Part shown: positions 1-64,000 of the stretch, in pieces
Numbering within the stretch: position 1 is the stretch's first letter
Layout of the letters: the number at the start of each line of letters is the position of its first letter
Source: an uncultured Acidobacteriota bacterium
GTDB taxonomy: Bacteria > Acidobacteriota > Terriglobia > Acidiferrales > UBA7541
Reading direction: 5' to 3'
DNA length: 64,000 bases
NCBI GenBank assembly: GCA_963838705.1
Contig: CAWIRU010000009.1
Coordinates: 737,921-801,920, forward strand
Notes under the pieces: model-generated
The model's database searches: none
The model's input: only the letters and a program-made list of their open reading frames with translations
What the model was told of the DNA's origin: nothing
Made by a program: the position numbers and the translations under genes

Positions 1-269
1 TCCGCTATTCGGGCCAATCGCTCGTCAGTCAAGAATTAGAAGACGCGACATTCCGAAGCGTTGCCCCGCGTACGCGAGCTGCCCGGACACTGGCGCACAG
101 ACAACAATTGCAAAAGGCGCTAGTGTGGGCAATTTCGCGATGCTCGTGCCCACAGGACGTGTGGCTTGAAAAACCGAAAAATGACGCTGTAAAATCGTAG
201 TGAAGTCCTACCTTATTTCAGCCCGTCCGGGCACCCCAAGCTGTATACAGTTTTAAAAGCCAAAAAAAT

Positions 270-307
270 AGTGACGAGTGACAAGTGCCGAGTGACGAGC
301 GGGTGCC
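270..307. repeat. Four direct heptamer repeats (GTGACGA GTGACAA GTGCCGA GTGACGA) about 100 bp upstream of the MarR gene. A near-identical copy lies in reverse orientation at 38697-38732.
   Basis: Read directly: agtgacgagtgacaagtgccgagtgacgagc at 270-300. The reverse complement of 38697-38732 is agtgacgagtgacaagtgacgagtgacgagc. Confidence 0.6.
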
Positions 308-403
308 AGGAGGCACTTTGAGGCTTCCTTCGGGGCTCACGTTCCGCCGGCGGCGGCCCGGGGACGCGAGCTGCAGAGGCCCGGAAATGAGAGGGAGGGT
401 GAG

Positions 404-1057
404 ATGAGCTACAAAATGGTGAGGATACTTGAGGGGCGGGCGATGCGATTTGACTCGCGGGGCGGCGAAGAAGGCATCCCGCGCCAGCGGAGGGACGTGC
501 GCGGGAAGACGTTGCGCGCCTATAGCGCCTACAGCGAACTCAGAGACACGGCGAACTGGATGCGCGAGGAATTGACCGCGCAGCTCAATAATTTCGATCT
601 GTCAATGTGGGAGTTCCGGGTGCTCGATGCGCTGCGCCGCGGTCCGAAGTGCCTCGAAGAGATCAGCCGGGAGATGCAATGCCAGAAGGGGAACGTCGGG
701 AAGGTGGTGCGGAGGCTGGAGGCATGGGGCTGGGTGCGGCGCATGCGGCGAAGATGGGCGCCGGCGAGGGGCGCGAGATCGAGCCGCGCGAGCAAACGAT
801 CGAGAAGCAGCGAGCCGCTGGATCGGCGAATCATTCGCCGGACGTTGACGCCGGACGGAAGAGCGGAACTCAAAAGAATTCATCCCAAGCATGTGAAGCT
901 GGTGAAGGCGTACATGCGCGCGCTCGATGGGCGCGAGCAACTGACGCTCACGCGGCTGTGCATCAAGCTGCGCCGGGGAAACATAGTGAGATTTGCGATG
1001 GAGGCCAAATGCTGGGAGCGCGACGAGAATTGGGCGGAAGGGGTGGGACAGAGGTGA
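404..1057 (+). CDS. MarR-family winged-helix transcriptional regulator with an Arg/Ser-rich insertion of about 26 aa in the wing
   Basis: A GAGGGAGGGTGAG ribosome-binding site lies immediately upstream of the ATG at 404. MarR-like motifs: LSMWEFRVLDALRRGPKCLEEISREM...GNVGKVVRRLEAWGWVRR...DRRIIRRTLTPDGRAEL. Confidence 0.7.
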   Translation: MSYKMVRILEGRAMRFDSRGGEEGIPRQRRDVRGKTLRAYSAYSELRDTANWMREELTAQLNNFDLSMWEFRVLDALRRGPKCLEEISREMQCQKGNVGKVVRRLEAWGWVRRMRRRWAPARGARSSRASKRSRSSEPLDRRIIRRTLTPDGRAELKRIHPKHVKLVKAYMRALDGREQLTLTRLCIKLRRGNIVRFAMEAKCWERDENWAEGVGQR

Positions 1058-1090
1058 GGGACGCGATCCTGGAAGCGTGAGCCGATGTGC

Positions 1091-2278
1091 CTAAGAATCC
1101 AAGCCTAAGATAGTGCGCCATTCGCCGGAGTCGAAATTTCTAAACGAGTCGTCTCGAGACGCGCGCGGCAGAAGCCAGCGCTCGCGCCATTGCTGAACTA
1201 CCTGCTTGAGCGGCCGGTGGTACCATCTAAGTCTTGAAGCTCGTCCGTTTAGGAACGCGGCAGTGTTCGCGGCGAGCGGTGCCACGTAGACTCCTCTGCG
1301 CACACCGTGGCGGAGCAAATCGGCGGGCAAGCGAAGGCGTTCCAGGGTTTTTCGAACGACTCGGATTCTGTAGTTAGGGCCGCTGCCAAAGTTGTACCGT
1401 CGTGTTTCGCGATCCCCGCACGAGTTCAGATAATCGCGGATTTTGACAAATGTCCCATTCGCAAGATGGAAATGCCCATATCCTTCGGTGAAGCCAAGCG
1501 GTTGGAAAATGTTGACCCCATCAAACTTGAGCCGGTTTAAGACCGACGAACTGCCAAGGGCGCTCGTCGTCGTCACCAAGGCAAGCCGCCCGTCAAATTT
1601 TCGGCGGAGAATGATCGATCTTCCCTCCTTATAGCGAAGCGCAAAAACCCGCCGGGTAAAATCACTCGCAGCAAGGAGCGCGATAAATTTGGCCCCGAGG
1701 AGCTGATTGTATGGGGGGACAGCGCCGAGAACGTATGCGTCCATCACGTGGGCCAGCATGCGTTCTCTTTCGCGGACGCCCCAACCGATCCAGGAATCCC
1801 GGGTTCGCAGGTTGAAAACTGGATCTGCAAGGGCAAGAAGGCCGAAGAGTTTGCCATTCGACCGATCGAACACCAAGATGCGGAAGCGACGGCCGTATCC
1901 TTTTGAAACGGGAACACTCCACCAAAGGCAGGCGATACGAAACAGAGCTGAAAACTCCTCGTTATCGTCGACGACAACTGGGTACGGGTTCACACGCGAC
2001 GGGTCGACGTCCGATCCGGATGCAAAGTATTTGGATACTTTCGGGAACCAGTGACTGACAAATTTCTTCTCGTCGTCGAGTCGGTCTTGCCGAAAATGGG
2101 AGTGTATTTTGCGAATTCGAGCTTTGCTGCGTCCCGATGGGTTTAGCTGGTAGTCCTGTCCGAGTCCGAAACCTTGTTTTCGAAGCAGTCGCAACAGCTG
2201 GCGCCGCAGTTTCTTCCCAGCCGGTGGGAGATCGGCGCAGGAGTATCGATGTGATAGATGGGGTCGCGCCGTCGTCAT
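1091..2278 (-). CDS. Hypothetical 395-aa protein. It is the last gene of the NurA-HerA cassette, and its start overlaps the HerA stop by 4 nt. No family recognised by eye.
   Basis: A long ORF in a region of lower GC than its surroundings. The ATGA overlap at 2275-2278 with the upstream HerA gene implies co-translation. No motifs I can assign; whether it belongs to a defence-associated DUF family needs an HMM search. Confidence 0.55.
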   Translation of the reverse strand: MTTARPHLSHRYSCADLPPAGKKLRRQLLRLLRKQGFGLGQDYQLNPSGRSKARIRKIHSHFRQDRLDDEKKFVSHWFPKVSKYFASGSDVDPSRVNPYPVVVDDNEEFSALFRIACLWWSVPVSKGYGRRFRILVFDRSNGKLFGLLALADPVFNLRTRDSWIGWGVRERERMLAHVMDAYVLGAVPPYNQLLGAKFIALLAASDFTRRVFALRYKEGRSIILRRKFDGRLALVTTTSALGSSSVLNRLKFDGVNIFQPLGFTEGYGHFHLANGTFVKIRDYLNSCGDRETRRYNFGSGPNYRIRVVRKTLERLRLPADLLRHGVRRGVYVAPLAANTAAFLNGRASRLRWYHRPLKQVVQQWRERWLLPRASRDDSFRNFDSGEWRTILGLDS

Positions 2279-3921
2279 TTCTTATAGAGTTTGTTCGCTA
2301 CGAATTTGTCAAACTCGACCACCCTGACAGGGATCACGAAAGGGTGGGAGGACGTCACAAAATACAGATTGCCTGGTATCGTTTCCCTTTGGATGAAAGC
2401 GCTAACGACTCCGTCATAGTTGACGTTGGATCTTACCAGAGCTTTGATGTCGTCGGTGTTGCCCATGTAGAATGCGAAGAAGTTTTCTGCTTGGCTCCGG
2501 ATCTCTTCTGAGATTGCGGATGGCCTTTGGGTAATTGCTACCAGACCAATTCCGAACTTCCTGCCTTCCTTTGCGACGTGAACGAAAGGGTTGCTCGACG
2601 AACGCACCTGCTCGTCTGAGAGTACGTTTTGGGCCTCTTCAACGATCACAACGCACCGTATGATTTGGTCGTCCTGCGCTTCAGTGAAGTTTCGTTTGTT
2701 ATCCTCGAATAGCTTGCGCACGATCATGGTTGAAATTATTGACGCGTCGACCGCGTCTCGAAGCGACATGTCAATGATCACGGTCTTGCCTTCTCGCAAC
2801 GCCTTGAATGTGTCCTCTATCAGAGTGGAAGTTGACGAGTGAACGCCTCCCTCGTCGATGAAGTGACGAATCCGCTTGCGTATCGCCATAATGGTCCCGC
2901 GCGCGCTCTTGTCCTGCTTTTTATCGTCCCCTTCAGCCTTGGCACCGAAGAAATCCGGGAAATCTCTGTACAAATTCTGCGGAGAATCACAGTATGCGTC
3001 GATTTTTTTTATGAAGCCCTCGACCTGCCTGTCATCCAAGTAGAGTAGGAACGATTTCATCACCTCGGAGAACCCAGTCGAAAAGGTTAGGATGTCCCCG
3101 ACGGTCATATGTTTATGAGTATTGATCTGCACTCTGCCCATGTACGAGAATTTCGTCGACTTTGAGATTTTGCGATCGGAGTACACGACTAGGTTTTTAC
3201 GCACTTGATCGTCGTCAACGTCTCCCAAGCCAGTCGTCTGAGATGCCGTTTTCGAATAGTACTCACCGTTCAAATCGAATACGAGTTTTCCGAACGAATT
3301 ATCGTTTATCGTGTTGTAGAGCAGAACCTTCATCAGATTTGTCTTTCCAAATCCCGATTGGGCGAACACCATGGTTCTCTTTGATTTCAATCGCGAGGTA
3401 TCAAACCGGATCTCGCCTTTATCTGACTGAATCTCCTCACCAATGCAGATATTGCCTAGCGATACTCCGCTTTCGTTGCCCATGTTGAGGATGTATTTGA
3501 CCTCTGAGGGTTGGAGGTGCCTGGCGTGATAGGAGACCACCGGAAGCTTTCTCACAGCGGTGGTAAATGAGATCGAGGTCCCACGATCTTCGAAGGTACC
3601 GAGCATTTTTACTTTATACGTGTAGCTAAACATCTTCTGCTTGTCTCTGTCGGACAGCTCGCGCTCGGCGATGCGTGCATAATGTACAGCCACTAGGGTC
3701 TTATCCTGCGACCGGAACAGCGGGTCTTCGTCGTAGACTTCCGCCTCGACTCGCGCCAAGTATTTCTGACCACCCTCGTTCTTCGGGGAAAGAACTATAA
3801 AATCGCCAATTCTTGGAGACGCCTTGGCATCTTCATAGGAAGAGTAGATCAACAGGGCGTCTTCGGTCGTTTTTTGCCCGTAAAGGACTCCGAAGTCTTT
3901 GCGCTCCACAGTACGCTCCAT
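2275..3921 (-). CDS. herA: HerA/FtsK-like (DUF87) P-loop ATPase
   Basis: Walker A FAQSGFGKTNLMKVLL. Walker B-like VVIVEEAQNV. LVAITQRPSAISEEI sensor motif typical of HerA/VirB4-type ATPases. The region is AT-richer than the flanks. The stop abuts the NurA-like gene and the start overlaps the downstream gene. Confidence 0.8.
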   Translation of the reverse strand: MERTVERKDFGVLYGQKTTEDALLIYSSYEDAKASPRIGDFIVLSPKNEGGQKYLARVEAEVYDEDPLFRSQDKTLVAVHYARIAERELSDRDKQKMFSYTYKVKMLGTFEDRGTSISFTTAVRKLPVVSYHARHLQPSEVKYILNMGNESGVSLGNICIGEEIQSDKGEIRFDTSRLKSKRTMVFAQSGFGKTNLMKVLLYNTINDNSFGKLVFDLNGEYYSKTASQTTGLGDVDDDQVRKNLVVYSDRKISKSTKFSYMGRVQINTHKHMTVGDILTFSTGFSEVMKSFLLYLDDRQVEGFIKKIDAYCDSPQNLYRDFPDFFGAKAEGDDKKQDKSARGTIMAIRKRIRHFIDEGGVHSSTSTLIEDTFKALREGKTVIIDMSLRDAVDASIISTMIVRKLFEDNKRNFTEAQDDQIIRCVVIVEEAQNVLSDEQVRSSSNPFVHVAKEGRKFGIGLVAITQRPSAISEEIRSQAENFFAFYMGNTDDIKALVRSNVNYDGVVSAFIQRETIPGNLYFVTSSHPFVIPVRVVEFDKFVANKLYKK

Positions 3922-5199
3922 TCAAAATCTGGAATGTAGATCTAAGAACAGGTTCTCGATGTCTGTGTGATCCATCTGCTGCGCGGAATAAAGCGCGGCC
4001 TTGACGCGGGCGATGGCTTGCTGTTTAAAGTCGGCGGTCAGCGTAACCATGTTATGAGCTTCGACGAGTGGGTATGGATATCCTAAGATATAGTGCTCCT
4101 GGGTGGTTGACGTAAGTTCGTACATGATCTCCGCGGCAGTCTCGTAATCGCGGGCCATCACCCCGTCGGCGATACGAGGGATGCAGTCGTAGATGTTCAG
4201 ATCACAGATCAGCCAATCGTAGTTTTGCAGTTTTTCCACGTAGTCAAGTCGCGCCGCAAAAAAGAGACCGAACCCACGCCCTCCTGAAATTGCCTTTTTC
4301 GCATACATGTTGCTGCTGCTCGTCTCGTAGGCGGACTCTAAAACGTCGTCGCGGACCTCGAAATAACAGCAGAGCTTCTGACCTTTTGGATCAGTTGTTT
4401 TGAAGGGGAAGGTGGGCTTGAGCTTCGATTGAAGGTAAACGTCGATCTTTGAAAACGTGTAGGCTAGTTCAGTCTTTATCGGGCTTTGCTTAGTGACTCC
4501 GATAGCGCGAATTTGCCTGCTATGAAGAAGGTATCCCAACTTGATTAAGTACGGCTGCTTGATATGAAGGCTTCGAAGTGGCCCGTCCCGCAAAATAAAA
4601 TCGCCGGCTTCAACGTGGCAGTGCTGGACTATGTCATAGATGCTTGCCCATTCAAGTACATCTTGACAGAAACCCAACAGCGTACCGGGGTTGCGTACGA
4701 GGACTTCCTTTTTATACGCGAATACGGCGTCAGGCGTGTCATCGAACAGAGACAACAACGCAGCTGTCACAGGAAGCGCAATAAATTCGTCGTAGATATC
4801 GCTCAGATGCTTTTCATTTAGAACTAGCATTTTGTTGCCGTGGAAGACCTTCCCCAGGGTGATGGGATCGTCGCCTGGGCTCATTCGAACCTGCTTTCCA
4901 TGTTGGAAACAAACATACCCAGCTTGGTAGAAGCAGAGCTGTACGCCGTTATAAAAAGCGTGGCTATTTTGGCTTCCGTCGACGGCATAGAATTTCGGCG
5001 CCCGCGTGTCGATCTGGTCAAAGGGCATGATTTCGAAGACTTGAGGCGTCTCAAGGTTGCCCGCTACTCCCACTACGGGAATTTGGTAATCCTTATTCGT
5101 TTTCGTGTGGATTTGCGATGCGACGCCGTCGATTACGTCGTCAGGAATTTCAAATGAGGACATTTGTTTGATTCGCCTGGTGTCATCGTACATGACCAA
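3922..5199 (-). CDS. nurA: NurA-like nuclease (RNase H-like fold), partner of HerA
   Basis: NurA signature KFYAVDGSQ (motif I DGS), followed by a second acidic motif FILRDGPL. The size (425 aa) and position immediately upstream of HerA match the archaeal/bacterial NurA-HerA arrangement. The true start may be M13 at 5163. Confidence 0.65.
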   Translation of the reverse strand: MVMYDDTRRIKQMSSFEIPDDVIDGVASQIHTKTNKDYQIPVVGVAGNLETPQVFEIMPFDQIDTRAPKFYAVDGSQNSHAFYNGVQLCFYQAGYVCFQHGKQVRMSPGDDPITLGKVFHGNKMLVLNEKHLSDIYDEFIALPVTAALLSLFDDTPDAVFAYKKEVLVRNPGTLLGFCQDVLEWASIYDIVQHCHVEAGDFILRDGPLRSLHIKQPYLIKLGYLLHSRQIRAIGVTKQSPIKTELAYTFSKIDVYLQSKLKPTFPFKTTDPKGQKLCCYFEVRDDVLESAYETSSSNMYAKKAISGGRGFGLFFAARLDYVEKLQNYDWLICDLNIYDCIPRIADGVMARDYETAAEIMYELTSTTQEHYILGYPYPLVEAHNMVTLTADFKQQAIARVKAALYSAQQMDHTDIENLFLDLHSRF

Positions 5200-5264
5200 C
5201 GAGATGCGGTGCCACTTACGTGCCCAACTAGTACCTGATGCAAGAAATTGACAGCGCGTCGAGT

Positions 5265-6230
5265 CTGAGATCCGCCCCTACGGACGGACGATGAAAAAAC
5301 GCCGGCGGGACGCCAGCGCGACGAAAGAAACGGCGGAAGGAAAAGACGTGCCGGGCTTCCCGACAGGGTCGGGTCCGGTGGCAGGACTCCGATGGAGTCT
5401 ACCGGACACCCGGAACCGGAGACGCGCACAGCGCGAAAGCCCGGCGCTACATGTGGGGCGGAAATGGCGGAAGGGGCCGAAGGGCCTTACCTCGTCCCGA
5501 CAGGTTCGGGACGCCGGCAGAGGCCCAGGCGGAAGAGAGACGTGAACCACATCTGTGCGGACGGAAGAGCGGACGCCTCGTCGCCGCACCAAATCCTTAC
5601 ATGAAGCCCGTTTGATTTCCCGCCAACAGTCTGCTAGGGTGGTTGCGGAGCTATGACCGAAAGGTACATGTACGGTGCGATTAACGGGGGGAACGGAGCG
5701 GGAATGCGCTCAATTCTAACCGGGACACCAAAACAATTAGAAATCGCTGTAAACCATAGAAAACAAAACATGGAGGTCGTTTCTAACCGGGACACGAAAA
5801 GGGGGTGTTTTCGGACGTGATTAGCGGCGCGGAAATAGCGGGGCGGGGCCGGCGGACGCCCCTTCGAACGTCAGGACACGATCCCAAGAACGGCAAGAAT
5901 TGAAGAGAAAAACGCCGGCGGGACGCCAGCGCGACGAGGGACAGGGCGAGGAGAAAAACGGCGGCCCTTCGAGGCTTTCTTCGAGGCTTAGGGCAGGCGG
6001 GGTAAACGAGACCGGTGGAGAATTCGAAAGGCCGGGCGGGTCTGAGACCCGCCCCTACGACAGGACGAAAAGAAATACGCCGGCGAGACGCCAGCGCGAC
6101 GAACGGCAGGGATCGAAGAGAAAGACGCCGGCCCTTCGAGGCGAAAGGCCGGGCGTCCGCCGCGGCGGACGCCCATGCGACGGCGCGAAGAGAAATACGC
6201 CGGCGGGACGCCAGCGCGACGAAAAGGAAA
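5265..6230. repeat. Non-coding repeat-rich region containing four or more copies of a degenerate element. The core is acgccggcgggacgccagcgcgacga at about 5298, 5915, 6078 and 6198; the longer about 65-bp versions start at about 5265 and 6043. There are also short palindromes (ggcgggtctgagacccgcc) and a 15-bp direct repeat ttctaaccgggacac (x2, about 5716 and 5783) in an AT-rich stretch.
   Basis: Read directly. Spacing is irregular (about 620, 160, 120 bp), so this is not a CRISPR array. The six-frame ORFs here (KTPAGRQRDE repeated) are translation artefacts of the DNA repeat. Confidence 0.7.
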
Positions 6231-6292
6231 CGCCCGGATCGCGAACGGTTTGCGCTCGCGAGCCGGGCGGTTGAATTTGTGTTGCGCGGTTG

Positions 6293-8470
6293 TTACGGCT
6301 TGTCTTTGTCCTTTTCTTTCTCCGGCTTTTCTTTTGGTGGCTTCTTGTCGGTGGCCTTTGGCGGCTTATCCGTGGTGGTTCTTGCCGGTGGCGGCTGAGA
6401 TGCCGGCGGCTTCGACTCGGTCGAAGGCGCAGGCGGGCGATTTGGTTCGGGCTTGACCTCAGGCACCTTTGGTTCTGGCTTGACCGCCGGGGGCGTAGCT
6501 GACGGCGGGCGATTTGGTTCGGGCTTGACCTCTGGCACCTTTGGTTCTGGCTTGACCGCCGGGGGCGTAGCTGACGGCGGACGAGTTGGCGCGGGCTTGA
6601 CCTCGGGCACCGTTGGTTCTGGCTTGACCGCCGGAGGATGAGCCGCCGGCGGACGGTTGCCCGGATTTTCGTTTGGAGTCGTTGCGGCCGGCTTCGGCGG
6701 CTGATTTGGATTTGTCGCTGGAGCCGCGCCGGACGGCTGAGCCGATGGCGGACGATCCGAGCGCATGCCTGGATTTCCGGCGGCGCCGGGAGCGGGCCGC
6801 GACGGCGGCTGGGCTGGAGGCGCTGCTGCAGGCTTATTCCCCGCGGCGGGCTGGCCGGGCTTCATTCCGCCACCGGGCGCGGGTGTCGGAGGCCGCGATG
6901 TCACTGGCGGCGCGACGCGTACCGCCGCCTGCGGCGCTCTTCCTGCCGCCGGCGCGGTGGGCCGAATGGCGCTCAGTTGCGCGGGAGCGAGAGGCTTGCC
7001 TGCGTTGGCTTGTAGCGCCTTCTGCTGCGCGGCAAACGGAACCGGCGCGGGAGGCGGCGCGGTCTTCGCGACCACCGGACGCGAAATTGCCGCGGCCGGC
7101 GGTTTGGCGACCGCAGTCATTTTACCCGCTCCGAACTGGCTTCGTGGTTGCGGCGCGACGCCTGCGCCGGCGGCGGTTCCGACCGGCGCCCGCGCGAGCT
7201 CGGTCGCGTTCACTTGCACGACACTTCTGGAAATCGGTTGCGCCGAGGTGAACGCATTTTGCGACGTCGCGGTCACGTAGGTGCGATTCACGTACGTAAC
7301 GTTGGTCACGTTGGTGTGCGATTGGTAGTTGTTGTAAACGTTTGTGACGTACGTGCGCTCGACCACCGTGTTCGTGATATTTACGTTGGTGACGTAAGTG
7401 CGGCTCACGGCGTACGGCGGCATGTAAACTTCACGCGGCCCGAGCGGAAACCACGCTACGCCGAAACCCACGCCAACTCCGCCGCCGACCCACGCCACGA
7501 GCGCGGGCGAGTAAACCGGCCGGACGCCGACAACAACCGGGCCCGGAGTCCAACCCCAGTAACCACCGACCATAACCCAGCGGCCGTAATGAAATGGCGC
7601 GTAGCCCCAAGATGCATCGTCAACCCACGTCCATCCCCACGGCCCAATCCACGCCCAGTGGCCGTAGCGGTAGGGCGCCCATCCGGCGACGACTCCGTTC
7701 GGAACCCATACCTGGCCATAGTCCGGCACGTTTTGCCAGCGGCCGTTGTCGTCGAGGTCTTCGTAACCGACGACGTCTTGCGAGACGTAGCGCGGGGCGC
7801 GATCTTCGCGGACGTCGAGCGTGTTGCACCAACCGTCGAAATCATCGGTGGCGATCGCTGTGCCGATATCCGGCGTGAGTTGATCGGTGCCGACGAATGT
7901 TGCGGTCTGATTCGCGTAGATCGTGAATGCTTGTCCGCCACCGGTGACTTCGCCCTGGCCGCCGCGGACGGTGACAATCGTCGTGTCGCCGTTTTCATTT
8001 ACACCGACGCGATAGTCGCCGGGCCGCAGCAATGAGAACGCCAAATTTGGCGTGTCAATTTCAAAAGACTCATTGTCGCCAAGCGAGCGCAGGTGAACGT
8101 TGACTGTGCCTTCGTTGATGCTGATCTGCGCGATCTGATCGTCGAGATTTAGAATCGTGAACGCCGTCTGCGAGCCGAGGCGTATTCCTGCCGAGCCGAG
8201 GACCACCTCGGCGCGTGAATCCTGATCCGACCAGAGCTTGTCTCCGGTCGTGATTGGGCGATTGACGTCCGCCGCGCCCCAATCATCGGCGCCTGCGGGC
8301 TGAACGGATACAGAGCCCTCAACACTGCGCAGTCGAGCTACGCGAGCCGGAGGATCGTTATCATCGGCCGCCGCGATTTGCGGCAGGCAAACGAACAAAA
8401 GTGCTGCGACAAGAATTCCCGCGAGAATTTTCAAGAAAGGCCAGCGTGTCATAGTAGGTTTTCGCTCCAA
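6293..8470 (-). CDS. Secreted FecR-domain / DUF6600-like protein with YxWGxG-type Trp/Gly repeats and a Pro-rich tandem-repeat C-terminus
   Basis: Signal peptide MTRWPFLKILAGILVAALLFVCLPQIAAA. FecR-like beta-rich N-terminal domain. WAPYRYGHWAWIGPWGWTWV / WGYAPFHYGRWVMVGGYWGWTPGP repeats. A C-terminal PPAVKPEPKVPEVKPEPNRPPSAT unit repeated, which corresponds to an about 63-bp DNA tandem repeat x3 at about 6430-6640. Confidence 0.75.
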   Translation of the reverse strand: MERKPTMTRWPFLKILAGILVAALLFVCLPQIAAADDNDPPARVARLRSVEGSVSVQPAGADDWGAADVNRPITTGDKLWSDQDSRAEVVLGSAGIRLGSQTAFTILNLDDQIAQISINEGTVNVHLRSLGDNESFEIDTPNLAFSLLRPGDYRVGVNENGDTTIVTVRGGQGEVTGGGQAFTIYANQTATFVGTDQLTPDIGTAIATDDFDGWCNTLDVREDRAPRYVSQDVVGYEDLDDNGRWQNVPDYGQVWVPNGVVAGWAPYRYGHWAWIGPWGWTWVDDASWGYAPFHYGRWVMVGGYWGWTPGPVVVGVRPVYSPALVAWVGGGVGVGFGVAWFPLGPREVYMPPYAVSRTYVTNVNITNTVVERTYVTNVYNNYQSHTNVTNVTYVNRTYVTATSQNAFTSAQPISRSVVQVNATELARAPVGTAAGAGVAPQPRSQFGAGKMTAVAKPPAAAISRPVVAKTAPPPAPVPFAAQQKALQANAGKPLAPAQLSAIRPTAPAAGRAPQAAVRVAPPVTSRPPTPAPGGGMKPGQPAAGNKPAAAPPAQPPSRPAPGAAGNPGMRSDRPPSAQPSGAAPATNPNQPPKPAATTPNENPGNRPPAAHPPAVKPEPTVPEVKPAPTRPPSATPPAVKPEPKVPEVKPEPNRPPSATPPAVKPEPKVPEVKPEPNRPPAPSTESKPPASQPPPARTTTDKPPKATDKKPPKEKPEKEKDKDKP

Positions 8471-8844
8471 TTTGAACTGGTGGTCTCGGCCGGTTGAGCC
8501 AGCAGCGACTCGTGCGAACTGCGTTACATCCTATAACGGGTATGGCAAGAGACTCAAAGGCGTTCGAATTCGCTGCGACTCATTGTCTGGTGATTCGATG
8601 CCCCTGAAGATGCGGCGGTTGCGCGGGTTCAAACTGCGTTTTCTCGGCGCCAGATCCTTATTCAATGCGAAGCTCCGCCGTTGCCGCCGTTCGACCATAA
8701 AACCCGGTTCGGATGAAATAGTTCCATCGTAGTACGTCGGTACCATAGCCTGGACTTGCAGGCCCATTGAAAATGGGAAACGGGCGCGGGTTTTCGATTC
8801 CGATCGGCGATTTTACGTGACGCGTAGCCCTGCCCGGTATCGCT

Positions 8845-11136
8845 ATGCCATCAACCATACGGCCGACCGAACCGCCCGTCAAATCGCCCGCTGAGTCGTC
8901 GGTGGCGTCGCGCGTATCTGCGACGCACTCGCGTGTTGCGCCATCTCCGGCATCCCGAATCGCGGCGATTTCTGCCGAAATTCCGCTCGAAATCCACGGC
9001 TCGCGAAAATCGCTCACGGATGGGCATCCCATTGAAGCTTTCCACGAGGACACCGTCAGCGTCATCGTGTTCCCAAATGGCGGAATCGTCCGGCTCGCCG
9101 CGGGTGTGTCCAAGGGACAGATGGTTGCGGTGACGAATCTGAACACGCAGCGCGGGATGCTGTGCCGCGTGGCCAACGTGCGCACGTATCCCAATCTGAA
9201 AAGCTACGTCGAAATCGAATTCACGCAGTCTGCACCAGGCTTTTGGGGCGTGAAATTTCCGGCTGAGGTAGCAGCGCCTTCCGATTCGCCCGCAACGCAG
9301 GCTCCAGAGCCGCCAGCGCCAGCGAAGCAGGACGCTGGTCCACCAGTCGTGCCTTCTTCACGGCAGCGCGAACCTGAAATTCCATCAAGCAATGCCGCTG
9401 CGGATGAACCGACTCTCGTTCACGTCAGCGCGGACGAAGAGAATGCGCATCCTGAAATCGAGGCGCCCGCCAGACAGACGGAATTGAAGCCCGAGGATTT
9501 CTGGGGCGCGAGTTTCCCGGCGGAGATGATTGATGCCGTCGCAGCTCCTCGCGCGTCGAGCGCAAAGCCAGCCGCGCCTGCCCCGCCCGCATCGAAATCT
9601 CCGTCGCCTGCGGCCAACGCGCCAACGGCGGAAGCCGCGAACGCCGAGCCCATTGATCTCGCGATTGATGATGATGAGACCTGGTCCGATTTGCTCTCTC
9701 AACTCCCGACGAGGCCTGAGAAGCCGGTCCCCCCTCGGCCGCCGGAAATCTCCGAAGACGATTTGCATCTCGAGAGCGTGGCGCCGCCGGCGAATGCCCC
9801 GGTTGCGCGAGCCCCGATTACGGAGTCCTTGCCTTCCGAAACGTCGGCTTTCAAACCGCTGCCTCCCGAACAGCCGGCGGTTTCGCCCTTGCCGTCACCG
9901 AATTCGAATCCGGCCTCGCCTGCGGCTTTGAAAGAATTAGAGCGATTGGCGCTCGGACATCTCGATACGAACCAGGACGAGCCCGCCGCCCACCGGCCGG
10001 CGAGAATTGCCGGACCAGTCCAGAAGCCGAAGCATGGATCGCCGGACCTCGCGAATTTTGAGCGCCCGCTCGAGCACCGTCTGGCTTCGAGTGCGGCGCC
10101 GTTGCATTCCTTTACCACGCCATCGGACGGCGGCATCCCACTGCCGTCGCAAGCGCTCCCGGCATCAAGCGGCGAAAAACCAAGCTTCGGCAACTTTCTG
10201 AAAGATCCCGAGCCGCGGACATCCGCTCAGCGCGTTTTTTCCGAGCATTCGGATGTCATGACCGCCAGCCTTCTCGCTCCAACTCCGCCGCTGCACGCGC
10301 AATCAGCGAGTGGGTCGAATTCGGGCTTCCTCCTCGCGGCGGCCGCTGTCGTGATTCTGGCGCTCGGAGGCGCCTGGTTTTTTATTGAGAATGTGAGCAA
10401 TTCTCCAGCGCAGCCCGCAGTCGTTGGAAAGCCCGCGGGTGAACAAGCTCCTTTGCCGCCGGGGAATTTGCGGCCGAACGCCGAGCCGTACGAGACGCCG
10501 CAGGGCGCGGATGGTCCGTCATCAGCGGCCGGCGCGGATTCAAATCCTGGCACACCGGAGACTGGTGTCGAGGTTGAGCTAACGACGGCCGTGACGCCAC
10601 CTTCAAAGGACGGCGCCTCTCCGGCTCCGTCGCCGAAATCGCAAGCGAAACCGGCGAACCGGCGCTCGTCGATTCCGCCATTGAGTTTGAGCGCGCCGAC
10701 TACGGACAACGACGGCCCATCGAGCACCAACGTTGAGGCACCACCTGACGTCCCCGGCGGCGCGGCCGCGCCAACCAGCGGAGACACGCTGAGCAAATTC
10801 GGCGCGAACGCGGGCGTCAACATTCCGCGCCCGGCGGTTCCAAATCCATCGGCGGCAGCTCCCACCGGCGGCAAAGTGACTCAGCCGCGGCTAATTTGGT
10901 CGACGCCGCCTGTCTACCCAGTCGCCGCGAAACAGAACGACATTCAAGGCGACGTCAAAATCGACGCGACAATCAACGAATCCGGCCACGTCGCGAAGAT
11001 GAAAGCCATCTCAGGGCCGTTCCTCTTGCAGCAGCCGGCGATGGACGCCGTCCGGCAGTGGAAATACGAGCCTTCGACGCTCGACGGCAAGCCCGTTGCG
11101 GTTCAACTCGTAGTCACTGTTCAGTTTCGGCGCTGA
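8845..11136 (+). CDS. TonB C-terminal-domain protein with a PilZ-like N-terminal beta-barrel, a long Pro/Ala-rich linker and one TM helix
   Basis: C-terminal TonB domain RLIWSTPPVYPVAAKQNDIQGDVKIDATINESGHVAKMKAISGPFLLQQPAMDAVRQWKYEPSTLDGKPV. TM helix FLLAAAAVVILALGGAWFFI. The N-terminal approx. 130 aa (SRKSL...VSVIVFPNGGIVRLAAGVSKGQMVAVTNLNTQRGMLCRVANV) resembles a degenerate PilZ domain. The true start is uncertain. Confidence 0.65.
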   Translation: MPSTIRPTEPPVKSPAESSVASRVSATHSRVAPSPASRIAAISAEIPLEIHGSRKSLTDGHPIEAFHEDTVSVIVFPNGGIVRLAAGVSKGQMVAVTNLNTQRGMLCRVANVRTYPNLKSYVEIEFTQSAPGFWGVKFPAEVAAPSDSPATQAPEPPAPAKQDAGPPVVPSSRQREPEIPSSNAAADEPTLVHVSADEENAHPEIEAPARQTELKPEDFWGASFPAEMIDAVAAPRASSAKPAAPAPPASKSPSPAANAPTAEAANAEPIDLAIDDDETWSDLLSQLPTRPEKPVPPRPPEISEDDLHLESVAPPANAPVARAPITESLPSETSAFKPLPPEQPAVSPLPSPNSNPASPAALKELERLALGHLDTNQDEPAAHRPARIAGPVQKPKHGSPDLANFERPLEHRLASSAAPLHSFTTPSDGGIPLPSQALPASSGEKPSFGNFLKDPEPRTSAQRVFSEHSDVMTASLLAPTPPLHAQSASGSNSGFLLAAAAVVILALGGAWFFIENVSNSPAQPAVVGKPAGEQAPLPPGNLRPNAEPYETPQGADGPSSAAGADSNPGTPETGVEVELTTAVTPPSKDGASPAPSPKSQAKPANRRSSIPPLSLSAPTTDNDGPSSTNVEAPPDVPGGAAAPTSGDTLSKFGANAGVNIPRPAVPNPSAAAPTGGKVTQPRLIWSTPPVYPVAAKQNDIQGDVKIDATINESGHVAKMKAISGPFLLQQPAMDAVRQWKYEPSTLDGKPVAVQLVVTVQFRR

Positions 11137-11250
11137 CGAAGCGCGGCTTCGGCCTCCGTGCCGGATCCAACTGAAGCAAATTTCCTGATTAAATCAATAA
11201 CGCGTAGTTCCGTTCTTCGGAGCGGTGCGTTCTGAAGCAAAGTTGTTCGC

Positions 11251-13176
11251 GTGGTATTATCGTCGTTTGGAAATTCGCGCAAAAAGCTGACCTCGACCAG
11301 CGTGGAAGCACATCTCACACAACAAGACGACGCGTCGCGTTTTTCATTGACCAGCCGCGCGTCCATTCTTCTTCTCCTCGTACTTTCGGCGGCGATCTAT
11401 ATCGGCAACGCTGCCGAGCCGCCGCTGCTCGATGATGCCGACGCGTCGCACGCGCTTGTCGCGCGCGAAATGCTCCAGCGCGGCGATTGGGCGGTGATGT
11501 ACATGAACGGCATCCGCTACCTCGAGAAGGCGCCGCTGCATTACTGGCTCGTCGCCGCGACGTACGCCGTCGCGGGACAAAATGCTTTCACTACGCGCCT
11601 CCCGCTCGCGCTGGCCGTGATTGCGCTGACGCTCGTCTCGTATTTTTTCGGGCGGCGGTTTTTCGGCGAGCGCGCGGGGTTGTATGCGGGCCTGGTGACC
11701 TGCACGAGCATCGGCGTATTTCTTTTCACGCGCATCATGATTCCCGAAGCGATTTTCGCGCTCGAACTGACGGCGGCGTTTTATCTGTTTCTACTGGCGT
11801 GGACGCGGCAAATCAGCGCGCGCGCGGGAATGTGGGGATGCGCTGCGATGACGGGCCTCGCAGTTCTCACGCTTGGCCTAGTTGGCGTCGTGTTCACGGC
11901 CGCGATTTTGATCGCGTTCCTGCTCGCGACCGGCGGCTGGAACCGCTGGCGAGATCTCAAGCTGCCTTCGAGCATTCTGATTTTTCTGATCGTCGCCGTG
12001 CCGTGGCATCTCATCGCCGAGCATCGCTCGCCCGGTTTTCTTTGGTCCTACATCATCAACGAACATTTCAAGCGCGCTCTCGGCACACGCTATCCGCCCG
12101 ATTACGATTCGGTCCCGTTGCTGCTTTGGTGGGCGGCGCATCTGGTTTGGTTCGCGCCGTGGAGCGTTTTCCTGCCCTTCTCTCTCCGCGAATTCCCTGC
12201 CCCACGCACTCGGGGCCGCAACATGGCGCCGGGCAATCAGGCGCGCTTGCTGCTCTTCATCTGGGCCGGCGTGATCATGATCTTTTTCTCGCTCGAGAGC
12301 GGATCGCGGATGGAGTACTACGGCTTCGGCGCGTGGCCTGCCATCGCGCTGCTGCTCGGACTGGGCCTCGCGCGGGCGGAAGAAGCGGCATCGCGCTGGC
12401 TCACGCGGTTGCAAGCGATTCTTGCGGTCATCGGCGTGGCCGTTGGCTCTGTGCTCGCTTATTTTGTTTGGCTGTCTTTGCGCGTCAAGGCGACGGCGGA
12501 TATTTCGTCGCTTCTCGGAGAGCACTCGAATCTTTACAAGCTTTCGATGTCCCATTTTCTCGACCTCACTCCAGCCGCTTTCGCTGATCTTCGCTGGCAG
12601 GCGGGAGGCGCTGCGGTGATCGCGATTTTCGGATTGGGCGGGGCGTGGATGCTTCGGCGGATGCGGCGAGACTTCGCCGCAACTTTGACGCTGGCGATTT
12701 CGATGGCTGCATTTTTCTTCTGCGCGAATTCAGCCTACGGCATTTTTTCGACGAAGCTTTCCTCTCGCGTTCTTGCCGACGACATTCTTCCCTATCTTCG
12801 CCCGCAAGATCAGATTATCCAGTACGGCGATTTCAATTACGGCTCGAGCATTCCGTATTACACGCATCGCCGCGTGTATATCTACAATGGCCGATTTGGC
12901 ACCAATCTGGATTACGGCGCGAACTATCCCGACGCGCCGAAAATATTTCTCGATGACGCGACGTTCCCGGCGTTCTGGCAGCAGCCGGAGCGAATTTTCA
13001 TTTTCGTTCCCGAGGACATTCGCGATGCCGCTTTTGCGCGGCTGCCGGCGGAGAAGAGCTATTTGCTCGCAGAGAGCGGCGGAAAGTACATCTTTGTGAA
13101 CCAGCCGGTGCGGCCGAACATGGAAACGCTCGCGCAAGTCGAAGCGGCGATCTCTGCCACGCGTAAGATTCAATAG
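11251..13176 (+). CDS. Glycosyltransferase family 39/83 (ArnT/PMT-like) integral membrane protein
   Basis: Many TM helices. N-terminal loop DDADASHALVAREMLQRGDWAVMYMNGIRYLEKAPLHYW is typical of ArnT/dolichyl-phosphate-mannose protein mannosyltransferase-like enzymes. Confidence 0.7.
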   Translation: MVLSSFGNSRKKLTSTSVEAHLTQQDDASRFSLTSRASILLLLVLSAAIYIGNAAEPPLLDDADASHALVAREMLQRGDWAVMYMNGIRYLEKAPLHYWLVAATYAVAGQNAFTTRLPLALAVIALTLVSYFFGRRFFGERAGLYAGLVTCTSIGVFLFTRIMIPEAIFALELTAAFYLFLLAWTRQISARAGMWGCAAMTGLAVLTLGLVGVVFTAAILIAFLLATGGWNRWRDLKLPSSILIFLIVAVPWHLIAEHRSPGFLWSYIINEHFKRALGTRYPPDYDSVPLLLWWAAHLVWFAPWSVFLPFSLREFPAPRTRGRNMAPGNQARLLLFIWAGVIMIFFSLESGSRMEYYGFGAWPAIALLLGLGLARAEEAASRWLTRLQAILAVIGVAVGSVLAYFVWLSLRVKATADISSLLGEHSNLYKLSMSHFLDLTPAAFADLRWQAGGAAVIAIFGLGGAWMLRRMRRDFAATLTLAISMAAFFFCANSAYGIFSTKLSSRVLADDILPYLRPQDQIIQYGDFNYGSSIPYYTHRRVYIYNGRFGTNLDYGANYPDAPKIFLDDATFPAFWQQPERIFIFVPEDIRDAAFARLPAEKSYLLAESGGKYIFVNQPVRPNMETLAQVEAAISATRKIQ

Positions 13177-13189
13177 AGGCTTAGCGCGC

Positions 13190-14332
13190 CTATTTCCTGC
13201 CGGCGCGCTTTTGCGCGATTACGAGGCCGCGCGGCGTCGCTACCAGCACGACGGATAGCAGCCCTTCCTCTTCGAGCCGCAAAGCTGCTTCTCGCACGAT
13301 TTTGTAATGCGATGATGCGTCGTGCGTGAGGACAATTCCGTTGGGATTGATTTGCGGGAGAAACTTGCGGATTTCCTTTTCGCGGATGGGGATATCGCTG
13401 TCGCTGAAAAAAATGTCGATGGTGCCGTCAATTTTCATGTCGAGGCTTGATTCATTGCGGCACTCGATCCAATCGGCTAGGCCTGATGAGGCGATTCGCT
13501 CCTTCGCCTTCTGAAACACCACGGGATCAAATTCGCACGTAATGATTCGTCCAAAGCCGTTGGCCTTCATGCCTTCGGCCATCTTGATCGCGCTCAGGCC
13601 CATGAACGTTCCGGTCTCGACCACAAGATCCGGCTTCACCGTCATCACGAGCGATTTCAGAAAATCGAGGACTTCCACTTCCGCCGTCATCGAATCGAGC
13701 ATCTTCCAACGTTCGGGATGCGGGCATTCGGGCGTCGACGGCGTGTATTCTGACTGAATCGCTTCGCCCTGACTCGACACGCGTTCGATAATCCTGTGCT
13801 CCTCACGCCGCTTGAGAAATCGCGGAACGATCACAGCAATGATCGCGCCGCCCGCGATGATCCAAGCGGCCCAGAAAAGTCTGCTAGCGCGCGAAATCTC
13901 AAGACCGATCGTAGGCACGTAAATAAGCGGTGCAAAAAGCTCGAAAAATCCGGCCAAAATTAGAAATTCTCCGGCGACTATTCCGTCGGGCCGTTGAAAT
14001 TGGATCTGCCTTCGCCCTTCGAGCCAAAGGTAAATACCGATGAGCACCGCCGCGACGCCTTCCAAGGGAAGTGGAGAGGCCCCTTTCATGCTGCCGGTCA
14101 TCGCGAAAAACACGCCCAACGGCACCAGGAAAAACGCGGCAATGCACGCATCGAACGCCATAGCGGCGATATCCAGCGCTGTGAGAGCGCTGACGCTACC
14201 GGGGCGCGAAATTCGAATCCGCCGCCTGAGCAAATCCCTCCAGCACACGGCGACCCCAGCGATTACACTGACGATGAAAATCAGTACGGGAGCAGACACG
14301 AGAACGGGCTCGTACGCGGAAGGAAATCTCAC
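13190..14332 (-). CDS. Membrane-anchored class I SAM-dependent O-methyltransferase (family 3-like). Probable GTG start at 14332, overlapping the glk stop (GTGA).
   Basis: C-terminal methyltransferase fold: VVETGTFMGLSAIKMAE (SAM-binding motif), IDIFFSDSD. The N-terminal half has several TM helices. The annotated long ORF (to 14665) would overlap glk, so the start was trimmed to the in-frame GTG at 14332. Confidence 0.55.
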   Translation of the reverse strand: MRFPSAYEPVLVSAPVLIFIVSVIAGVAVCWRDLLRRRIRISRPGSVSALTALDIAAMAFDACIAAFFLVPLGVFFAMTGSMKGASPLPLEGVAAVLIGIYLWLEGRRQIQFQRPDGIVAGEFLILAGFFELFAPLIYVPTIGLEISRASRLFWAAWIIAGGAIIAVIVPRFLKRREEHRIIERVSSQGEAIQSEYTPSTPECPHPERWKMLDSMTAEVEVLDFLKSLVMTVKPDLVVETGTFMGLSAIKMAEGMKANGFGRIITCEFDPVVFQKAKERIASSGLADWIECRNESSLDMKIDGTIDIFFSDSDIPIREKEIRKFLPQINPNGIVLTHDASSHYKIVREAALRLEEEGLLSVVLVATPRGLVIAQKRAGRK

Positions 14333-15291
14333 ACTTTGCCCGCGGCCACGTGCGCCGCGCCGATCAATGGGGCCTTTTCGTTCAGCACGATGCAAATCGG
14401 AACTTGAGAAAGCAGCGCGGTCATTTTCTCTTTGTGCGCCGCAGCGGTTGCGAATCGCCCTTCCTTCAACTTCGGAAGAATCTTCACGGCGATTCCTCCA
14501 GCGACATAAATGCCACCGAGCGCCACGTTGCGGATCGCGAGGTTTCCCGCCTCCGAGCCGTAGATGTCCACCCACAAGTCGAGCGTCCGCACGCAGACCG
14601 GGCAAGTTCCCGCGAGCGCGTGCTTGGTAATGAACGGAGCCGGATCGCAGTCCGGCTCTTCGCATTCCGGGTGCCGCACCGTCGGGTCGAGGAAGTCATG
14701 CAACGCCGGAAATCCGCGGCCTGAAAGAATCGTCTCGCAGCTTACGATTTCATTCCGCGCGCGCAAATATCGCCACAATTCAAGCTGCTGCTCCGTGTTC
14801 GGAGCCCAATCCGAATGACCGCCCTCGGTCGCGATGGGGTGATAGCGACCGCCGTCCCAGAAGAGAACCCCTTCGCCGAGCCCGGTGCCCGCCGCGATGA
14901 TGACTTTCGTCGCCCGCGGCCCTTCGATTCCAGCATGAATGCATTCAATTTCGGAGGGTTCGAGCACGAGAACGCTGTAACACGTCGCCTCGAGATCGTT
15001 CAGAAGCCGGACGTAAGCGACGCCGAGCATCCGCGCAAGATCTTCGCCCGCGACGTTCCACGGAATATTCGTCGTGCGGACGCGGTTATCAACGATCGGC
15101 CCGGCGATGCCGAAGCATGCCGCATCCACTTTTATTTTTGTTTCCTTCAGAAAATCGGCGACCAAATCCTCGAGCGTCGCGTACTTCTGGCTCGGCAGGC
15201 TGTCTTGCGTCACGCAAACGAGCTTTCCATCGCGTTCTTCAAACGCGCCGAGGTTCGACTTCGTTCCGCCTATGTCGCCCGCCAGTATCAT
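14329..15291 (-). CDS. glk: Glucokinase (ROK/Glk family)
   Basis: N-terminal ILAGDIGGTKSNLG ATP-binding motif. Glucokinase-like overall. Confidence 0.8.
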   Translation of the reverse strand: MILAGDIGGTKSNLGAFEERDGKLVCVTQDSLPSQKYATLEDLVADFLKETKIKVDAACFGIAGPIVDNRVRTTNIPWNVAGEDLARMLGVAYVRLLNDLEATCYSVLVLEPSEIECIHAGIEGPRATKVIIAAGTGLGEGVLFWDGGRYHPIATEGGHSDWAPNTEQQLELWRYLRARNEIVSCETILSGRGFPALHDFLDPTVRHPECEEPDCDPAPFITKHALAGTCPVCVRTLDLWVDIYGSEAGNLAIRNVALGGIYVAGGIAVKILPKLKEGRFATAAAHKEKMTALLSQVPICIVLNEKAPLIGAAHVAAGKV

Positions 15292-15407
15292 TCGCTCTCC
15301 CGTTTGCCGATGCCTCGATCGTTCATAGTTCGATTCTCGCGCACAGACTACCTTCTGCTATCCGCTCGCAATGCCGTGCGAGCCGATGCTCATTCACCGA
15401 CGCGCTG

Positions 15408-16949
15408 TTATAGATTTCGCCAGCGATGGCCGTCCGCTGCCGTCATTTCGTCCGCTGCATTGGGCCCGGCGCATCCCGCGGAGTAATTCGGGAACGCCGG
15501 CGGCTCCGCTTCGCTCCATTCCTTCAGGATCGGATCGACAAGTCCCCAAGCAGCTTCGACGCTATCGGCGCGATCGAAGAGCGTCGCGTCGCCGCGGATG
15601 CAATCGTTGATCAGCGTCGCGTAGGCATCCCGGGGCTTTCCGCCGAATGTTGCGCGGTATTTGAAATCCATCGTGACCGGGCCCATGTGCATCTTCGGCC
15701 CCGGCACCTTGGCGCCGAATGAGAGCGAGATTCCTTCGTCCGGCTGAATATTGAGCACCAGCATGTTCGGCTGTAATTGCTCGCCGCGAAAAACGAGATG
15801 CGGAGCCTGGCGGAATTGAATGGCAATTTCCGTAACCGCTTTTGCCAGGCGCTTTCCGGTGCGCAGATAGAAAGGCACGCCGCTCCAGCGCCAGTTATCC
15901 ACTTGGAGTTTGAGCGCCACGAATGTTTCGGTGGCGGATTTCGGCGCGACGCCAGGCTCTTCGCGATAGCCCGGGACCGCCTTGCCGTCGATTTCTCCGG
16001 GGCCGTACTGCCCGCGAACGACGTCGCTCCATACCGACTCAGGCGTGTACGGGCGCACGGACTGCAGCACTTTGATTTTTTCGTTGCGGACAGCCGTAGC
16101 CTCGAAGGTGGCGGGCGGCTCGAGGGCGACGAGCGAAGTCAATTGCAGGACGTGGCTTTGAATCATGTCCCGCAGGGCGCCGGTCGTTTCGTAAAATGCC
16201 GCGCGATGCTCCACGCCCAGCGTCTCGGCGGCGGTGATTTGAATCTGATCGACGTAACGGCGGTTCCAGAGCGGCTCGAAGATTCCATTACCGAATCGAA
16301 AGACGAGCAGATTTTGAACTGTCTCTTTGCCGAGATAGTGGTCAATCCGGTAGATTTGCGATTCGTCGAAAACGCCCAGCACCGTGCGATTGAGCTTCTG
16401 CGCGGATTCCAAATCACGGCCAAATGGCTTTTCGATAATGATGCGCGACCACGATTTTTCATCGCGCGGTTTTGCAAGGCCCGCGCGGCCGAGCTGCTCG
16501 ATTACTGGCGTGTAGATTTCGGGGGGCGTTGAAAGATAAAAAAGGCGATTGCCGCCCAACTGCCCGTCATTATCGAGTTCCTCCAATCTCTGCGCGAGTT
16601 GGCGATAGGAATCGGGATCATCGTAATTGCCGACGAAGTAATGCAAGTTCTGAAGGAAATCCTTTCGCGTCGAGCCATTCGCCGAACCCGCGTCATCTTT
16701 TGGCAGGAATTCCTCGCTCGCTGTGCGAAAGGTGTCGTCTGTCATTTTCGAGCGCGCGAACCCGAGCAATCGAAATCGCGGTGCGAGGCAGGCGTGCCTC
16801 GCCAGGTCGTATAGCGCCGGGAGAACTTTGCGCCGTGCGAGGTCTCCGGATGCGCCGAACATAATGATGGCGCACGGTTCGGAAGGAATTTCGCAGTAGT
16901 ACGCGTCCGCGTGGGCGATCTCGTTCAAATCCAAGCTTGGTGATGCCAT
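15408..16949 (-). CDS. zwf: Glucose-6-phosphate 1-dehydrogenase
   Basis: IIMFGASGDLARRKVLPALYDL NADP-binding motif and RIDHYLGKE active-site motif. Start chosen at MASPSL, which has a GAGGGAGAG ribosome-binding site upstream. Confidence 0.9.
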   Translation of the reverse strand: MASPSLDLNEIAHADAYYCEIPSEPCAIIMFGASGDLARRKVLPALYDLARHACLAPRFRLLGFARSKMTDDTFRTASEEFLPKDDAGSANGSTRKDFLQNLHYFVGNYDDPDSYRQLAQRLEELDNDGQLGGNRLFYLSTPPEIYTPVIEQLGRAGLAKPRDEKSWSRIIIEKPFGRDLESAQKLNRTVLGVFDESQIYRIDHYLGKETVQNLLVFRFGNGIFEPLWNRRYVDQIQITAAETLGVEHRAAFYETTGALRDMIQSHVLQLTSLVALEPPATFEATAVRNEKIKVLQSVRPYTPESVWSDVVRGQYGPGEIDGKAVPGYREEPGVAPKSATETFVALKLQVDNWRWSGVPFYLRTGKRLAKAVTEIAIQFRQAPHLVFRGEQLQPNMLVLNIQPDEGISLSFGAKVPGPKMHMGPVTMDFKYRATFGGKPRDAYATLINDCIRGDATLFDRADSVEAAWGLVDPILKEWSEAEPPAFPNYSAGCAGPNAADEMTAADGHRWRNL

Positions 16950-17287
16950 GGTGAACTCTCCCTCGAGCATTCCGGCCGCGCGCCGGAGGCTACCTTTTTA
17001 TTAAACTTTAAGGATTCCCGCAAGCACTCAGACCGCGGCCACCGATTTCTCCGCCGCAAGCAGGCATGGCGAGACTTCCCTTCGGAGCGCGAAGGCTGCC
17101 GCTTCCGGGTCCCCCGCGGCTTCCCCGCTGCGACGAGAAGACTCCAACTGGCGTTCGGCCGCGCGTTCCAGTATTCTTGGATTTCGATACGACGCGAATT
17201 GCTTCATCGGAGAGTGGAATGGCCAACGAGAAATGTGACGACGCACAGCCCGCCGCTGCGCCCGAGCCCGCCCCTGTGGGAGCGCGC

Positions 17288-17557
17288 ATGGTGATGTGCG
17301 TGAAATTCGGGAAGATGATGCCGGGCCTCGATCGCGTTCCGTGGAAGGGCGAACTCGGAAAGCGCGTCTACGAAACCGTCTCGAAGGAAGCTTGGAAGTT
17401 GTGGATCGAACACTCGAAGATGGTGATGAACGAATACCGCCTCAATCCCCTCGACCCGAACTCGCAGAAAATCATGGAACAGCAGATGGAACAATTCTTC
17501 TTCGGTGAAGGCGCGCGTCTCCCGGAAGGCTACGTCGCACCGAAGACTAAGGGCTGA
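17288..17557 (+). CDS. yggX: Fe(2+)-trafficking / oxidative-damage protection protein YggX
   Basis: MVMCVKFGKMMPGLDRVPWKGELGKRVYETVSKEAWKLWIEHSKMVMNEYRLNPLDP...EQFFFGEG matches the YggX family. About 89 aa from the internal ATG at 17288. The longer ORF start at 17066 is rejected. Confidence 0.8.
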   Translation: MVMCVKFGKMMPGLDRVPWKGELGKRVYETVSKEAWKLWIEHSKMVMNEYRLNPLDPNSQKIMEQQMEQFFFGEGARLPEGYVAPKTKG

Positions 17558-17649
17558 TTCAATCTCCGATCGCCGCCATGACAATTGTAGCGGCCGGCTT
17601 CAGCCGGGCATTTTCGCATTTCACTCCGCTCTGATTCGCGCGAAGACTT

Positions 17650-18948
17650 CTATGCTGTAATTCGCCCCGTCACGGGATGTTCCACCGGCAGCCGCGGTCT
17701 AATCACAAAATTCAATTTCGCATGCGCTTCTCTTAAGGCAGTCTCTGCGGCTTGAGGCGAATTTGCTCGCGAGAAAATAAATCCGAGATAACTCGATCCC
17801 TCCGGCCAAGCCGCGATGTTGTCATGTATTCGCGCAGTGATCAGCACGTCCTCGACGCCGGGGACGCTTTTTGCGGCTTCAATCCCCTCGACGCCCTCCA
17901 AATTCCCACCACGCGGCACCGGAATCATCATCACGCCCGCCGCGCCGTCCTCGCGAGCCAAATCACTGCCGCCGAGCCCGAGCGCGTGGCGTAAGATTAA
18001 TTCTTCGAGCGAAATCGTTTCATCGCCAAATCGCAGAGCGCGCGAGCACAAGCCGCCAATCGGACGCGGCGCGATTTCGAGCACCCACACTCCGTCGTCG
18101 TTGATTCGAAATTCGGCGTGAACTGGGCCGGTAACCAGCCCGAGCGCTGAAATGGACTTGGCCGCGCACTCGGCAATCGCATCTTGAGTTGGTTGCGGCA
18201 ATCGGGAAGGCGTTACGTAAATGGTTTCTTCGAAGTACGGCCCTTCGAGAGGATCCGGCTTATCAAAAATCGCGAGGACGCGCAGCCGGCCATCGGTGAG
18301 CAGCTCTTCGACGGCAACTTCGCGTCCAGGAATATACCGCTCGACCAAAATGCGATCGAACGTCGCGTCGCGCGTGGCCTGGATTTCCGGCTGATGGAAG
18401 AGCGAGCGAATCCGCTCGACCGCGCGCCGAAATTCGCCGGCATCATTCGCGCGGATTACTCCCTGACTCGCCGCAAGCGCCAGCGGCTTCAAAACGCATG
18501 GGAACGAAACGCGAGCGAGGACGGAGTTGATGTCTTCAGAAAGCGAAAACGCAAAGAAATTCGGCACTGGCAGCGTCGCGCGCTTCAACGTTTCGCGCTG
18601 GCTGAGCTTGTTCCGGCATATCTCGACTGCTTCGGGAGGATTGCCTTTCAATCCCAACGCGCGGGCCGCAAGCGCGCTCGTCGCCGTCGGACGATCTCCC
18701 AGCGCCAAAATCGCATCGGGCGCGTGGCCGAAGGTCTCTCGAACGATTTCACTCGCGGATTCTTCGGGATTTTCGAAATGCAAGGCCATCGCGCCATCGC
18801 CCCACGGATCGTCGAGCTTGTGGCAGCGATCGGTTCCGAGCGAAACTTCAACGCCGAGCTTTTTCGCAGCATCGGCGAAAGCTTGCGTCTGATATCCGAG
18901 CTTCGACGCCAAGATCAAAATTCGCTTTGGGGTAGAGTCCGCGTTCAT
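17650..18948 (-). CDS. ATP-grasp domain protein (carboxylate-amine ligase-like)
   Basis: Pre-ATP-grasp N-terminal domain (KRILILASKLGYQTQAFADAAKKLG). ATP-grasp core with VLKPLALAASQGV, ERYIPGREVAVEEL and EIAPRPIGG. The start may be 18996. Confidence 0.7.
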   Translation of the reverse strand: MNADSTPKRILILASKLGYQTQAFADAAKKLGVEVSLGTDRCHKLDDPWGDGAMALHFENPEESASEIVRETFGHAPDAILALGDRPTATSALAARALGLKGNPPEAVEICRNKLSQRETLKRATLPVPNFFAFSLSEDINSVLARVSFPCVLKPLALAASQGVIRANDAGEFRRAVERIRSLFHQPEIQATRDATFDRILVERYIPGREVAVEELLTDGRLRVLAIFDKPDPLEGPYFEETIYVTPSRLPQPTQDAIAECAAKSISALGLVTGPVHAEFRINDDGVWVLEIAPRPIGGLCSRALRFGDETISLEELILRHALGLGGSDLAREDGAAGVMMIPVPRGGNLEGVEGIEAAKSVPGVEDVLITARIHDNIAAWPEGSSYLGFIFSRANSPQAAETALREAHAKLNFVIRPRLPVEHPVTGRITA

Positions 18949-19017
18949 GTGTTCGCAGGGGCGTCCACCGCGGCGGACACCCGGCTTTCGCAGCAAAATC
19001 TGCCAAACATCTTTATG

Positions 19018-20475
19018 TCAAACAAATGCCGAACCCTGAGGAATTCGCTTACGCAATTCTTCAATCGCGGCCAATTGCTCGCCACTCGGCTCGGCGCAGC
19101 AATACCACGGCTCCGAGAGATGCGGAATCGACGGACGAACTCCGACGATAGCCAGCGGATTCGCCGGCACGACGGGCAGCCCCGCCGAACGCCGCGCCGT
19201 CTCCACAATTCGCGAAAAAGTCTGCGTGCGCGAGAGCTTCAACTTCTCGCAATTGTTTACGAGCGATTGCAAATCGGCGCAGAGTTGATCGACGCCCGAG
19301 TCGTCATGCTTCCACGGATAAGCCAGCGCAGAATCATCGAACTCTCCCACCAAGCTGCGAACTTCATCTAAATCGAGCAGCCGCGATCCGGCCGGAATGA
19401 GCAGCCGGATCGCGAGCTGAATCGGCGCGACGCTTTCGATCAGCTCGTGATGGCCGAGAAAATCCAGCAACTCGCAGAACGATTCGCGCGTCGTCCACGG
19501 CGTAAACGGCACAAATGTCGGCTGGAGTGCGAGGTCGGCCGCGCGGCACGCGCGTATCACTTCGACAAAATCCGCGCGCGTATGATGCTTGGCCAGCTTG
19601 TCGAGAACCGCGTCATCAATTGACTCGACGGCGCTCGTCACGAAGAGGCATCCCGTTTCGCGCAGCGTCGCCAGATGCTGGCGATGCTTTAACAAATGCT
19701 CGATTTTGATCGTCGCGTCGTAGGTGACGTCCGGAAATTCCCGGTGAAACGTCTCAATAATCGGCAGCGCGTGACCCACTCCATTGAAAAAATCCGCGTC
19801 GCCAAACGTGATGTGTGTCGCGCCCGCCGCCACCTGCCGGCGAATATCTTCGAGCACGATTTCGCGGGGAATAATCCGGAAGACGCCGTCGTAAATAGGA
19901 ACAATCGGGCAATGGCGGCAGAGGTGCTTGCATCCGCGGCTCGCTTCCGTGTAGCCCGCCAGGCGTTCTTCGCCGCCAGGCAAAGTCAGGCGCGCGTATC
20001 GATCGAGCGGCAAAAAACCGCTGCGGTCGGGCTGCACAAAATTCTGCCGCTGGAGAGAAATTAACGGCTCGTGCTGCGTTGCGTTATCGCCGCAATCCCC
20101 CGCACCGTTTTCGAGCCGCCGTACCAGCGAAGCAAGACCCTGCTCAAATTCGCCGCCGAGAATCGTCTGGACGCCGAGCTTCCGCAGATACGCCTCATTG
20201 ACCGGCGCATAGAGTCCGTAAAAGCACAAATGCGCGCGCGGGTTCAGCGACCTCACAGCGCCGACGAGTTCGATCGCGAGCCGTGTCGCCGTATGCATCG
20301 GCACGTGAAACGCAATCAGGTCCGCCTCGCGAATCGCCGCTTCCGTAAGCGGCTCGCGCGAAGTGTCCACGCAAGTGACGCGCGCGCCCTGCGCTCGCAG
20401 CCAAGCCGCAGGCGACGCCAGCCCAAAAGGCTGCCGCCCCAATTCATAAGTCGCAATGAGCAAGACGCGCATCAA
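19018..20475 (-). CDS. B12-binding-domain radical SAM protein
   Basis: N-terminal Rossmann-like B12-binding domain ([30 protein letters not shown]). Radical-SAM cluster motif [10 protein letters not shown] (CxxxCxxC). Confidence 0.75.
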
Positions 20476-20654
20476 CTATTTGCCAGCGCAATTCCCGGCC
20501 ACCCGATTATGTCACGCCCGCGGAAGAGCACGCCGCCTTTCAATGCCGCGCCCTCCATTTTCGCTTTTCTCTTTTCCATTTTCTCTTTTCCGTCCCCACT
20601 CCCGCCGCACGAATGCGTTATCATATTGTGTTAGAGAGAGGAGCCTGCCCCAGC

Positions 20655-23324
20655 ATGAGCCCCGCATCAAGAAATTCCTTCGGGTCGCGAGCGGCGCTGA
20701 AAGCCGGCGACGCCGAATTCCAAATTTTTCGCCTCGACGCACTCGAGCGCTCCGGCGCCGGCCGCGTATCGCGCCTGCCGTTTTCGCTGAAGATTCTGCT
20801 CGAGAACCTGCTTCGCTTCGAGGACGGCCGCTTCGTTCATCCCGACGACGTGCGCGCGCTCGCGAGCTGGGATCCGATCGCTGCATTCTCCAAAGAGGTC
20901 GCGTTCATGCCCGCGCGCGTACTCCTTCAGGATTTCACCGGTGTTCCCGCGATTGTCGACCTCGCGGCGATGCGCGAAGCCATGCGCCATCTCGGCGGCG
21001 ACCCGAAGAAAATCAATCCGCTCCTGCCCGCCGATCTCGTCATTGATCATTCCGTGCAAGTGGACAAATTCGGCACGGCCGGAGCGCTCGCCTTCAACGC
21101 CGAAATCGAATTCCTGCGCAATGTCGAGCGCTACGCCTTCCTCCGCTGGGGCCAGAACGCATTTCAAAATTTCAAGGTTGTTCCGCCGGATACCGGCATA
21201 TGCCATCAAGTCAATCTCGAGTACCTCGCCAAAGTCGTTTTCACGAAGCAGGAAAATGGCGCGTGGTTCGCGTATCCGGATTCGCTCGTCGGGACCGACT
21301 CGCACACCACGATGGTCAACGGCCTCGGCGTTTTCGGCTGGGGCGTCGGCGGGATTGAGGCAGAAGCCGCGATGCTCGGCCAGCCATTTTCGATGCTGAT
21401 TCCCGCGGTGGTCGGGTTCAAGCTCCACGGCCGCCTGCCCGAAGGCGCGACGGCCACCGATCTCGTTCTCACAATCACGGCGACGCTTCGCAAGAAAGGC
21501 GTGGTCGGCAAGTTTGTCGAATTCTACGGCACCGGCCTCTCGAGCCTCACTCTGCCCGACCGAGCGACGCTAGCCAACATGGCTCCGGAGTACGGCGCGA
21601 CGATGGGCTTCTTCCCCGTGGACGCCGAAACGCTCGCCTACTTGCGCTTCACCGGCCGCGACGCCTCTCTCATCCAACTCGTCGAGGCCTATACGAAAGA
21701 GCAAGGCCTCTTTCGCACCGACGCTACGCCCGATCCCGAATTCTCGGATCGTCTGGAACTCGATCTCGCGGACGTGGTGCCGACCATGGCGGGGCCGAAG
21801 CGCCCGCAGGACAGCGTCACTTTGCGCGACGCGAAGCAGTCGTTCGAGAAATCCCTCGCCGCGCCCGCGAAGCACGTCATGGTTCAAAATAACGGCGATC
21901 GCTTCGATCTCGCGGATGGCTCGGTGGTAATCGCCGCGATCACAAGCTGCACGAACACGTCGAATCCTTCCCTGATGCTCGGCGCTGGAATTCTAGCGAA
22001 AAAAGCGGTCGAGCGCGGCCTGACCGCCAAGCCGTGGGTAAAGACGAGTCTCGCGCCCGGATCGAAGGTAGTCACGGACTACCTGCTCTTGTCCGGCTTG
22101 ATGCCGTATCTCGAATCGCTGCGCTTCCATCTCGTCGGGTACGGCTGCACGACGTGCATCGGCAACAGCGGACCGCTCTCGGAGCCGATCGGCAAGGCGA
22201 TAAAAGAAAATAATCTCGTCGCGGTCTCGGTTCTCAGCGGCAACCGCAATTTCGAGGGCCGCGTGAATTCGCTGGTGCGCGCGAATTATCTCGCCTCGCC
22301 CCCGCTCGTCGTGGCCTACGCCCTCGCCGGCCGCATGGATTTCGACATGGCCAATGAACCTCTCGGCAACGACAAATCCGGAAAGCCCGTGTATCTCCGC
22401 GACATCTGGCCCACGCCAGTCGAAGTGGAGACGACGTTGCGCGCCTCGGTTTCGACCGAAATGTTCCGCAAGGAATACGGCGACGTCTTCACCGGCGACG
22501 CGCAGTGGCGCGGGCTGCATGTTCCCGAAGGCGATCTCTACGCATGGGATGCGAAGTCGACTTACATCAAACTGCCGCCATACTTCGATTCGATGTCACT
22601 GAAGCCTTCCGCGCTCACCGATATTCATGGCGCGCGTGTGCTCGCATTGCTCGGCGACAGCGTGACTACCGACCACATTTCGCCGGCCGGCTCGATTCCG
22701 CCCGATAGCCCGGCTGGAAAATATTTGATCTCGCGTGGCGTCCAGCCAAAGGATTTCAATTCGTACGGCGCACGCCGCGGCAACGACGAAGTGATGACGC
22801 GCGGAACATTCGGCAATATCCGGTTGCGCAATCAGCTTGCGCCCGGAACCGAAGGCGGCTGGACGCGCCACCAGCCGAGCGACGAGCAAATGACGATCTA
22901 CGACGCCGCGATGCGATACAAATCCGAAGGTGTGCCGCTCGTGGTTCTTGCCGGCAAGGAATACGGATCGGGCTCTTCCCGCGACTGGGCCGCGAAGGGC
23001 GCCGCGCTTCTCGGAATCCGCGCCGTAATTGCGGAAAGCTACGAGCGCATCCACCGCAGCAATTTGATCGGGATGGGCGTTCTACCGCTCGAGTTCAATC
23101 CGGGCCATACGGCAAAGTCGCTCTGCCTCACCGGCGCAGAAATTTTTGAGATCGAAGGAGTGACGAAGGATTTTGCGCCGCGCAAGCAGATTCATGTTCG
23201 CGCGCGCTCTGCGGACGGCAAGGAAATCGCCTTCAATACAGTCGCCCGAGTGGATACACCGGTCGAAGTGACGTATTACCAGAATGGCGGAATTCTTCAG
23301 TACGTGCTGAGGCAGATGCTCTAG
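20655..23324 (+). CDS. acnA: Aconitate hydratase A
   Basis: Full-length aconitase (about 890 aa) with Fe-S ligand regions ([20 protein letters not shown]). SGNRNFEGR motif. Confidence 0.92.
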
Positions 23325-23395
23325 CGGTTGGCGCGCGGGCGAATCGAAGCGCTCCGAAATTTCGTGTGCCGCATTCGGCCGGCGGCTTCTTCAGA

Positions 23396-26300
23396 CTAAG
23401 GCGGCGTCTGCTGGACGATCAGCGTGACCATCACCTGATGGTTCGCGATTGTCACCGTTGTCGTGCCGGACGTAGTTGTCTCCGCGGCACTTATCGTGAT
23501 TTGGTAGGTCCCAACCGCCGTGCCGCCCGTCCCGCCGCTTCCGCAGCCGGCGAGGGTTCCCGCAAACGCAATCCCTGCGACGCACGCGGCCAAGACGAAT
23601 CTTCGACGCAAACCACGATCTCTTGCCCGCACCGGCATCCAGGCCATTAAGAGCGCGATGACTAACGCGGCGGCGATCAGCGGCCAGTATTTCCGATAGC
23701 CCGGCGGAATGCCCATGCCCGGGCCGCCAACTGGAACGGACGAGTTCGACTCCGTCGATACCAAGAGAGTTTCCGTCGCGCCCGAAGCCGTTGGCGTGAT
23801 AGAAGTCGGCGAGAAAGAGCACACCGAATTGGCCGGCAACCCGGAGCAAGTCAGCGTGAGCGGCACGTTGAATCCATTCAACGCGATCACGGGAATTTTG
23901 AACTGCGCGGTAAAACCGCCAACGACGGTCGCGGTCGTTGGCGTGATCGGCCCATAGGCGTAATCCTGCACGTCAAAGGCTTCTGTGCCGCTCGTCCCTC
24001 CGCCCGGTGATGGATTTGTCACCGAAACGTTGAGGACCGCCGCTGTCGCGATGGCGTTCGTCGGGACTTCCGCGACAAGAGATGTCGAGGATTGATTGCC
24101 GATCGGCGTCAGGCTCGAGTTGCCGAAGTTGATCACCGACCCTGACACGAAATTTGTGCCGGTCACCGTCAAGGTGAACTCGCCATTGCCTACGGTGATG
24201 CTGGTCGGGCTGATTGCGCTGACCGTCGGCACGGGATTCGTCACCGCGAGCGGCAAGGTGTTCGTCACCGAGCCGTTGTCAACGACGCTGACGTTCGTTA
24301 CCCCACCCGCCTTCAGCAATCCCGCGGGGACAATCGCGGAGAGCGAGCCGTCGGGCCGGAGCGTTGTCGGCGTGAGTGGCGTGGAATTCACGCGAATCGT
24401 GGATTGATTTGTGAAGCCGCTGCCCTTCACGTTGAGAGTGAAGCTGGCGGCGCCGGCCATCGCATTCGCTGGAGATAGGCTGGCCAGACGAAATGTCGTT
24501 CCTCCGCCTAGTGAAAGCTCCCACTCGCCGCGTCCAAATGTCCCGGCGGTCAGCACGCGCGAAGCTGGCTGGAGCGCGAGAGACGTTACCGGCACGATCG
24601 GCAACCCAGCGCCAAGAGGCGACCACGTCGCTCCATGATCGCTTGTCGCAAAAACTCCGACATCCGTCGCGATGTAGAGCGTGCCTGCAATTTCAGGATC
24701 GACCACTACGGCGTTCGCAGGAATGTTCGGCAGATTGCCGCTGATATCGCTCCACTGCGCACCGCTGCTCGCCGTCATGAAAACGTGGCCGAGCGCGTCG
24801 CCATTGAACCCGGAAAATCCCGAGAACGTCGCGTAGATGGTTTGCTTGTCGCGCGGATCAAACACGGACGAAGTCTGAATGCGATTCGGCAACCCTGGTG
24901 GCAACGCCGCTGGGAACGATGTCGCGCCAAGAACAACTCGGCCGGGTGGCGCGGCGGCTGCGAGTCCGGAATCGAGCTGCGCGATGCTTAAACTCGACGC
25001 GCTTGAGTTTCCTTTAATATTGCTCCAACTGTGCGATCCCGCCGCGATGCCAGCGTTCGCCACATCCGGCGAACTCCAGACGCCGCCATCGTTGCCGACG
25101 TAGAGCACGGAGCCGTCGCGGCTGATCGCGAGGCTATGCTGCTCGGGGTAAATTGCGGCGTGCGTGCGATCAATCGTGACGTCCTGCCACGAGTTTCCGC
25201 CATCGACGGAACGAGCGAGCCCCGTGCCACCCGCAAACACGACCGATGGGTCGGCCGGGCTGGCACGCAACGTCATCGCATTGAAGCACGCCGGCGAGCA
25301 TAGGCTATTCGCGGGCGCCTCGAGCTTTGTCCAAGTCGTCCCGCCGTCAATGCTCTTGAAAATCGCAAGAAGGTTCCTCGAACTAGACGCCGCGTCCGCG
25401 ATTGCCGCGTACAGAATCGTCTTCCCCGCCGATTGCGGCCCGAGCGCAAGCGACGCGCGGCCAATTTGAGCCGGTGCCACAGCCTGATCGAGTCCCGCGA
25501 GACGCTTCCAGCTCGCGCCAGCATCGCGCGACACATAGAGCCCGCCGCATGGCGCCGATGATGCGCACGCTCCGACTCGACTTTCATGCGAACCAAGAGC
25601 CGCATACGCCGTCAGGCCCGCGCGGTCGTTCGGATCGAACGCTACATCAAAACCCTCAATTCCCGCGCCGGCCGTAAGAACGGGCGTCCAATTCGTTCCG
25701 CCGTCAACCGAGCGCCACGCGCCGCCGGAAGTCGCCTCGACCGATCCGCTCACCGCCGCCAATACATCCCGATGCGTGCCGGGATTCGGACTGATAGTGA
25801 TCGCCTCGATCGAAACGCCGCCGTTCGCCGCGCTCGAAAACGGGGCGCTGCCCGTAGTGCTCCAAGTATGCCCGCCGTCCACTGACTTCATCACACCCGC
25901 ACCGTAAAAACTGTTTCCTTCGGCCGTCCGCGCTCCAGTTCCCGCATAGAGTGTCGCGGGCGAAGTCGCTGCATCGAGCGCCAGAGAGCGGATCGCGAGC
26001 GAAGGCTGATCGTCGGTGAGCGGAATCCAATTCACTCCGTCCGTCGTTTTCCAAACTCCGCCCGTAGCCGCGCCAACATAGACGGTTTTGCCCGAAGGAT
26101 CGGACGGGTCGATTGCTACGGCTCTCACCGGTGCAGAGGCAACAGAGCCGTTCGTGGCCGTCGTCGAAATTGCTCCGATGGATTTCCACACAGGTTGGTC
26201 AGAGCCAGACGCCGCGCTCATCGCCCGCATCTGCACAATGGCGTGCTCGCGCGCGCCAGCCGGGATGTAACCCGCGGGGTACTCCCGTGGCGCGAAGAAC

Positions 26301-26461
26301 GATCCCATACGATCGAGGGTCACAGTCGCAGCAGTGATTCCGGCACCCAAGGCGGCCATCGCAACGATGCCGCTCAACGCAATCGCCCACGCGCGACCTA
26401 GCGATCGCGCGCGCCGGCCTCCGCCACCTCTTTTATTCATCCCGGAAAAAAGCACGCCCAT
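23396..26461 (-). CDS. Large secreted BNR/Asp-box repeat beta-propeller protein with Ig-like (IPT/TIG) domains and an unusual C-terminal TM + lipobox-like + beta-strand tail
   Basis: Signal peptide. Repeated SxDxGxTW Asp-boxes (KTTDGVNW, SVDGGHTW, SVDGGTNW, SRDAGASW, SIDGGTTW, SVDGGNSW, SDHGATW). The C-terminus reads ...WMPVRARDRGLRRRFVLAACVAGIAFAGTLAGCGSGG...VTLIVQQTPP. Confidence 0.8.
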   Translation of the reverse strand: MGVLFSGMNKRGGGGRRARSLGRAWAIALSGIVAMAALGAGITAATVTLDRMGSFFAPREYPAGYIPAGAREHAIVQMRAMSAASGSDQPVWKSIGAISTTATNGSVASAPVRAVAIDPSDPSGKTVYVGAATGGVWKTTDGVNWIPLTDDQPSLAIRSLALDAATSPATLYAGTGARTAEGNSFYGAGVMKSVDGGHTWSTTGSAPFSSAANGGVSIEAITISPNPGTHRDVLAAVSGSVEATSGGAWRSVDGGTNWTPVLTAGAGIEGFDVAFDPNDRAGLTAYAALGSHESRVGACASSAPCGGLYVSRDAGASWKRLAGLDQAVAPAQIGRASLALGPQSAGKTILYAAIADAASSSRNLLAIFKSIDGGTTWTKLEAPANSLCSPACFNAMTLRASPADPSVVFAGGTGLARSVDGGNSWQDVTIDRTHAAIYPEQHSLAISRDGSVLYVGNDGGVWSSPDVANAGIAAGSHSWSNIKGNSSASSLSIAQLDSGLAAAAPPGRVVLGATSFPAALPPGLPNRIQTSSVFDPRDKQTIYATFSGFSGFNGDALGHVFMTASSGAQWSDISGNLPNIPANAVVVDPEIAGTLYIATDVGVFATSDHGATWSPLGAGLPIVPVTSLALQPASRVLTAGTFGRGEWELSLGGGTTFRLASLSPANAMAGAASFTLNVKGSGFTNQSTIRVNSTPLTPTTLRPDGSLSAIVPAGLLKAGGVTNVSVVDNGSVTNTLPLAVTNPVPTVSAISPTSITVGNGEFTLTVTGTNFVSGSVINFGNSSLTPIGNQSSTSLVAEVPTNAIATAAVLNVSVTNPSPGGGTSGTEAFDVQDYAYGPITPTTATVVGGFTAQFKIPVIALNGFNVPLTLTCSGLPANSVCSFSPTSITPTASGATETLLVSTESNSSVPVGGPGMGIPPGYRKYWPLIAAALVIALLMAWMPVRARDRGLRRRFVLAACVAGIAFAGTLAGCGSGGTGGTAVGTYQITISAAETTTSGTTTVTIANHQVMVTLIVQQTPP

Positions 26462-26646
26462 AATCCTCCGCCCGCCAATACCGCTGGGTTTCAGCCCGCG
26501 CGTGGGCCTCGCAGGCCGACACCGCTCGCAAGCGACACGCGATTATACACGCCCCGTTTCGCCCGAGAAATCGCAAACGACCGCACCCCTCGACGCAGCC
26601 GCTTTCGTGGATTTGATGGAGGACCGGCCCGCGCGGTTGTAAGACT

Positions 26647-26728
26647 CCGAGGCAGGGGCCTCGGGCTCTGAACGAAAGAGAGAACCTCGCAGCGTGTCTG
26701 TCAGAGCCGGGAGGCCCCTGCCTCCCGG
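26647..26728. repeat. Long inverted repeat between the two BNR genes. The arms are ccgaggcaggggcctcgggctctga and tcagagccgggaggcccctgcctcccgg, separated by about 30 bp. Single arms of the same about 28-bp element also occur at 38466-38494 and 47801-47834.
   Basis: Read directly. This is a candidate REP-like hairpin or bidirectional terminator. Confidence 0.6.
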
Positions 26729-26730
26729 TC

Positions 26731-29700
26731 CTAATTCACCGTGAGCGAAACCGTCGTGGTGTGGATAAGCGATCCAGACGTGCCTGTAATCGTGATGCTG
26801 TACTTGCCGGGCGGCGTCCCTGTCGACCCAGTGCTCCCACCACCACCGCCGCCTCCGCCGCAAGCCGAGAGCGTGGCCGTCAGAATCACGACCGCGAAAG
26901 CCATCTCGAGCGCAGCTCTCCTTCGCGTGGCGCCATTGCACACGAATAGCAGCAGCGCAAACGCGCCACAGGCAAAAATCCAAGTCGCAGCCGCCGTCGG
27001 CAGGCCCGGCGTCTGATGCGCAATGGGCGCCGGAATCGCGCTCCCATTCGGGGCCGTCGAGATCGCAATGGTTCCGGGAGCTGTCGGCGTCGCCGATCCG
27101 GTCCCGCACTGAGCCTTCAGCGGCACTCCGCCGCTACAAGCGAGCGAGACCGTGCCCGTAAATCCATTCAACGCGGTGATGGGAACGGTGTACGTAACCG
27201 AGCCTCCCGCCGTCACCGTCGCACTGGCCGGATTGCTCGTGATCGCGCCAAACGCGAAGTCCGGAGGCGGCGCGGTCACGGTGAAATTCAGGCTGTTCGA
27301 AGTTTGCCCGCCATCTGTCACTGTCACCGGAAACACGCCGGCGTTTGCCGTCATCGCCGCCGTCACCGTGCCGATGAGTTTCGTCGGCGCGCCCGAGGTA
27401 TCGGTTGCGAGCGCCGTCCCATTGAAATCCACCACCGAATTCGAAGTGAAGCTCACACCGTCCACCGTCAATTGCAATTGCCCCGAGCCCGCGGTCGTCG
27501 AATTCGGCGAAATCGTCGAAATCCTGAGCGGAGGCGCCGCCAGCGCAAATTCCCACGCGCCGCGCCCGTGCGTCGCCGCCAGCAGCAGCCGGTTCGACGC
27601 CTGAATCTTGATCGAGAGCACTTGATCGTTCGGCAATCCAGGCGCGAGCGTGCTCCAGTGCGCGCCGCCGTTCGTCGTGACGAAAACTCCAATGTCGGTC
27701 CCAGCGTAAAAAATGTTTTCTGGATCGCCGGGGTCAATCGCGAGTTCGTTCACCGGGCAGTTCGGCAAGTCGCCGTCAATGCTCGTCCACGAAGCTCCGC
27801 GGTTCGTGGTCACGAAAATATGTCCGGGCGTATCGCCAAATCCGGAAAATCCGGAGAACGTGATGTAGGCCGTCGTCGCGATCGTCGGGTCAACGGCGAT
27901 TTGGGTGATCGCTCGCGACGGAAGGCCCGTCGTCGCGTCCGTAAATGTCGCGGACGATCCGTTGAGCGCATTCGTCGTCGCGTGAACTTCCGCCAATCGC
28001 GATCCCGTATAAATCGTATTCGAATCGCTTGGCGCCACAGCCATCGCCGTAATGTAGTCAGTGGACGACCCGCTCTTCGTGAGGCTCGCCCCGCCGGCCA
28101 TCGCGGTCCAATTCGCGCCGCTCGCCTTCGATTGCCACAAACTCGTCGTCCCGAAATACGCATTCTGCGGCGAAGTAGGATCGAGAACGAACGGAGGAAT
28201 AAAATCGACGTTCGTGCTGAAATTGATTCCGCTGTCCGACGTGCTGAATGTGCTGCCGCTGTTCGTGCTCTTCCATATCGTTCCGTTGTTCCCCACCGCA
28301 TCGCATGCGAGAAAGACCGTAAACGAGCTCACGGTCACGGGCCCGATGGCCGTCCAGCCGCCGTCGCCGCATGTGCCTGGGTCGGACCACGCCGTGGTTC
28401 CGCTGTACCGCTCGCTGCCGTTATCCTGCGTTCCGCCAAAGATGATATTGGGATCGGCCGGGTGCGGCGCCATGCCCGGATAGAATTGCATCGTCTGCAA
28501 TCCGCTATTCAAATTCGTCCAGTGCTGCGATCCCGCGGCCGCCGTCATCGCGTCCGTCGAGCTCCAAACGCCGCCGTCGTTCCCGACGTACAACTTTAGT
28601 CCATCGGGCGAGAACGCGATCGCGTGGTGATCCACGTGAATCTGCGGATTCGACGTGCCGCCGGAATTGTTCGCCGAAACGTCGGCCCAGGACGCGCCGC
28701 CATCGGTCGAGCGAATCAGCGTCGGCTCCGGAACGCTTGCGCCCGAAATCGCATCCGCCGCACCGCCCGCAAATAGCACCTGCGGATTCCCCGGCTGAAT
28801 TGCAAGCGCCATGTCGTAGTAGCACTGCCCCGCGCTCGAGCCTCGGTCGCAGAACGGCTCCTGAGTCAGAATGCTCCACGTATCCCCCGCATTCGTGCTC
28901 TTCGCGAACGCCAGAAACCGGCTTGAACCTGTCGTCCCGTCCGCGATCGCCGCGAAAATTTCCGTGCTCGCGGGATTGCCCGTCTGCCCCGCAAGCGGGC
29001 TGCTCAATGCGATGCTGATTCGCCCGTACTTCGTATCCGAATTCGCGCCCAGCGCCGCGTTGATTGCCGTGTCGAGCCCCGCCAGGCGCGTCCACGTCAT
29101 TCCGCCGTCCTTCGATTTAAAAACGCCGTTGCACGGATCGGCCGTGCAATCTCCCGCCGCCACAAGCGCCGAATCGTTGTCCGGATAACCCATCGCGGCG
29201 TACGCCGTGCTTCCCGTCGAATCGTTCGCGTCAAACGCCACACCCGTCGCAATATCAATGGACGGGCTCGCCGGATTCTGCAGCGTCCAGTGCATCCCGC
29301 CGTCCATCGAGCGCCAAATCCCCCACGGAATCGCCGGCGTGCCATAAACGGCCGCAAGCATCACGCTGCTGTTCCCCGGCTGCACCGAGAGCGAACCAAT
29401 GTACGGCGCGGACATCGTCAGTCCCTGCGGCTGCCCCGCGCTGAATGTCTCGTCCGGCGTCCACGTGTTTCCCGAATCCGCCGAAATCAACACGCCCGTG
29501 CCGTAGAGGCTGTCGTACGCGAAATTTTCTTCGCCCGTGCCGTAAATTACCGTCGTCGCCGCGCAATTCGTCCCGGAATTGATCAGCGCAATTGAGCCGC
29601 TTGAAAGCGACGCCTGCGCGTCCGTCAGCGGCGCCCACGTGTTTCCGCCGTCGGCAGTTCGCCACACACCGCCATTTGCCGCGCCGATATACACGGTATT

Positions 29701-30120
29701 CCACGTCGGATCGCACGGGTCCACTGCAACCGCGTTCACGCGTCCTGACGTATTGCCGAACGGCGATTCATCGCTCAAAGGCTGAGGGCCAATCGGAGTC
29801 CATTTGGTGGGAGAAATGGAGATGCTGGCGCGCGCGATGCGGTCGGAGTAGGTGCCTTCGGCCCGAATCATCGCGTCGCGCTCGGCAATTGCCCGGATGC
29901 GCAATCTGCTCGGGACGTGCCCGTGAGCGGACGCGCGCGGCTCGAAAAACCACGCCTCTCGCTGCCGGATAAAGTTTACCGGTTCGTTTTCTTCGGATTC
30001 GGCGCCGCGTTCGAGGAATTGTCTGGCGACGACAGGCGCCACGGCGCTGAGCACCACCGCCGTGAATACGGAAAGGATAATCCATTCGCGAAGGCGCCGG
30101 CTCGCATCGCCGGTGTTCAT
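26731..30120 (-). CDS. Large secreted BNR/Asp-box repeat beta-propeller protein, a paralog of 23396-26461, with the same C-terminal tail architecture
   Basis: Asp-boxes TADGGNTW, SADSGNTW, SMDGGMHW, SKDGGMTW, STNAGDTW, STDGGASW, TTNRGASW, TTNGGAHW. C-terminus ...FACGAFALLLFVCNGATRRRAALEMAFAVVILTATLSACGGGGGGGGS...VSLTVN. Confidence 0.8.
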   Translation of the reverse strand: MNTGDASRRLREWIILSVFTAVVLSAVAPVVARQFLERGAESEENEPVNFIRQREAWFFEPRASAHGHVPSRLRIRAIAERDAMIRAEGTYSDRIARASISISPTKWTPIGPQPLSDESPFGNTSGRVNAVAVDPCDPTWNTVYIGAANGGVWRTADGGNTWAPLTDAQASLSSGSIALINSGTNCAATTVIYGTGEENFAYDSLYGTGVLISADSGNTWTPDETFSAGQPQGLTMSAPYIGSLSVQPGNSSVMLAAVYGTPAIPWGIWRSMDGGMHWTLQNPASPSIDIATGVAFDANDSTGSTAYAAMGYPDNDSALVAAGDCTADPCNGVFKSKDGGMTWTRLAGLDTAINAALGANSDTKYGRISIALSSPLAGQTGNPASTEIFAAIADGTTGSSRFLAFAKSTNAGDTWSILTQEPFCDRGSSAGQCYYDMALAIQPGNPQVLFAGGAADAISGASVPEPTLIRSTDGGASWADVSANNSGGTSNPQIHVDHHAIAFSPDGLKLYVGNDGGVWSSTDAMTAAAGSQHWTNLNSGLQTMQFYPGMAPHPADPNIIFGGTQDNGSERYSGTTAWSDPGTCGDGGWTAIGPVTVSSFTVFLACDAVGNNGTIWKSTNSGSTFSTSDSGINFSTNVDFIPPFVLDPTSPQNAYFGTTSLWQSKASGANWTAMAGGASLTKSGSSTDYITAMAVAPSDSNTIYTGSRLAEVHATTNALNGSSATFTDATTGLPSRAITQIAVDPTIATTAYITFSGFSGFGDTPGHIFVTTNRGASWTSIDGDLPNCPVNELAIDPGDPENIFYAGTDIGVFVTTNGGAHWSTLAPGLPNDQVLSIKIQASNRLLLAATHGRGAWEFALAAPPLRISTISPNSTTAGSGQLQLTVDGVSFTSNSVVDFNGTALATDTSGAPTKLIGTVTAAMTANAGVFPVTVTDGGQTSNSLNFTVTAPPPDFAFGAITSNPASATVTAGGSVTYTVPITALNGFTGTVSLACSGGVPLKAQCGTGSATPTAPGTIAISTAPNGSAIPAPIAHQTPGLPTAAATWIFACGAFALLLFVCNGATRRRAALEMAFAVVILTATLSACGGGGGGGGSTGSTGTPPGKYSITITGTSGSLIHTTTVSLTVN

Positions 30121-30320
30121 TCAGTTTTCATCCGATTCCCGTTGCCCCGATTCCCAAAGGATTTACTGCGCGGGCTTCGAATGAAAAACGTCCCAGAAAA
30201 CAGCCGTGTTGCTCCCAAGCGCCCCTCGTAGTTCTCTCGCCCCAGCTAGAGTATACACGCTTGCGCCCGGCCCTTCGCCCCTCACTTACGTGGCTGACTC
30301 GCCAACGCCGCTGCCGCCGG

Positions 30321-30842
30321 TTACGTGGTCAGCTTCTTCAAATCCTCCACGAGGTTCGAAATTCCCTGACTAAAGTTCTTTTTCCACGTCGCTTCCCGGA
30401 AGGCGCCCTCCACCGGCTCCGTGAGCGTCCAAAGCGTGAAATGGGTCTTGGCATCGAGAATGGCCAAATTCAAGAGCGCTCCGTAACTTGCTACTTTGCC
30501 GCAATCCGTCAGCGGAGCGGTGAATCGAATCTCCATCACCAAATCAGCATCCGCGGGAGCGCCGACGAGATTGTATCGCCCCCACGCCTTCATCGCAGCG
30601 TACAGCTCGTCGTAGGGTTGTTGGGGGTCTCCCGCTTTCGTGACAGCGGTAAGCGCCATGCCATCCACTCCTGCGTTCGAAATAAATACTTTCTTCCCGC
30701 TGATGATTTGCACCGGCACCGGCGCTGTTGGGGCTCCTGTTGCCTGTTGAGCCTGCGAAGCCGGAATCGATGCAAGCACAACCGCAAAAACCGCACAACC
30801 GATCCCCAGTTTGAAGATTTTCAACATGACTTTCCTCCTCAT
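30321..30842 (-). CDS. Small secreted hypothetical protein
   Basis: Signal peptide MLKIFKLGIGCAVFAVVLASIPASQAQQ. No recognisable domain. Confidence 0.5.
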   Translation of the reverse strand: MRRKVMLKIFKLGIGCAVFAVVLASIPASQAQQATGAPTAPVPVQIISGKKVFISNAGVDGMALTAVTKAGDPQQPYDELYAAMKAWGRYNLVGAPADADLVMEIRFTAPLTDCGKVASYGALLNLAILDAKTHFTLWTLTEPVEGAFREATWKKNFSQGISNLVEDLKKLTT

Positions 30843-31037
30843 TCCACTCGAACACGCGGTGCGAACAACTCCGCAGTCCGAACATTATGACCTTGAGCTA
30901 CTCACACACGGGAGCTTTCAGGGATTCGACGCTCCATCATTTAATGCCGTTACGAGATCCGGGAAAACGACGCCGCGAGTTTTCGTCGTGCCTCGGCTTG
31001 ACACCGCGCAATCGCGAGGCGCAGCATAATCTCAATC

Positions 31038-32948
31038 ATGGAGGCAGCTGCCATGTTATTTGGAGTTTCAATTACCCATTGGATTCAACTTCTGATCGTG
31101 CTGGCGGTTTTGTACGTAATCCTGTCCTTTCGCCGCGTGGGCCCTTCTGAAGTCGGACTGGTACTCAAGCGCTTTTCTTTCCGGAAACTCTCCGAGGACA
31201 ATCCCGTCGCGTTCCACGGCGAAGCGGGCTATCAAGCCGACCTTCTGATGCCCGGCCTGCGCTGGAAGCCGTGGCTCGTTTACGACGTTCAAAATTATCC
31301 GTGGGTACAGGTGCCCGCCGGTGAAATCGGCGTCGTCATTGCACAAGTGGGCTCGCCCCTTCCCATCGGCGCAAAATCCGCCGTGTATCGAAAGGCGTTT
31401 GGGAATTTCAGCGATCTGCGCTCGATTGCGACGGGAGGAGGGCAAAAAGGCGTCCAGCGGCCCGTGTTCCCTCCCGGCACACTCGCGCCAATCCATCCCG
31501 TCGCATTTCTCGTTATCACGAAGAGCCAGGTATTTGGCCTTCCGCTCTCGCCCGATCTGCGCGCAAAGACCGGAAAGAATGGACGGCTCACGCCAGACGC
31601 GGTGGGACTCCGCCCGCAGCAACTCGAGCTCGTTCGGATCGAACCGCAGCCATGTGCGAAGGACGCAGCGATGCTCGACATGGTCGGCATCGTCACCACG
31701 TTCGAAGGCGATCCCCTGCCCTCGGGCGATATCGCCAGCCGCCTCGGCGGATTTGCCGACCTCGACAAACTGGAAAAGGGCGGCGCCACTGACGGCGACA
31801 TCATCGAAATCCTCCTCGGCAACAAAAACAATCTTCACAACAACTATCAGGATTTTCAGGCGTTCCTCGACAATGGCGGCCGCATCGGCCTTCAGCACGA
31901 TCCATTGCTTTACGGCGCCTACGCCCTGAATCCATTTCTTGTCACCGTCGAACTCGTGTGGATGCTGGTTGTCCAGCAAGGGCAGACTGCCGTCATCAAG
32001 GCCTACGTTGGATTGCCCACGCAGGACACGTCCGGTGCCGACTTCAAATTCGGCTCGCTTGTTCGGCCCGGGCATCGCGGCATCTGGCAGGAAGCGCTAC
32101 GCACCGGCAAATATCCGTTAAATCCGCGCTGCTATCAGGCCGAAATCGTTCCCACGTCCATCCTGACGCTGAACTGGGCCGACGCCGTCTCACAGGCGCA
32201 CAATCTCGACGCCCAGCTTTCGCAAATCGTCGCGAAGAGCAACGAAGGCTTCGTTTTCAAGATCGATCTTCAAGTGCAAATTCACGTGCCCGACACAAAC
32301 GCGCCGCGCGTCATCTCCATGGTCGGCACGATGCTGAATCTTGTGAATGAAGTCCTGCAGGCCGCCGTCGGAAATCATTTCCGCGACAAGCTTCAAAGCA
32401 TGCCCGCAATACGGTTCATCGAAACTCGCCAGCAGGTGCAGGAAGAAGCGTTCGAGCACATCAAGGAACAGCTCGAGCAGTACCGTGTCGAGACGCGCGG
32501 CGTTTACATCCAGGATGTGATTCTGCCGGAAGACCTCGTGACGGTCCTCACCCAGCGCGAAATCGCCAATCAGGAAATCGAAACCTATCGCAAGCAGCGC
32601 GCCTCGCAGGATGAGCGCATCGCAATGGAAAACGCCAAGGGCACGGCCGAAATGCAGGCCGACCTCGCCAAATCGAAAGTGGGCGTGGACATCAAGACGA
32701 ACGACGCCAATGCGCGTGCCGAGGAAGCTCGCGGCGAAGCCGAGTATATTCGCCAAACCGGTACCGCGAAGGGCGCAGAGGTCGAAGCTGTTGGTCTCGC
32801 GCGCGCGCGGCTACGAGGCGCAGGTGCGCGCGCTTGGTTCGAACGCGACCGCGCTCGTCAATGTCATCACCGCGCTCTCCGAAGGCGGCTCGAAATTCGT
32901 CCCGGACATTCTGGTGACGAGCAGTTCGAACGGCGGTGGTGCGCTTGA
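31038..32948 (+). CDS. SPFH / flotillin-like (band-7) protein. The reading frame is broken inside a (CG)6 tract at 32798-32809, and the conserved flotillin C-terminus continues in another frame to 33093.
   Basis: N-terminal TM helix plus SPFH domain. Flotillin-like coiled-coil/EA-rich region (IETYRKQRASQDERIAMENAKGTAEMQADLAKSKVGVDIKTNDANARAEEARGEAEYIRQTGTAKGAEVEAVGLA). The rest of the family's C-terminus (RGYEAQVRALGSNATALVNVITALSEGGSKFVPDILV...) is encoded in the ORF 32611-33093 in a different frame. Confidence 0.65.
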   Translation: MEAAAMLFGVSITHWIQLLIVLAVLYVILSFRRVGPSEVGLVLKRFSFRKLSEDNPVAFHGEAGYQADLLMPGLRWKPWLVYDVQNYPWVQVPAGEIGVVIAQVGSPLPIGAKSAVYRKAFGNFSDLRSIATGGGQKGVQRPVFPPGTLAPIHPVAFLVITKSQVFGLPLSPDLRAKTGKNGRLTPDAVGLRPQQLELVRIEPQPCAKDAAMLDMVGIVTTFEGDPLPSGDIASRLGGFADLDKLEKGGATDGDIIEILLGNKNNLHNNYQDFQAFLDNGGRIGLQHDPLLYGAYALNPFLVTVELVWMLVVQQGQTAVIKAYVGLPTQDTSGADFKFGSLVRPGHRGIWQEALRTGKYPLNPRCYQAEIVPTSILTLNWADAVSQAHNLDAQLSQIVAKSNEGFVFKIDLQVQIHVPDTNAPRVISMVGTMLNLVNEVLQAAVGNHFRDKLQSMPAIRFIETRQQVQEEAFEHIKEQLEQYRVETRGVYIQDVILPEDLVTVLTQREIANQEIETYRKQRASQDERIAMENAKGTAEMQADLAKSKVGVDIKTNDANARAEEARGEAEYIRQTGTAKGAEVEAVGLARARLRGAGARAWFERDRARQCHHRALRRRLEIRPGHSGDEQFERRWCA

Positions 32949-33137
32949 TGGCCTCGCTGCAACGGCGATGCGGTATCTCGCTGGCGGCGGCAATGGCGGC
33001 GCAACCGCAAAGCCAGCCGAGTCAAAACCTAGCGCTCCCGCGGCAGCTGCGCCAGCCGCCGCTTTGCCCAAGCCTGGCCTGGACAAGCCCTAGCTCGAGC
33101 ACCGCGCGGAAGCGCAGCCCGCGCACTTGTCCGCTGG

Positions 33138-33599
33138 CTACTTAACCTGCAACGACTTGATATAGTTCACCAAACTGGATATCCGGACGTACATAATCCC
33201 TTGATCCGAATCCATTGACCTAAACAAGGGGCCCCACACCGGCATATCCGCGTCGCCGTGTGCCGGCGACTTCACGCCGTTCCGCAGCACAGTGGCCACA
33301 TAGCTGTCGGGAAATTTCCCGTCGTGCCGCTTCGCCAGCGTCGTCAAGTCCGCCGGTGCCTGTTTCAACGCCGACGCTGCCGGCCCGTCTCCCTTCGCAT
33401 CCGCGCCGTGGCACACCGCACAGTAGGCCTTGAACATGCTGGCGCCCGAAAGCGGCGCTGTCTGGTTGCTCGATTCCTTCTTCGCCTGCTTATCCTGTGC
33501 GAACGCAGTCTCGCCAAAACTCAATAGCATTCCGATCAACGTCACAATTCCAACGTGAAATCTGGTTCTCCGACTTTTCGCAAATTGCAGCATGGCCAA
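33138..33599 (-). CDS. Monoheme class I c-type cytochrome
   Basis: Signal peptide. Single CxxCH (CAVCHG). Distal Met region DADMPVWG. Confidence 0.8.
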   Translation of the reverse strand: MAMLQFAKSRRTRFHVGIVTLIGMLLSFGETAFAQDKQAKKESSNQTAPLSGASMFKAYCAVCHGADAKGDGPAASALKQAPADLTTLAKRHDGKFPDSYVATVLRNGVKSPAHGDADMPVWGPLFRSMDSDQGIMYVRISSLVNYIKSLQVK

Positions 33600-33815
33600 T
33601 CTCCCACCAATTCTTCCTGTTGTGTCTTTTGCAACTCCGCTCGGTGCCCCCGTCTATGACAGGAATCACTCGGGTATACGCCCGCGTCCCCTGCGCACTC
33701 ACCGTGTCCATTCGAGCACCCCAAGTGTCTCGACCACAGATTTCAAGTCCGCAAGACGCCTCAACATCGTGGGACGAATTGCACATCCACATCTACTACG
33801 CCGCTTTTTCACGAC

Positions 33816-34772
33816 CTATTTTTGCGGCGGGTAGAATGTGAGGTACATGTAGGCATCGGCGGCTTCGTCTGCGCTCAAGTAGCTGAACACCGGCATTCTG
33901 CCCCTGTAAAGCATCGGCGGAGTGCCCATCAGGATCGGCGCTCCAATCGTCACTTTTCGCACAAAATCCGGCATGCTCACCCGCGTCGTAAGTGTCCCGA
34001 GTGGCGGAATCGTCCCGTCCAGTATTTGCTGCGGACTCGGATTGGGACCGGTCGCGCTATGGCAAACGTGGCACGTAGATTTCACAATCCGCTCCCCCAC
34101 ACGGTGAGACGATTCCTTTACCGCAATCTGATTCTTTTCCGCCCCCGGTACGCCGGAAAGTTGTTCGAGGTAAGCGAGCAGCGAGCGAATCTCTGCCTCG
34201 CTCAAGCTGGGTGGCGGCATGCTTTCCCCTCCGTTGTGAAGCCGCTCCAGCAACAGAACTCTGGATTCTTTCGCCGTGGCGACCACATCCGCCCGGCTCA
34301 TCTCCCGCCCGGCCTTCTTCATTCGTGCCAACGTAAACTCAACAGATGTCGCCTGGACCGGGCCGATTACCGAGTTTATTTCCGGAGGAGCGCCGAGCCC
34401 CGACTCTCCGTGGCATCCCCGGCAATTCAGCCGATACAAGTCCGCGCCACGAAGTGTTACGAATTGCGCGCCAAAGCTCGGCGACAATTCCAATCGCCAA
34501 CGTGGCGCTTCTTCCCCGGGCACGGGTGGCGGCGGCCCCAATTCCCATGTCTTCCCCATGCTCGTCTCGTTGAACGGCCTGTTTAGCTGACCGAGCAAGC
34601 TCTCGCCTTCGACAGGCGTGACCGCATTATCGTCGCTCGCGCCGTGCGCCTGGCCCAACAGCGATGATGCGAGCAGGAAAATCGCTGCCAGGCTTATCAA
34701 CTGCGCCGTGCCACCATGCTTCCGGCCAAAGACGGCGCGAAACGCGCCGTCCAATGATCGAATTTCATGCAC
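33816..34772 (-). CDS. Diheme c-type cytochrome
   Basis: Signal peptide. Two CxxCH motifs (CRGCHG, CHVCHS). Confidence 0.8.
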   Translation of the reverse strand: MHEIRSLDGAFRAVFGRKHGGTAQLISLAAIFLLASSLLGQAHGASDDNAVTPVEGESLLGQLNRPFNETSMGKTWELGPPPPVPGEEAPRWRLELSPSFGAQFVTLRGADLYRLNCRGCHGESGLGAPPEINSVIGPVQATSVEFTLARMKKAGREMSRADVVATAKESRVLLLERLHNGGESMPPPSLSEAEIRSLLAYLEQLSGVPGAEKNQIAVKESSHRVGERIVKSTCHVCHSATGPNPSPQQILDGTIPPLGTLTTRVSMPDFVRKVTIGAPILMGTPPMLYRGRMPVFSYLSADEAADAYMYLTFYPPQK

Positions 34773-34837
34773 GGAATTTCGCCTTTCAGTCGCCTGAATT
34801 CGGGAACAATTTCACGCGCACGATCGCGCCCGCTTCG

Positions 34838-35446
34838 CTACTTCTTCACGACGAGCTCGACGTTGACCGCGCCGTCGGTAACGGTTATCTCCTGCGTTGT
34901 TGGTTTGCCGTCCTCGCTCCACGTTTTCAATGTGTACTTGCCGGCCGGCACATTTTTGATCTCAAAAGTGCCGCTGGGGCTAGTAAGAGCGAAGTAAGGC
35001 GTGGGGACCACCACAACGTAGCCAACCATCTCCGGATGCATATTACAGAGGAGTTGTGCCGTGCCGACGTCGTCGAATTCGAACGATTTTTTTTGTCCCG
35101 GAGATACGATAGTCAAATTATGCGCCAGTCTTTTATTCCCATTGATGGATGGCCAGTAGACGTTATGTGCGACTTTGTCGCTGTTCAGAAAATCCACTGT
35201 CGTTCCTCGCATCACAACTGTGACATGAGGCACGAAGTTCATATTTCGCTGATCCGCCGGCACGTGCTGCGCTGGCGCGTCAAATTTCTTTCCCGGCACG
35301 GCGTCAATGTAAACCGCAATGTTCTCTGCCGATTTCAATCCCTCCGTCGAAACCTTTCCCTTTACATCTCCTGCCCACGCGTTACTCGCAAAGAAAAACG
35401 CGCCGAAAAAAATGGCAATAAAAGCTGCTCGCCCGCAACGGATCAT
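34838..35446 (-). CDS. Secreted cupredoxin (amicyanin-like type-1 copper site) fused to a CarbopepD_reg-like beta-sandwich. Paralog of 57692-58417.
   Basis: Signal peptide MIRCGRAAFIAIFFGAFFFASNAWA. Cu ligands H (VAHNVYWP) and C-x2-H-x2-M (LCNMHPEM). C-terminal GTFEIKNVPAGKYTLKTW beta-sandwich. Start trimmed to M37 of the ORF. Confidence 0.65.
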   Translation of the reverse strand: MIRCGRAAFIAIFFGAFFFASNAWAGDVKGKVSTEGLKSAENIAVYIDAVPGKKFDAPAQHVPADQRNMNFVPHVTVVMRGTTVDFLNSDKVAHNVYWPSINGNKRLAHNLTIVSPGQKKSFEFDDVGTAQLLCNMHPEMVGYVVVVPTPYFALTSPSGTFEIKNVPAGKYTLKTWSEDGKPTTQEITVTDGAVNVELVVKK

Positions 35447-35621
35447 CCTGAATCTCCTCAAAGTTTTTTCAGGGCGCAATGGACCCCGAATTCTGGAAAC
35501 AATCCCGCGATACAGATGGAGGATGAACTCGCCGGCAAATCGGTGCCGTGACACGCGTCACGGCAAGTTGTGACAAGTGTCACACTTGCGGGGGCCGTCC
35601 CGGCATTCGACCGTGCGCCAG

Positions 35622-36635
35622 CTAGAGGGGACGATCCGGGTAGATTGCTTTCGGAAACCGAAGATGAATGAGGAGTGCGCAAAACAGCAGAACGAAAAAC
35701 GCTACGACGCTGCCCTCGGGCCCAGCCGATCCGCCCGTGAGCCAATTCGGCCCGTGCACCGAAGTGTTCAGCAAACGCCCGGTGCCAAGCAGCCCGCTGT
35801 CGGGCGTACCGTAGAAAAAAGTTTCCGCCCAGTCCCAAGCCGCGTGAAAGCCGACGGCGAACCACAGAGTCCCTGTTCGCCGGATCATCAGGCAGAAGAT
35901 TAAACCGGACACAACGACCTGCAAAATGCCGAGGACGTTCTCGCCGGGATTAGGTAAATGGGCCGCGCCGAACAGGATTGACAGGAATATCGCCGCCGGC
36001 CAGAAGCGCATGCGTCTCGAAAACGAGAAGAGCAGGTAGCCGCGAAACCCAAACTCTTCGCTGATGGCAACGGCAAGAAATACGGCGCCCCATCCAATCG
36101 CGGATCGCAGAGCCGCTGCGCCCGCGAGCGCCACCGAGTCAATTCGAAATCCACCGGCCGCGCGAATCACCAGCAGAATCGCGGAAAGCATCGCGAATCC
36201 CCACGCCAGTCCTTCCCAAAATCGCCAGCCGAGCGCCTGGCTCAGAGGCATGCCGTAATCGTCAAGCGGGCGTTTCTCGATCCGCGACACGATCCATGTC
36301 GCCAAGAGAACCGCAAACGCCAGGATGGCTTTGAGCGGCAGTTCGCTCCGCACCGAGAAGACTGAACTTTTCAGATCCCCCTGCAGGTGCAGCGCATAAA
36401 TAAAAATCCCCGGCAGAATGAACGCGATTCCAACGAAGAGGAACAGTCGGAGACGATCGATGCGTCCCCATGGCGCGCGCCGCTCCGGATTTACCGCGCT
36501 CGCCGGATCCGAGCCGCTGGCCGCCGCTCGCTCGCCTTGCAAATCTCTTTTCGGATCGGAATCAGATTCTCTAGGCAAAGGCTTGCCTCCTTGATCGTGA
36601 AGAAGCATGCGCCAGCCGAGGCGACAATGCGCCAT
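35622..36635 (-). CDS. CPBP-family (CAAX) intramembrane metalloprotease
   Basis: EEFGFRGYLL (motif 1), FGAAHLPN (motif 2) and HAAWDW (motif 3) in a multi-TM protein. Confidence 0.75.
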   Translation of the reverse strand: MAHCRLGWRMLLHDQGGKPLPRESDSDPKRDLQGERAAASGSDPASAVNPERRAPWGRIDRLRLFLFVGIAFILPGIFIYALHLQGDLKSSVFSVRSELPLKAILAFAVLLATWIVSRIEKRPLDDYGMPLSQALGWRFWEGLAWGFAMLSAILLVIRAAGGFRIDSVALAGAAALRSAIGWGAVFLAVAISEEFGFRGYLLFSFSRRMRFWPAAIFLSILFGAAHLPNPGENVLGILQVVVSGLIFCLMIRRTGTLWFAVGFHAAWDWAETFFYGTPDSGLLGTGRLLNTSVHGPNWLTGGSAGPEGSVVAFFVLLFCALLIHLRFPKAIYPDRPL

Positions 36636-36911
36636 TGAATCAGAAAATCACCCCTTTGGGAAAGGAAACCAAGTCGACCGAGCGCCATTTCTCTTGCCCT
36701 CGATGAGCTCCCAAATGTCATTCTGAGGAGGACCCGACGAGGGTCCGACGAAGAATCTGCGTTTCTCCCCAGGCAATCGATCGCGCGCCGCCGGCGATCT
36801 GAACTCTTGTAAATAAATCCTCTGCTCCACTCGCCACAACGCCTATTCGGCGATCGCCGCGGAAACACAATGATTGCCGAAGAGCATGACCTTGTGATGA
36901 AATCCACTCAC

Positions 36912-38399
36912 ATGAATCGTCGAGATTTTCTTCGAATGTCTGCGTTTGCCTCCGCCGCTCTTCTTCGTTTGCCGCTCGCCCTTGCCGAAGAGAGTTCTAC
37001 GGTTTCGGTTCGAGTCTCCCTCCGTCCGGACCGTGTTGGCGAAAAGCTCCCCGGCGATTTCACCGGCCTGAGTTATGAGTCGGCGCAGCTTGGGAATCCG
37101 CGGTTTTTCTCCGGCGATAATTCGGAGCTGGTCGGTTTTGTGCAACGCCTCGGTAATTCAGGCGTCCTGCGAATTGGCGGCAACACCAGCGAATACTGCG
37201 ATTGGACTCCGAATCCCGGAGCAAAGCCGGGGACTCAAGACTCTTCCCCGGCTGGACGGGCACTCGCTGTTGGCCCCGATACGGGACAAAAAGCTCCCCC
37301 GCGCGTGAACATTGAGCCGCTGGCCATCCGCAATTTGCGCGACTTTCTCGATGCCACTGGTTGGACTCTGATTTACGGGCTGAATATGGGCACGGGAACG
37401 CCCGAAGTGGCGGCCGCGGAAGCTGCCTACGTCATGGATGTGGCCGGCTCGAAGCTGCGTGCATTTCAACTTTGCAACGAGCCCGATCTGTTCTTCCGCA
37501 ATGGAATTCGCAAGCCGGGTTACGATTTCGGCCAATTCGCGGCGGAGTGGCAACATTCTTTCCAAACGATTCGCGCTCGCGTTCCGAGCGCTCCTTTTGC
37601 CGGGCCCGACACCGCTTACAACAACGACTGGCTCGTTCCCTTCGTGAAGCGCTTCAAAAACGACGCACGTTTCATTTCGCAGCATTACTACGCCGAGGGC
37701 CCGCCGTCTGATCCTTCCATGACGATCGAGCGGCTCCTGCAGCCGAATCCCAAATGGCACGACGAGCTCGAAGGGATGAAGCGCGTCGTGCGTGAATCTG
37801 GCCTCTCCTTCCGCCTCGCGGAAACGAATTCCTGCTACGGCGGAGGCAAGCAAGGCGTGAGCGATACTTTTGCTTCGGCGCTCTGGGGTGGCGACTTGAT
37901 GTTCCAGTTGGCATCCGAGGGTGGGATGGGAATCAACTTTCATGGCGGCGGGCACGGCTGGTACACGCCAATTTCCGGAACGCGCGAGGACGGCTTCCTC
38001 GCGCGGCCAATCTTTTATGGGATGCTGCTATTTGCGCAGGCCGGCGCCGGTCAACTTGTCGAGACCAAACTCGAAGGCCACCACGACGCCCCTCTGCTGA
38101 CGGCGTACGGTCTCCGCGCCGATAACGGAGCTCTCAAAATTGCAGTCTTCAATAAAAATCTCGACCGGCGGGTTCGCCTCACCATCGACGCGGGAGAGCG
38201 CGTGGAATCAGCAACCTCGCTTTCGCTTCACGCCCCGCACGCGAACGACACGGCGGGTGTCACCTTCGGCGGCGCGCCAGTCGGCGCAAACGGCTCATGG
38301 TCACCAGCTCGCGAAGGAAAGCTCTCGCTTCAGAATGGAACGCTGCTCGTCGAACTACCCGCAGCATCCGCCGCATTAATCACTTTCGCCCGAGAATAA
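36912..38399 (+). CDS. Secreted glycoside hydrolase, GH79-like (beta-glucuronidase/heparanase-type), with a Tat-like signal
   Basis: MNRRDFLRMSAFASAALL twin-arginine-like signal. FTGLSYE and LRIGGNTSE motifs typical of GH79-family TIM barrels. C-terminal beta-sandwich. Confidence 0.6.
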   Translation: MNRRDFLRMSAFASAALLRLPLALAEESSTVSVRVSLRPDRVGEKLPGDFTGLSYESAQLGNPRFFSGDNSELVGFVQRLGNSGVLRIGGNTSEYCDWTPNPGAKPGTQDSSPAGRALAVGPDTGQKAPPRVNIEPLAIRNLRDFLDATGWTLIYGLNMGTGTPEVAAAEAAYVMDVAGSKLRAFQLCNEPDLFFRNGIRKPGYDFGQFAAEWQHSFQTIRARVPSAPFAGPDTAYNNDWLVPFVKRFKNDARFISQHYYAEGPPSDPSMTIERLLQPNPKWHDELEGMKRVVRESGLSFRLAETNSCYGGGKQGVSDTFASALWGGDLMFQLASEGGMGINFHGGGHGWYTPISGTREDGFLARPIFYGMLLFAQAGAGQLVETKLEGHHDAPLLTAYGLRADNGALKIAVFNKNLDRRVRLTIDAGERVESATSLSLHAPHANDTAGVTFGGAPVGANGSWSPAREGKLSLQNGTLLVELPAASAALITFARE

Positions 38400-38732
38400 G
38401 CTCTGGGCCTCAGCTCGGCATCTGCCCTTTGCGCCACTCATCTCTCGTTCGTTGCCCGCGAACTCGGAGGCAGGGGCCTCCGGGCTCTGAACGCATTTCC
38501 AGCAGCACTATCTCGATCCAGAGCCCCGAGTCCCGCGCCTCGACGATTCAGGTACCCAACCGATCGCGCGGCATCGCATTTGTAGCGCCGGGCTTCAGCC
38601 CGGCATCTGCCCCTTGCGCCTTTCATCTCTCGTACGTTGCCCGCGAGCCCGCAGCAAGCAGCGTCCCCTCGGCCCAAACACGGCGCCGCGGTTCCGCTCG
38701 TCACTCGTCACTTGTCACTCGTCACTCTGCCC
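38400..38732. repeat. Repeat-dense intergenic region. An about 50-bp element (ggcatctgccc[ct]ttgcgcc...tcatctctcgt[ta]cgttgcccgcga) appears twice, at about 38413 and about 38595. There is one copy of the GAGGCAGGGGCCTC REP-like element (38466-38494), a gccgggcttcagcccggc hairpin (38580-38597; a similar one lies at 17588-17607), and the reverse-orientation heptamer array (38697-38732).
   Basis: Read directly. Confidence 0.6.
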
Positions 38733-38794
38733 ATCGTCCCCCGGTTGACCGAAAACGCCCCTGCGCATAAACTCCCAACCGGCGAGGTGCTCTT

Positions 38795-40396
38795 ATGCGA
38801 GTTCGCGCGATCCTGATTCTCTGTTGTCTTTCGATTTTCATTCCTTCCAGGCTCTGGGCGCAGGAAGACGAAGAGCATCATCACCACGGCGACAACGAAA
38901 AGCTCGGCACTGTAATCTTCCCCACCTCGTGCTCGCCCGACGCGCAAAAATCTTTCGAGCACGCCGTCGCACTTCTTCATTCCTTCCAATACACCGCTTC
39001 CGAAAACGCTTTCGTAGCCGTCGCCGCATCCGACAAGCACTGCGCGATGGCCCACTGGGGCGAAGCGATGGCGCTCTATCACCAACTCTGGGACGAACCC
39101 AAAGCCAACGTCGTGAAAGAGGGCCACAACGATCTCAAGCAGGCGCTCAAGATCAAGGCGCGCACCGAGCGCGAAACCGATTTCATCAATGCGGCTTTGC
39201 TCTTCTATGACACCAACAAGAAACTCAATCACGACACGCGCACGCGCCGCTATTCCGACGCGATGGGAAAAATGTACGAGAAATATCCGGACGACACCGA
39301 AGTCGCCGCGTTCTACGCGCTCTCGCTGCTCACCTGGGATCCGCCCGACGACAAGAACTACGCGAATCGCCGCAAAGCTATCGCCGTCCTGAACAAACTT
39401 TACGCCACGAATCCGGATCATCCTGGCGCCGCGCATTATTTGATTCATTCCGCCGATCGCCCCGAGCTCGCTCCTCTCGCGCTCGATGCCGCTCGCCGCT
39501 ACGCAGAGATCGCGCCGGGTTCTTCTCACGCGATTCACATGCCGTCGCACATTTTTTCGCGCCTCGGTCTGTGGCAAGAGTCGATCGCGTCGAATACGGC
39601 AGCCGCCGCAGCAGCCATACGTGAAATCAACGCGCATCAGGCTGAAGCTCACTACGCATTTCATCCCATGGATTTCTTGCAGTACGCGTACCTCCAAATC
39701 GGCAGAGAGAAAGATGCGTGGAAGGTAATCGAGGATTTGGACGCAGTCCCCGATGCGGAACCCGGAACTCTCGCCGAGGTCAAAGCGTTCTTCACCGCGC
39801 GCTATTACCTCGAACTGCACGATTGGGCGCACGCCGCCGCGCTTCCTGTTCCTTCCATTCTGAAGCCGCGCGATCGGATTGACTCCTACTGGGCGCAGAC
39901 GATTGGCGCTGCTCGCATGGGCGATGCCGCGGCCGCCGCCAAAGCATTCGAGAATTACAAATCCGTGGACGATGGGAACGGCGTTTACCGCGTGCCGAAG
40001 CCCGGTGAAGTCTCGGTCGAACGTCAGGAAGTGAACGCATGGGCCGATTACGCGGCCGGCAAAAAAGAAGACGCGGTACGAGAGATCCGCGCCGCCGCGG
40101 ATCAGGAAGATGCCGACGCGCCCGAAACCGCTCTGATGCCAGCGCGCGAAATGCTTGGCGATATGCTCCTTGAAATGAACCGGCCCGCCGACGCTCTCGT
40201 CGAATACGAGAAAAATCAGAAGGAATCGCCGAATCGCTTCGACGGTCTCTACGGCGCCGCGCACGCCGCCGAGCTGGCCGGAAAACCCGAACAGGCTTCC
40301 GGCTACTATTCCCAACTCTTGAAGATTTGCGATGGCGGCGCGCACTCCGATCGCCCCGAGCTCGCGCACGCCAAAACGTTGCTCGCCACCAAATGA
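38795..40396 (+). CDS. Secreted tetratricopeptide-repeat protein with a short His-rich stretch after the signal peptide
   Basis: Signal peptide MRVRAILILCCLSIFIPSRLWAQ. HHHH stretch. Multiple TPR-like A/Y/L-rich helical repeats throughout. Confidence 0.7.
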   Translation: MRVRAILILCCLSIFIPSRLWAQEDEEHHHHGDNEKLGTVIFPTSCSPDAQKSFEHAVALLHSFQYTASENAFVAVAASDKHCAMAHWGEAMALYHQLWDEPKANVVKEGHNDLKQALKIKARTERETDFINAALLFYDTNKKLNHDTRTRRYSDAMGKMYEKYPDDTEVAAFYALSLLTWDPPDDKNYANRRKAIAVLNKLYATNPDHPGAAHYLIHSADRPELAPLALDAARRYAEIAPGSSHAIHMPSHIFSRLGLWQESIASNTAAAAAAIREINAHQAEAHYAFHPMDFLQYAYLQIGREKDAWKVIEDLDAVPDAEPGTLAEVKAFFTARYYLELHDWAHAAALPVPSILKPRDRIDSYWAQTIGAARMGDAAAAAKAFENYKSVDDGNGVYRVPKPGEVSVERQEVNAWADYAAGKKEDAVREIRAAADQEDADAPETALMPAREMLGDMLLEMNRPADALVEYEKNQKESPNRFDGLYGAAHAAELAGKPEQASGYYSQLLKICDGGAHSDRPELAHAKTLLATK

Positions 40397-40412
40397 CGCG
40401 GACCGGGCGCGA

Positions 40413-41042
40413 GTGAATCGAAATCAGCTTCAAACCATCCGGCTGATCATCATCGTCATCATCATTTTGATTTTTATTTTCTACCGGCTGCGCCCGGCGC
40501 TGCGAAAGACCGGCATCGCGCCGCAACAAATCAATTGCGGCGCGCCGTGCGGCGAGGAGCGCTGGGCGGTAAAGACTTTGACCGATGCCGATGCGGCCAG
40601 AGTCAATTTCAGCCCGCAATCCACGACGGTTGATTGGCTCGTATCGCAGTCCGCGCCCGGGTATTTGCCCGCGGACGCGCGCATCGCGCCCATCGAAACG
40701 CAAACGTACGCGGTCCGCGCGCGGCTCGTCGGTTTCAAGCTCGAAGAAGATCGCGACATTCACATCGTCATCGCCGATCTCGATAATTCCAGCGAGACGA
40801 TGATCGTCGAGATTCCTTCAGCCGATTGTTCCGGCGTCTGCGCTTCTCCCCGCGTCGGCGACATTGACTCCGCGCGCAATTCTTTCGAATCCGCTTTCGG
40901 AAAGCCCATCGAGCGATTTCACCGCACCGGCGGAATCGTCCGCGTCACCGGCGTTGCGTTCTTCGATTTCCTGCATCATCAGACCGGCGTCGCGCCGAAC
41001 GGAATCGAACTTCATCCGGTCCTGAGCATTCAGACCGAGTAA
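40413..41042 (+). CDS. Hypothetical membrane-anchored protein (one N-terminal TM helix, Cys-containing extracytoplasmic domain)
   Basis: In-frame GTG at 40413 just after the TPR stop. TM helix LIIIVIIILIFIFY. No recognisable domain. Confidence 0.45.
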   Translation: MNRNQLQTIRLIIIVIIILIFIFYRLRPALRKTGIAPQQINCGAPCGEERWAVKTLTDADAARVNFSPQSTTVDWLVSQSAPGYLPADARIAPIETQTYAVRARLVGFKLEEDRDIHIVIADLDNSSETMIVEIPSADCSGVCASPRVGDIDSARNSFESAFGKPIERFHRTGGIVRVTGVAFFDFLHHQTGVAPNGIELHPVLSIQTE

Positions 41043-41062
41043 TCAGAGAAGGAGAAAATCGA

Positions 41063-41953
41063 GTGCCTCGAGCAGAAGCCGCGCGCGCCATCGCTCAATG
41101 GCGAGACTTGGTATCGAAGCCTCACGAAACGATCGCGCAGGCGCGCGAGCTTGTTGAGGAATTTTACGCGCAATTCCCTGTGCCTGCGGACGTGAGCGTC
41201 GAGCATGTCTCGATCGCGAAAGCTTCCGCCGATTGGGTCGCGACACCGGGCGCGAATGCCGATCGCGCCGTGCTGTATCTTCACGGCGGCGCGTACGTTC
41301 TCTGCTCCGCTCATGCGTATCGCGAGATGACATCGCGAATCGCGCGCGCTGCCGCCGCGCGAACGCTGGTGCTCGACTATCGTCTCGCGCCCGAGCATCC
41401 GTTTCCCGCGGCGATCGGAGATGCTGTCGCGGCGTACGAGTTCATCCTCGCTCAGGGAATCAAGCCGTCGAACATCGCGATCGTCGGAGATTCCGCCGGC
41501 GGAGGACTTACGCTCGCGACGCTCGTCACGCTTCGCGATACCGGCTCGCCACTGCCCGCGTGCGCGGTTTGCATTTCACCGTGGATTGATCTCGAGTGCG
41601 CCGGCGGAACGATGGAAACAAAAGCCGCAGTCGATCCGCTCTGCACGCGCGAGTCGCTGATTGACGAGGCGCGGCTCTATCTCGCTGGCGCGAATCCGCG
41701 CAACCCTCTGGCCTCTCCGCTCTACGCCGACTTGCGCGGGCTTCCGCCGCTGCTCATACAAGTGGGGACGGAAGAAACGCTGCTCGACGATGCTTACAGG
41801 CTGGAAGAGCGCGCGAAAAATGCGGGAGTGCGCGTGACGCTCGATGTGTTCGAAGATATGCCGCACGTGTGGCACGTCTTCGCGTCGTACTTGCCGGAAG
41901 CGCAGCAGGCCATCGATCGAATCGGAGAATTCGTTCGCACACACACGGACTAG
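41063..41953 (+). CDS. Alpha/beta hydrolase fold-3 (HSL-family) esterase/lipase
   Basis: LYLHGGAY (HGG oxyanion motif). GDSAGG nucleophile elbow. Catalytic His near the C-terminus (DMPHVWH). Confidence 0.8.
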   Translation: MPRAEAARAIAQWRDLVSKPHETIAQARELVEEFYAQFPVPADVSVEHVSIAKASADWVATPGANADRAVLYLHGGAYVLCSAHAYREMTSRIARAAAARTLVLDYRLAPEHPFPAAIGDAVAAYEFILAQGIKPSNIAIVGDSAGGGLTLATLVTLRDTGSPLPACAVCISPWIDLECAGGTMETKAAVDPLCTRESLIDEARLYLAGANPRNPLASPLYADLRGLPPLLIQVGTEETLLDDAYRLEERAKNAGVRVTLDVFEDMPHVWHVFASYLPEAQQAIDRIGEFVRTHTD

Positions 41954-42011
41954 CCTGGCTGACACCGCTGGGAAAATTGCTGGAATTCGACCCGCGTTGA
42001 AAAATGTTCGC

Positions 42012-42383
42012 CTAAACAGCGGTCGCGGGCTGGAGCTTGGATTCGACTTTCGCGGCGTAAACGTGCCAGAAATTCCCCGAAGGCTTCATGAACTCGATTC
42101 CGATCTTTGTCCGTCCGCCCTGCTTGGACCAGACGTGAACGACGCGGCACTCGCGCTCTTCCTGCGTGAAGCTGTTGACGACGAGAATTCTTTGGCCCTT
42201 CTCGAGGTCGGCCGTCACCGAAATTCGCGCACCGTGTGCGTCCACGTTCATCGTGGTCGTGTGATCGCGAAACGGTTGATCGTCCGGCGTGCGTCCGTAG
42301 ACGACAACCGGAATGTGAAGGGGGAATCTGCGGCTGCGGCGAACGTAGTCGCGCGCTTTCGACTTCTTTACAGGAGTCGCCAT
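42012..42383 (-). CDS. Stand-alone PilZ-domain protein (putative c-di-GMP receptor)
   Basis: RRSRRF (RxxxR) followed by MNVDAHGARI (DxSxxG-like), at PilZ-typical spacing. Confidence 0.6.
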   Translation of the reverse strand: MATPVKKSKARDYVRRSRRFPLHIPVVVYGRTPDDQPFRDHTTTMNVDAHGARISVTADLEKGQRILVVNSFTQEERECRVVHVWSKQGGRTKIGIEFMKPSGNFWHVYAAKVESKLQPATAV

Positions 42384-42709
42384 AGCCTAAACACGATAAC
42401 GCTGTGCAAGAGCCGGCGCAAGGGTGCGTATCCGAAACGGCAACTTCTCGTGCGGGCCGGCTGGACGTGAACTTCGGTTCGGGAGTGCTTGTACAGTTGA
42501 CGTGTGACGCCGTTCGTAGGACGTGCAAAGCGCGGAGGGGCCGCATCTTCGTAACTTACTGATTCCTCACGTCAAATGGGCTAGAATGAAACAACTTGGA
42601 CGCGTATTATGGCATCTGTACAGTTTCTAGGTGGACTTTGGGCTCTCAATTCGGGTCAAATAGAGGTAAGCAGATTGGCAGGCAGCAATCACTTGGGAGG
42701 GGAAATCCC

Positions 42710-43324
42710 GTGCGACGATTTCTTCTGATATTCGCGATCAGCATGATCGTAAGCGTTGGCGCCAATGCCCAAATTCATCCAGCAACTTCGGCAATTGCGA
42801 GCGCTTCGCCTAGCCTTGCTCCGCCACTTCCCAGCGGAAGCGGTGATGGCTCGATTGTCAGCAGCGCATTTGAAGGACCATCCCGTTTCGAAGCGAGTAT
42901 CGAATATAGCTGGACTCACGCAGAAGCAGCGCCGAATCTCAATTTCAACGTGAATGGGTTCGTCGGAGCGATTTCCTGGTTTTTCAACAGAGACATCGGC
43001 GCCGAAGGGCAATTGCTCGGCGGATGGGGCGGCGCGCCCACGAACGCGAAACTCGCCTTCGCCGGCGGCGGAGTCCACGCGCGCTTTAATCAGACGAACA
43101 AACTTCAGCCGTGGATACACGGCTTGATCGGCCACGCCCATCTGCATCCTCAAACGCTTTATGGCGGCCAGGGTTCGTTTGCGTGGGAGGCAGGCGGCGG
43201 CGTTGACTACAGGCTCATTACGTGGCTTTCGCTGCGCGTCGGTGCCGACGCTCTCGGCACGCGATTTTTCGGTACGGACCAGGTCAGCCCGGTCGTTCAC
43301 GCCGGCGTCGTGTTCAATTTCTAG
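42710..43324 (+). CDS. Small outer-membrane beta-barrel protein (OmpA-like beta-barrel / porin family)
   Basis: Signal peptide VRRFLLIFAISMIVSVGANAQ. Alternating amphipathic beta-strands. C-terminal aromatic residue (VVFNF). The start is set at the in-frame GTG. Confidence 0.6.
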   Translation: MRRFLLIFAISMIVSVGANAQIHPATSAIASASPSLAPPLPSGSGDGSIVSSAFEGPSRFEASIEYSWTHAEAAPNLNFNVNGFVGAISWFFNRDIGAEGQLLGGWGGAPTNAKLAFAGGGVHARFNQTNKLQPWIHGLIGHAHLHPQTLYGGQGSFAWEAGGGVDYRLITWLSLRVGADALGTRFFGTDQVSPVVHAGVVFNF

Positions 43325-43544
43325 CGCCGGCGGTCGCAATGTGTCAGTGTCTTGTTGGTGCGGCCGGTTAAGCCCGGTCGCAGAATTTTCCGCGCCAACT
43401 TTTCGGGGGACGAGTTGCCGCGTAATGTCCGCTTAAACGCTTGCTAGTCCTAGGACTTAACTAGTTTCTCAAAACCAAGTGCCTTGACCGTTGAGATGGT
43501 TGCTGACGAGCACATAAAATGCCGGCAGCATGGGGGAGTTTCAC

Positions 43545-44570
43545 ATGGTCAGAGTAAGAGTAGAGGCAGGCCCGCGCTACTCGGTGCCTAGAAATCCCAA
43601 TATTCCTGAGCAGCAGCTGGAAGACGTGATCTGCAGCAAAATTCTGGATATTGGCGGGCTGCAGCTGGTTTTCCCGTGCACCGCATGGCGCGACATCGGG
43701 GCGCCGCCACACTCCCGAGGTTGCGTAGGCTGGAAAATCTCCCACGAAGCGGGTCTGCTCTTCTTGCCGAACCAGGAGCCACCGACGGGCGAGGAAGCCG
43801 CCAAGCATGCGGCGAGCGATGGACTCGACACCGCGCTTCCGGGTGTGCCTGAAGTTATCTCGCTCATTTTGGGCGCGGGCATGGCTGGGCCGTGGCTAGA
43901 ACGCGCCAAGCGGGACTCGCCTGACGCCAACATCAAGCTGTACCATCGCATGCTCAAAGACAAAGACAGTTTTTATCTTCCGTATGTGGAGATCGTGGAG
44001 GCGTCCGAGTGCCACACCTCCTCTTTTTTTCAATCGAGACGAACGTTCCTGACGCTCGTGAGGGAAACCGTTGCCGGAGATCGGTCCACCGTTGTGCTGC
44101 GAAGCCTTGGGGACGAAGGCCCTCCTGCCGCTTTCTACCTGAATAATCTGCGGCTCGAGGCCGAAATCAAGCAGCTTGTGGCGATCGCGCGCTTGAACAT
44201 GCTGACGCCGTCGTTCTATGACGATTTTGAGAAGCATTTCGTTTCCCCGTTCGGCGAGAATTGGCGGGAGCATCGGGAAGAGATTTGGGACGGGCTTCAC
44301 AAGGCAATCACCGCTCAACTGCGAAGATTAGATGTTGGTCCCGAAGGATTTGGAGACTCGACGAGTCCCAAGCTGGCCGCGGCGGCGCTGCAACTCCTCG
44401 CGCCTACGCTTCCCGCGTTCGTGCAGTTGTCCCCCGACAATCATCACATCGAAGTGCTTGAAGCTCGCGCGCAGAACAAACCGTGGCCGCCGGCCGCAGC
44501 GCCGAAGCGCGCTTCTGCATTCGATGTAAATGCGAAAAGCAGGGTTGCGACGTCGGGTGGCGCTAGCTGA
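43545..44570 (+). CDS. Hypothetical protein (no recognisable domain) in a locally AT-richer patch
   Basis: Long ORF. A GGGGGAG ribosome-binding site lies 9 nt upstream of the ATG at 43545. Confidence 0.5.
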   Translation: MVRVRVEAGPRYSVPRNPNIPEQQLEDVICSKILDIGGLQLVFPCTAWRDIGAPPHSRGCVGWKISHEAGLLFLPNQEPPTGEEAAKHAASDGLDTALPGVPEVISLILGAGMAGPWLERAKRDSPDANIKLYHRMLKDKDSFYLPYVEIVEASECHTSSFFQSRRTFLTLVRETVAGDRSTVVLRSLGDEGPPAAFYLNNLRLEAEIKQLVAIARLNMLTPSFYDDFEKHFVSPFGENWREHREEIWDGLHKAITAQLRRLDVGPEGFGDSTSPKLAAAALQLLAPTLPAFVQLSPDNHHIEVLEARAQNKPWPPAAAPKRASAFDVNAKSRVATSGGAS

Positions 44571-44678
44571 GATCGCGCTCGCGCCGGATTTTGATTTTGG
44601 CGGATGGATGACGACTACCCGGCGATTTTAATTCGTACTGATGTTATTTCTCTTACTGGCCCGCTAAAATATTTGGAA

Positions 44679-45182
44679 CTAGGATCGGCCCAGCTCTGGA
44701 GCGAAATCGAACGCTTCACGTAGCCAGCCGGTGAGCGGCTCCTCCACTTGGTCAGCGTGAACAAGCTTAAACAGGTTGCAATACCTTGCTTTCTTGGTGG
44801 GGCCGTGCATGGATGTGAGCCCTTCGATTTCACGAGGAAGGAAAATCCATACTTCGAGAAATGTCTTCTTTGGCCTCACAAAGAAATAGCAGACCTTCCT
44901 TGCAAACATGATCGAAAGGGCTGAAGCATAGATTCGCTGAGCGCCAAGACCGGTGGCGAAGGCACGAAGTTTTTGCCAGGCATCACGAAGATCCTCATCC
45001 AGCCCGTCAACCAGCTCTGCTTCGGTGAAGGGTCTTCCATGCTGAGCTTCCAAATGGAGAGTCACCGAGCCTTTTACATTTGAGGGGTTGGAGTGAGGCT
45101 TCCGGGCGGGAGAGCCTTTAGCCGGGGATTTAGACTTTTTCGAAAGCTTGGATTTGTTGAGACGTTTTTCGCTCGCACTCAT
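44679..45182 (-). CDS. Hypothetical protein with a Lys/Ser-rich N-terminus
   Basis: ORF with a basic low-complexity N-terminal tail and a compact C-terminal domain. Family not recognised. Confidence 0.45.
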   Translation of the reverse strand: MSASEKRLNKSKLSKKSKSPAKGSPARKPHSNPSNVKGSVTLHLEAQHGRPFTEAELVDGLDEDLRDAWQKLRAFATGLGAQRIYASALSIMFARKVCYFFVRPKKTFLEVWIFLPREIEGLTSMHGPTKKARYCNLFKLVHADQVEEPLTGWLREAFDFAPELGRS

Positions 45183-45464
45183 TTTTTATGCCCGCCTGGA
45201 CTTGGCGCGTGGTGTAACCTTGTCCCCGTCTTTTTTCTCCGCATAAGGTGAACGGACGCATGATACCACTCCGGTATTTCATCAAGTAGTGGCTTCAATG
45301 CCCCCGCCATTGGGGGATCCGCATGCCTTTAATTTCGGAGGGCGCGGTTCTTCCGGCGTGCGACATTTATTTTTTAATCCTGCTGGCTGCTTGGCGGAAA
45401 AGATTGTTGGGCTGGCAAACCGGCCTTGACACGGCACGGTCTTTAGTACAATGCTGACATTGTC

Positions 45465-45977
45465 ATGAATGACTTATTGGTTTTGCTTCCGCTCTGGGAT
45501 GGGCCGAAGCACGGATACCGGTTGAAGAAAGAAGCCGGACTGATTCTCGGCACGGCGGAGATTCACAATAACATCGTCTATCCGCTGCTCCGCCGATTCA
45601 CGTCTCAGGGGCTCGTCCGCAAGAAAGCCGCGCCCGGCGATCGCGGCCAAAACCGCCAGGTCTACGCTCTCACGCCGCTCGGCCGCAAAACGGTGATCAA
45701 GCGCCTCCGTGAATTCGGCGAGCAGGATTCGCGCTCGCCTGAGGGCTTTTTGCTGCGCGCCGGCATGTTCGGAGTGCTCAAGGCGGCGGATCGAACGCGG
45801 ATTCTTGACGAGCGCGAGCGAGCGCTCCGGGCGCGCGCTGCGTCGCTTTCCCGCATCAAAGACGAACTGAAAGTGGACGCGTTCGGCGGCGAGGTGATTC
45901 GTTATCTTCTCGAACGAATTCATATCGAATCAATATGGATCAATCGCCTGCGGCGAATGAACAGGAGGAAGCGATGA
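45465..45977 (+). CDS. PadR-family transcriptional regulator
   Basis: LLVLLPLWDGPKHGYRLKKEAGLILGTAEIHNNIVYPLLRRFTSQGLV: PadR winged-helix signature. Confidence 0.8.
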   Translation: MNDLLVLLPLWDGPKHGYRLKKEAGLILGTAEIHNNIVYPLLRRFTSQGLVRKKAAPGDRGQNRQVYALTPLGRKTVIKRLREFGEQDSRSPEGFLLRAGMFGVLKAADRTRILDERERALRARAASLSRIKDELKVDAFGGEVIRYLLERIHIESIWINRLRRMNRRKR

Positions 45978-46576
45978 CCCTTCCGCCGGCATTTCAAATC
46001 ACCGAATACCTATGGGCGGCGCTGGGGTTGTATTGGGTGATCAACGCGCGGCAATCGGGCGTGACGAAGACGCCCGAGCCTCACGCGTTTCGCGCGCTTC
46101 GATTTCTGATTCTCGGAACAACGTTTACACTTTTGCTTTCCAGTTGGCTCCGAATCGGGCCATTGGCGTGGCGATTCGTGCCTGACTCTTTTGCAGCTCG
46201 CGCGACCGGCGTCATCATCACGGCCGCGGGCATCGGCGTGACGGTCTGGGCGCGCATTTGCCTCGGCCGAAATTGGAGCGACAAAGTCGTGATCAAAGAG
46301 GATCACGAACTCGTTCGCTCTGGGCCGTATGCTTACATGCGGCATCCGATTTATTCCGGAGTGTTGCTCGGAGTTGCGGGCACGGCGCTGGCGATCGGAG
46401 AGTGGCGCGGCGTCGTTGCGTTTGCGCTGCTTTTCACTACGTATGCGATCAAGGCCAAGAAGGAAGAGCGCGTGCTCAGAGGCGCGTTCGGCGCGGCGTT
46501 CGAAGAGCACGCGCGGCAGACGGGATTTCTCCTGCCTCGCATTCATTTCAAATCGCAAGGACTACAGACGCGATAG
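45974..46576 (+). CDS. Isoprenylcysteine carboxyl methyltransferase (ICMT)-family membrane methyltransferase, ATGA-coupled to padR
   Basis: VRSGPYAYMRHPIYSGVLL and C-terminal EERVLRGAFGAAFEEHARQTG motifs of the ICMT/PEMT family. 4-5 TM helices. Confidence 0.75.
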   Translation: MTLPPAFQITEYLWAALGLYWVINARQSGVTKTPEPHAFRALRFLILGTTFTLLLSSWLRIGPLAWRFVPDSFAARATGVIITAAGIGVTVWARICLGRNWSDKVVIKEDHELVRSGPYAYMRHPIYSGVLLGVAGTALAIGEWRGVVAFALLFTTYAIKAKKEERVLRGAFGAAFEEHARQTGFLLPRIHFKSQGLQTR

Positions 46577-46713
46577 ATCGTGAGCCCTCGCGGCGCTGCC
46601 TAGATGGGACGGGGAAGCTCGCGAAAGACCGGCGATTCGCGCTTTTCGATTCCCGCTGTCGTTGTTAGACTATTTAATCTAATTTCCAGCTAAATCCATT
46701 CAAAGGAATAAAA

Positions 46714-47769
46714 ATGAAGAAAATGCTTTGCGCCATCGCTGTCGTTTTGGCCGCCGCGTTCGTGGCCGGCGCGGACACGGTGGCTCTGAAAAATGGAGAT
46801 CATTTGACCGGAACGGTCGTGAAATCGGACGGCAAACAACTGACGCTGAAAACCGACTTCGCCGGGGAGATCAATATTCAGTGGTCGAAAGTAGCGGAAC
46901 TGGCTACGGAAAAGCCAGTCTACGTTGTCACGCCGGACAATAAGGTTGTCAGCGGCACCGTCACTACGCAAGGCCCGGATCTCGTCGTTGCGACGACGAG
47001 CGCGGGTGCCGTGCACATTCCGCTCACGAGCGTCGGCGTTGTGCGCTCGGAAAGCGAGCAGGCCACTTACAGTCACCTGCAGCACCCCGGACTGCTTGAG
47101 GACTGGAATGTTGGCGCGAATGTCGGCTTCGCACTCGCGCGAGGCAACAGCGATACGACGAATCTATCGATCGGATTCACGTCGGCGCGCACGACCTTGC
47201 GCGACAAAATTTCGGCGTATGCGAGCTCGATTTACGCGCAGAGCAGCGTCGCCGGCGTCTCGAGCGTCACGGCCGACGACGTGCGGGGCGGCGCGCGCTA
47301 CGATCGCAATATTTCCTCGCGCCTTTTCGGTTTTGGGAGCGCCGACTTCGAATACAACTCGCCTCAAGATCTCGATCTCCGCGGGATTTACACCGGCGGC
47401 TTCGGATTCAAGGCGATCAAGAACGATGCGACTTCGCTCGATTTTCTCGTGGGCGCGAACTACACGCGTGAAGCGTATTCGACCGGCTTGGACCGCAACA
47501 TCGCGGGATTGACGCTTGGCGAGGATTTCACGCACAAGTTCGGCAAGTCCACGACGCTCACGGAGCAATATCTGATCTATCCGGAGCTTTCGGGCGGGGA
47601 TTTCGGGCAGTATCGGTTCGCGTTCGATATGGCGGTGACGACGAAGATCAGCAAGTGGCTTGGATGGCAGACGACGGCGAGCGACCGCTATCTGAGCAAT
47701 ACGATTCCCGGCACGAAGACGAATGATTTGATTTTGACGACGGGGCTCACGGTGGCGTTCACGCACTAA
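46714..47769 (+). CDS. DUF481-family outer-membrane beta-barrel protein (YdiY-like)
   Basis: Signal peptide. Salt-induced outer-membrane protein-like pattern. C-terminal LTVAFTH aromatic end. Confidence 0.65.
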   Translation: MKKMLCAIAVVLAAAFVAGADTVALKNGDHLTGTVVKSDGKQLTLKTDFAGEINIQWSKVAELATEKPVYVVTPDNKVVSGTVTTQGPDLVVATTSAGAVHIPLTSVGVVRSESEQATYSHLQHPGLLEDWNVGANVGFALARGNSDTTNLSIGFTSARTTLRDKISAYASSIYAQSSVAGVSSVTADDVRGGARYDRNISSRLFGFGSADFEYNSPQDLDLRGIYTGGFGFKAIKNDATSLDFLVGANYTREAYSTGLDRNIAGLTLGEDFTHKFGKSTTLTEQYLIYPELSGGDFGQYRFAFDMAVTTKISKWLGWQTTASDRYLSNTIPGTKTNDLILTTGLTVAFTH

Positions 47770-47870
47770 AGGCGCATGGATGCCAATGGGCCGAGGTTTC
47801 GCGAGGCAGGGGCCTCCCGGCTTCGGGCCAGTCGAAATGAGGCTCGCCCGAACTCAATGACCGTACTTCT

Positions 47871-49091
47871 CTAGTCTCCAGACTGACGCGCGGCGCTTGG
47901 CGGTTGCGAGTGGAGAAATGAGAGGAGCGCGAGGGGCCAGAGGAGGGGCACCACGCGGGCCAGGGCTTCCATCACATCGCGGCCTTGGCGGGGGCCGGAG
48001 GGCGTTATGACGAACAGGCGCTCGCGATTTGTTTCTGGAGGAATATTGTATTGAGTTTGCGCGGCGTGCAGATCGATGAACGATAGAGAGTGAAAGATGT
48101 CGAGCGCGCGCAGCACGTTTGTGATTCTTTGGAGCCGTTCGGAGTTGGCGTCGTATATCAGCGTCACCGGCGCACCGAGATGCGCGGCTGCGCGGCGGCT
48201 AATCCAAGTCCAGGCTCGCTCCATGTCGGCGGGGTAGATAAACAGAACGTATGCCGACAGAACATCCCATTGGAACATCGGAGTGTTCAGGGAGTATTCG
48301 AGACACAGATGGAAAAATAATCCGAGCGCCAGAAGAATGTACCGCAGATCCTTAATCCAAATCAGAACGCCTAAAGAGAATTCCAACACCAGGGCCCACC
48401 AAGTCGCCAACTTCAGTATCGCCGGGCGGAGAAACCACGAGGGCAGAGGGAAACGGCGAAGCTGATCGAGATGATAGACATAATAGAGCGCCGTTCCGTT
48501 GATCCACGGGGCGCCCTGTATCTTCCAGCAAAAAGACGCGAAATACAGGACTGACAATTCAAACTGAATCATGCGCTGCGCCCACGGGCTGCGCGGTTGT
48601 AGTTCAGCGCCTTCCCTCCCCCGCCAAATCCGGACGAGGCGATCCACGGAAAGAGCCGCACCGGCGGGCGCGAACATCAGGAAGAAGCCTGCCAGCCGCA
48701 AGAAAGTATCTCCGCCATGAGTGATATAGAGATTTCTTTGCTGTATCGAGGCGAGGCCGATAAATACGATTATGGAATTCAGGCGGCTGAGGAAACCGAT
48801 CGTCAGGAGCATCGCCGACGTCAGAATGATCCAGAATACGGCGTTGATCCACGAGTCCGTTTGCGGGATGACCGTGAACACATTGAGGCGCATTCCCGGT
48901 TCAAGTTTCTGCATGGTGGAGAGTGATACCCACGCATGCGGGCCATACCAAGCGAGCCAGTCAGGCCGAAGCAATAGAAGAGTGGCGATGACCAGCAGGC
49001 CATAGATAATCCGAAACAGCGCGATGGGAATGGGCGATTGCGGCGTGAAGAAAAAATCATTCCACGCGTCGAGCAGGGATCTGAATCTCAC
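47871..49091 (-). CDS. HTTM-domain membrane protein (vitamin K-dependent gamma-carboxylase-like horizontally transferred TM domain) with a C-terminal DUF393-like extension lacking the CxxC
   Basis: N-terminal FFTPQSPIPIALFRIIYGLLV and multi-TM core typical of HTTM. C-terminal TLIYDANSERLQRI resembles DCC thiol-disulfide oxidoreductase (DUF393) with Cys replaced. Confidence 0.6.
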   Translation of the reverse strand: MRFRSLLDAWNDFFFTPQSPIPIALFRIIYGLLVIATLLLLRPDWLAWYGPHAWVSLSTMQKLEPGMRLNVFTVIPQTDSWINAVFWIILTSAMLLTIGFLSRLNSIIVFIGLASIQQRNLYITHGGDTFLRLAGFFLMFAPAGAALSVDRLVRIWRGREGAELQPRSPWAQRMIQFELSVLYFASFCWKIQGAPWINGTALYYVYHLDQLRRFPLPSWFLRPAILKLATWWALVLEFSLGVLIWIKDLRYILLALGLFFHLCLEYSLNTPMFQWDVLSAYVLFIYPADMERAWTWISRRAAAHLGAPVTLIYDANSERLQRITNVLRALDIFHSLSFIDLHAAQTQYNIPPETNRERLFVITPSGPRQGRDVMEALARVVPLLWPLALLSFLHSQPPSAARQSGD

Positions 49092-49672
49092 TTCAAATCC
49101 TCAGGATTGACGTGATAGCTGTAGAAAACATTTACATCCCAAGCGCCGCGATCATAGCCGCCGTCCGTGCGCGGAATTATGTCCGACCATCGCACGACCA
49201 GTAAGACCGACTGTGCGGGATTCGAGGAGTCGCTGGTCAGCCGCGCAATGTGGCGTGCCGCGTCCGGCCACAACGGGGCGAAATCATTATTTTGGAGATT
49301 GTCCTCGTACTTGCGGTAGCGCTCCTTGGAGTAGCGCTCGGCTAGGGTGAGGTCCTCCATTCGCGGAAACGACCACAATTGAGAGGAACGGTTCTTGTAG
49401 AGAACGATCGCTTCCATATAGGAGTTCATTGATTTCGGATTCGGCGCAAACATATCCCAGGATTGAAAGAGGCCGGACCAGATGAAATATGGGCGTATCG
49501 CGTTTTTGCCAATCGCGACGAGCGGGCTGCTGACCGGGATGGACCAGCAAGCGATGGCAAGGATGTGGAAGATCAAAAACGCGTTGATGGCGATGTATTT
49601 TACGCGCTGCATCGCGCCGGCGCGCTTTGGCGGATTGCGATTGGCCTTGGATTCCGGTGTTTGAAAAGCCAT
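49088..49672 (-). CDS. Membrane-anchored hypothetical protein translationally coupled (ATGA) to the HTTM gene
   Basis: TM helix IAINAFLIFHILAIACWSIPV. The 4-nt overlap with the downstream HTTM gene suggests a two-gene operon. Confidence 0.55.
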   Translation of the reverse strand: MAFQTPESKANRNPPKRAGAMQRVKYIAINAFLIFHILAIACWSIPVSSPLVAIGKNAIRPYFIWSGLFQSWDMFAPNPKSMNSYMEAIVLYKNRSSQLWSFPRMEDLTLAERYSKERYRKYEDNLQNNDFAPLWPDAARHIARLTSDSSNPAQSVLLVVRWSDIIPRTDGGYDRGAWDVNVFYSYHVNPEDLK

Positions 49673-49731
49673 GAGTTACCTTTTATAGATAGGCGGCTTC
49701 GTCGTTTCGCTCCACTCTGCTAGTTAGATGA

Positions 49732-50736
49732 TTATTCCTGACACATTAAAACGATTTTTCCGCTGACGGAGGCGCGCTCGAGCAATTCGTGCGCGCGGCC
49801 TGCTTCGCGCAGCGGCAGCCTCTCTGCAACGGCGGGGCTGATGGATTTCTCTTGAAGCATGACGAGCAATCGCGAAAGATCCTCTCGAAACCAGCCGGGA
49901 TGTTTCTTCTTTTCGGTCATGATGTTGTACCAGCGCGCGGATTTTCCGGGGACGAGGCCCGCCAAGCCGAGCCACGCGAAGCTCGCCAGGGCGAGTAGCA
50001 TGTTGCGGCGCCCGTCTTCGAGAGCCGCTGACATTCCATAGCCGACAAACCGTCCGCCTGTGCCGAGTGCGCGATAGGATCGCAGCCAGTTGCGGCCTCC
50101 GATGGGATCGAATGCCGCATCGGCGCCTGCGGCGCGCTTGACGAAATCTTCGGATTTGTAATCGATGGGAATTCCCCCGAGCGAGGCCACTAAATCGTGC
50201 TTGGGCTTCGATGCAGTGCCGTACATTTTCAGGCCGATGAGCGAGCCGAGTTGCAGCGCGGCCGATCCCACTCCGCCAGCGGCTCCGTGAATCAGAACGC
50301 TTTCGCCCTGGCGCAGCTTGGCCATGCGATGGATCAATTGATATGCGGTGGTGTAGTTCAGGACGAGGCTGACGGCTTCGGCGGGATCGAGGCGGGTGGA
50401 AACTCGCACCAGTTCGGACTCGGGGAGCACGATGTAGCGCGAATATCCGCCGGTCATCGTCAGCGCGGCGACTGAATCCCCGGGCTTCCATTGCGTAACG
50501 CCGGATCCGCACGATTCAACAATGCCGACGATATCGTAACCGGGAGAATACGGCAGCGGGGGAACGCCCGAATAGAATCCGCGGCGCATCAGGACGTCGG
50601 CGAAGGCGACTCCGCACGCAAGATTCTGAACGCGAACTTCATTCGCGCCGGAATCGCGGATATCGTCTTCGATGACTTTGAAAACTTCAGGGCCGCCGAT
50701 GGCGCTGAGGACGACGCGGGTATTTTGCATTGGCAA
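49732..50736 (-). CDS. Zn-independent MDR-superfamily quinone oxidoreductase / NADPH:quinone reductase-like
   Basis: GAAGGVGSAALQLG NAD(P)-binding motif. Medium-chain dehydrogenase-like N-terminal domain. Confidence 0.75.
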   Translation of the reverse strand: MPMQNTRVVLSAIGGPEVFKVIEDDIRDSGANEVRVQNLACGVAFADVLMRRGFYSGVPPLPYSPGYDIVGIVESCGSGVTQWKPGDSVAALTMTGGYSRYIVLPESELVRVSTRLDPAEAVSLVLNYTTAYQLIHRMAKLRQGESVLIHGAAGGVGSAALQLGSLIGLKMYGTASKPKHDLVASLGGIPIDYKSEDFVKRAAGADAAFDPIGGRNWLRSYRALGTGGRFVGYGMSAALEDGRRNMLLALASFAWLGLAGLVPGKSARWYNIMTEKKKHPGWFREDLSRLLVMLQEKSISPAVAERLPLREAGRAHELLERASVSGKIVLMCQE

Positions 50737-50868
50737 ACATATTAGCCTAAAGCAGAGCGTTTGGATGTGTCGCGTCCCGATAGCTCGTTCGGAACGGACT
50801 GGCGCATTAAGGTGCGGACGGTTCCCGACGTGTCGGCAATCAAAAAATCTGCGCGGCGCCTAATCTCG

Positions 50869-52515
50869 TTAGGGAGTGGTTTTCTTTTTGCCGAGAAGGC
50901 CGCCGACGGCGCCACCGAGTTTTGTCACGCCTGTGTCGCCGAGCGCCGCACCTGCCTCCGATTTCATGATTCCGCCGACGTCGGGAACGAATTTCGGATC
51001 AGACGTGGTGCCTTCGATTGAGAAAGGTATGCCGGCGTTCTTGCCGCTCTTGGCGGTGAGAAGACTCGCCGCGCCGCCACTCAAAATCGCGCGCATTTTG
51101 AAGTTGAGTGAACTATCGGCGCCGACGGTCCCGCCGCCGGTCAACTCGCCGATGCCGGACGCGACCGCGTCGAGGTTTGAAATCTGGATCCCCTCCTGCG
51201 CCACGCGAAGATCGGTATTCATTTTCTCGATCGTCGTGTCCGACGTTTTCGGCAGGCCCGCGAACGAGCCGAGCGCGGACATTTTCGAGCCGATATCGAA
51301 ACCGGTGAGCTTCGCATTCAATAGGCTCACGTGTCCCGTCGTGACGAATTGGTTCGTCGGTCCTGCGGCGACCAGATTCATGCCGAGCGTGCCGCTCTGC
51401 AGGGACGCTCCCTTCGGTAACACCACGCCGAGTGTCGGCAGAATGCCTTCGAGATCCTTGACGGGCATGTTCTGGCCTTCGATTTTCAGGTTGAGCACCG
51501 GCGCCTTCCCTTTCAGGTCGTAGGTACCCGAAAGATGGGATACGGCGGTACCGATTTTGACGGTGCTAGGATTCAGAACGCCTTCGCTCTTTTTCAAATC
51601 GTAGTTAGATCCAAAACTGATTTCGATGGGCACGGTAGCGGGCGAACTATTTTTGACGAATTTCATTTTGTTGAGATTCACGGTGCCTTGAGTCTGGGCT
51701 TCGCCGGCTTTGGAGGACAGGGTGGTATCGAAATCGACGAAGCCGCCGATTCCTGCGCTCGCGTCGACGAGGCCAGCGCTCGCGAGATCGAGGCCGCTGA
51801 TAGTCAGCTTCGCATCGATGGGGCTCATCGCCGCGTCGGAGGCATCGACAGGCCCGACTTTGCCGTCGAGTTTCAGATTGCCACCGCCGGGGAGCTTGAT
51901 CGTGAGCATCATGGGAAATTGGGAGGTCATCGCGACGCCGGAGGCGGTCAAATTGACGCTGTCGTAGACGCTGCGCTCGGGCGAATTCGTCGAGCCGATG
52001 GTAAGGCGGCCATCCTTCAGCTCGAGCTTGTCGACAACGAGATTGGGCTCGCTTCCGTCTGCTTGCGGAGGAGGCGCGGGCGCATTATGCGCGGCGGCTG
52101 ATGTAGGAGCGGCCGAAATGCCGCTCGCGCCGAGCGATGAAAAATTCCAGCGGCCTTCCGGATTTTTTAGGAGAATTACTTCGGGGCTTTCGATCGTAAC
52201 GCCAGTGATGTGGAGCGCGCGCGAGAAAATCAGCGGCAGAAGATCGACGCCGACCTTAAATGATTTTGCTGTCAGGAATGCCAATTTGCTGAACGCCGGA
52301 TCGTCGGAGATCGATAGATTGTCCGCGGAGAGCGAGCCCGAAAAAATCGAGAGGCTGAGGTCGCCGACCTGGACTTGACGCCCGAGAGCGGAGGACAGCT
52401 TTGATTCGATCGTTGGGCGGAAGCCGTTGACGCTGATGACGAACGGGAGAATGAGAACGATGACGACCAACACGGCAACGGCAATGAGGATATAGCGCAG
52501 ATTGCCCTTCATGGT
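50869..52515 (-). CDS. AsmA-family outer-membrane biogenesis protein
   Basis: N-terminal anchor MKGNLRYILIAVAVLVVIVLIL followed by a long Gly/Ser/Thr-rich beta-rich region typical of the AsmA/TamB-like family. Confidence 0.6.
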   Translation of the reverse strand, partial: TMKGNLRYILIAVAVLVVIVLILPFVISVNGFRPTIESKLSSALGRQVQVGDLSLSIFSGSLSADNLSISDDPAFSKLAFLTAKSFKVGVDLLPLIFSRALHITGVTIESPEVILLKNPEGRWNFSSLGASGISAAPTSAAAHNAPAPPPQADGSEPNLVVDKLELKDGRLTIGSTNSPERSVYDSVNLTASGVAMTSQFPMMLTIKLPGGGNLKLDGKVGPVDASDAAMSPIDAKLTISGLDLASAGLVDASAGIGGFVDFDTTLSSKAGEAQTQGTVNLNKMKFVKNSSPATVPIEISFGSNYDLKKSEGVLNPSTVKIGTAVSHLSGTYDLKGKAPVLNLKIEGQNMPVKDLEGILPTLGVVLPKGASLQSGTLGMNLVAAGPTNQFVTTGHVSLLNAKLTGFDIGSKMSALGSFAGLPKTSDTTIEKMNTDLRVAQEGIQISNLDAVASGIGELTGGGTVGADSSLNFKMRAILSGGAASLLTAKSGKNAGIPFSIEGTTSDPKFVPDVGGIMKSEAGAALGDTGVTKLGGAVGGLLGKKKTTP

Positions 52516-52704
52516 GACCCTCCGGAAAATGTCGCGGTGGCTTGCCGCGAATTGCTGGCGCATTCTAGCACAGGCGCGGGATTAACTTTCTTGGCGAGGC
52601 GACGACGTGAATGCGGCCTGCGCACTCTGGCCCCGGGACAAAGAGACGAAGTTTCGCGAGAACGCAGCTTTACATTCATGAAGTGCGGCGATACTTTTTG
52701 ATGA

Positions 52705-53406
52705 GTGAAAGCTACGAACTGGGAATTTGCGAACCGAGCGATGGTGTTCGGGCTGATATTTGCCATCACATTTCCGTTGTACGCATTCGATCAACAAAAT
52801 TCAACGGCGACGCTGGCCAATTGGCTTGGCGGAAGGCTGCATTGGGATGCTGAGTTTATCCTGCGTGTCCTGTTCGCGTTCGCCGCTGTCCTGCTCGTGG
52901 TGGCCGCCTTCATCCGCACGTGGGCGTCGTCGTATCTTCAGGCGTCAGTGGTGTATGCGTCCGAAGTGAAGAGTGCGTCGCTGATTGCGGATGGGCCTTA
53001 CCGCTACGTACGCAATCCACTTTATTTCGCCAATGTGCTGATGATCATCGCCGTGGGCAGCATGATGAGCCGGCTTGGATTCGTGGTGGCAGTGGTGGCG
53101 ATGCTGGTGTTCTGCTACCGGCTGATCTTTCGCGAGGAATCTGAACTTCAGGCGAGCCAGGGTCAAAAGTTCGCGGAATACCGCAAAGCCGTGCCGCGCC
53201 TGTGGCCCTCGCCGTGGCCGCGCATCGCTTCCGCTGGACGTCATGCCAAGTGGAGCGAAGGTTTTAAGGCAGAATCGTGGTACTGGGGATTCGCGGCGTC
53301 GCTGATTGCCTATGCGATCACACTAAAACTTTGGATCTTTTTTGCGATTTTGGCGGCAAGCTTGATCTTGTTCTGGCTGACCTCAATGCGGGGCCAAAAG
53401 AAATAA
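52705..53406 (+). CDS. Second ICMT/PEMT-family membrane methyltransferase
   Basis: GPYRYVRNPLYFANVL motif plus EESELQASQGQKFAEYRKAVPRL. Multi-TM. Confidence 0.65.
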   Translation: MKATNWEFANRAMVFGLIFAITFPLYAFDQQNSTATLANWLGGRLHWDAEFILRVLFAFAAVLLVVAAFIRTWASSYLQASVVYASEVKSASLIADGPYRYVRNPLYFANVLMIIAVGSMMSRLGFVVAVVAMLVFCYRLIFREESELQASQGQKFAEYRKAVPRLWPSPWPRIASAGRHAKWSEGFKAESWYWGFAASLIAYAITLKLWIFFAILAASLILFWLTSMRGQKK

Positions 53407-53511
53407 AGCGTGCGAGTGTGGCCGCGTCACGATATGGCCAGCTGATGTTTGTGGCCGCGCACGACCCGGCGAAGTCGCAGGTGGGATTATTGAGGGTGTG
53501 GCTAAAGCCGC

Positions 53512-53847
53512 TTAGTCGTAGAGATGAATTTCGATTTCGTCGTTTTCTTCTGCGGAGGCGTCGGGCTCGGCGTTGGGCTCAGGCTGCTCGGCAAACGAAT
53601 TCCTGCGACTGTAGGCCAGCCCCATGATTCCGGCGAAGATCAGCATGGGCGGAAAGAGCATGATGAGAATGCCGTGGCGCAGGGCGGCGATTAGTTTCGC
53701 ACCGGACGAGGCCGCGCTCTGATAGCACATCGCGCAGCCTTGCGCGTAAAGGGCCGAAGGGCTCAAAAAAAGAACGCACAGCGACGAAACTCCTCGTGCG
53801 AGACTTCCGAGGCGGGACTGCTCGTGCCTGGCAGACTTGCTCTTCAT
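53512..53847 (-). CDS. Small membrane protein with a signal peptide, a CxxC motif (QGCAMCYQ), one TM helix and an acidic tail, located downstream of coxD
   Basis: Trimmed to the internal start MKSKSARHEQ. The longer ORF is antisense-overlapping and GC-driven. Confidence 0.4.
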   Translation of the reverse strand: MKSKSARHEQSRLGSLARGVSSLCVLFLSPSALYAQGCAMCYQSAASSGAKLIAALRHGILIMLFPPMLIFAGIMGLAYSRRNSFAEQPEPNAEPDASAEENDEIEIHLYD

Positions 53848-53924
53848 TTTCGAATTATCTATGTTTGAGCCGGCAAACACAAGCGCCAGTCCACCCACGC
53901 GCGTTGATTCAACCGTCTCGTCAG

Positions 53925-54224
53925 TTATTTCAGCAAGCTCATGCTCGCCATTCGAAACGCGTCCGGCCAGATATGGTCCATCATGAATAACACAAAAATC
54001 AGGATCGGTACCAAGGACCAGAACAGCTTCGAGTTTTCGTACTTGAGGTGCATGAAATACATCACACCGAGTCCGGCTTCGATGAATGCGAGGCCCAGAA
54101 GGTACACTAGGAGAGTGCGAGCGGGAGGGTGTTGAAGCGTCAGCACCACCTCGATTCCCACGATTACGAGAAGTCCGATCCAAATCGCGACGTCGAATTT
54201 CATGCCCGGCACTTGATTCGACAT
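53925..54224 (-). CDS. coxD: Cytochrome c oxidase subunit IV (bacterial CtaF/CoxD-like)
   Basis: About 99-aa three-TM protein directly downstream of subunit III (FDVAIWIGLLVIVGIEVVLTL). Confidence 0.6.
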   Translation of the reverse strand: MSNQVPGMKFDVAIWIGLLVIVGIEVVLTLQHPPARTLLVYLLGLAFIEAGLGVMYFMHLKYENSKLFWSLVPILIFVLFMMDHIWPDAFRMASMSLLK

Positions 54225-54257
54225 GACTGCTTCCTCCCCTTCTGGTCCAGCCTCACC

Positions 54258-54881
54258 TCAGCGGGTGTTCATAAGATAAAGCAACGGGAAGACGAACATC
54301 CAAACGATATCGACGAAGTGCCAGTAGAGTCCGGTGGTTTCGATATGGTTCGCGTCCAGCCGTTTGCTGCTATAGCCGAGGGCGATCACGGCGAGGGCGG
54401 CGACTCCGGAAATCACGTGCAGCAGGTGAAGCCCGGTGATGCCAAAAAAAGTCGCCCCAAATTGCGGATCCCCACCCATCGGATTCGAGTGCAGACCCCA
54501 GCCTTCATGAAACATCTTGAACCACTCGCGTATGTGGAGCGTGGCGAAAATCGCGCCGAGCAGCATAGTCATTCCGAGCCAGCGGAAGACCTTCGGCCTA
54601 TTATCGGCCTTCGCGGCCGCTACGGCGGCGAGCATCGTCAGGCTGCTCGTTAGTAGGATGAACGTCATGATCAATCCATTGACGAGGGTCGGCGAAAACT
54701 CGAACGGCGTGGTCCAGTTCAAGCTCCCGATTCGCAGAAAACCATATCCGAAAAGAAGTGCTGCAAACGTAACTGCGTCGGAGGCAATAAAAAGCCATAT
54801 CGTCAACTTTTTCGATTGAATGCCAAAGGGAGACGCTTCCATCAGGGCTCCGTGCCCTTCTCCCATCGTTGAATCGCTCAC
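54258..54881 (-). CDS. coxC: Cytochrome c oxidase subunit III
   Basis: TIWLFIASDAVTFAALLFGY and GITGLHLLHVISG...YWHFVDIVWMFVFPLLY are COX3 signatures. Confidence 0.85.
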   Translation of the reverse strand: MSDSTMGEGHGALMEASPFGIQSKKLTIWLFIASDAVTFAALLFGYGFLRIGSLNWTTPFEFSPTLVNGLIMTFILLTSSLTMLAAVAAAKADNRPKVFRWLGMTMLLGAIFATLHIREWFKMFHEGWGLHSNPMGGDPQFGATFFGITGLHLLHVISGVAALAVIALGYSSKRLDANHIETTGLYWHFVDIVWMFVFPLLYLMNTR

Positions 54882-54912
54882 GGCTCCTCCCTCAGTCTTC
54901 TCTTCCGAGATC

Positions 54913-56694
54913 CTAAGTCTTCTGCTCTACCTTTTCGGGCGACACCTGCATCTCGTAATCGCCACTGGAACCTTCCACGTCGTAGTCCATCGGGCCGTGG
55001 TAGACCGTAAGATGGCGCCCGCCGAAATTATCGAACGGCGGCGGCGAAGAGGTCGACCACTCGAGTGAGGTCGCTTCCCAAGGATTGTCCGACGCCTTCG
55101 GTCCCCAGAAACGCGAGTAGACCAAGTTGTACAGGAAAATAAATTGGGCCGCTCCGGTCAAAAGAGCGGCGATGGTGATGAACTTGTGAACCGGGATCAG
55201 CGGTATCAGGAAGTTATCGGTAAACGCCGCATACCGCCGGACATTACCGGCCAGTCCCAGATAATGCATCGGCATGAAGATGGCATAAACGCCGATAAAA
55301 GTTAGCCAGAAGTGCCATTTACCCAGCGTCTCGTTCATCATGCGGCCGAACATCTTCGGAGCCCAGAAGTAGGTGCCTGCAAAGATCGCGAAGATGGCCG
55401 CGACTGCCATCACGAAGTGGAAGTGAGCGACGACGAAATACGTCGCATGTAAGTAGATGTCAATGGAAGGCTGCGCCAGAAAGAATCCGCTGATGCCGCC
55501 GCTGATGAATACAGAGACGAAGCCAAGGCAGAAAAGCGCTGGCGTGGTAAATCGGATCCTGGCGCCATAAATCGAACCCAGCCACATGAGCGTAGCCACT
55601 GTCGCCGGAATTGTGATGAGCAGCGTCGGCACCGAAAACAACAGCGCCGAGAACGGATTCATGCCGCTCAGGAACATGTGATGTCCCCAAACCATGTAGC
55701 TCAAGAAGGCGATGGCGATCATGCAGCCGAGAAGCACGCGCGAGCCTCCGAGCAACGGCTTCCGCGTGAACGTCGGCAGAATGTGGGAAATGATTCCGAT
55801 GGCCGGCAGGATGGCGATGTAAACCTCCGGATGACCGAAGAACCAAAAGAGGTGCTGCCAAAGCAGCGGAGAGCCTCCCGAATGAGCCTGAAGATTATCG
55901 CTGACCACCAGGCCACCGGGAATGAAAAAGCTCGTCCCGGCAGTCTTATCAAGAATCAAGAGAATGCAGGCGGGAAGAAGAACGGCGAACGCGAGCAATC
56001 CTATGCAGGCCGTGACGAACCATGCCCACGTGGAGAGCGGCATCCGCATCAGCGTCATGCCCTTTGTGCGCAAGTCCAGCGTGGTGGAGATAAAATTGAG
56101 CGAACCGAGCAACTGTCCGATGCAAAAGATTCCGATGGCCGCCGCCCAGAGCGTCTGTCCGAGAGCCTGGCCGGGCCCGGCGTCCTTGCCAACGGCGCTC
56201 AGCGGCGCGTACGACGTCCAACCCGCGATCGGAGGGCCGTCGGCCACAAAGAACGCCGTGATCAGCACCAGGAACGCGACCAAAGTCACCCAGAACGACA
56301 TCATATTGAAGCGCGGGAACGCCATATCCTCCGCACCGATTTGAATGGGCAGGAAGTAGTTGCCGAACCCCGCGAACGGTGCATTCGTGAGGACGAAGAA
56401 CACCATGATGGTTCCATGCATCGTCATCAGCGACAGGTAGTATTCCGGCGTGACAACGCCGCCCGGCGCGCCGTTTGGCGACAGCTTATCGAGAAGTGGA
56501 ATCGCGAGCGTTGGCCATCCCAGATGGAGACGCATCAGCCAGGAGAGCACCATTCCGATAAACACGGCCACGAGCGCCAATCCGTAGTACTGCAGCCCGA
56601 TCACCTTATGGTCGAGGCTGAACACGTGTTTCCGGATGAAACTCGAAGGCGGTGTGAGGTGATGTACTGCGGCTTCCGACTGAATGTTATCCAT
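54913..56694 (-). CDS. coxA: Cytochrome c oxidase subunit I (heme-copper oxidase, A-family)
   Basis: WFFGHPEVYI, HHMF and GMPRR-type motifs. 12 TM helices. Confidence 0.9.
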   Translation of the reverse strand: MDNIQSEAAVHHLTPPSSFIRKHVFSLDHKVIGLQYYGLALVAVFIGMVLSWLMRLHLGWPTLAIPLLDKLSPNGAPGGVVTPEYYLSLMTMHGTIMVFFVLTNAPFAGFGNYFLPIQIGAEDMAFPRFNMMSFWVTLVAFLVLITAFFVADGPPIAGWTSYAPLSAVGKDAGPGQALGQTLWAAAIGIFCIGQLLGSLNFISTTLDLRTKGMTLMRMPLSTWAWFVTACIGLLAFAVLLPACILLILDKTAGTSFFIPGGLVVSDNLQAHSGGSPLLWQHLFWFFGHPEVYIAILPAIGIISHILPTFTRKPLLGGSRVLLGCMIAIAFLSYMVWGHHMFLSGMNPFSALLFSVPTLLITIPATVATLMWLGSIYGARIRFTTPALFCLGFVSVFISGGISGFFLAQPSIDIYLHATYFVVAHFHFVMAVAAIFAIFAGTYFWAPKMFGRMMNETLGKWHFWLTFIGVYAIFMPMHYLGLAGNVRRYAAFTDNFLIPLIPVHKFITIAALLTGAAQFIFLYNLVYSRFWGPKASDNPWEATSLEWSTSSPPPFDNFGGRHLTVYHGPMDYDVEGSSGDYEMQVSPEKVEQKT

Positions 56695-56781
56695 TTGCCG
56701 ACCTCGTAGAAAAGGTCTTCATGGCCAGCCGCGCACCTGCACGGCAGCGCACGAGCACAAAGTCTGCTGCTACTGCTACTG

Positions 56782-57579
56782 CTACTGCGACTGCGACTTC
56801 AGCCATTGATCAAATTGATCCTGCGGCAACACCTCGAGAAATGCCCTCATGCCGTAGTGCCCGAGGCCGCAGAGTTGGGTGCAAACGATTTCGAACTTTC
56901 CCGTTTTCGTCGCCGTGAAATGAATCGGAATATCGAGTCCGGGAACGATATCCTGCTGGACCCGGAGCTCCGGGACGTAGAAATTATGAATCATGTCTTT
57001 CGAATGCATCGTCAGCAAGATGGGTTTGTTGACCGGCACGGTCAGCGATCCGACAATGATGTCGTCCCGGGCGGCAACGTCGTTCGCGGGATCGAGACCG
57101 AAATAGTTGCCGTTTCCGTCGCTAATCTTGTCGGGATGAATCTGGCCGAATTGCCCATCCGGCCCGGGATAGCGGAAGTAAAAGGCAAACTGCTCGGCCT
57201 GCACATCCACATGAAGCGCGTCTGGGGGAGCGGGAACGAAATACACGTCCGCCCAGACTTTGGAGCCCACGAACGAAAGCGCCAAAATTTCCAGACCAAC
57301 GATAGCGATTCCCGCAACCACCAGCGGCGTCGAGCCGCCGGGAAAGTACTTGATCTTGCGCGGCGTCTTCGTGTCTCCGTACTGCCATGCGAAGATACCC
57401 AAAATGATCTGAGAAAGGACGAACAATATACCGGCCTCAACCATCGTTTCGTTGAGCTGATGATCGATGCGCTGGCCGAGTGCAGTGATCGGTTCAGGCG
57501 GCCACCAGGTATGCGCGACGATGAAGTAGGCTGAAACAAGCGTGATGATGATCACGACTACCGCAAAAAGTTTCCCCAT
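56782..57579 (-). CDS. coxB: Cytochrome c oxidase subunit II (CuA cupredoxin domain, no fused cytochrome c)
   Basis: CuA site H-x34-CTQLCGLGHYGM. Two N-terminal TM helices. Confidence 0.85.
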   Translation of the reverse strand: MGKLFAVVVIIITLVSAYFIVAHTWWPPEPITALGQRIDHQLNETMVEAGILFVLSQIILGIFAWQYGDTKTPRKIKYFPGGSTPLVVAGIAIVGLEILALSFVGSKVWADVYFVPAPPDALHVDVQAEQFAFYFRYPGPDGQFGQIHPDKISDGNGNYFGLDPANDVAARDDIIVGSLTVPVNKPILLTMHSKDMIHNFYVPELRVQQDIVPGLDIPIHFTATKTGKFEIVCTQLCGLGHYGMRAFLEVLPQDQFDQWLKSQSQ

Positions 57580-57691
57580 GACGTTTTCGGCCTCTCAGCG
57601 CCCACAAGTGCAACCACAGGACGGCCGTGAGAGTACGCCGCCTCCTTCATATCGAATACGCTGAACTTATCCGCCCGGGTGAAACGACGGC

Positions 57692-58417
57692 TCAATACAA
57701 GTACGGCGTCACCTTAAAGGAAAAATTGGCGGCTTTCGTCTCGCCCGCCGCTACCGTGACGTCCTGGTTCTGAAAGCCATACTGCTCTTGCCAGGCCGTG
57801 ACGGTGTATTTGCCCGGCGCGAGTCCGGTCAAGCTGAAAGAGCCGTCCTGACCGGTAATCGCGTAGTGCGGAGTCTTCAGCACGACGAAGTAGCCGTGCA
57901 TCCACGGATGGATGTTGCACTTCACTGGAATGAATTCAGCCTTATCCCACTTCGTGTCGATTGGGGGCGTCCCTGGGGGCTGTGATTTATTCCACTCCGA
58001 GTTTAGCTTCGGCATGGGATGGATGTTGTGGGCGACCGGGTCGTCGTTGGAGATGGTCAGCGGCTGACCCACTTCCATCGCGAGAACATGCGGCACGTAC
58101 GTGCAGCCCTTCTGGTCATATTTCACGCTTTGGGAAGGCGGCGTGGTTTCGTTGCCGGCGCCCGCCGAAATGTAAACCACCACGTATTGAAGAGCGTCCC
58201 CCGGGCCGGTCGTCACCGTCTGAACCAATTCGGGTGGGTTGTGTTCCTTGGCGCACACCGGCTCTTTCGACATGTCGATCGGCTTCATTTTCGGCGGGGT
58301 CCCCGTGTAGGTAACTTTGCCTTGGATGGTGGCTGTGCCTGCCGGCGGACCGGCAAGGACCACCATCGCGGAACCAGCAATAACTACCAATGCCAGACTA
58401 AGAAGATATTTGCGCAT
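57692..58417 (-). CDS. Secreted cupredoxin (amicyanin-like C-x2-H-x2-M type-1 Cu site) with a CarbopepD_reg-like C-terminal domain. It occupies the position of rusticyanin or ORF1 in a rus-like operon.
   Basis: Signal peptide. VAHNIHP (His ligand) and KCNIHPWMHGY (Cys/His/Met ligands). C-terminal GSFSLTGLAPGKYTVTAW beta-sandwich. Confidence 0.65.
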   Translation of the reverse strand: MRKYLLSLALVVIAGSAMVVLAGPPAGTATIQGKVTYTGTPPKMKPIDMSKEPVCAKEHNPPELVQTVTTGPGDALQYVVVYISAGAGNETTPPSQSVKYDQKGCTYVPHVLAMEVGQPLTISNDDPVAHNIHPMPKLNSEWNKSQPPGTPPIDTKWDKAEFIPVKCNIHPWMHGYFVVLKTPHYAITGQDGSFSLTGLAPGKYTVTAWQEQYGFQNQDVTVAAGETKAANFSFKVTPYLY

Positions 58418-58483
58418 GCAGCGCCTCCATCTCGTGTCAAAAAAATCGCGTGTTAGAAACCTCCAGCTGCGATTGTTCGATCC

Positions 58484-59404
58484 TTACTGTCCGGACCCTG
58501 GAGCCGCCTCGGGACCAATGGGCTTGAGCTCCTTGGGATGCTGTTGCAGCCATTGGTTAAAGGTTACGTATTCCGGCGGTTTCAGCGACGTCATTAGCGT
58601 TCTCAAGAAGTGAACGAGATCCCAGGCTTGGTCGGGCGTGATCACTCCGGCAAATGAGGGCATCGGAGACCCATCGAGGCCGGTCATGAAGATGCGGTAG
58701 AGGTCCGTGTTTGTCGTCCCGCACATGAACCGGTCGCCGGTGGCGAAGTTATACGGCTTGATAGGGAATCCTTTATCATCGGTGAGCGTTGATGCAGAGG
58801 GACCGTCGCCGCGACCTGCCGGCCCATGACATTTCCAGCACTCGTTCTTCTGGAAGAGTTCGCGACCGCGCAGAATGCTTTCGATTGTGGGCGGCGGCTC
58901 AGCCGGGATCTGAATCGGCGTGCCAGGCTTCTCCGTCTGCCATCTCGGCGAGAACGATTTGACCATCGCCACGAGATTCGCTCGCAGATCAGGTCCGAGC
59001 GGACGCCAAGACGGCATGTTGGTGGTGACAAAGCCGCGAGTGATCGCGTTGAACAAATCGTCATCCGTAGGCAGGGTACCAGTAGGAGTCGAGCGGCACT
59101 TGAAAATCGCCTCCGTGAAGTCACGGGGCTTGGGATCAATCCACTGCGCGTTTTCGCCAGTGCCGTCACCCATCGGGCCGTGGCATCCAACGCAGTAACG
59201 CCGGTAGAGTTGCGCTCCAGAATTGACAATTCCGTAAGCGTGTCCGGTCATGCCGTCGACGTGGCTCTGTTCCGTTGTCGTTACCGGCTGAATGTTATGG
59301 TCAATTTGCGCGAAGCAAGGAGTCCCGGCCGCGAGAAAGCAAAGCAAAGCCACGCCGGAGAAGAATGCCACCACTGTGTTTTTCATTCTCATTGGAGGCC
59401 TCAT
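58484..59404 (-). CDS. Diheme c-type cytochrome (c4/Cyc1-like by position)
   Basis: Signal peptide. Two CxxCH motifs (CVGCHGPMG, CWKCHGPAG). Confidence 0.8.
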   Translation of the reverse strand: MRPPMRMKNTVVAFFSGVALLCFLAAGTPCFAQIDHNIQPVTTTEQSHVDGMTGHAYGIVNSGAQLYRRYCVGCHGPMGDGTGENAQWIDPKPRDFTEAIFKCRSTPTGTLPTDDDLFNAITRGFVTTNMPSWRPLGPDLRANLVAMVKSFSPRWQTEKPGTPIQIPAEPPPTIESILRGRELFQKNECWKCHGPAGRGDGPSASTLTDDKGFPIKPYNFATGDRFMCGTTNTDLYRIFMTGLDGSPMPSFAGVITPDQAWDLVHFLRTLMTSLKPPEYVTFNQWLQQHPKELKPIGPEAAPGSGQ

Positions 59405-59407
59405 CCC

Positions 59408-60892
59408 TCAAAACGCAAAGTCAAATCCGATCATTAAACTGCTGCTCCACACCGGAGTGTTGCTGGGGTTTCCGCTGGGGGCGGGAGCAGGCGGCAAACC
59501 CACACCGTCCGCGCTAAGTGGAACGATGCCAATTGACTTCGTGATGGAGAATTCGTTGTGGAAAGCAAGACCCGCCCGGCTGAACATGATCGGGTACCAG
59601 CGATAGCCGACCGAGTAGGCGTCGATGTTCCCGAGATCGCTGGGATTCGTCGGAAGCGCTTGTGTCTGCATTCGGATCGCCTCGTAACGTCCGACAAACA
59701 CGAGTTGTGGGCTTTGGTAGTATTGCGCTTCGACGAACGCGCCATTCCACGATGGTGCCTGTGCTCCGGTTGGAAGCGTTCCGTTCGAAGGCGTTGACGT
59801 GCCCAGGAATACGTTGTCGTGAGCGTGCATGTAGAAGGGCATGATGTCGAGCTTGCCGATGTAGAATTCGGAAGCGACGCCGACACGATAGAACGGCTCG
59901 TTTCCGATTCCCACAAGCTGAACACCACTCGAAGTTTGGTAGTACGTCGGGCGCTGACCGGCGTAGACGAAGCCCTGGATCCTGGACGCCCCCATGCTGT
60001 CGTGGCCAACCTGAAACGCCTGATCGAAGGTTGCGTAAACGTCGTACGTACGTCCGATCGCGCCGCCGCCGCTCTCTACCGAATTCGTAAAACCCACGCC
60101 GCCCTCACTGCTGCTCAACACCGCAATCGAGTAGCGTGTATAGCTGTTGGCGTTGTGTCCCATCAATTCGATACCGGACTCGTTGTCTCCGAGTCCGAAG
60201 TTGTTCGAATCTCCGGGTGGAACAAAGTGATATGACTGGTAGAGTCCGCCGTTCCCAGAGAGGAACAGGAAGCGCTTCTCAGAAATTAACTCGTTGAGCT
60301 CGAAGTGTCCAAATTTCAGATTGAACCACGGGCTGCCCTTGAGGTTGTCGAAGCGGACGTAGGCATTCTCGAAGTGCCACGTCGCGGTCGAGTCGGTCGT
60401 CGGGAGAATCGACTCTGTAATGTTCTTGTAAAGAGTTCCCACCAACCAAAGGTCCATGCCGGACAAGTCGAACCCATGCTGGGTTACGTTGCCCGCAACA
60501 ATCGTACTTCCAGTCCCGCCGCCGGGGATCGAATCCACCTGCTGATTCGTCGTGTGCTCGAGGTGCCAGTTCGGCGTGATTCGAGCCGTTACGGGGAAAT
60601 AGGCGTTGTTCTGCCAAATGGGAGAATCGCGATCGTTCCCGATCTGATAGCCGCGATCCCGGAACGCGGTTCCAAAGTCATTCAGCTTCGGCCAAGCGGT
60701 GTGACACGCCGAGCAAGGCAATCCATACTTGCGGGCAAAAGCAGGCACTGCATTAATTCTGTGAATTGGCAACGTGTATGCCGGTTGGCTATCGCCCACG
60801 ATCAACGCGATCACAAGAAACGTAAACGCGAAGAACGAGCTGACCAACGACCAACGGATGTTCATCGTGCCTTTAAGAGACAACTTCACCAT
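59408..60892 (-). CDS. Cyc2-like fused monoheme cytochrome c / outer-membrane beta-barrel porin
   Basis: AGGAGG ribosome-binding site immediately upstream of the ATG at 60892. Signal peptide MVKLSLKGTMNIRWSLVSSFFAFTFLVIALIV. A single CxxCH close to the mature N-terminus (PAFARKYGLPCSACHTAWPKLNDFG) is followed by about 440 aa of alternating beta-strand pattern ending in an aromatic C-terminus (MIGFDFAF). This is the architecture of the Cyc2 iron-oxidase family. Confidence 0.6.
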   Translation of the reverse strand: MVKLSLKGTMNIRWSLVSSFFAFTFLVIALIVGDSQPAYTLPIHRINAVPAFARKYGLPCSACHTAWPKLNDFGTAFRDRGYQIGNDRDSPIWQNNAYFPVTARITPNWHLEHTTNQQVDSIPGGGTGSTIVAGNVTQHGFDLSGMDLWLVGTLYKNITESILPTTDSTATWHFENAYVRFDNLKGSPWFNLKFGHFELNELISEKRFLFLSGNGGLYQSYHFVPPGDSNNFGLGDNESGIELMGHNANSYTRYSIAVLSSSEGGVGFTNSVESGGGAIGRTYDVYATFDQAFQVGHDSMGASRIQGFVYAGQRPTYYQTSSGVQLVGIGNEPFYRVGVASEFYIGKLDIMPFYMHAHDNVFLGTSTPSNGTLPTGAQAPSWNGAFVEAQYYQSPQLVFVGRYEAIRMQTQALPTNPSDLGNIDAYSVGYRWYPIMFSRAGLAFHNEFSITKSIGIVPLSADGVGLPPAPAPSGNPSNTPVWSSSLMIGFDFAF

Positions 60893-61276
60893 GCTGCCTC
60901 CTGTTTGATCTGAAAACGCGAGAATAATTGTGCTGAGAGAATTTCGCCTGCGACGGGCGGGTAGAAAGAACATGAACACACGGCGAGGCAGGTGTGATGG
61001 TAGGACCAATTACAACTGGAATCGCTTTTCGTGAGCTGTGGTCTTGAGTCAAACACGGATCAAACCCTCTCCGCCCAGTGAGAGCAACCGTGTTACAAAA
61101 CTGCAAAATCGAGGAGGAACTTACTTCCGAAGCATTTCGAATGCAAGGAATTTTTTATGGATATCATCTTAAAGTCTACGTACTAGAACCTTTAGCGATG
61201 ACCCCAGGTCAGCCGCGACGCGGGAGCCACTTGCGAAAAACCCCGCTGGCATGCCACTCTTCAAGTCGCGCTGCGA

Positions 61277-62305
61277 TTGGGGAGCGGGGAAACCAATCGT
61301 AGCTTACGAGCGTCATGGTCAAACGAGGCAGATGTCGGAAGCGCGAATCCATTGAAGACCAAACTCGATTTAACTGACACCCGTCGCAACGTGGCCGGGT
61401 CCATCCGCCCCGTCGAAGGGAATCCGGGATCCCGTCTCCGCAAGAGGCGCCGGTGTGAGCTGCCTTTGGTGGGGCTGGCGCTATCGTCATTTCTTATCGC
61501 TTCTGTACTTTACGGATTTACGCCCGATCAGAAAAGGTCTGACTCCACGCTCCTGATCGAACTTCCGGCCCCCGAAGGCGAAGTGCTCCAGGCCGTGCGT
61601 ACAATCGTGGAAGATGGAATCATCCACGGAACGCAGATGTATGCGAAAGAACCGATCCTTGATGGCGCGGCGCCGGCCGAGGCGTTCCCCTATTTCGGCA
61701 AATGGCAAGGCGGCGGGCATGTCTTTTATAAGGTTCGAACCGAGACGATTGCTCCACAACACTTCAGGGACACCGCCGATATAGGCACTGTCGCCGTGAG
61801 ATACGTGGTCGAAGGCCTCAGCGTCATGAACACCCGGCTACAAATTGACGCCATATACATTCAGGGCGTGGGAGGTCGAGTGCATGCGTCCGATGGCACT
61901 GTAGAAAGCAGCGAGTTCAGAGAGATCCAGGACAAGATTCGCGCCATCGAGTACGAGAAACGGAAGGATGCCGAAGCCCTGAAAGCGCGCGAGGCCTACG
62001 ACGCTGCGAATGCGACACCCGAGCGGCAACGCGATGCAGAAATTTCACGGCTTCAATCGGCTGAAAGCGCATTGCAGAACCTCCAGACTCGCTACCACAA
62101 TCTGCAACATGAACTGGAAGTCCGCGTGAAGGATCCGGGCGCTGACCTGAAGACTGCGCCGTTCCATAGCGCCACCGTGCTGCGGTCACTTCCTGCGAAC
62201 TCAGAATTGCTCGTGCTTATCGTGACTCCATATTGGTTCGGCATCGAAACCACCGACGGCGCGCATGGCTGGATCAGCCGCAGCGTGGCGGAGCCGTTGC
62301 AGTGA
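61277..62305 (+). CDS. Membrane-anchored coiled-coil protein with a C-terminal bacterial SH3 (SH3b) domain
   Basis: TM helix LPLVGLALSSFLIASVLYGF. Central coiled coil (EYEKRKDAEALKAREAYDAANA...). C-terminal SH3b-like SATVLRSLPANSELLVLIVTPYWFGIETTDGAHGWI. Confidence 0.55.
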   Translation: MGSGETNRSLRASWSNEADVGSANPLKTKLDLTDTRRNVAGSIRPVEGNPGSRLRKRRRCELPLVGLALSSFLIASVLYGFTPDQKRSDSTLLIELPAPEGEVLQAVRTIVEDGIIHGTQMYAKEPILDGAAPAEAFPYFGKWQGGGHVFYKVRTETIAPQHFRDTADIGTVAVRYVVEGLSVMNTRLQIDAIYIQGVGGRVHASDGTVESSEFREIQDKIRAIEYEKRKDAEALKAREAYDAANATPERQRDAEISRLQSAESALQNLQTRYHNLQHELEVRVKDPGADLKTAPFHSATVLRSLPANSELLVLIVTPYWFGIETTDGAHGWISRSVAEPLQ

Positions 62306-63615
62306 CGCGCGGCAATTGCGGCCGCGCGGCCGCGCTCACTTCCGTCCTGGCGGCCGTCATCCTTATGTTGGCTGCGTGCACGGCCTTCGGACAGGCTGCG
62401 CCGATCGTAAAAACTTTCAGCATTCCCAAGACCCTCGTAGACAAGGCGCTGCAGGGCCTGCACTCCGCGGCATCGGGCCGACTGCCGACGCTCGACGGCT
62501 TCGTGGACTCGACCGAATCGCTCGAACATTACGAGCGCGGCTTCTATCAGTGCGAGATCGTGTCAACAGACATTGGGAGCGGTGAGACTTCCGTGCGGGT
62601 CGCCGCGAAGATTACGGCCTGGTACGCCGACCCGGGCGGCGGGCATTCGGGATATCGGACTCTGGTGTCGAATGGCCGAATCGAATCCGATTTTCTCGAT
62701 AGCCTCGCTGAAGCGCTCGGGACAAAGGCTGCCGCTCCGTCGGCGGCGGGCGGAGCGGGCTCCCCGGACGCAGCGCGAACCGCGACGGCGCCGAAAAAGC
62801 CTGATGGCGCTCCCGCAGCGAGCACTTCCGCAACAGCGCCTGCGAAAGTAACTGCGCCGCCTTCACCAACGGGCGGCAAATCCGCCAAATCGCTCGCCGG
62901 CGAGACTTTGGAATCCATCCGCAAGAAACGCGAAACGGCAGAGCGGCAGGTTCAGGACCTTAATGCGCTGATCCAAAATCTCGAGCAAATCCGGCAAAAC
63001 CAAACGCATCCGGACGATCTTTCTGTCGTGAAGGAATCCGGCACGGCGATCTACGCGAAGCCCCAGACGAGCGCCGAAGTGCTTATGACCGCGGACGCGG
63101 GCGATGAATTTCCGATTGTTGATGCGCCAGGCGGGTGGGTGCACGTCCAGATTTCAGGGCCTTCGCGGGGATGGATTCGGCGCACGCAGTTGGACATGCC
63201 CGCAGGATTCGCAAATGGCACTGACAAGGCCGAGGTTGAATCCGACGCCGCGCCACTCTTCCGCGTCAGCCGCGAGGATATCGGCCCGTTTGCGGGATCG
63301 TGGGGATTGCTGAAAGACAAAGTCGTAAAGATTATTTGGGTCGCGCCGATTGACCCTGCCGCTCCCCCGACGCGCGCCCAGGTTAAGCGCGAGTATGCGA
63401 AGTCACTTTTCTTGAAAGCACTGCGCGAAATTGCCGCGGACCCGACGGCCGTGGCCGGAGTCGTGGTGGTCTTCGATTCCGCCGATGGAGGGCAAATCTC
63501 GGCCACCGTGATCAGCCTGAAGAAACTCAACGCCGGAAACATCAGCGATGACGACTTTTGGAAAGAATGCTCGCTCGATCCCCCGGAGTCGTTTCAGGAT
63601 GCGGCGAAGGAATAA
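62302..63615 (+). CDS. Paralogous secreted coiled-coil / SH3b-domain protein, GTGA-coupled to the preceding gene
   Basis: In-frame GTG at 62302 overlapping the previous stop. Signal peptide AALTSVLAAVILMLAACTAFGQA. SH3b-like AIYAKPQTSAEVLMTADAGDEFPIVDAPGGWVHVQISGPSRGWI. Confidence 0.5.
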   Translation: MTRGNCGRAAALTSVLAAVILMLAACTAFGQAAPIVKTFSIPKTLVDKALQGLHSAASGRLPTLDGFVDSTESLEHYERGFYQCEIVSTDIGSGETSVRVAAKITAWYADPGGGHSGYRTLVSNGRIESDFLDSLAEALGTKAAAPSAAGGAGSPDAARTATAPKKPDGAPAASTSATAPAKVTAPPSPTGGKSAKSLAGETLESIRKKRETAERQVQDLNALIQNLEQIRQNQTHPDDLSVVKESGTAIYAKPQTSAEVLMTADAGDEFPIVDAPGGWVHVQISGPSRGWIRRTQLDMPAGFANGTDKAEVESDAAPLFRVSREDIGPFAGSWGLLKDKVVKIIWVAPIDPAAPPTRAQVKREYAKSLFLKALREIAADPTAVAGVVVVFDSADGGQISATVISLKKLNAGNISDDDFWKECSLDPPESFQDAAKE

Positions 63616-63671
63616 TTCGCCGCTCGCAATTCTTTCGTTCTTGCGATTCGCGCGGTTAGCTACCTTCAAGT

Positions 63672-63974
63672 TTATGCGAGGGCGGGATCGGAGCGTTTTA
63701 GCGTGGGGAGCGCCTTGATGGATTTTCCGGCTTTCTCCTGAGCGAGCCGCAAATCGTAAAGCGTCTGCAGATTGAGCCAAAACTGTGCACTCGTACCGAA
63801 GAAATGAGCGAGGCGCAGCGCGGTATCGCCTGTGATGGAACGCGTCCCGTTCAGAATCTGCGTGACGCGATTCGTCGGTACGCGGAGCTTTCGCGCCAAT
63901 TCGGCCGCGCTCATTTCGAGTGCTTCAAGTTCTTCCGCGAGGTGTTCACCCGGATGGATTGCGTCGAGTGCCAT
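63672..63974 (-). CDS. higA: HigA-family antitoxin (XRE-type HTH). The cognate toxin gene, if present, would lie beyond the window end.
   Basis: IHPGEHLAEELEALEMSAAELARKLRVPTNRVTQILNGTRSITGDTALRLAHFFGTSAQFWLNLQ is the canonical HigA HTH. Confidence 0.75.
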   Translation of the reverse strand: MALDAIHPGEHLAEELEALEMSAAELARKLRVPTNRVTQILNGTRSITGDTALRLAHFFGTSAQFWLNLQTLYDLRLAQEKAGKSIKALPTLKRSDPALA

Positions 63975-64000
63975 GGCGGTCCTCCTCAATGATAGTCAAC

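What the first reader, a model, noticed from the sequence alone, without database searches (positions are those of the whole stretch)
1091..5199. AT-rich island carrying a coupled NurA-like nuclease / HerA ATPase / unknown 395-aa protein cassette: candidate novel defence or DNA-processing system
Three minus-strand genes are packed with no gaps. The NurA stop abuts the HerA start, and the HerA stop overlaps the start of the third gene (ATGA). The three genes sit in a stretch that is clearly AT-richer than the high-GC flanks, which is a horizontal-transfer signature.

HerA-family ATPases paired with a nuclease or effector (Sir2-HerA, DUF4297-HerA) are established anti-phage systems. NurA-HerA is known mainly as an archaeal or Deinococcus end-resection machine. 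A bacterial NurA-HerA pair with an obligately coupled third protein of unknown fold, on an island, is not a described defence system as far as I know.

The 395-aa protein has no motif I can assign. It could be a sensor, a regulator or a second effector.
Basis: partly seen in the sequence, partly recalled or inferred. Interest (0 to 1): 0.85.

Follow-up and report, generated by a model that had tools for sequence, protein, structure and literature searches.

The report
NurA–HerA nuclease motor with DruA
A compact, horizontally spread three-gene cassette pairs a DNA-pumping ATPase and its nuclease with DruA, a protein so far known from the Druantia anti-phage system; it is probably an undescribed anti-phage or anti-plasmid module, and it offers a simple setting for finding out what DruA does.

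Summary
The three minus-strand genes are real, packed as described, and form the lowest-GC stretch of the window.

The "unknown" 395-aa protein is not unknown. It is a full-length DruA (DUF4338, Pfam 1.5e-80; 40% identical to DruA of true DruABCDE operons), with a GNAT acyltransferase fold and pI 10.9.

HerA and the NurA-like protein are closest to TdpA/TdpB, the restriction half of the TdpABC phosphorothioate defence system. NurA–HerA machines in defence are therefore already known.

The new part is the combination:
- 47 of 47 NurA-seeded loci and 14 of 14 DruA-seeded loci with enough sequence carry the same trio.
- Hosts span at least four phyla, and the neighbours vary.
- The trio is about 8 GC points below its flanks.
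- All three genes are under strong purifying selection.
- There is no fourth partner, no DruBCDE and no TdpC.
- PADLOC v2 has no model matching the nuclease, and no held paper links Druantia with NurA.

Best reading: a self-contained defence module. HerA–NurA degrades DNA and DruA supplies discrimination, most likely by an acyl-type self-mark (restriction-modification logic). Phage-encoded DUF4338 homologues fit this. Defence itself is untested.

Verdict: a new variant of a known kind; interest about 0.6.

The parts
3922..5163 (-). NurA-like nuclease gene (413 aa; the ORF extends to a TTG at 5199, which is probably not the start)
4972..4980 (-). NurA motif DGS (D62 of the 413-aa protein), the first catalytic Asp of the RNase-H-like nuclease
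   Evidence: Invariant in 46 and in 85 homologues. Coordinates verified by translation.
4582..4593 (-). NurA motif LRDG (D193)
   Evidence: Aligns to GDYILMDG of S. solfataricus NurA and to IKDG of TdpB. Invariant.
4054..4083 (-). NurA C-terminal motif GYPYPLVEAH (H370)
   Evidence: Aligns to GYPFPLLKAH of S. solfataricus NurA. Invariant.
2275..3921 (-). HerA-family hexameric ATPase/translocase gene (548 aa)
   Evidence: Pfam DUF87/HerA 1.9e-19 and PADLOC HerA 2.8e-28. Best PDB relative is TdpA, 5e-25, aligned in both the N- and C-terminal parts. 62-89% identical in other trios.
3340..3354 (-). HerA Walker A, GFGKT (K193)
   Evidence: G, F, G and K are conserved in at least 95% of 63 sequences. 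Aligns to GFGKS of TdpA. Coordinates verified.
2632..2643 (-). HerA Walker B, VEEA (E428/E429)
   Evidence: Conserved. The same EEA form occurs in TdpA and in Sulfolobus HerA. Coordinates verified.
2521..2532 (-). HerA TQRP motif (region of the arginine finger and sensor in the HerA/FtsK clade)
   Evidence: Conserved in 63 sequences. Aligned to TQSP of TdpA and SQRP of Sulfolobus HerA.
1091..2278 (-). DruA (DUF4338) gene, 395 aa, pI 10.9
   Evidence: Pfam DruA 1.5e-80 and PADLOC DruA 1e-123. 40% identical end to end to the DruA of a Ralstonia DruABCDE operon. pI and net charge.
1463..1987 (-). GNAT-fold core of DruA (residues about 98-272)
1688..1717 (-). DruA motif PPYNQLLGAK, at the beta4-alpha3 position where GNATs bind the CoA pyrophosphate
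   Evidence: P188, G195 and K197 are invariant across trio DruAs, Druantia I DruAs and phage DUF4338 proteins. The position is inferred from the model's secondary structure.
2275..2278 (-). ATGA overlap of the HerA stop and the DruA start (translational coupling)
   Evidence: Sequence read directly. The same overlap is seen in related loci.
3919..3924 (-). TGA-ATG junction of NurA and HerA
   Evidence: Sequence read directly.
1091..5250 (.). Low-GC tract that coincides with the cassette
   Evidence: DNA similarity to other trios is confined to about 1099-5165.

Best explanation
The locus is a self-contained, horizontally spread three-gene anti-invader module.

Shown:
- HerA is an intact HerA/FtsK-clade ATPase.
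- The upstream protein is an intact NurA-fold nuclease.
- The closest solved relatives of both are TdpA and TdpB. TdpAB is the restriction half of the TdpABC phosphorothioate system.
- The third protein is a bona fide DruA: a GNAT acyltransferase fold, very basic.
- The three genes always travel together.

Inferred:
- A HerA hexamer threads duplex DNA into a NurA dimer, which degrades it, as in TdpAB and archaeal HerA-NurA.
- DruA decides what is degraded.

My preferred sub-model has restriction-modification logic. DruA transfers an acyl-type group onto host nucleic acid, most likely DNA, as a self-mark. This would be analogous to TdpC for TdpAB, and to the GNAT-fold DNA modifier Mom. The mark stalls or excludes HerA-NurA. 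Unmarked incoming DNA is translocated and destroyed.

The same DruA output would be read by DruBCDE in Druantia type I.

I put the probability that this is a defence or anti-mobile-element module of some kind at about 0.7. I put the self-marking sub-model at about 0.35-0.4.
For: Module identity: for HerA and NurA and their closeness to TdpAB; for DruA and true DruABCDE operons.

Intact catalytic motifs.

Obligate linkage: 47/47 and 14/14 loci (also 13-15, 19, 98-101).

No fourth partner: among 133 flanking ORFs no family recurs more than 3-4 times. Those that do include DNA methylases, the PADLOC candidate families mad2/mad3 and PDC-S41/S48, a SLFN-type helicase and integrases.

Horizontal spread:
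- The trio occurs in Dormibacterota, Bdellovibrionota, Terriglobia and Aminicenantes.
- It averages 8 (NurA/HerA) or 6 (DruA) GC points below its flanks in 36 loci.
- DNA similarity is confined to the three CDS.
- An IS3 sits inside NurA in L002.

Selection: pS 0.76-0.96 against pN 0.07-0.26.

DruA acts as an exchangeable, trans-acting module:
- In L093/L098, trios with clade-C NurA/HerA carry a DruA of another lineage, on the opposite strand. That DruA is closer to Druantia I DruAs.
- DUF4338 is also fused to DndF or sits next to FtsK-like translocases.

Support for marking logic:
- The architecture is the same as tdpABC: motor, nuclease and a single modifying enzyme.
- DruA has pI 10.9 and a net charge of +36.
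- Its fold resembles the DNA modifier Mom.
- T4-like cyanophages and a pelagiphage encode DUF4338 homologues inside or near DNA-replication gene blocks. They keep the invariant core residues, as phages do with orphan methylases.
- From my own knowledge: Druantia type II has a methylase, DruM, where type I has DruA.
Against: - No experiment shows defence or any DruA chemistry.
- DruA evolves faster than HerA and NurA and has been exchanged. That pattern is more typical of sensors than of modification enzymes.
- Burroughs and co-workers interpret the DUF4338 domain fused to DndF as a protein-targeting co-effector.
- In this window the cassette has no defence neighbours.
- The NurA family is unusually uniform: a single 50%-identity cluster. 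That is atypical of fast-diversifying immune genes.
- The trio was not found on plasmids or viral contigs.
Confidence: 0.38

Rival explanations
1. It is a defence module, but DruA is the infection sensor or switch rather than a self-marking enzyme. DruA would recognise a phage product or DNA structure, or acetylate HerA/NurA or a phage protein. It would then license the HerA-NurA degradation machine.
For: - DruA is the fastest-evolving of the three genes.
- It has been swapped between lineages while NurA-HerA stayed, as sensors often are.
- The same DruA family serves two different effector sets, DruBCDE and NurA-HerA.
- Tight translational coupling to HerA in clade A suits a stoichiometric partner.
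Against: - Exchange of DruA lineages, and its convergent orientation in L093/L098, argue against a co-evolved physical interface.
- A conserved cofactor-loop motif points to catalysis rather than mere binding.
- Phage-encoded full-length homologues are harder to explain on this model.
Confidence: 0.25
2. It is a defence module with two effectors. HerA-NurA attacks DNA. DruA is a back-up, abortive-infection toxin, for example acetylating aminoacyl-tRNA like TacT/AtaT, or acetylating host proteins.
For: - A strongly basic protein could bind tRNA.
- The DndF-fused DUF4338 domain was interpreted as a suicidal co-effector.
Against: - No antitoxin-like partner is present.
- DruA stays intact where the nuclease gene is broken (L002, L102). 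This is unexpected for an unguarded toxin.
- Phage-encoded homologues in or near replication modules do not fit a host-killing toxin.
Confidence: 0.1
3. It is a housekeeping DNA double-strand-break end-resection machine (bacterial NurA-HerA as in Deinococcus) with a GNAT accessory regulator, and not an immune system.
For: - NurA fold and HerA family.
- Very strong purifying selection and an unusually uniform family.
- The neighbours in this window are ordinary genes.
Against: - The distribution is patchy and crosses phyla, with different neighbours each time.
- GC is consistently lower than the flanks.
- There are IS-disrupted and frameshifted copies.
- There is no linkage to mre11/rad50/recJ-type genes.
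- The obligate partner belongs to a defence family.
Confidence: 0.1
4. It is machinery of a mobile element for DNA processing or transfer, like the NurA-like/TdtA (HerA-type) pair of Thermus ICEth1 that drives DNA donation.
For: - A precedent exists in which a NurA-like nuclease and a HerA-type pump are required for transjugation.
- Some loci have IS or primase-like neighbours.
Against: - No integrase, tRNA target, direct repeats or conserved flanks accompany the trio.
- It is absent from the plasmid and viral collections searched.
- Only the three CDS are conserved.
Confidence: 0.05

Closest known systems
TdpABC (phosphorothioate-based restriction-modification system; TdpA HerA-like hexamer and TdpB NurA-like nuclease, PDB 8wet/8wfd; An et al., Nat Chem Biol 2025, cited in PMC12914056)
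   Different: Sequence identity is only about 14% for the nuclease. There is no TdpC or any phosphorothioation enzyme; the third gene is a GNAT-fold DruA. The nuclease family here is sharply separated from all other NurA/TdpB-like proteins.
Druantia type I (DruABCDE)
   Same: The 395-aa protein is a full-length DruA, 40-44% identical to the DruA of DruABCDE operons on Ralstonia and Nitrosococcus plasmids and in Haloferula. In a tree, the window's DruA clade groups with these.
   Different: DruB, DruC, DruD and the roughly 1800-aa DruE helicase (DUF1998) are absent. NurA-HerA takes their place, and DruA is the last gene rather than the first.
Two-gene HerA defence systems (SIR2-HerA and DUF4297-HerA)
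   Same: A HerA-family ATPase is coupled to an effector enzyme in a compact mobile operon. PADLOC HerA models match at 1e-12 to 3e-28. Solved HerA chains of such complexes match at about 1e-10 to 1e-13.
   Different: The effector is NurA-fold, not SIR2 or DUF4297, and a third obligatory gene is present.
Canonical NurA-HerA end-resection complexes (Sulfolobus, Thermococcus, Deinococcus)
   Same: The folds and catalytic motifs are the same.
   Different: There is no Mre11/Rad50 linkage. The distribution is patchy and horizontally transferred, and DruA is an obligate partner. These complexes are more distant than TdpAB.
DndFGH-type 'HerA/FtsK capture' systems with a DUF4338 (GNAT) domain fused to DndF (Burroughs and co-workers, NAR 2024, PMC10853773)
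   Same: A DUF4338 GNAT domain is combined with a HerA/FtsK-type translocase and a nuclease in a counter-invader system. This HerA also hits DndH models.
   Different: There the domains are parts of giant multidomain proteins (DndF, DndH) with a restriction-endonuclease-fold nuclease. Here there are three small separate proteins with a NurA nuclease.

Membership tests
DruA / DUF4338 (PF14236) | Match to the family profile above the curated threshold over the whole domain | tested here: met
   271 bits against a cutoff of 27, profile positions 4-297 of 297. PADLOC DruA 411 bits.
DruA / DUF4338 (PF14236) | Same full-length architecture as the DruA encoded in DruABCDE operons | tested here: met
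   End-to-end BLASTP alignment, 40% identity, E=2e-96, to the Ralstonia pUW163a DruA.
Druantia type I system | DruE: a large (about 1800-2000 aa) DUF1998-containing helicase next to DruA | tested here: not met
   The longest ORF in the 64-kb window is 1129 aa and is sortilin-like. None of the 47+14 trio loci shows a DruE-sized gene in the conserved unit.
Druantia type I system | DruB, DruC and DruD genes between DruA and DruE | tested here: not met
   DruA is flanked by HerA on one side and a convergent MarR-like gene 33 nt away on the other.
TdpABC | TdpA-like HerA ATPase | tested here: met
   The best PDB hit is TdpA, 5e-25, aligned over both halves.
TdpABC | TdpB-like NurA-fold nuclease | tested here: met
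TdpABC | TdpC, the single phosphorothioate-synthesising enzyme | tested here: not met
   The third gene is DruA. No recurrent extra gene appears in 133 flanking ORFs.
TdpABC | Phosphorothioate-dependent discrimination of self DNA | not testable with these tools
   Needs biochemistry or mass spectrometry.
NurA nuclease family (PF09376) | RNase-H-like NurA fold with the conserved DGS, (R/M)DG and GYP(F/Y)PL..AH motifs | tested here: met
HerA ATPase (HerA/FtsK clade) | Central DUF87 ATPase domain with Walker A, Walker B (EEA) and a TQRP-type motif | tested here: met
Canonical NurA-HerA repair module | Stable chromosomal position and linkage to recombination or repair genes (mre11/rad50 in archaea) | tested here: not met
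   Neighbours differ in every lineage and no repair gene recurs.
SIR2-HerA / DUF4297-HerA | A SIR2 or DUF4297 effector next to HerA | tested here: not met
   The partners are NurA and DruA.
GNAT acyltransferase superfamily (for DruA) | GNAT fold | tested here: met
GNAT acyltransferase superfamily (for DruA) | Acyl-CoA binding and transfer activity | not testable with these tools
   The only evidence is an invariant P..LGxK loop at the expected position.

The most novel reading that the evidence does not exclude
DruA is a GNAT-fold enzyme that installs a previously unknown acyl-type mark on host DNA (or another nucleic acid). Two unrelated motor-nuclease effectors read that mark as 'self': NurA-HerA here, and DruBCDE in Druantia type I. 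T4-like cyanophages and pelagiphages carry DUF4338 homologues to counterfeit the mark. This would be a new class of epigenetic self/non-self discrimination. It would also supply the missing mechanism of Druantia type I.
Probability: 0.25. Interest if true: 0.85.

Novelty: new variant of a known kind. Interest (0 to 1): 0.6.

Why it matters
Druantia type I has been known since 2018, but in the literature I could reach no function is assigned to DruA. Its DruE is predicted to lack an active nuclease.

This cassette puts DruA next to a much simpler and structurally understood effector, a HerA hexamer with a NurA dimer. It is therefore a minimal three-protein system in which DruA's activity can be tested.

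The family is also large: at least 334 metagenome loci and 1065 nuclease clusters at 90% identity. It lives almost only in uncultured soil and sediment lineages, and PADLOC v2 has no model matching its nuclease. So it is a blind spot in present defence-system catalogues.

If DruA marks DNA, this would add a new chemistry to restriction-modification-type immunity.

Tried and rejected
- Transposon-like borders. blastn of window 1-7000 against all loci shows similarity only inside the three CDS (about 1099-5165). There are no conserved flanks or terminal repeats.
- tRNA or integrase context. No tRNA occurs in the 64 kb and no integrase is adjacent.
- Non-coding RNA. There is no Rfam match in 1-9000 at E<=0.1.
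- Promoters. Consensus sigma-70 sites are at chance level.
- Phage or plasmid carriage of the trio. None was found in IMG/VR by pattern scans or in PLSDB by tblastn.
- A NurA-DruA or HerA-DruA fusion as a Rosetta stone. The Roseivivax 662-aa DUF4338 protein has GHKL-ATPase neighbours, not HerA. The long forms in Haloplanus and Hymenobacter look DndFGH-like instead.
- Asking whether the nuclease decays first while DruA persists, as evidence for restriction-modification addiction. L002 (IS3 in NurA plus frameshifts), L012 and L102 fit. L028 and L064 do not. Several frameshifted copies may be assembly or long-read sequencing errors (my inference, not checked). So I treat this as inconclusive.
- Source organism. 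Exact look-ups returned only short Logan contigs and no name. Acidobacteriota is only a guess from composition and from the Terriglobia relative.
- The paper by An et al. 2025 could not be opened. Details of TdpAB action are from my memory of it.

Full report
**1. What is in the sequence**

Three minus-strand ORFs occupy 3922-5199, 2275-3921 and 1091-2278. The stop of the first is followed directly by the ATG of the second (TGAATG). The second and third overlap by ATGA.

The first gene most likely begins at the ATG at 5163. Nearly all homologues are 413 aa, and an identical 413-aa protein is on record.

GC of the tract is 0.513 against 0.591 for the rest of the window. It is the lowest-GC 4.1-kb stretch of the 64 kb (z = -3.2). 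The two upstream genes are at 0.49-0.50 and the third at 0.556. GC3 is 0.60-0.62 against 0.67-0.78 in most neighbours.

The surroundings are ordinary genes. They include a convergent MarR-like gene 33 nt away, a DUF6600 protein, a TonB-like protein, a glycosyltransferase, G6PD and aconitase. There is no tRNA, integrase or other defence gene.

**2. Identity of the three proteins**

*HerA.* It matches Pfam DUF87/HerA (1.9e-19) and a dozen PADLOC HerA models (best 2.8e-28), and also DndH models. Walker A (GFGKT), Walker B (VEEA) and TQRP are conserved in 63 sequences. Its best solved relative is TdpA (5e-25), aligned in both halves. This is ahead of Sulfolobus HerA (2e-13) and the HerA chains of the SIR2 and DUF4297 systems.

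*The upstream protein.* By sequence it is only weakly NurA (Pfam 7e-6). Its AlphaFold model (pLDDT 86) is unambiguous:
- then Argonaute PIWI and EndoV domains

Foldseek gives TdpB at E=7e-13. The NurA motifs DGS, LRDG and GYPYPLVEAH are invariant and align with those of solved NurA and TdpB.

*The 'unknown' 395-aa protein.* It is DruA:
- Pfam PF14236 at 1.5e-80 over the whole profile
- PADLOC DruA at 1e-123
- 40% identity end to end with the DruA of a Ralstonia plasmid, where it heads a classic operon of DruA, three further genes and a roughly 1850-aa helicase

The same type I architecture is seen in Nitrosococcus and Haloferula.

This agrees with the statement in PMC10853773 that DUF4338 is a GNAT domain.

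The protein is extremely basic (pI 10.9, 70 K+R against 34 D+E). A loop PPYNxLLGAK sits where GNATs bind the CoA pyrophosphate. Its P, G and K are invariant across all DruA lineages examined.

**3. The trio is a conserved unit**

Close DruA homologues (61-79% identical) are abundant. Every one whose contig could be read carries NurA-HerA upstream.

Of the 80 loci kept:
- all 56 with at least 1.7 kb downstream have HerA
- all 47 with at least 3.1 kb downstream have HerA and DruA
- all 14 DruA-seeded loci with room upstream have NurA and HerA

Hosts named in genome records are Dormibacterota, Bdellovibrionota, Terriglobia and Aminicenantes.

The neighbours are unrelated from lineage to lineage. 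Among 133 flanking ORFs, 134 Pfam families were hit and none recurred more than three times. PADLOC hits in the flanks are scattered: DNA methylases, mad2/mad3, PDC-S41/S48 and Nhi-like helicases. So there is no fourth component, and only a loose association with defence islands.

DNA similarity between loci stops at the ends of the coding regions.

In 36 loci the trio averages 8 (NurA/HerA) or 6 (DruA) GC points below its flanks, while tracking host GC (r = 0.9).

Against even the closest relatives, synonymous sites are saturated (pS 0.76-0.96) and pN is 0.07-0.26. These are old, functional, strongly constrained genes that have moved between phyla.

The nuclease family is remarkably compact. 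Among 1.84 billion 50%-identity representatives there is one full-length representative. The next full-length proteins appear only at E of about 1e-9.

Decayed copies exist: IS3 inside NurA in L002, and frameshifts in L012, L028, L064 and L102.

The trio was not found on plasmids (PLSDB) or on IMG/VR viral contigs.

**4. DruA behaves as an exchangeable module**

NurA and HerA trees define clades A (the window), B and C. The identities are 55-61% for NurA and 67-70% for HerA between clades.

The DruAs of clades B and C are only about 32% identical to those of clade A. Clade A DruAs group with Druantia type I DruAs (39-42%).

Three clade-C loci (L090, L093, L098) have DruA on the opposite strand. 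For the two whose DruA could be placed in the tree (L093, L098), it belongs to the Druantia-I-like lineage.

So DruA has been replaced by another DruA while the association itself was kept.

Elsewhere DUF4338 occurs fused in long proteins next to FtsK-like translocases (DndFGH-like) or GHKL ATPases.

DruA is therefore a self-contained module that works with different DNA motors. This argues that it acts through a product or target, rather than through a co-evolved interface (inference).

**5. Phage homologues**

tblastn against phage genomes finds DUF4338 proteins in a pelagiphage (E=2e-11) and in T4-like cyanophages. In phage S-SCSM2R the gene lies among clamp, clamp-loader and RegA genes. 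One record labels the protein 'methylcarbamoylase mom'.

Both phage proteins pass Pfam's DruA threshold. They belong to phrog_19197 and keep the invariant core residues.

The Phold preprint independently noted DruA-like folds in six Synechococcus phages.

The Mom label has no sequence support against solved Mom, so it counts only as a hint.

**6. Mechanism**

*Shown:* an intact HerA motor, an intact NurA-fold nuclease and an intact GNAT-fold DruA, always together, horizontally mobile and under purifying selection.

*Inferred from TdpAB and archaeal HerA-NurA structures:* a HerA hexamer feeds duplex DNA to a NurA dimer, which degrades it.

The role of DruA is the open step. I favour restriction-modification logic: DruA marks self nucleic acid, HerA-NurA destroys unmarked DNA. 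The reasons are:
- The nearest characterised system, tdpABC, has exactly this three-part plan, with a single modifying enzyme. From my memory of An et al. 2025, phosphorothioate inhibits TdpAB on self DNA.
- DruA is highly basic and catalytic-looking.
- It can be exchanged and can be transcribed convergently.
- From my own knowledge, Druantia type II carries a methylase where type I carries DruA.
- Phages carry stand-alone homologues, as they do with methylases.

Against this:
- GNATs usually acylate proteins or small molecules.
- DruA evolves faster than its partners.
- Burroughs and co-workers read the fused domain as a protein-directed co-effector.

I put 'defence or anti-mobile-element module' at about 0.7. 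Within that, I put marking at about 0.35-0.4, sensor or regulator at about 0.25 and second abortive effector at about 0.1. Housekeeping repair is about 0.1, and a transfer function like Thermus ICEth1 TdtA/NurA is about 0.05.

**7. Comparison with what is known, and novelty**

It works like TdpAB, and more generally like HerA-plus-effector systems. It borrows DruA from Druantia type I. It is a member of none of these:
- no TdpC
- no DruB-E
- no SIR2 or DUF4297
- no Mre11/Rad50 context

PADLOC v2 has no model that matches the nuclease. Only four held papers mention DUF4338 and none describes this trio. No held paper contains both 'Druantia' and 'NurA'.

I therefore class it as a new variant of a known kind: a new combination of known modules that defines a large, overlooked family.

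Noticed in passing
window 5299-6222: There are four same-orientation copies of a 26-nt sequence, ACGCCGGCGGGACGCCAGCGCGACGA, at 5299, 5912, 6077 and 6197. Three are exact and one has one mismatch. None occurs elsewhere in the 64 kb, and 0 are expected by chance. On the minus strand each forms a 9-bp GC hairpin followed by a T-run, so it looks like a terminator. They lie in the 1.1-kb non-coding gap between the DUF6600 gene and the NurA gene. They are not conserved in other trio loci.
   Followed up: partly
window 6432-6659: A 72-nt tandem repeat (3.2 copies, 91-94% matches) lies inside the proline-rich C-terminal part of the DUF6600 protein gene (6293-8470, minus strand).
   Followed up: no
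window 404-1057: A MarR-type winged-helix regulator gene converges on the DruA stop with only 33 nt between them. It has an unusually long Arg/Ser-rich insertion. It gives weak, sub-threshold hits to the winged-helix families wHTH-PRTase_assc and HTH_Cmi2_C. It is not conserved next to other trios.
   Followed up: partly
L090, L093, L098 (for example L093:5892-6923): In these clade-C trios DruA lies on the opposite strand, convergent with HerA. In L093 and L098 it also belongs to a different DruA lineage (41-42% identical to clade A and Druantia I DruAs, 34% to other clade-C DruAs). L090's DruA hit is cut off by the contig end. This indicates replacement of DruA by another DruA.
   Followed up: yes
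L002:4320-5599; L102:3263-3838; L104:869-2035: An IS3 element is inserted inside the NurA gene of L002. In L102 an IS200/IS605 Y1 transposase sits next to a trio whose NurA has a frameshift. In L104 a D5_N/DUF5906 primase-like gene neighbours the trio.
   Followed up: partly
L099:7888-10005, L100:8188-11346, L101:5194-7182: Long DUF4338 fusion proteins (662-1052 aa) occur on archaeal and bacterial plasmids. They sit next to giant FtsK-like translocases (Haloplanus, Hymenobacter) or next to two GHKL (HATPase_c_3) ATPases (Roseivivax). These are further, uncharacterised DruA-containing architectures.
   Followed up: partly
L107:3797-4918 (Synechococcus phage S-SCSM2R); L108:3551-4849 (Pelagibacter phage Mosig): T4-like marine phages encode DUF4338/DruA-family proteins (phrog_19197). 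In S-SCSM2R the gene lies within the DNA-replication gene block. In Mosig it sits among 2OG-Fe(II) oxygenase, Smc-like and MazG genes. One is annotated 'methylcarbamoylase mom' without sequence support.
   Followed up: partly
search result: The nuclease of the trio forms a single 50%-identity cluster among 1.84 billion representatives. There are no intermediates to other NurA/TdpB-like proteins. This is unusually uniform for a putative immune gene found in several phyla.
   Followed up: no

Follow-up and report, generated by a model that had tools for sequence, protein, structure and literature searches.

An operon of an uncultured Acidobacteriota bacterium may well encode a self-contained route by which electrons pass from the cell surface to O2, with Fe2+ as the most probable substrate. 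It lies in a window of 64,000 nt, the whole stretch analysed here (Acidiferrales; UBA7541; assembly GCA_963838705.1, contig CAWIRU010000009.1, positions 737,921-801,920 of the forward strand). The operon module is widespread and conserved across several soil phyla. [quoted passage not shown]

Layout of the operon and its upstream region

As the first-pass annotation had listed, eight collinear genes occupy positions 53512-60892 on the minus strand, and all of the ORFs are present there. Domains were assigned with Pfam and NCBIfam searches, which bear out the coxB, coxA, coxC and coxD genes named earlier (COX2, COX1, COX3, and COX4_pro). The features are as follows, in the order of reading.

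60893..61276: upstream non-coding region between the operon and a divergent SH3-domain gene
59408..60892, minus strand: predicted Cyc2-family fused monoheme cytochrome c and 16-stranded outer-membrane porin, 494 aa (motifs, AF2 model)
58484..59404, minus strand: periplasmic diheme cytochrome c of the Kustc0457 family, 306 aa (Pfam Cytochrome_CBB3 and Cytochrom_C)
57692..58417, minus strand: secreted type-1 copper protein of 241 aa with two domains, a cupredoxin and, C-terminally, a transthyretin/CarboxypepD_reg-like beta-sandwich
56782..57579, minus strand: CoxB, oxidase subunit II (Pfam COX2, TIGR02866)
54913..56694, minus strand: CoxA, A-family haem-copper oxidase subunit I (Pfam COX1, E 3.5e-132)
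54258..54881, minus strand: CoxC, a short subunit III, 207 aa (Pfam COX3, E 1e-16)
53925..54224, minus strand: CoxD, prokaryotic subunit IV (Pfam COX4_pro, E 1.5e-10)
53512..53847, minus strand: conserved small membrane protein, 111 aa (signal peptide, AQGCAMCY, one transmembrane helix, acidic tail)

The gene junctions fit a single operon. The cyc2-like gene and the diheme cytochrome gene overlap by 4 nt (59404/59408), and the remaining gaps are 31-112 nt. The last gene most likely starts at the ATG at 53847 (111 aa), rather than as the listed ORF of 223 aa that overlaps with coxD. The strong ribosome-binding site proposed before was recovered as an AGGAGG at 60897-60902, 4 nt before the ATG (60892) of the cyc2-like gene. 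The upstream region had also been called an AT-rich promoter region. It is only mildly AT-rich (50% GC versus 58.6% for the window), with a patch of about 60 bp of 32-38% GC at around 61103-61192. A search of 60893-61276 found no sigma-70-like site for the presumed promoter.

The encoded proteins and their relatives

Pfam and NCBIfam hold no Cyc2 model, and the first protein was assessed by the family criteria of Keffer et al. 2021 and FeGenie. As in a signal peptide, a basic N-terminal stretch precedes a hydrophobic helix (residues 14-33 of the AF2 model), and the homologues of the protein align from residue 1. The sole CxxCH (CSACH at residue 60) comes directly after this helix, and exactly one haem site is found in 154 of the 155 full-length family members. 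The sequence AVPAFARKY-GLP-CSACH contains the AxPxFAR[Q/K][T/Y] motif, which is stated to be unique to Cyc2 when upstream of CxxCH (Keffer et al. 2021); PxFA[RK]x5CxxCH is kept in 150 of the 155 members. PxL follows CxxCH by four residues (CSACH-TAW-PKL), with P68 and L70 invariant in alignment A1. The protein is longer than the 365 aa expected at minimum, and the AF2 model predicts a C-terminal porin beta-barrel of 16 strands. The best matches to this barrel are 16-stranded porins including OprP and PorB, the templates also reported for Cyc2 and Cyt572. Thus, by motif, single haem, length, PxL, and predicted barrel, the first gene appears to encode a Cyc2 family member. The fused monoheme cytochrome/barrel described by the first-pass annotation stands, with one CxxCH after the leader, an aromatic end (...GFDFAF), and a predicted porin-type barrel. 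The iron-oxidase interpretation had been staked on Cyc2 likeness and a beta-barrel; the Cyc2-defining motif is present and a barrel is predicted.

The next two genes encode putative electron carriers which, like the first product, begin with an N-terminal hydrophobic leader. The diheme cytochrome c has haem sites at residues 71 (CVGCH) and 189 (CWKCH), and its residues 60-271 match PDB 6H5L chain B (E 2.6e-59, 204 bits). This chain is Kustc0457, a diheme redox partner within a 60-heme complex (PMC8042395). An assignment to c4/Cyc1 was rejected in favour of the Kustc0457 type (25% identity to Cyc1, E 0.005). The 241-aa copper protein had been called amicyanin-like. This is right for its loop (CNIHPWM), while the protein has two domains, the extra one being a C-terminal beta-sandwich. 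Its type-1 copper ligands are the expected His, Cys, His, and Met: the first three (H130, C167, and H170) are invariant, and conservation of M173 is 90% or more. Two more Cys (C55 and C105) and three more His (H59, H110, and H133) are also invariant. The cupredoxin fold was matched by 5fc9 (E 0.0024); no Pfam cupredoxin model matched the protein at E <= 0.1. A paralogous cluster of cupredoxin, diheme c, and monoheme c genes without Cyc2 is found at 33138-35554 of the window, and its cupredoxin (34838-35554) matches Pfam Copper-bind (E 4.6e-8). Thus, such carriers work outside a Cyc2 context too.

CoxBACD is assigned by its sequence motifs to the A-family (aa3-type) haem-copper cytochrome c oxidases, a class in which haem A versus O is not readable from sequence. 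CoxB has the CuA site (HNFYVP...CTQLCGLGHYGM) and no CxxCH or haem c domain, as in an aa3 rather than a caa3 enzyme and a cytochrome c rather than a quinol oxidase; soluble donors would therefore be needed. CoxA resembles actinobacterial and Paracoccus aa3 oxidases (PDB matches at about 1e-110) and has the ligand motifs GHPEVY, HHMF, and HFHF together with D-channel residues. Alignment with M. smegmatis CtaD and others revealed that the haem/CuB ligands, the cross-linked Tyr, and the D-channel Asp and Glu are all kept. In contrast, the K-pathway lysine in helix VIII is replaced by Ala (IPATVATLMW versus the canonical VPTGIKFFNW). This lysine is missing in all of the approximately 58 linked CoxA homologues as well as in A. 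ferrooxidans CoxA, whereas a second, canonical oxidase carried by L059 retains it, which suggests that the operon-linked oxidase is specialised. Many relatives, such as L002, have two COX3 genes at the CoxC position. The small CxxC protein has no Pfam or NCBIfam match and is possibly an accessory or assembly factor. Of 80 related loci, 42 have its gene after coxD, and the pattern CxxCY...AL+xGIL...PP is conserved among them.

A search of species-representative genomes gave at least 574 related stretches. Among the 80 best, Acidobacteriota predominate, followed by Gemmatimonadota, and Chloroflexota, Eremiobacterota, Eisenbacteria, and Bacillota-labelled bins are represented once each. The full cluster order is kept in 56 of these 80 loci, and a further nine are collinear up to the contig end. 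Eleven of the 80 have the trio of Cyc2-like, diheme c, and cupredoxin genes without an adjacent oxidase. Three loci pair the trio with a cbb3 oxidase. Among distant relatives (32-35% identity), the linkage of Cyc2-like, diheme c, CarboxypepD_reg and/or COX genes persists with their order permuted. One distant relative has only a monohaem cytochrome c gene after the Cyc2-like gene.

The first-pass annotation had supposed an iron-oxidation capacity undescribed for this lineage. This was overstated, since several metagenomic and network studies describe Cyc2 or Cyt572 homologues in Acidobacteria/Acidobacteriota (PMC10654088, PMC13594681, bioRxiv 10.1101/2020.08.06.239558); for this particular operon, no paper was found in the literature.

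The proposed electron path and its alternatives

From the protein identities, domains, cofactor-binding motifs, barrel fold, and evolutionary gene linkage established here, I infer Fe2+ as the substrate, the order of the carriers, the direction of flow, and the conservation of energy. A Fe(II)-to-O2 chain is the best-supported mechanism. The Cyc2-type outer-membrane porin, with 16 strands and one c-type haem on the periplasmic side, would oxidise a small soluble reductant entering the pore, most probably Fe2+. Electrons would then pass to the periplasmic Kustc0457-type diheme cytochrome c, to the secreted type-1 copper protein, or to both. These carriers would reduce the CuA of CoxBACD, which would reduce O2 and conserve energy. 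This reading is supported by the Cyc2 membership, the homologous haem domain, the type-1 copper ligands, the gene linkage, and the proven Fe(II)-oxidising homologues, as well as by the 204-bit match of the diheme cytochrome to a structurally proven electron-wire subunit. Fe(II) oxidase activity has been proven biochemically for three Cyc2 homologues, one from each phylogenetic cluster.

Several points count against the Fe2+-to-O2 reading. The likeness to characterised Cyc2 proteins comprises about 40 residues plus the fold, and the haem domain of the AF2 model has low confidence (pLDDT 34-51). The Acidobacteria homologues have been tied in the literature to Cyt572, a member of Cluster 3, whose functions the authors of the family call 'most uncertain'. 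Acidoferrales, the order that holds the closest relatives, owes its name to its Fe-cycling potential (PMC7980381), and the named relatives in this order were proposed to be Fe(III) reducers, not oxidisers. No cultured host of this Cyc2-like subfamily was identified. Furthermore, the lack of the K-pathway lysine in the linked CoxA implies a catalytic behaviour unlike that of a textbook aa3 oxidase.

The operon might instead be a general aerobic oxidase operon, in which both carriers ferry electrons to the oxidase from a quinol-oxidising complex (bc or ACIII). The Cyc2-like protein would then serve reduced organic shuttles, Mn(II), or other soluble redox species, or would have a sensing or ROS-related role. 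This is an unlikely alternative but one to be taken seriously. Both carriers come from generic families, the cluster at 33138-35554 does without Cyc2, and eleven loci have the trio with no oxidase beside it. Moreover, many organisms that have Cyc2 homologues are not known as iron oxidisers, and the function of these homologues is explicitly described as unverified in the literature. On the other hand, the linkage of the Cyc2-like protein and the carriers survives to 32-35% identity and through the shuffling of gene order, and the pairing of the trio with aa3 in some loci and cbb3 in others is consistent with an input module feeding O2 reductases. All family members that have been tested biochemically oxidise Fe(II), and a narrow pore of 16 strands with one haem argues for a small-ion substrate.

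It is rather improbable that the same Fe2+-to-O2 path is mainly protective, limiting Fe2+ influx and Fenton damage at the envelope in acidic soils of fluctuating redox state while contributing little to growth. The hosts appear to be organoheterotrophic, as the window has glycoside hydrolase, central carbon metabolism, and TonB-type genes, and no carbon-fixation or reverse-electron-flow (pet-like) genes were found near the operon within the window. However, the partner oxidase is of the haem-copper kind, has several subunits and keeps its D channel intact, which implies energy conservation, and the cbb3-linked variants suggest tuning to the O2 level, as in respiratory chains. Protection and an energy-conserving Fe2+-to-O2 chain are inseparable by sequence alone. 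An export of electrons by the Cyc2-like protein to Fe(III) or humic acceptors, as might be expected from an order named mainly for Fe reduction and from Acidobacteriaceae isolates reported to reduce Fe(III), is very improbable. O2 reductases (aa3 or cbb3) form the core of the operon, and the cluster has no multihaem cytochromes. High-potential carriers (type-1 copper, class-I c haems) and one haem inside a narrow barrel are also unable to reach insoluble acceptors.

If the operon is an energy-conserving Fe2+-to-O2 chain, the module probably supplements organotrophy (lithoheterotrophy) in heterotrophic soil Acidobacteriota of acidic, periodically reduced soils. Autotrophic growth on it is unlikely.

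Comparison with known systems

With the Cyc2/Cyt572 family (McAllister 2020; Keffer 2021), the first protein shares the signal peptide, the single CxxCH, AxPxFAR[Q/K][T/Y], PxL, a length of more than 365 aa, and a predicted 16-strand porin fold resembling OprP and PorB. With Kustc0457 of Kuenenia stuttgartiensis, the diheme cytochrome shares the whole two-haem core, both CxxCH sites included. The proven role of Kustc0457 is that of an electron-transfer extension of a redox enzyme (PMC8042395), but the anammox partner is a HAO-like nitrite reductase, not an oxidase, and the window protein has an extra N-terminal leader/linker of about 60 aa and a C-terminal tail of about 35 aa. The copper protein has the type-1 ligands (His...Cys-x2-His-x2-Met) and the cupredoxin fold in common with amicyanin/plastocyanin-type cupredoxins and AcoP, and with AcoP also the gene position between a cytochrome c gene and coxB. 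It differs from them in the fused transthyretin-like domain, in the invariant C55, C105, H59, H110, and H133 besides the ligands, and in falling below the Pfam cupredoxin thresholds.

The rus operon (cyc2-cyc1-cup/acoP-coxBACD-rus) was compared by BLASTP using the actual A. ferrooxidans operon (L084), and by gene order also using PMC10654088. Orthology is not borne out. Only the haem domain of Cyc2, with its motif, aligns (44% over 39 aa); its barrel sequence cannot be aligned. The diheme cytochrome belongs with Kustc0457 rather than with c4/Cyc1. CoxA and CoxB have 30% and 25% identity, respectively, and CoxC has no BLASTP match. The cupredoxin, with its amicyanin-type loop and extra beta-sandwich domain, matches neither Cup/AcoP nor Rus in BLASTP. 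The operon had been described as a complete module, but there is no rusticyanin gene in it (tblastn of the whole window gave nothing below E 0.78), the small CxxC gene follows coxD instead, and no ctaA or ctaB was found with Pfam among the flanking ORFs or the largest ORFs of the window. The hosts also differ, being soil Acidobacteriota and their allies, not acidophilic Proteobacteria. In neutrophilic iron oxidisers, I know of no operon combining cyc2 with a terminal oxidase. What is shared with L084 is the lack of the K-pathway lysine in the linked CoxA and, as the first-pass annotation had noted, the parallel order on one strand of Cyc2, diheme c, cupredoxin, and coxB-coxA-coxC-coxD.

Layout of the operon and its electron carriers

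Eight consecutive ORFs on the minus strand span window positions 53512-60892, in the order cyc2-like, diheme c, cupredoxin, coxB, coxA, coxC, coxD, and a small gene. Genes 1 and 2 share a 4-nt overlap (stop at 59408, start at 59404) and the remaining intergenic gaps measure 31-112 nt, consistent with a single operon. The ribosome-binding site noted in the first-pass annotation is present as AGGAGG 4 nt 5′ of the ATG at 60892, and the alignments of the homologues begin at residue 1 of this start codon's product. The same annotation proposed an AT-rich promoter region. The 384-bp region upstream of the operon is indeed lower in GC (50% vs. 58.6% for the window, with one patch of 32-38%), but a promoter scan revealed no convincing sigma-70-like promoter in it. 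A terminator scan found no clear intrinsic terminator 3′ of the last gene, and the operon 3′ end folds with z = -1.5. On either side lie genes with no relation to respiration, which encode SH3-domain proteins, a PEMT/ICMT-like methyltransferase, and an AsmA-like protein. Elsewhere in the window, two adjoining very large ORFs (1021 and 1129 aa; 23396-30120, minus strand) encode Sortilin-Vps10/BNR repeats and are unrelated to the operon.

Features of the operon
59408-60892, minus: Cyc2-like protein, 494 aa, assigned by motif and fold
58484-59404, minus: diheme cytochrome c, CxxCH at residues 71 and 189, two Pfam cytochrome c domains
57692-58417, minus: two-domain cupredoxin, 241 aa
54913-56694, minus: CoxA
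53512-53847, minus: small CxxCY protein with a signal peptide, AQGCAMCY, one transmembrane helix, and an acidic tail

Since sequence searches of Pfam, NCBIfam, and PDB gave no family for the 494-aa protein, its Cyc2 membership is based on the published motif and on the fold. In the definition of Keffer et al., a Cyc2 protein has a signal peptide, a single CxxCH, the motif AxPxFAR[Q/K][T/Y] just N-terminal to the CxxCH ("unique to Cyc2"), a PxL four residues past it, and a length of more than 365 aa with a 16-strand porin. Every sequence feature of this definition was found in the 494-aa protein, whose N-terminal region reads AVPAFARKY-GLP-CSACH-TAW-PKL. Of 155 full-length relatives, 150 show the pattern PxFA[RK]x5CxxCH, and all but one (154) contain a single haem site. 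AlphaFold modelling with 51 homologues (pLDDT 74, pTM 0.74) places a leader helix and a small, low-confidence helical haem domain before beta strands at residues 101-493. The protein ends in ...GFDFAF, which I take to be typical for outer-membrane barrels. Thus, the earlier identification of a Cyc2-like protein is borne out by the published sequence features, and the expected beta-barrel by the model.

The best characterised relative of the diheme cytochrome is PDB 6H5L chain B (E 2.6e-59, residues 60-271). This entry is the HAO-like enzyme of Kuenenia stuttgartiensis, and chain B is probably Kustc0457, a diheme cytochrome c that partners the HAO-like enzyme and extends the haem circuit of the 60-haem complex (PMC8042395). 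Because of this relationship, the window protein is predicted to be a proven type of electron wire. It also matched the NCBIfam model of Leptospirillum cytochrome 579 at 52.9 bits (cut-off 280), a generic class-I cytochrome similarity that was set aside in view of the much stronger Kustc0457 match in PDB.

The 241-aa protein is named "carboxypeptidase regulatory-like" by NCBI and "plastocyanin" by JGI. Its C-terminal 60 residues match Pfam CarboxypepD_reg. Across 47 homologues, H130, C167, and H170 are invariant and M173 nearly so, and these four residues make the amicyanin-type loop CNIHPWM. A phmmer search matched the blue-copper protein 5fc9 (E 0.0024). The invariance of the copper ligands and the matches to a cupredoxin fold argue against a mere CarboxypepD_reg protein; judging from them, this is a secreted two-domain blue-copper protein. 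"Amicyanin-like", as it was first described, is apt for the loop and leaves out the second domain. The window also contains a paralogous three-gene carrier cluster without a Cyc2 gene (33138-35554, minus strand), whose copper protein has 32.5% identity to that of the operon.

Features of the paralogous carrier cluster
34838-35554, minus: cupredoxin with CarboxypepD_reg, Pfam Copper-bind E 4.6e-8, loop CNMHPEM
33816-34772, minus: 318-aa cytochrome c with two CxxCH sites
33138-33599, minus: 153-aa monohaem cytochrome c

The oxidase and the small last gene

CoxB carries a CuA site and lacks a haem c domain. In CoxA, the haem and CuB ligand set is complete, and both GHPEVY and the D-channel residues are present. 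Subunit III (CoxC) is short, and CoxD is a COX4_pro protein. CoxBACD is thus an aa3-type cytochrome c oxidase of the A family, the type of haem not being readable from sequence. Residues 362-371 of CoxA are IPATVATLMW instead of the canonical VPTGIKFFNW, so that the K-pathway lysine is, unexpectedly, replaced by Ala. This lysine is missing from all of the approximately 58 cyc2-linked CoxA homologues (loci L002-L078), while a second, unlinked oxidase in one related locus (L059 1976-3535) retains it.

The window operon has a single COX3-family gene (207 aa). Two such genes, of 202 and 209 aa, lie between coxA and coxD in another related locus (L002 15964-17226), and many other relatives probably have two, as their coxA-coxC spacing is about 650 bp longer. 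The small CxxCY gene lies downstream of coxD in 42 of the 80 related loci. Its product matched no known family in Pfam or NCBIfam; it may assist the oxidase or handle copper.

Distribution and linkage

A 90%-clustered protein collection contains more than 4,200 relatives of the Cyc2-like protein, each either without a name or called "hypothetical", and 1,839 are found among 50%-identity representatives; distant and close cluster members alike are named "hypothetical protein". The closest relatives (81-86% identity) are labelled Candidatus Acidiferrales or Acidoferrales. A search seeded with an Acidobacteriaceae-labelled homologue returned MAG-derived proteins only and no cultured isolate. When one genome per species was scanned, at least 574 related stretches emerged. 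Among the best 80 of these, Acidobacteriota are the most frequent and Gemmatimonadota next, with single bins labelled Chloroflexota, Limnocylindria, Eremiobacterota (Cybelea), Eisenbacteria, and Bacillota.

Gene arrangement in the best 80 loci
Full cyc2-diheme-cupredoxin-coxBACD order: 56 (42 of them with the small gene)
Collinear up to the contig end: 9
Trio (Cyc2-like, diheme, and cupredoxin genes) followed by a cbb3 oxidase: 3
Trio or pair with no adjoining oxidase: 11
Contig end at cyc2: 1

In the three cbb3-linked loci (L019 12428-16021, L010, and L062), coxBACD is replaced by CcoN and a fused FixO/cytochrome c (dihaem) subunit, and the cupredoxin retains a Cys-x3-His-x2-Met loop. Even Cyc2-like relatives of only 32-35% identity adjoin related genes in permuted orders. 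One cluster, with a Cyc2-like protein of about 32% identity, reads COX1-COX3-COX4-two small ORFs-COX2-Cyc2-like-diheme c-CarboxypepD_reg. In another, the Cyc2-like gene lies between two cytochrome genes after a cox cluster. In a third, the sole related neighbour is a monohaem cytochrome gene, an arrangement known from neutrophilic iron oxidisers. Distant permuted clusters were seen in L098 (2028-8830) and in a relative's contig (P0191), and one of them adjoins a gene for a SCO1/SenC copper chaperone. Since the linkage outlasts this degree of divergence and rearrangement and alternates between two kinds of O2 reductase, it is good evidence that the linked genes share one function. The trio resembles a module that feeds electrons into terminal oxidases.

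The reading with the best support is an electron chain from the outer membrane to oxygen. A small soluble reductant, most likely Fe2+, would enter the pore and reduce the Cyc2 haem. The electrons would then cross the periplasm via the diheme cytochrome and/or the blue-copper protein to CuA of CoxB, and the oxidase would reduce O2. Homology to three biochemically tested Cyc2 proteins and the narrow single-haem architecture point to Fe2+ as the substrate. A general respiratory operon whose Cyc2-like partner acts on another redox species is a rival on this point. The carrier order and the energy yield are likewise inferred, and the same Fe(II) chemistry may serve detoxification instead of energy gain. 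Outward electron export is the least likely alternative, because the operon has oxidase partners and multihaem cytochromes are absent. I tentatively propose, as possible rather than probable, that the trio serves specifically as a front end for Fe(II) uptake, joined to a lysine-less aa3 or a cbb3 oxidase, in hundreds of species of the dominant soil phyla, namely Acidobacteriota and Gemmatimonadota along with single bins of further phyla. In that case, the Fe(II) oxidation that "ordinary" soil heterotrophs carry out under aerobic or microaerobic conditions would be an overlooked mainstream Fe(II)/O2 sink in acidic soils.

The Fe(II) oxidisers of acidic soils and of soils with fluctuating redox are poorly known, and marker-gene surveys tally cyc2 in Acidobacteriota without showing what the matches mean. 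Here a cyc2-like gene is fixed, across phyla and despite changes in order, in a conserved operon with carriers and an O2 reductase, and such matches therefore gain a concrete, testable mechanism. Ambiguous cyc2 matches in dominant soil bacteria become a defined eight-gene system that metatranscriptomics, heterologous expression, and screens of isolates can target.

Comparison with known systems

The first-pass annotation regarded the capacity as perhaps undescribed for this lineage. This cannot be maintained as such, since a sequence-similarity-network study already recorded Cyc2 or Cyt572 homologues in Acidobacteria; its rus-like operons were confined to Acidithiobacillus, Acidiferrobacter, and Acidihalobacter (PMC10654088). 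In several metagenomic surveys, too, cyc2 is reported from Acidobacteriota and other unexpected phyla. The order name Acidoferrales reflects Fe cycling, mainly reduction (PMC7980381). In the literature, I found no description of this operon type or its Kustc0457-like and two-domain copper carriers, nor of the cbb3-linked variant or the lysine-less oxidase.

An Acidithiobacillus rus operon for comparison was retrieved from a metagenome with the exact rusticyanin sequence as query, and its genes (cyc2-cyc1-cup/acoP-coxBACD-rus) were read in locus L084. By BLASTP, the match of the Cyc2-like protein to A. ferrooxidans Cyc2 is confined to the haem domain (44% over 39 aa, E 4e-8). An hhalign comparison of its family profile with Cyc2 is likewise limited to the haem domain (probability 95.5%, 42 columns), and sequence homology of the two barrels is not demonstrable. 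The diheme cytochrome has 25% identity (E 0.005) to Cyc1, which in contrast is a c4 cytochrome. CoxB and CoxA have 25% and 30% identity to their counterparts, and CoxC has no BLASTP match. The cupredoxin matches neither Cup/AcoP nor rusticyanin; it occupies the same place as AcoP, while the sequences are unrelated. No rusticyanin homologue was found anywhere in the window, so the module is not complete, contrary to the first description. These weak or absent matches rule out a transferred or orthologous rus operon. Because of them, and of the missing rusticyanin, the parallel drawn earlier stands for architecture and function class and fails for orthology. The A. ferrooxidans rus-operon CoxA (L084 6845-8728) likewise lacks the K-pathway lysine and has Ile there. 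Thus, A-family oxidases without this lysine recur beside cyc2, which is relevant to the oxidase mechanism.
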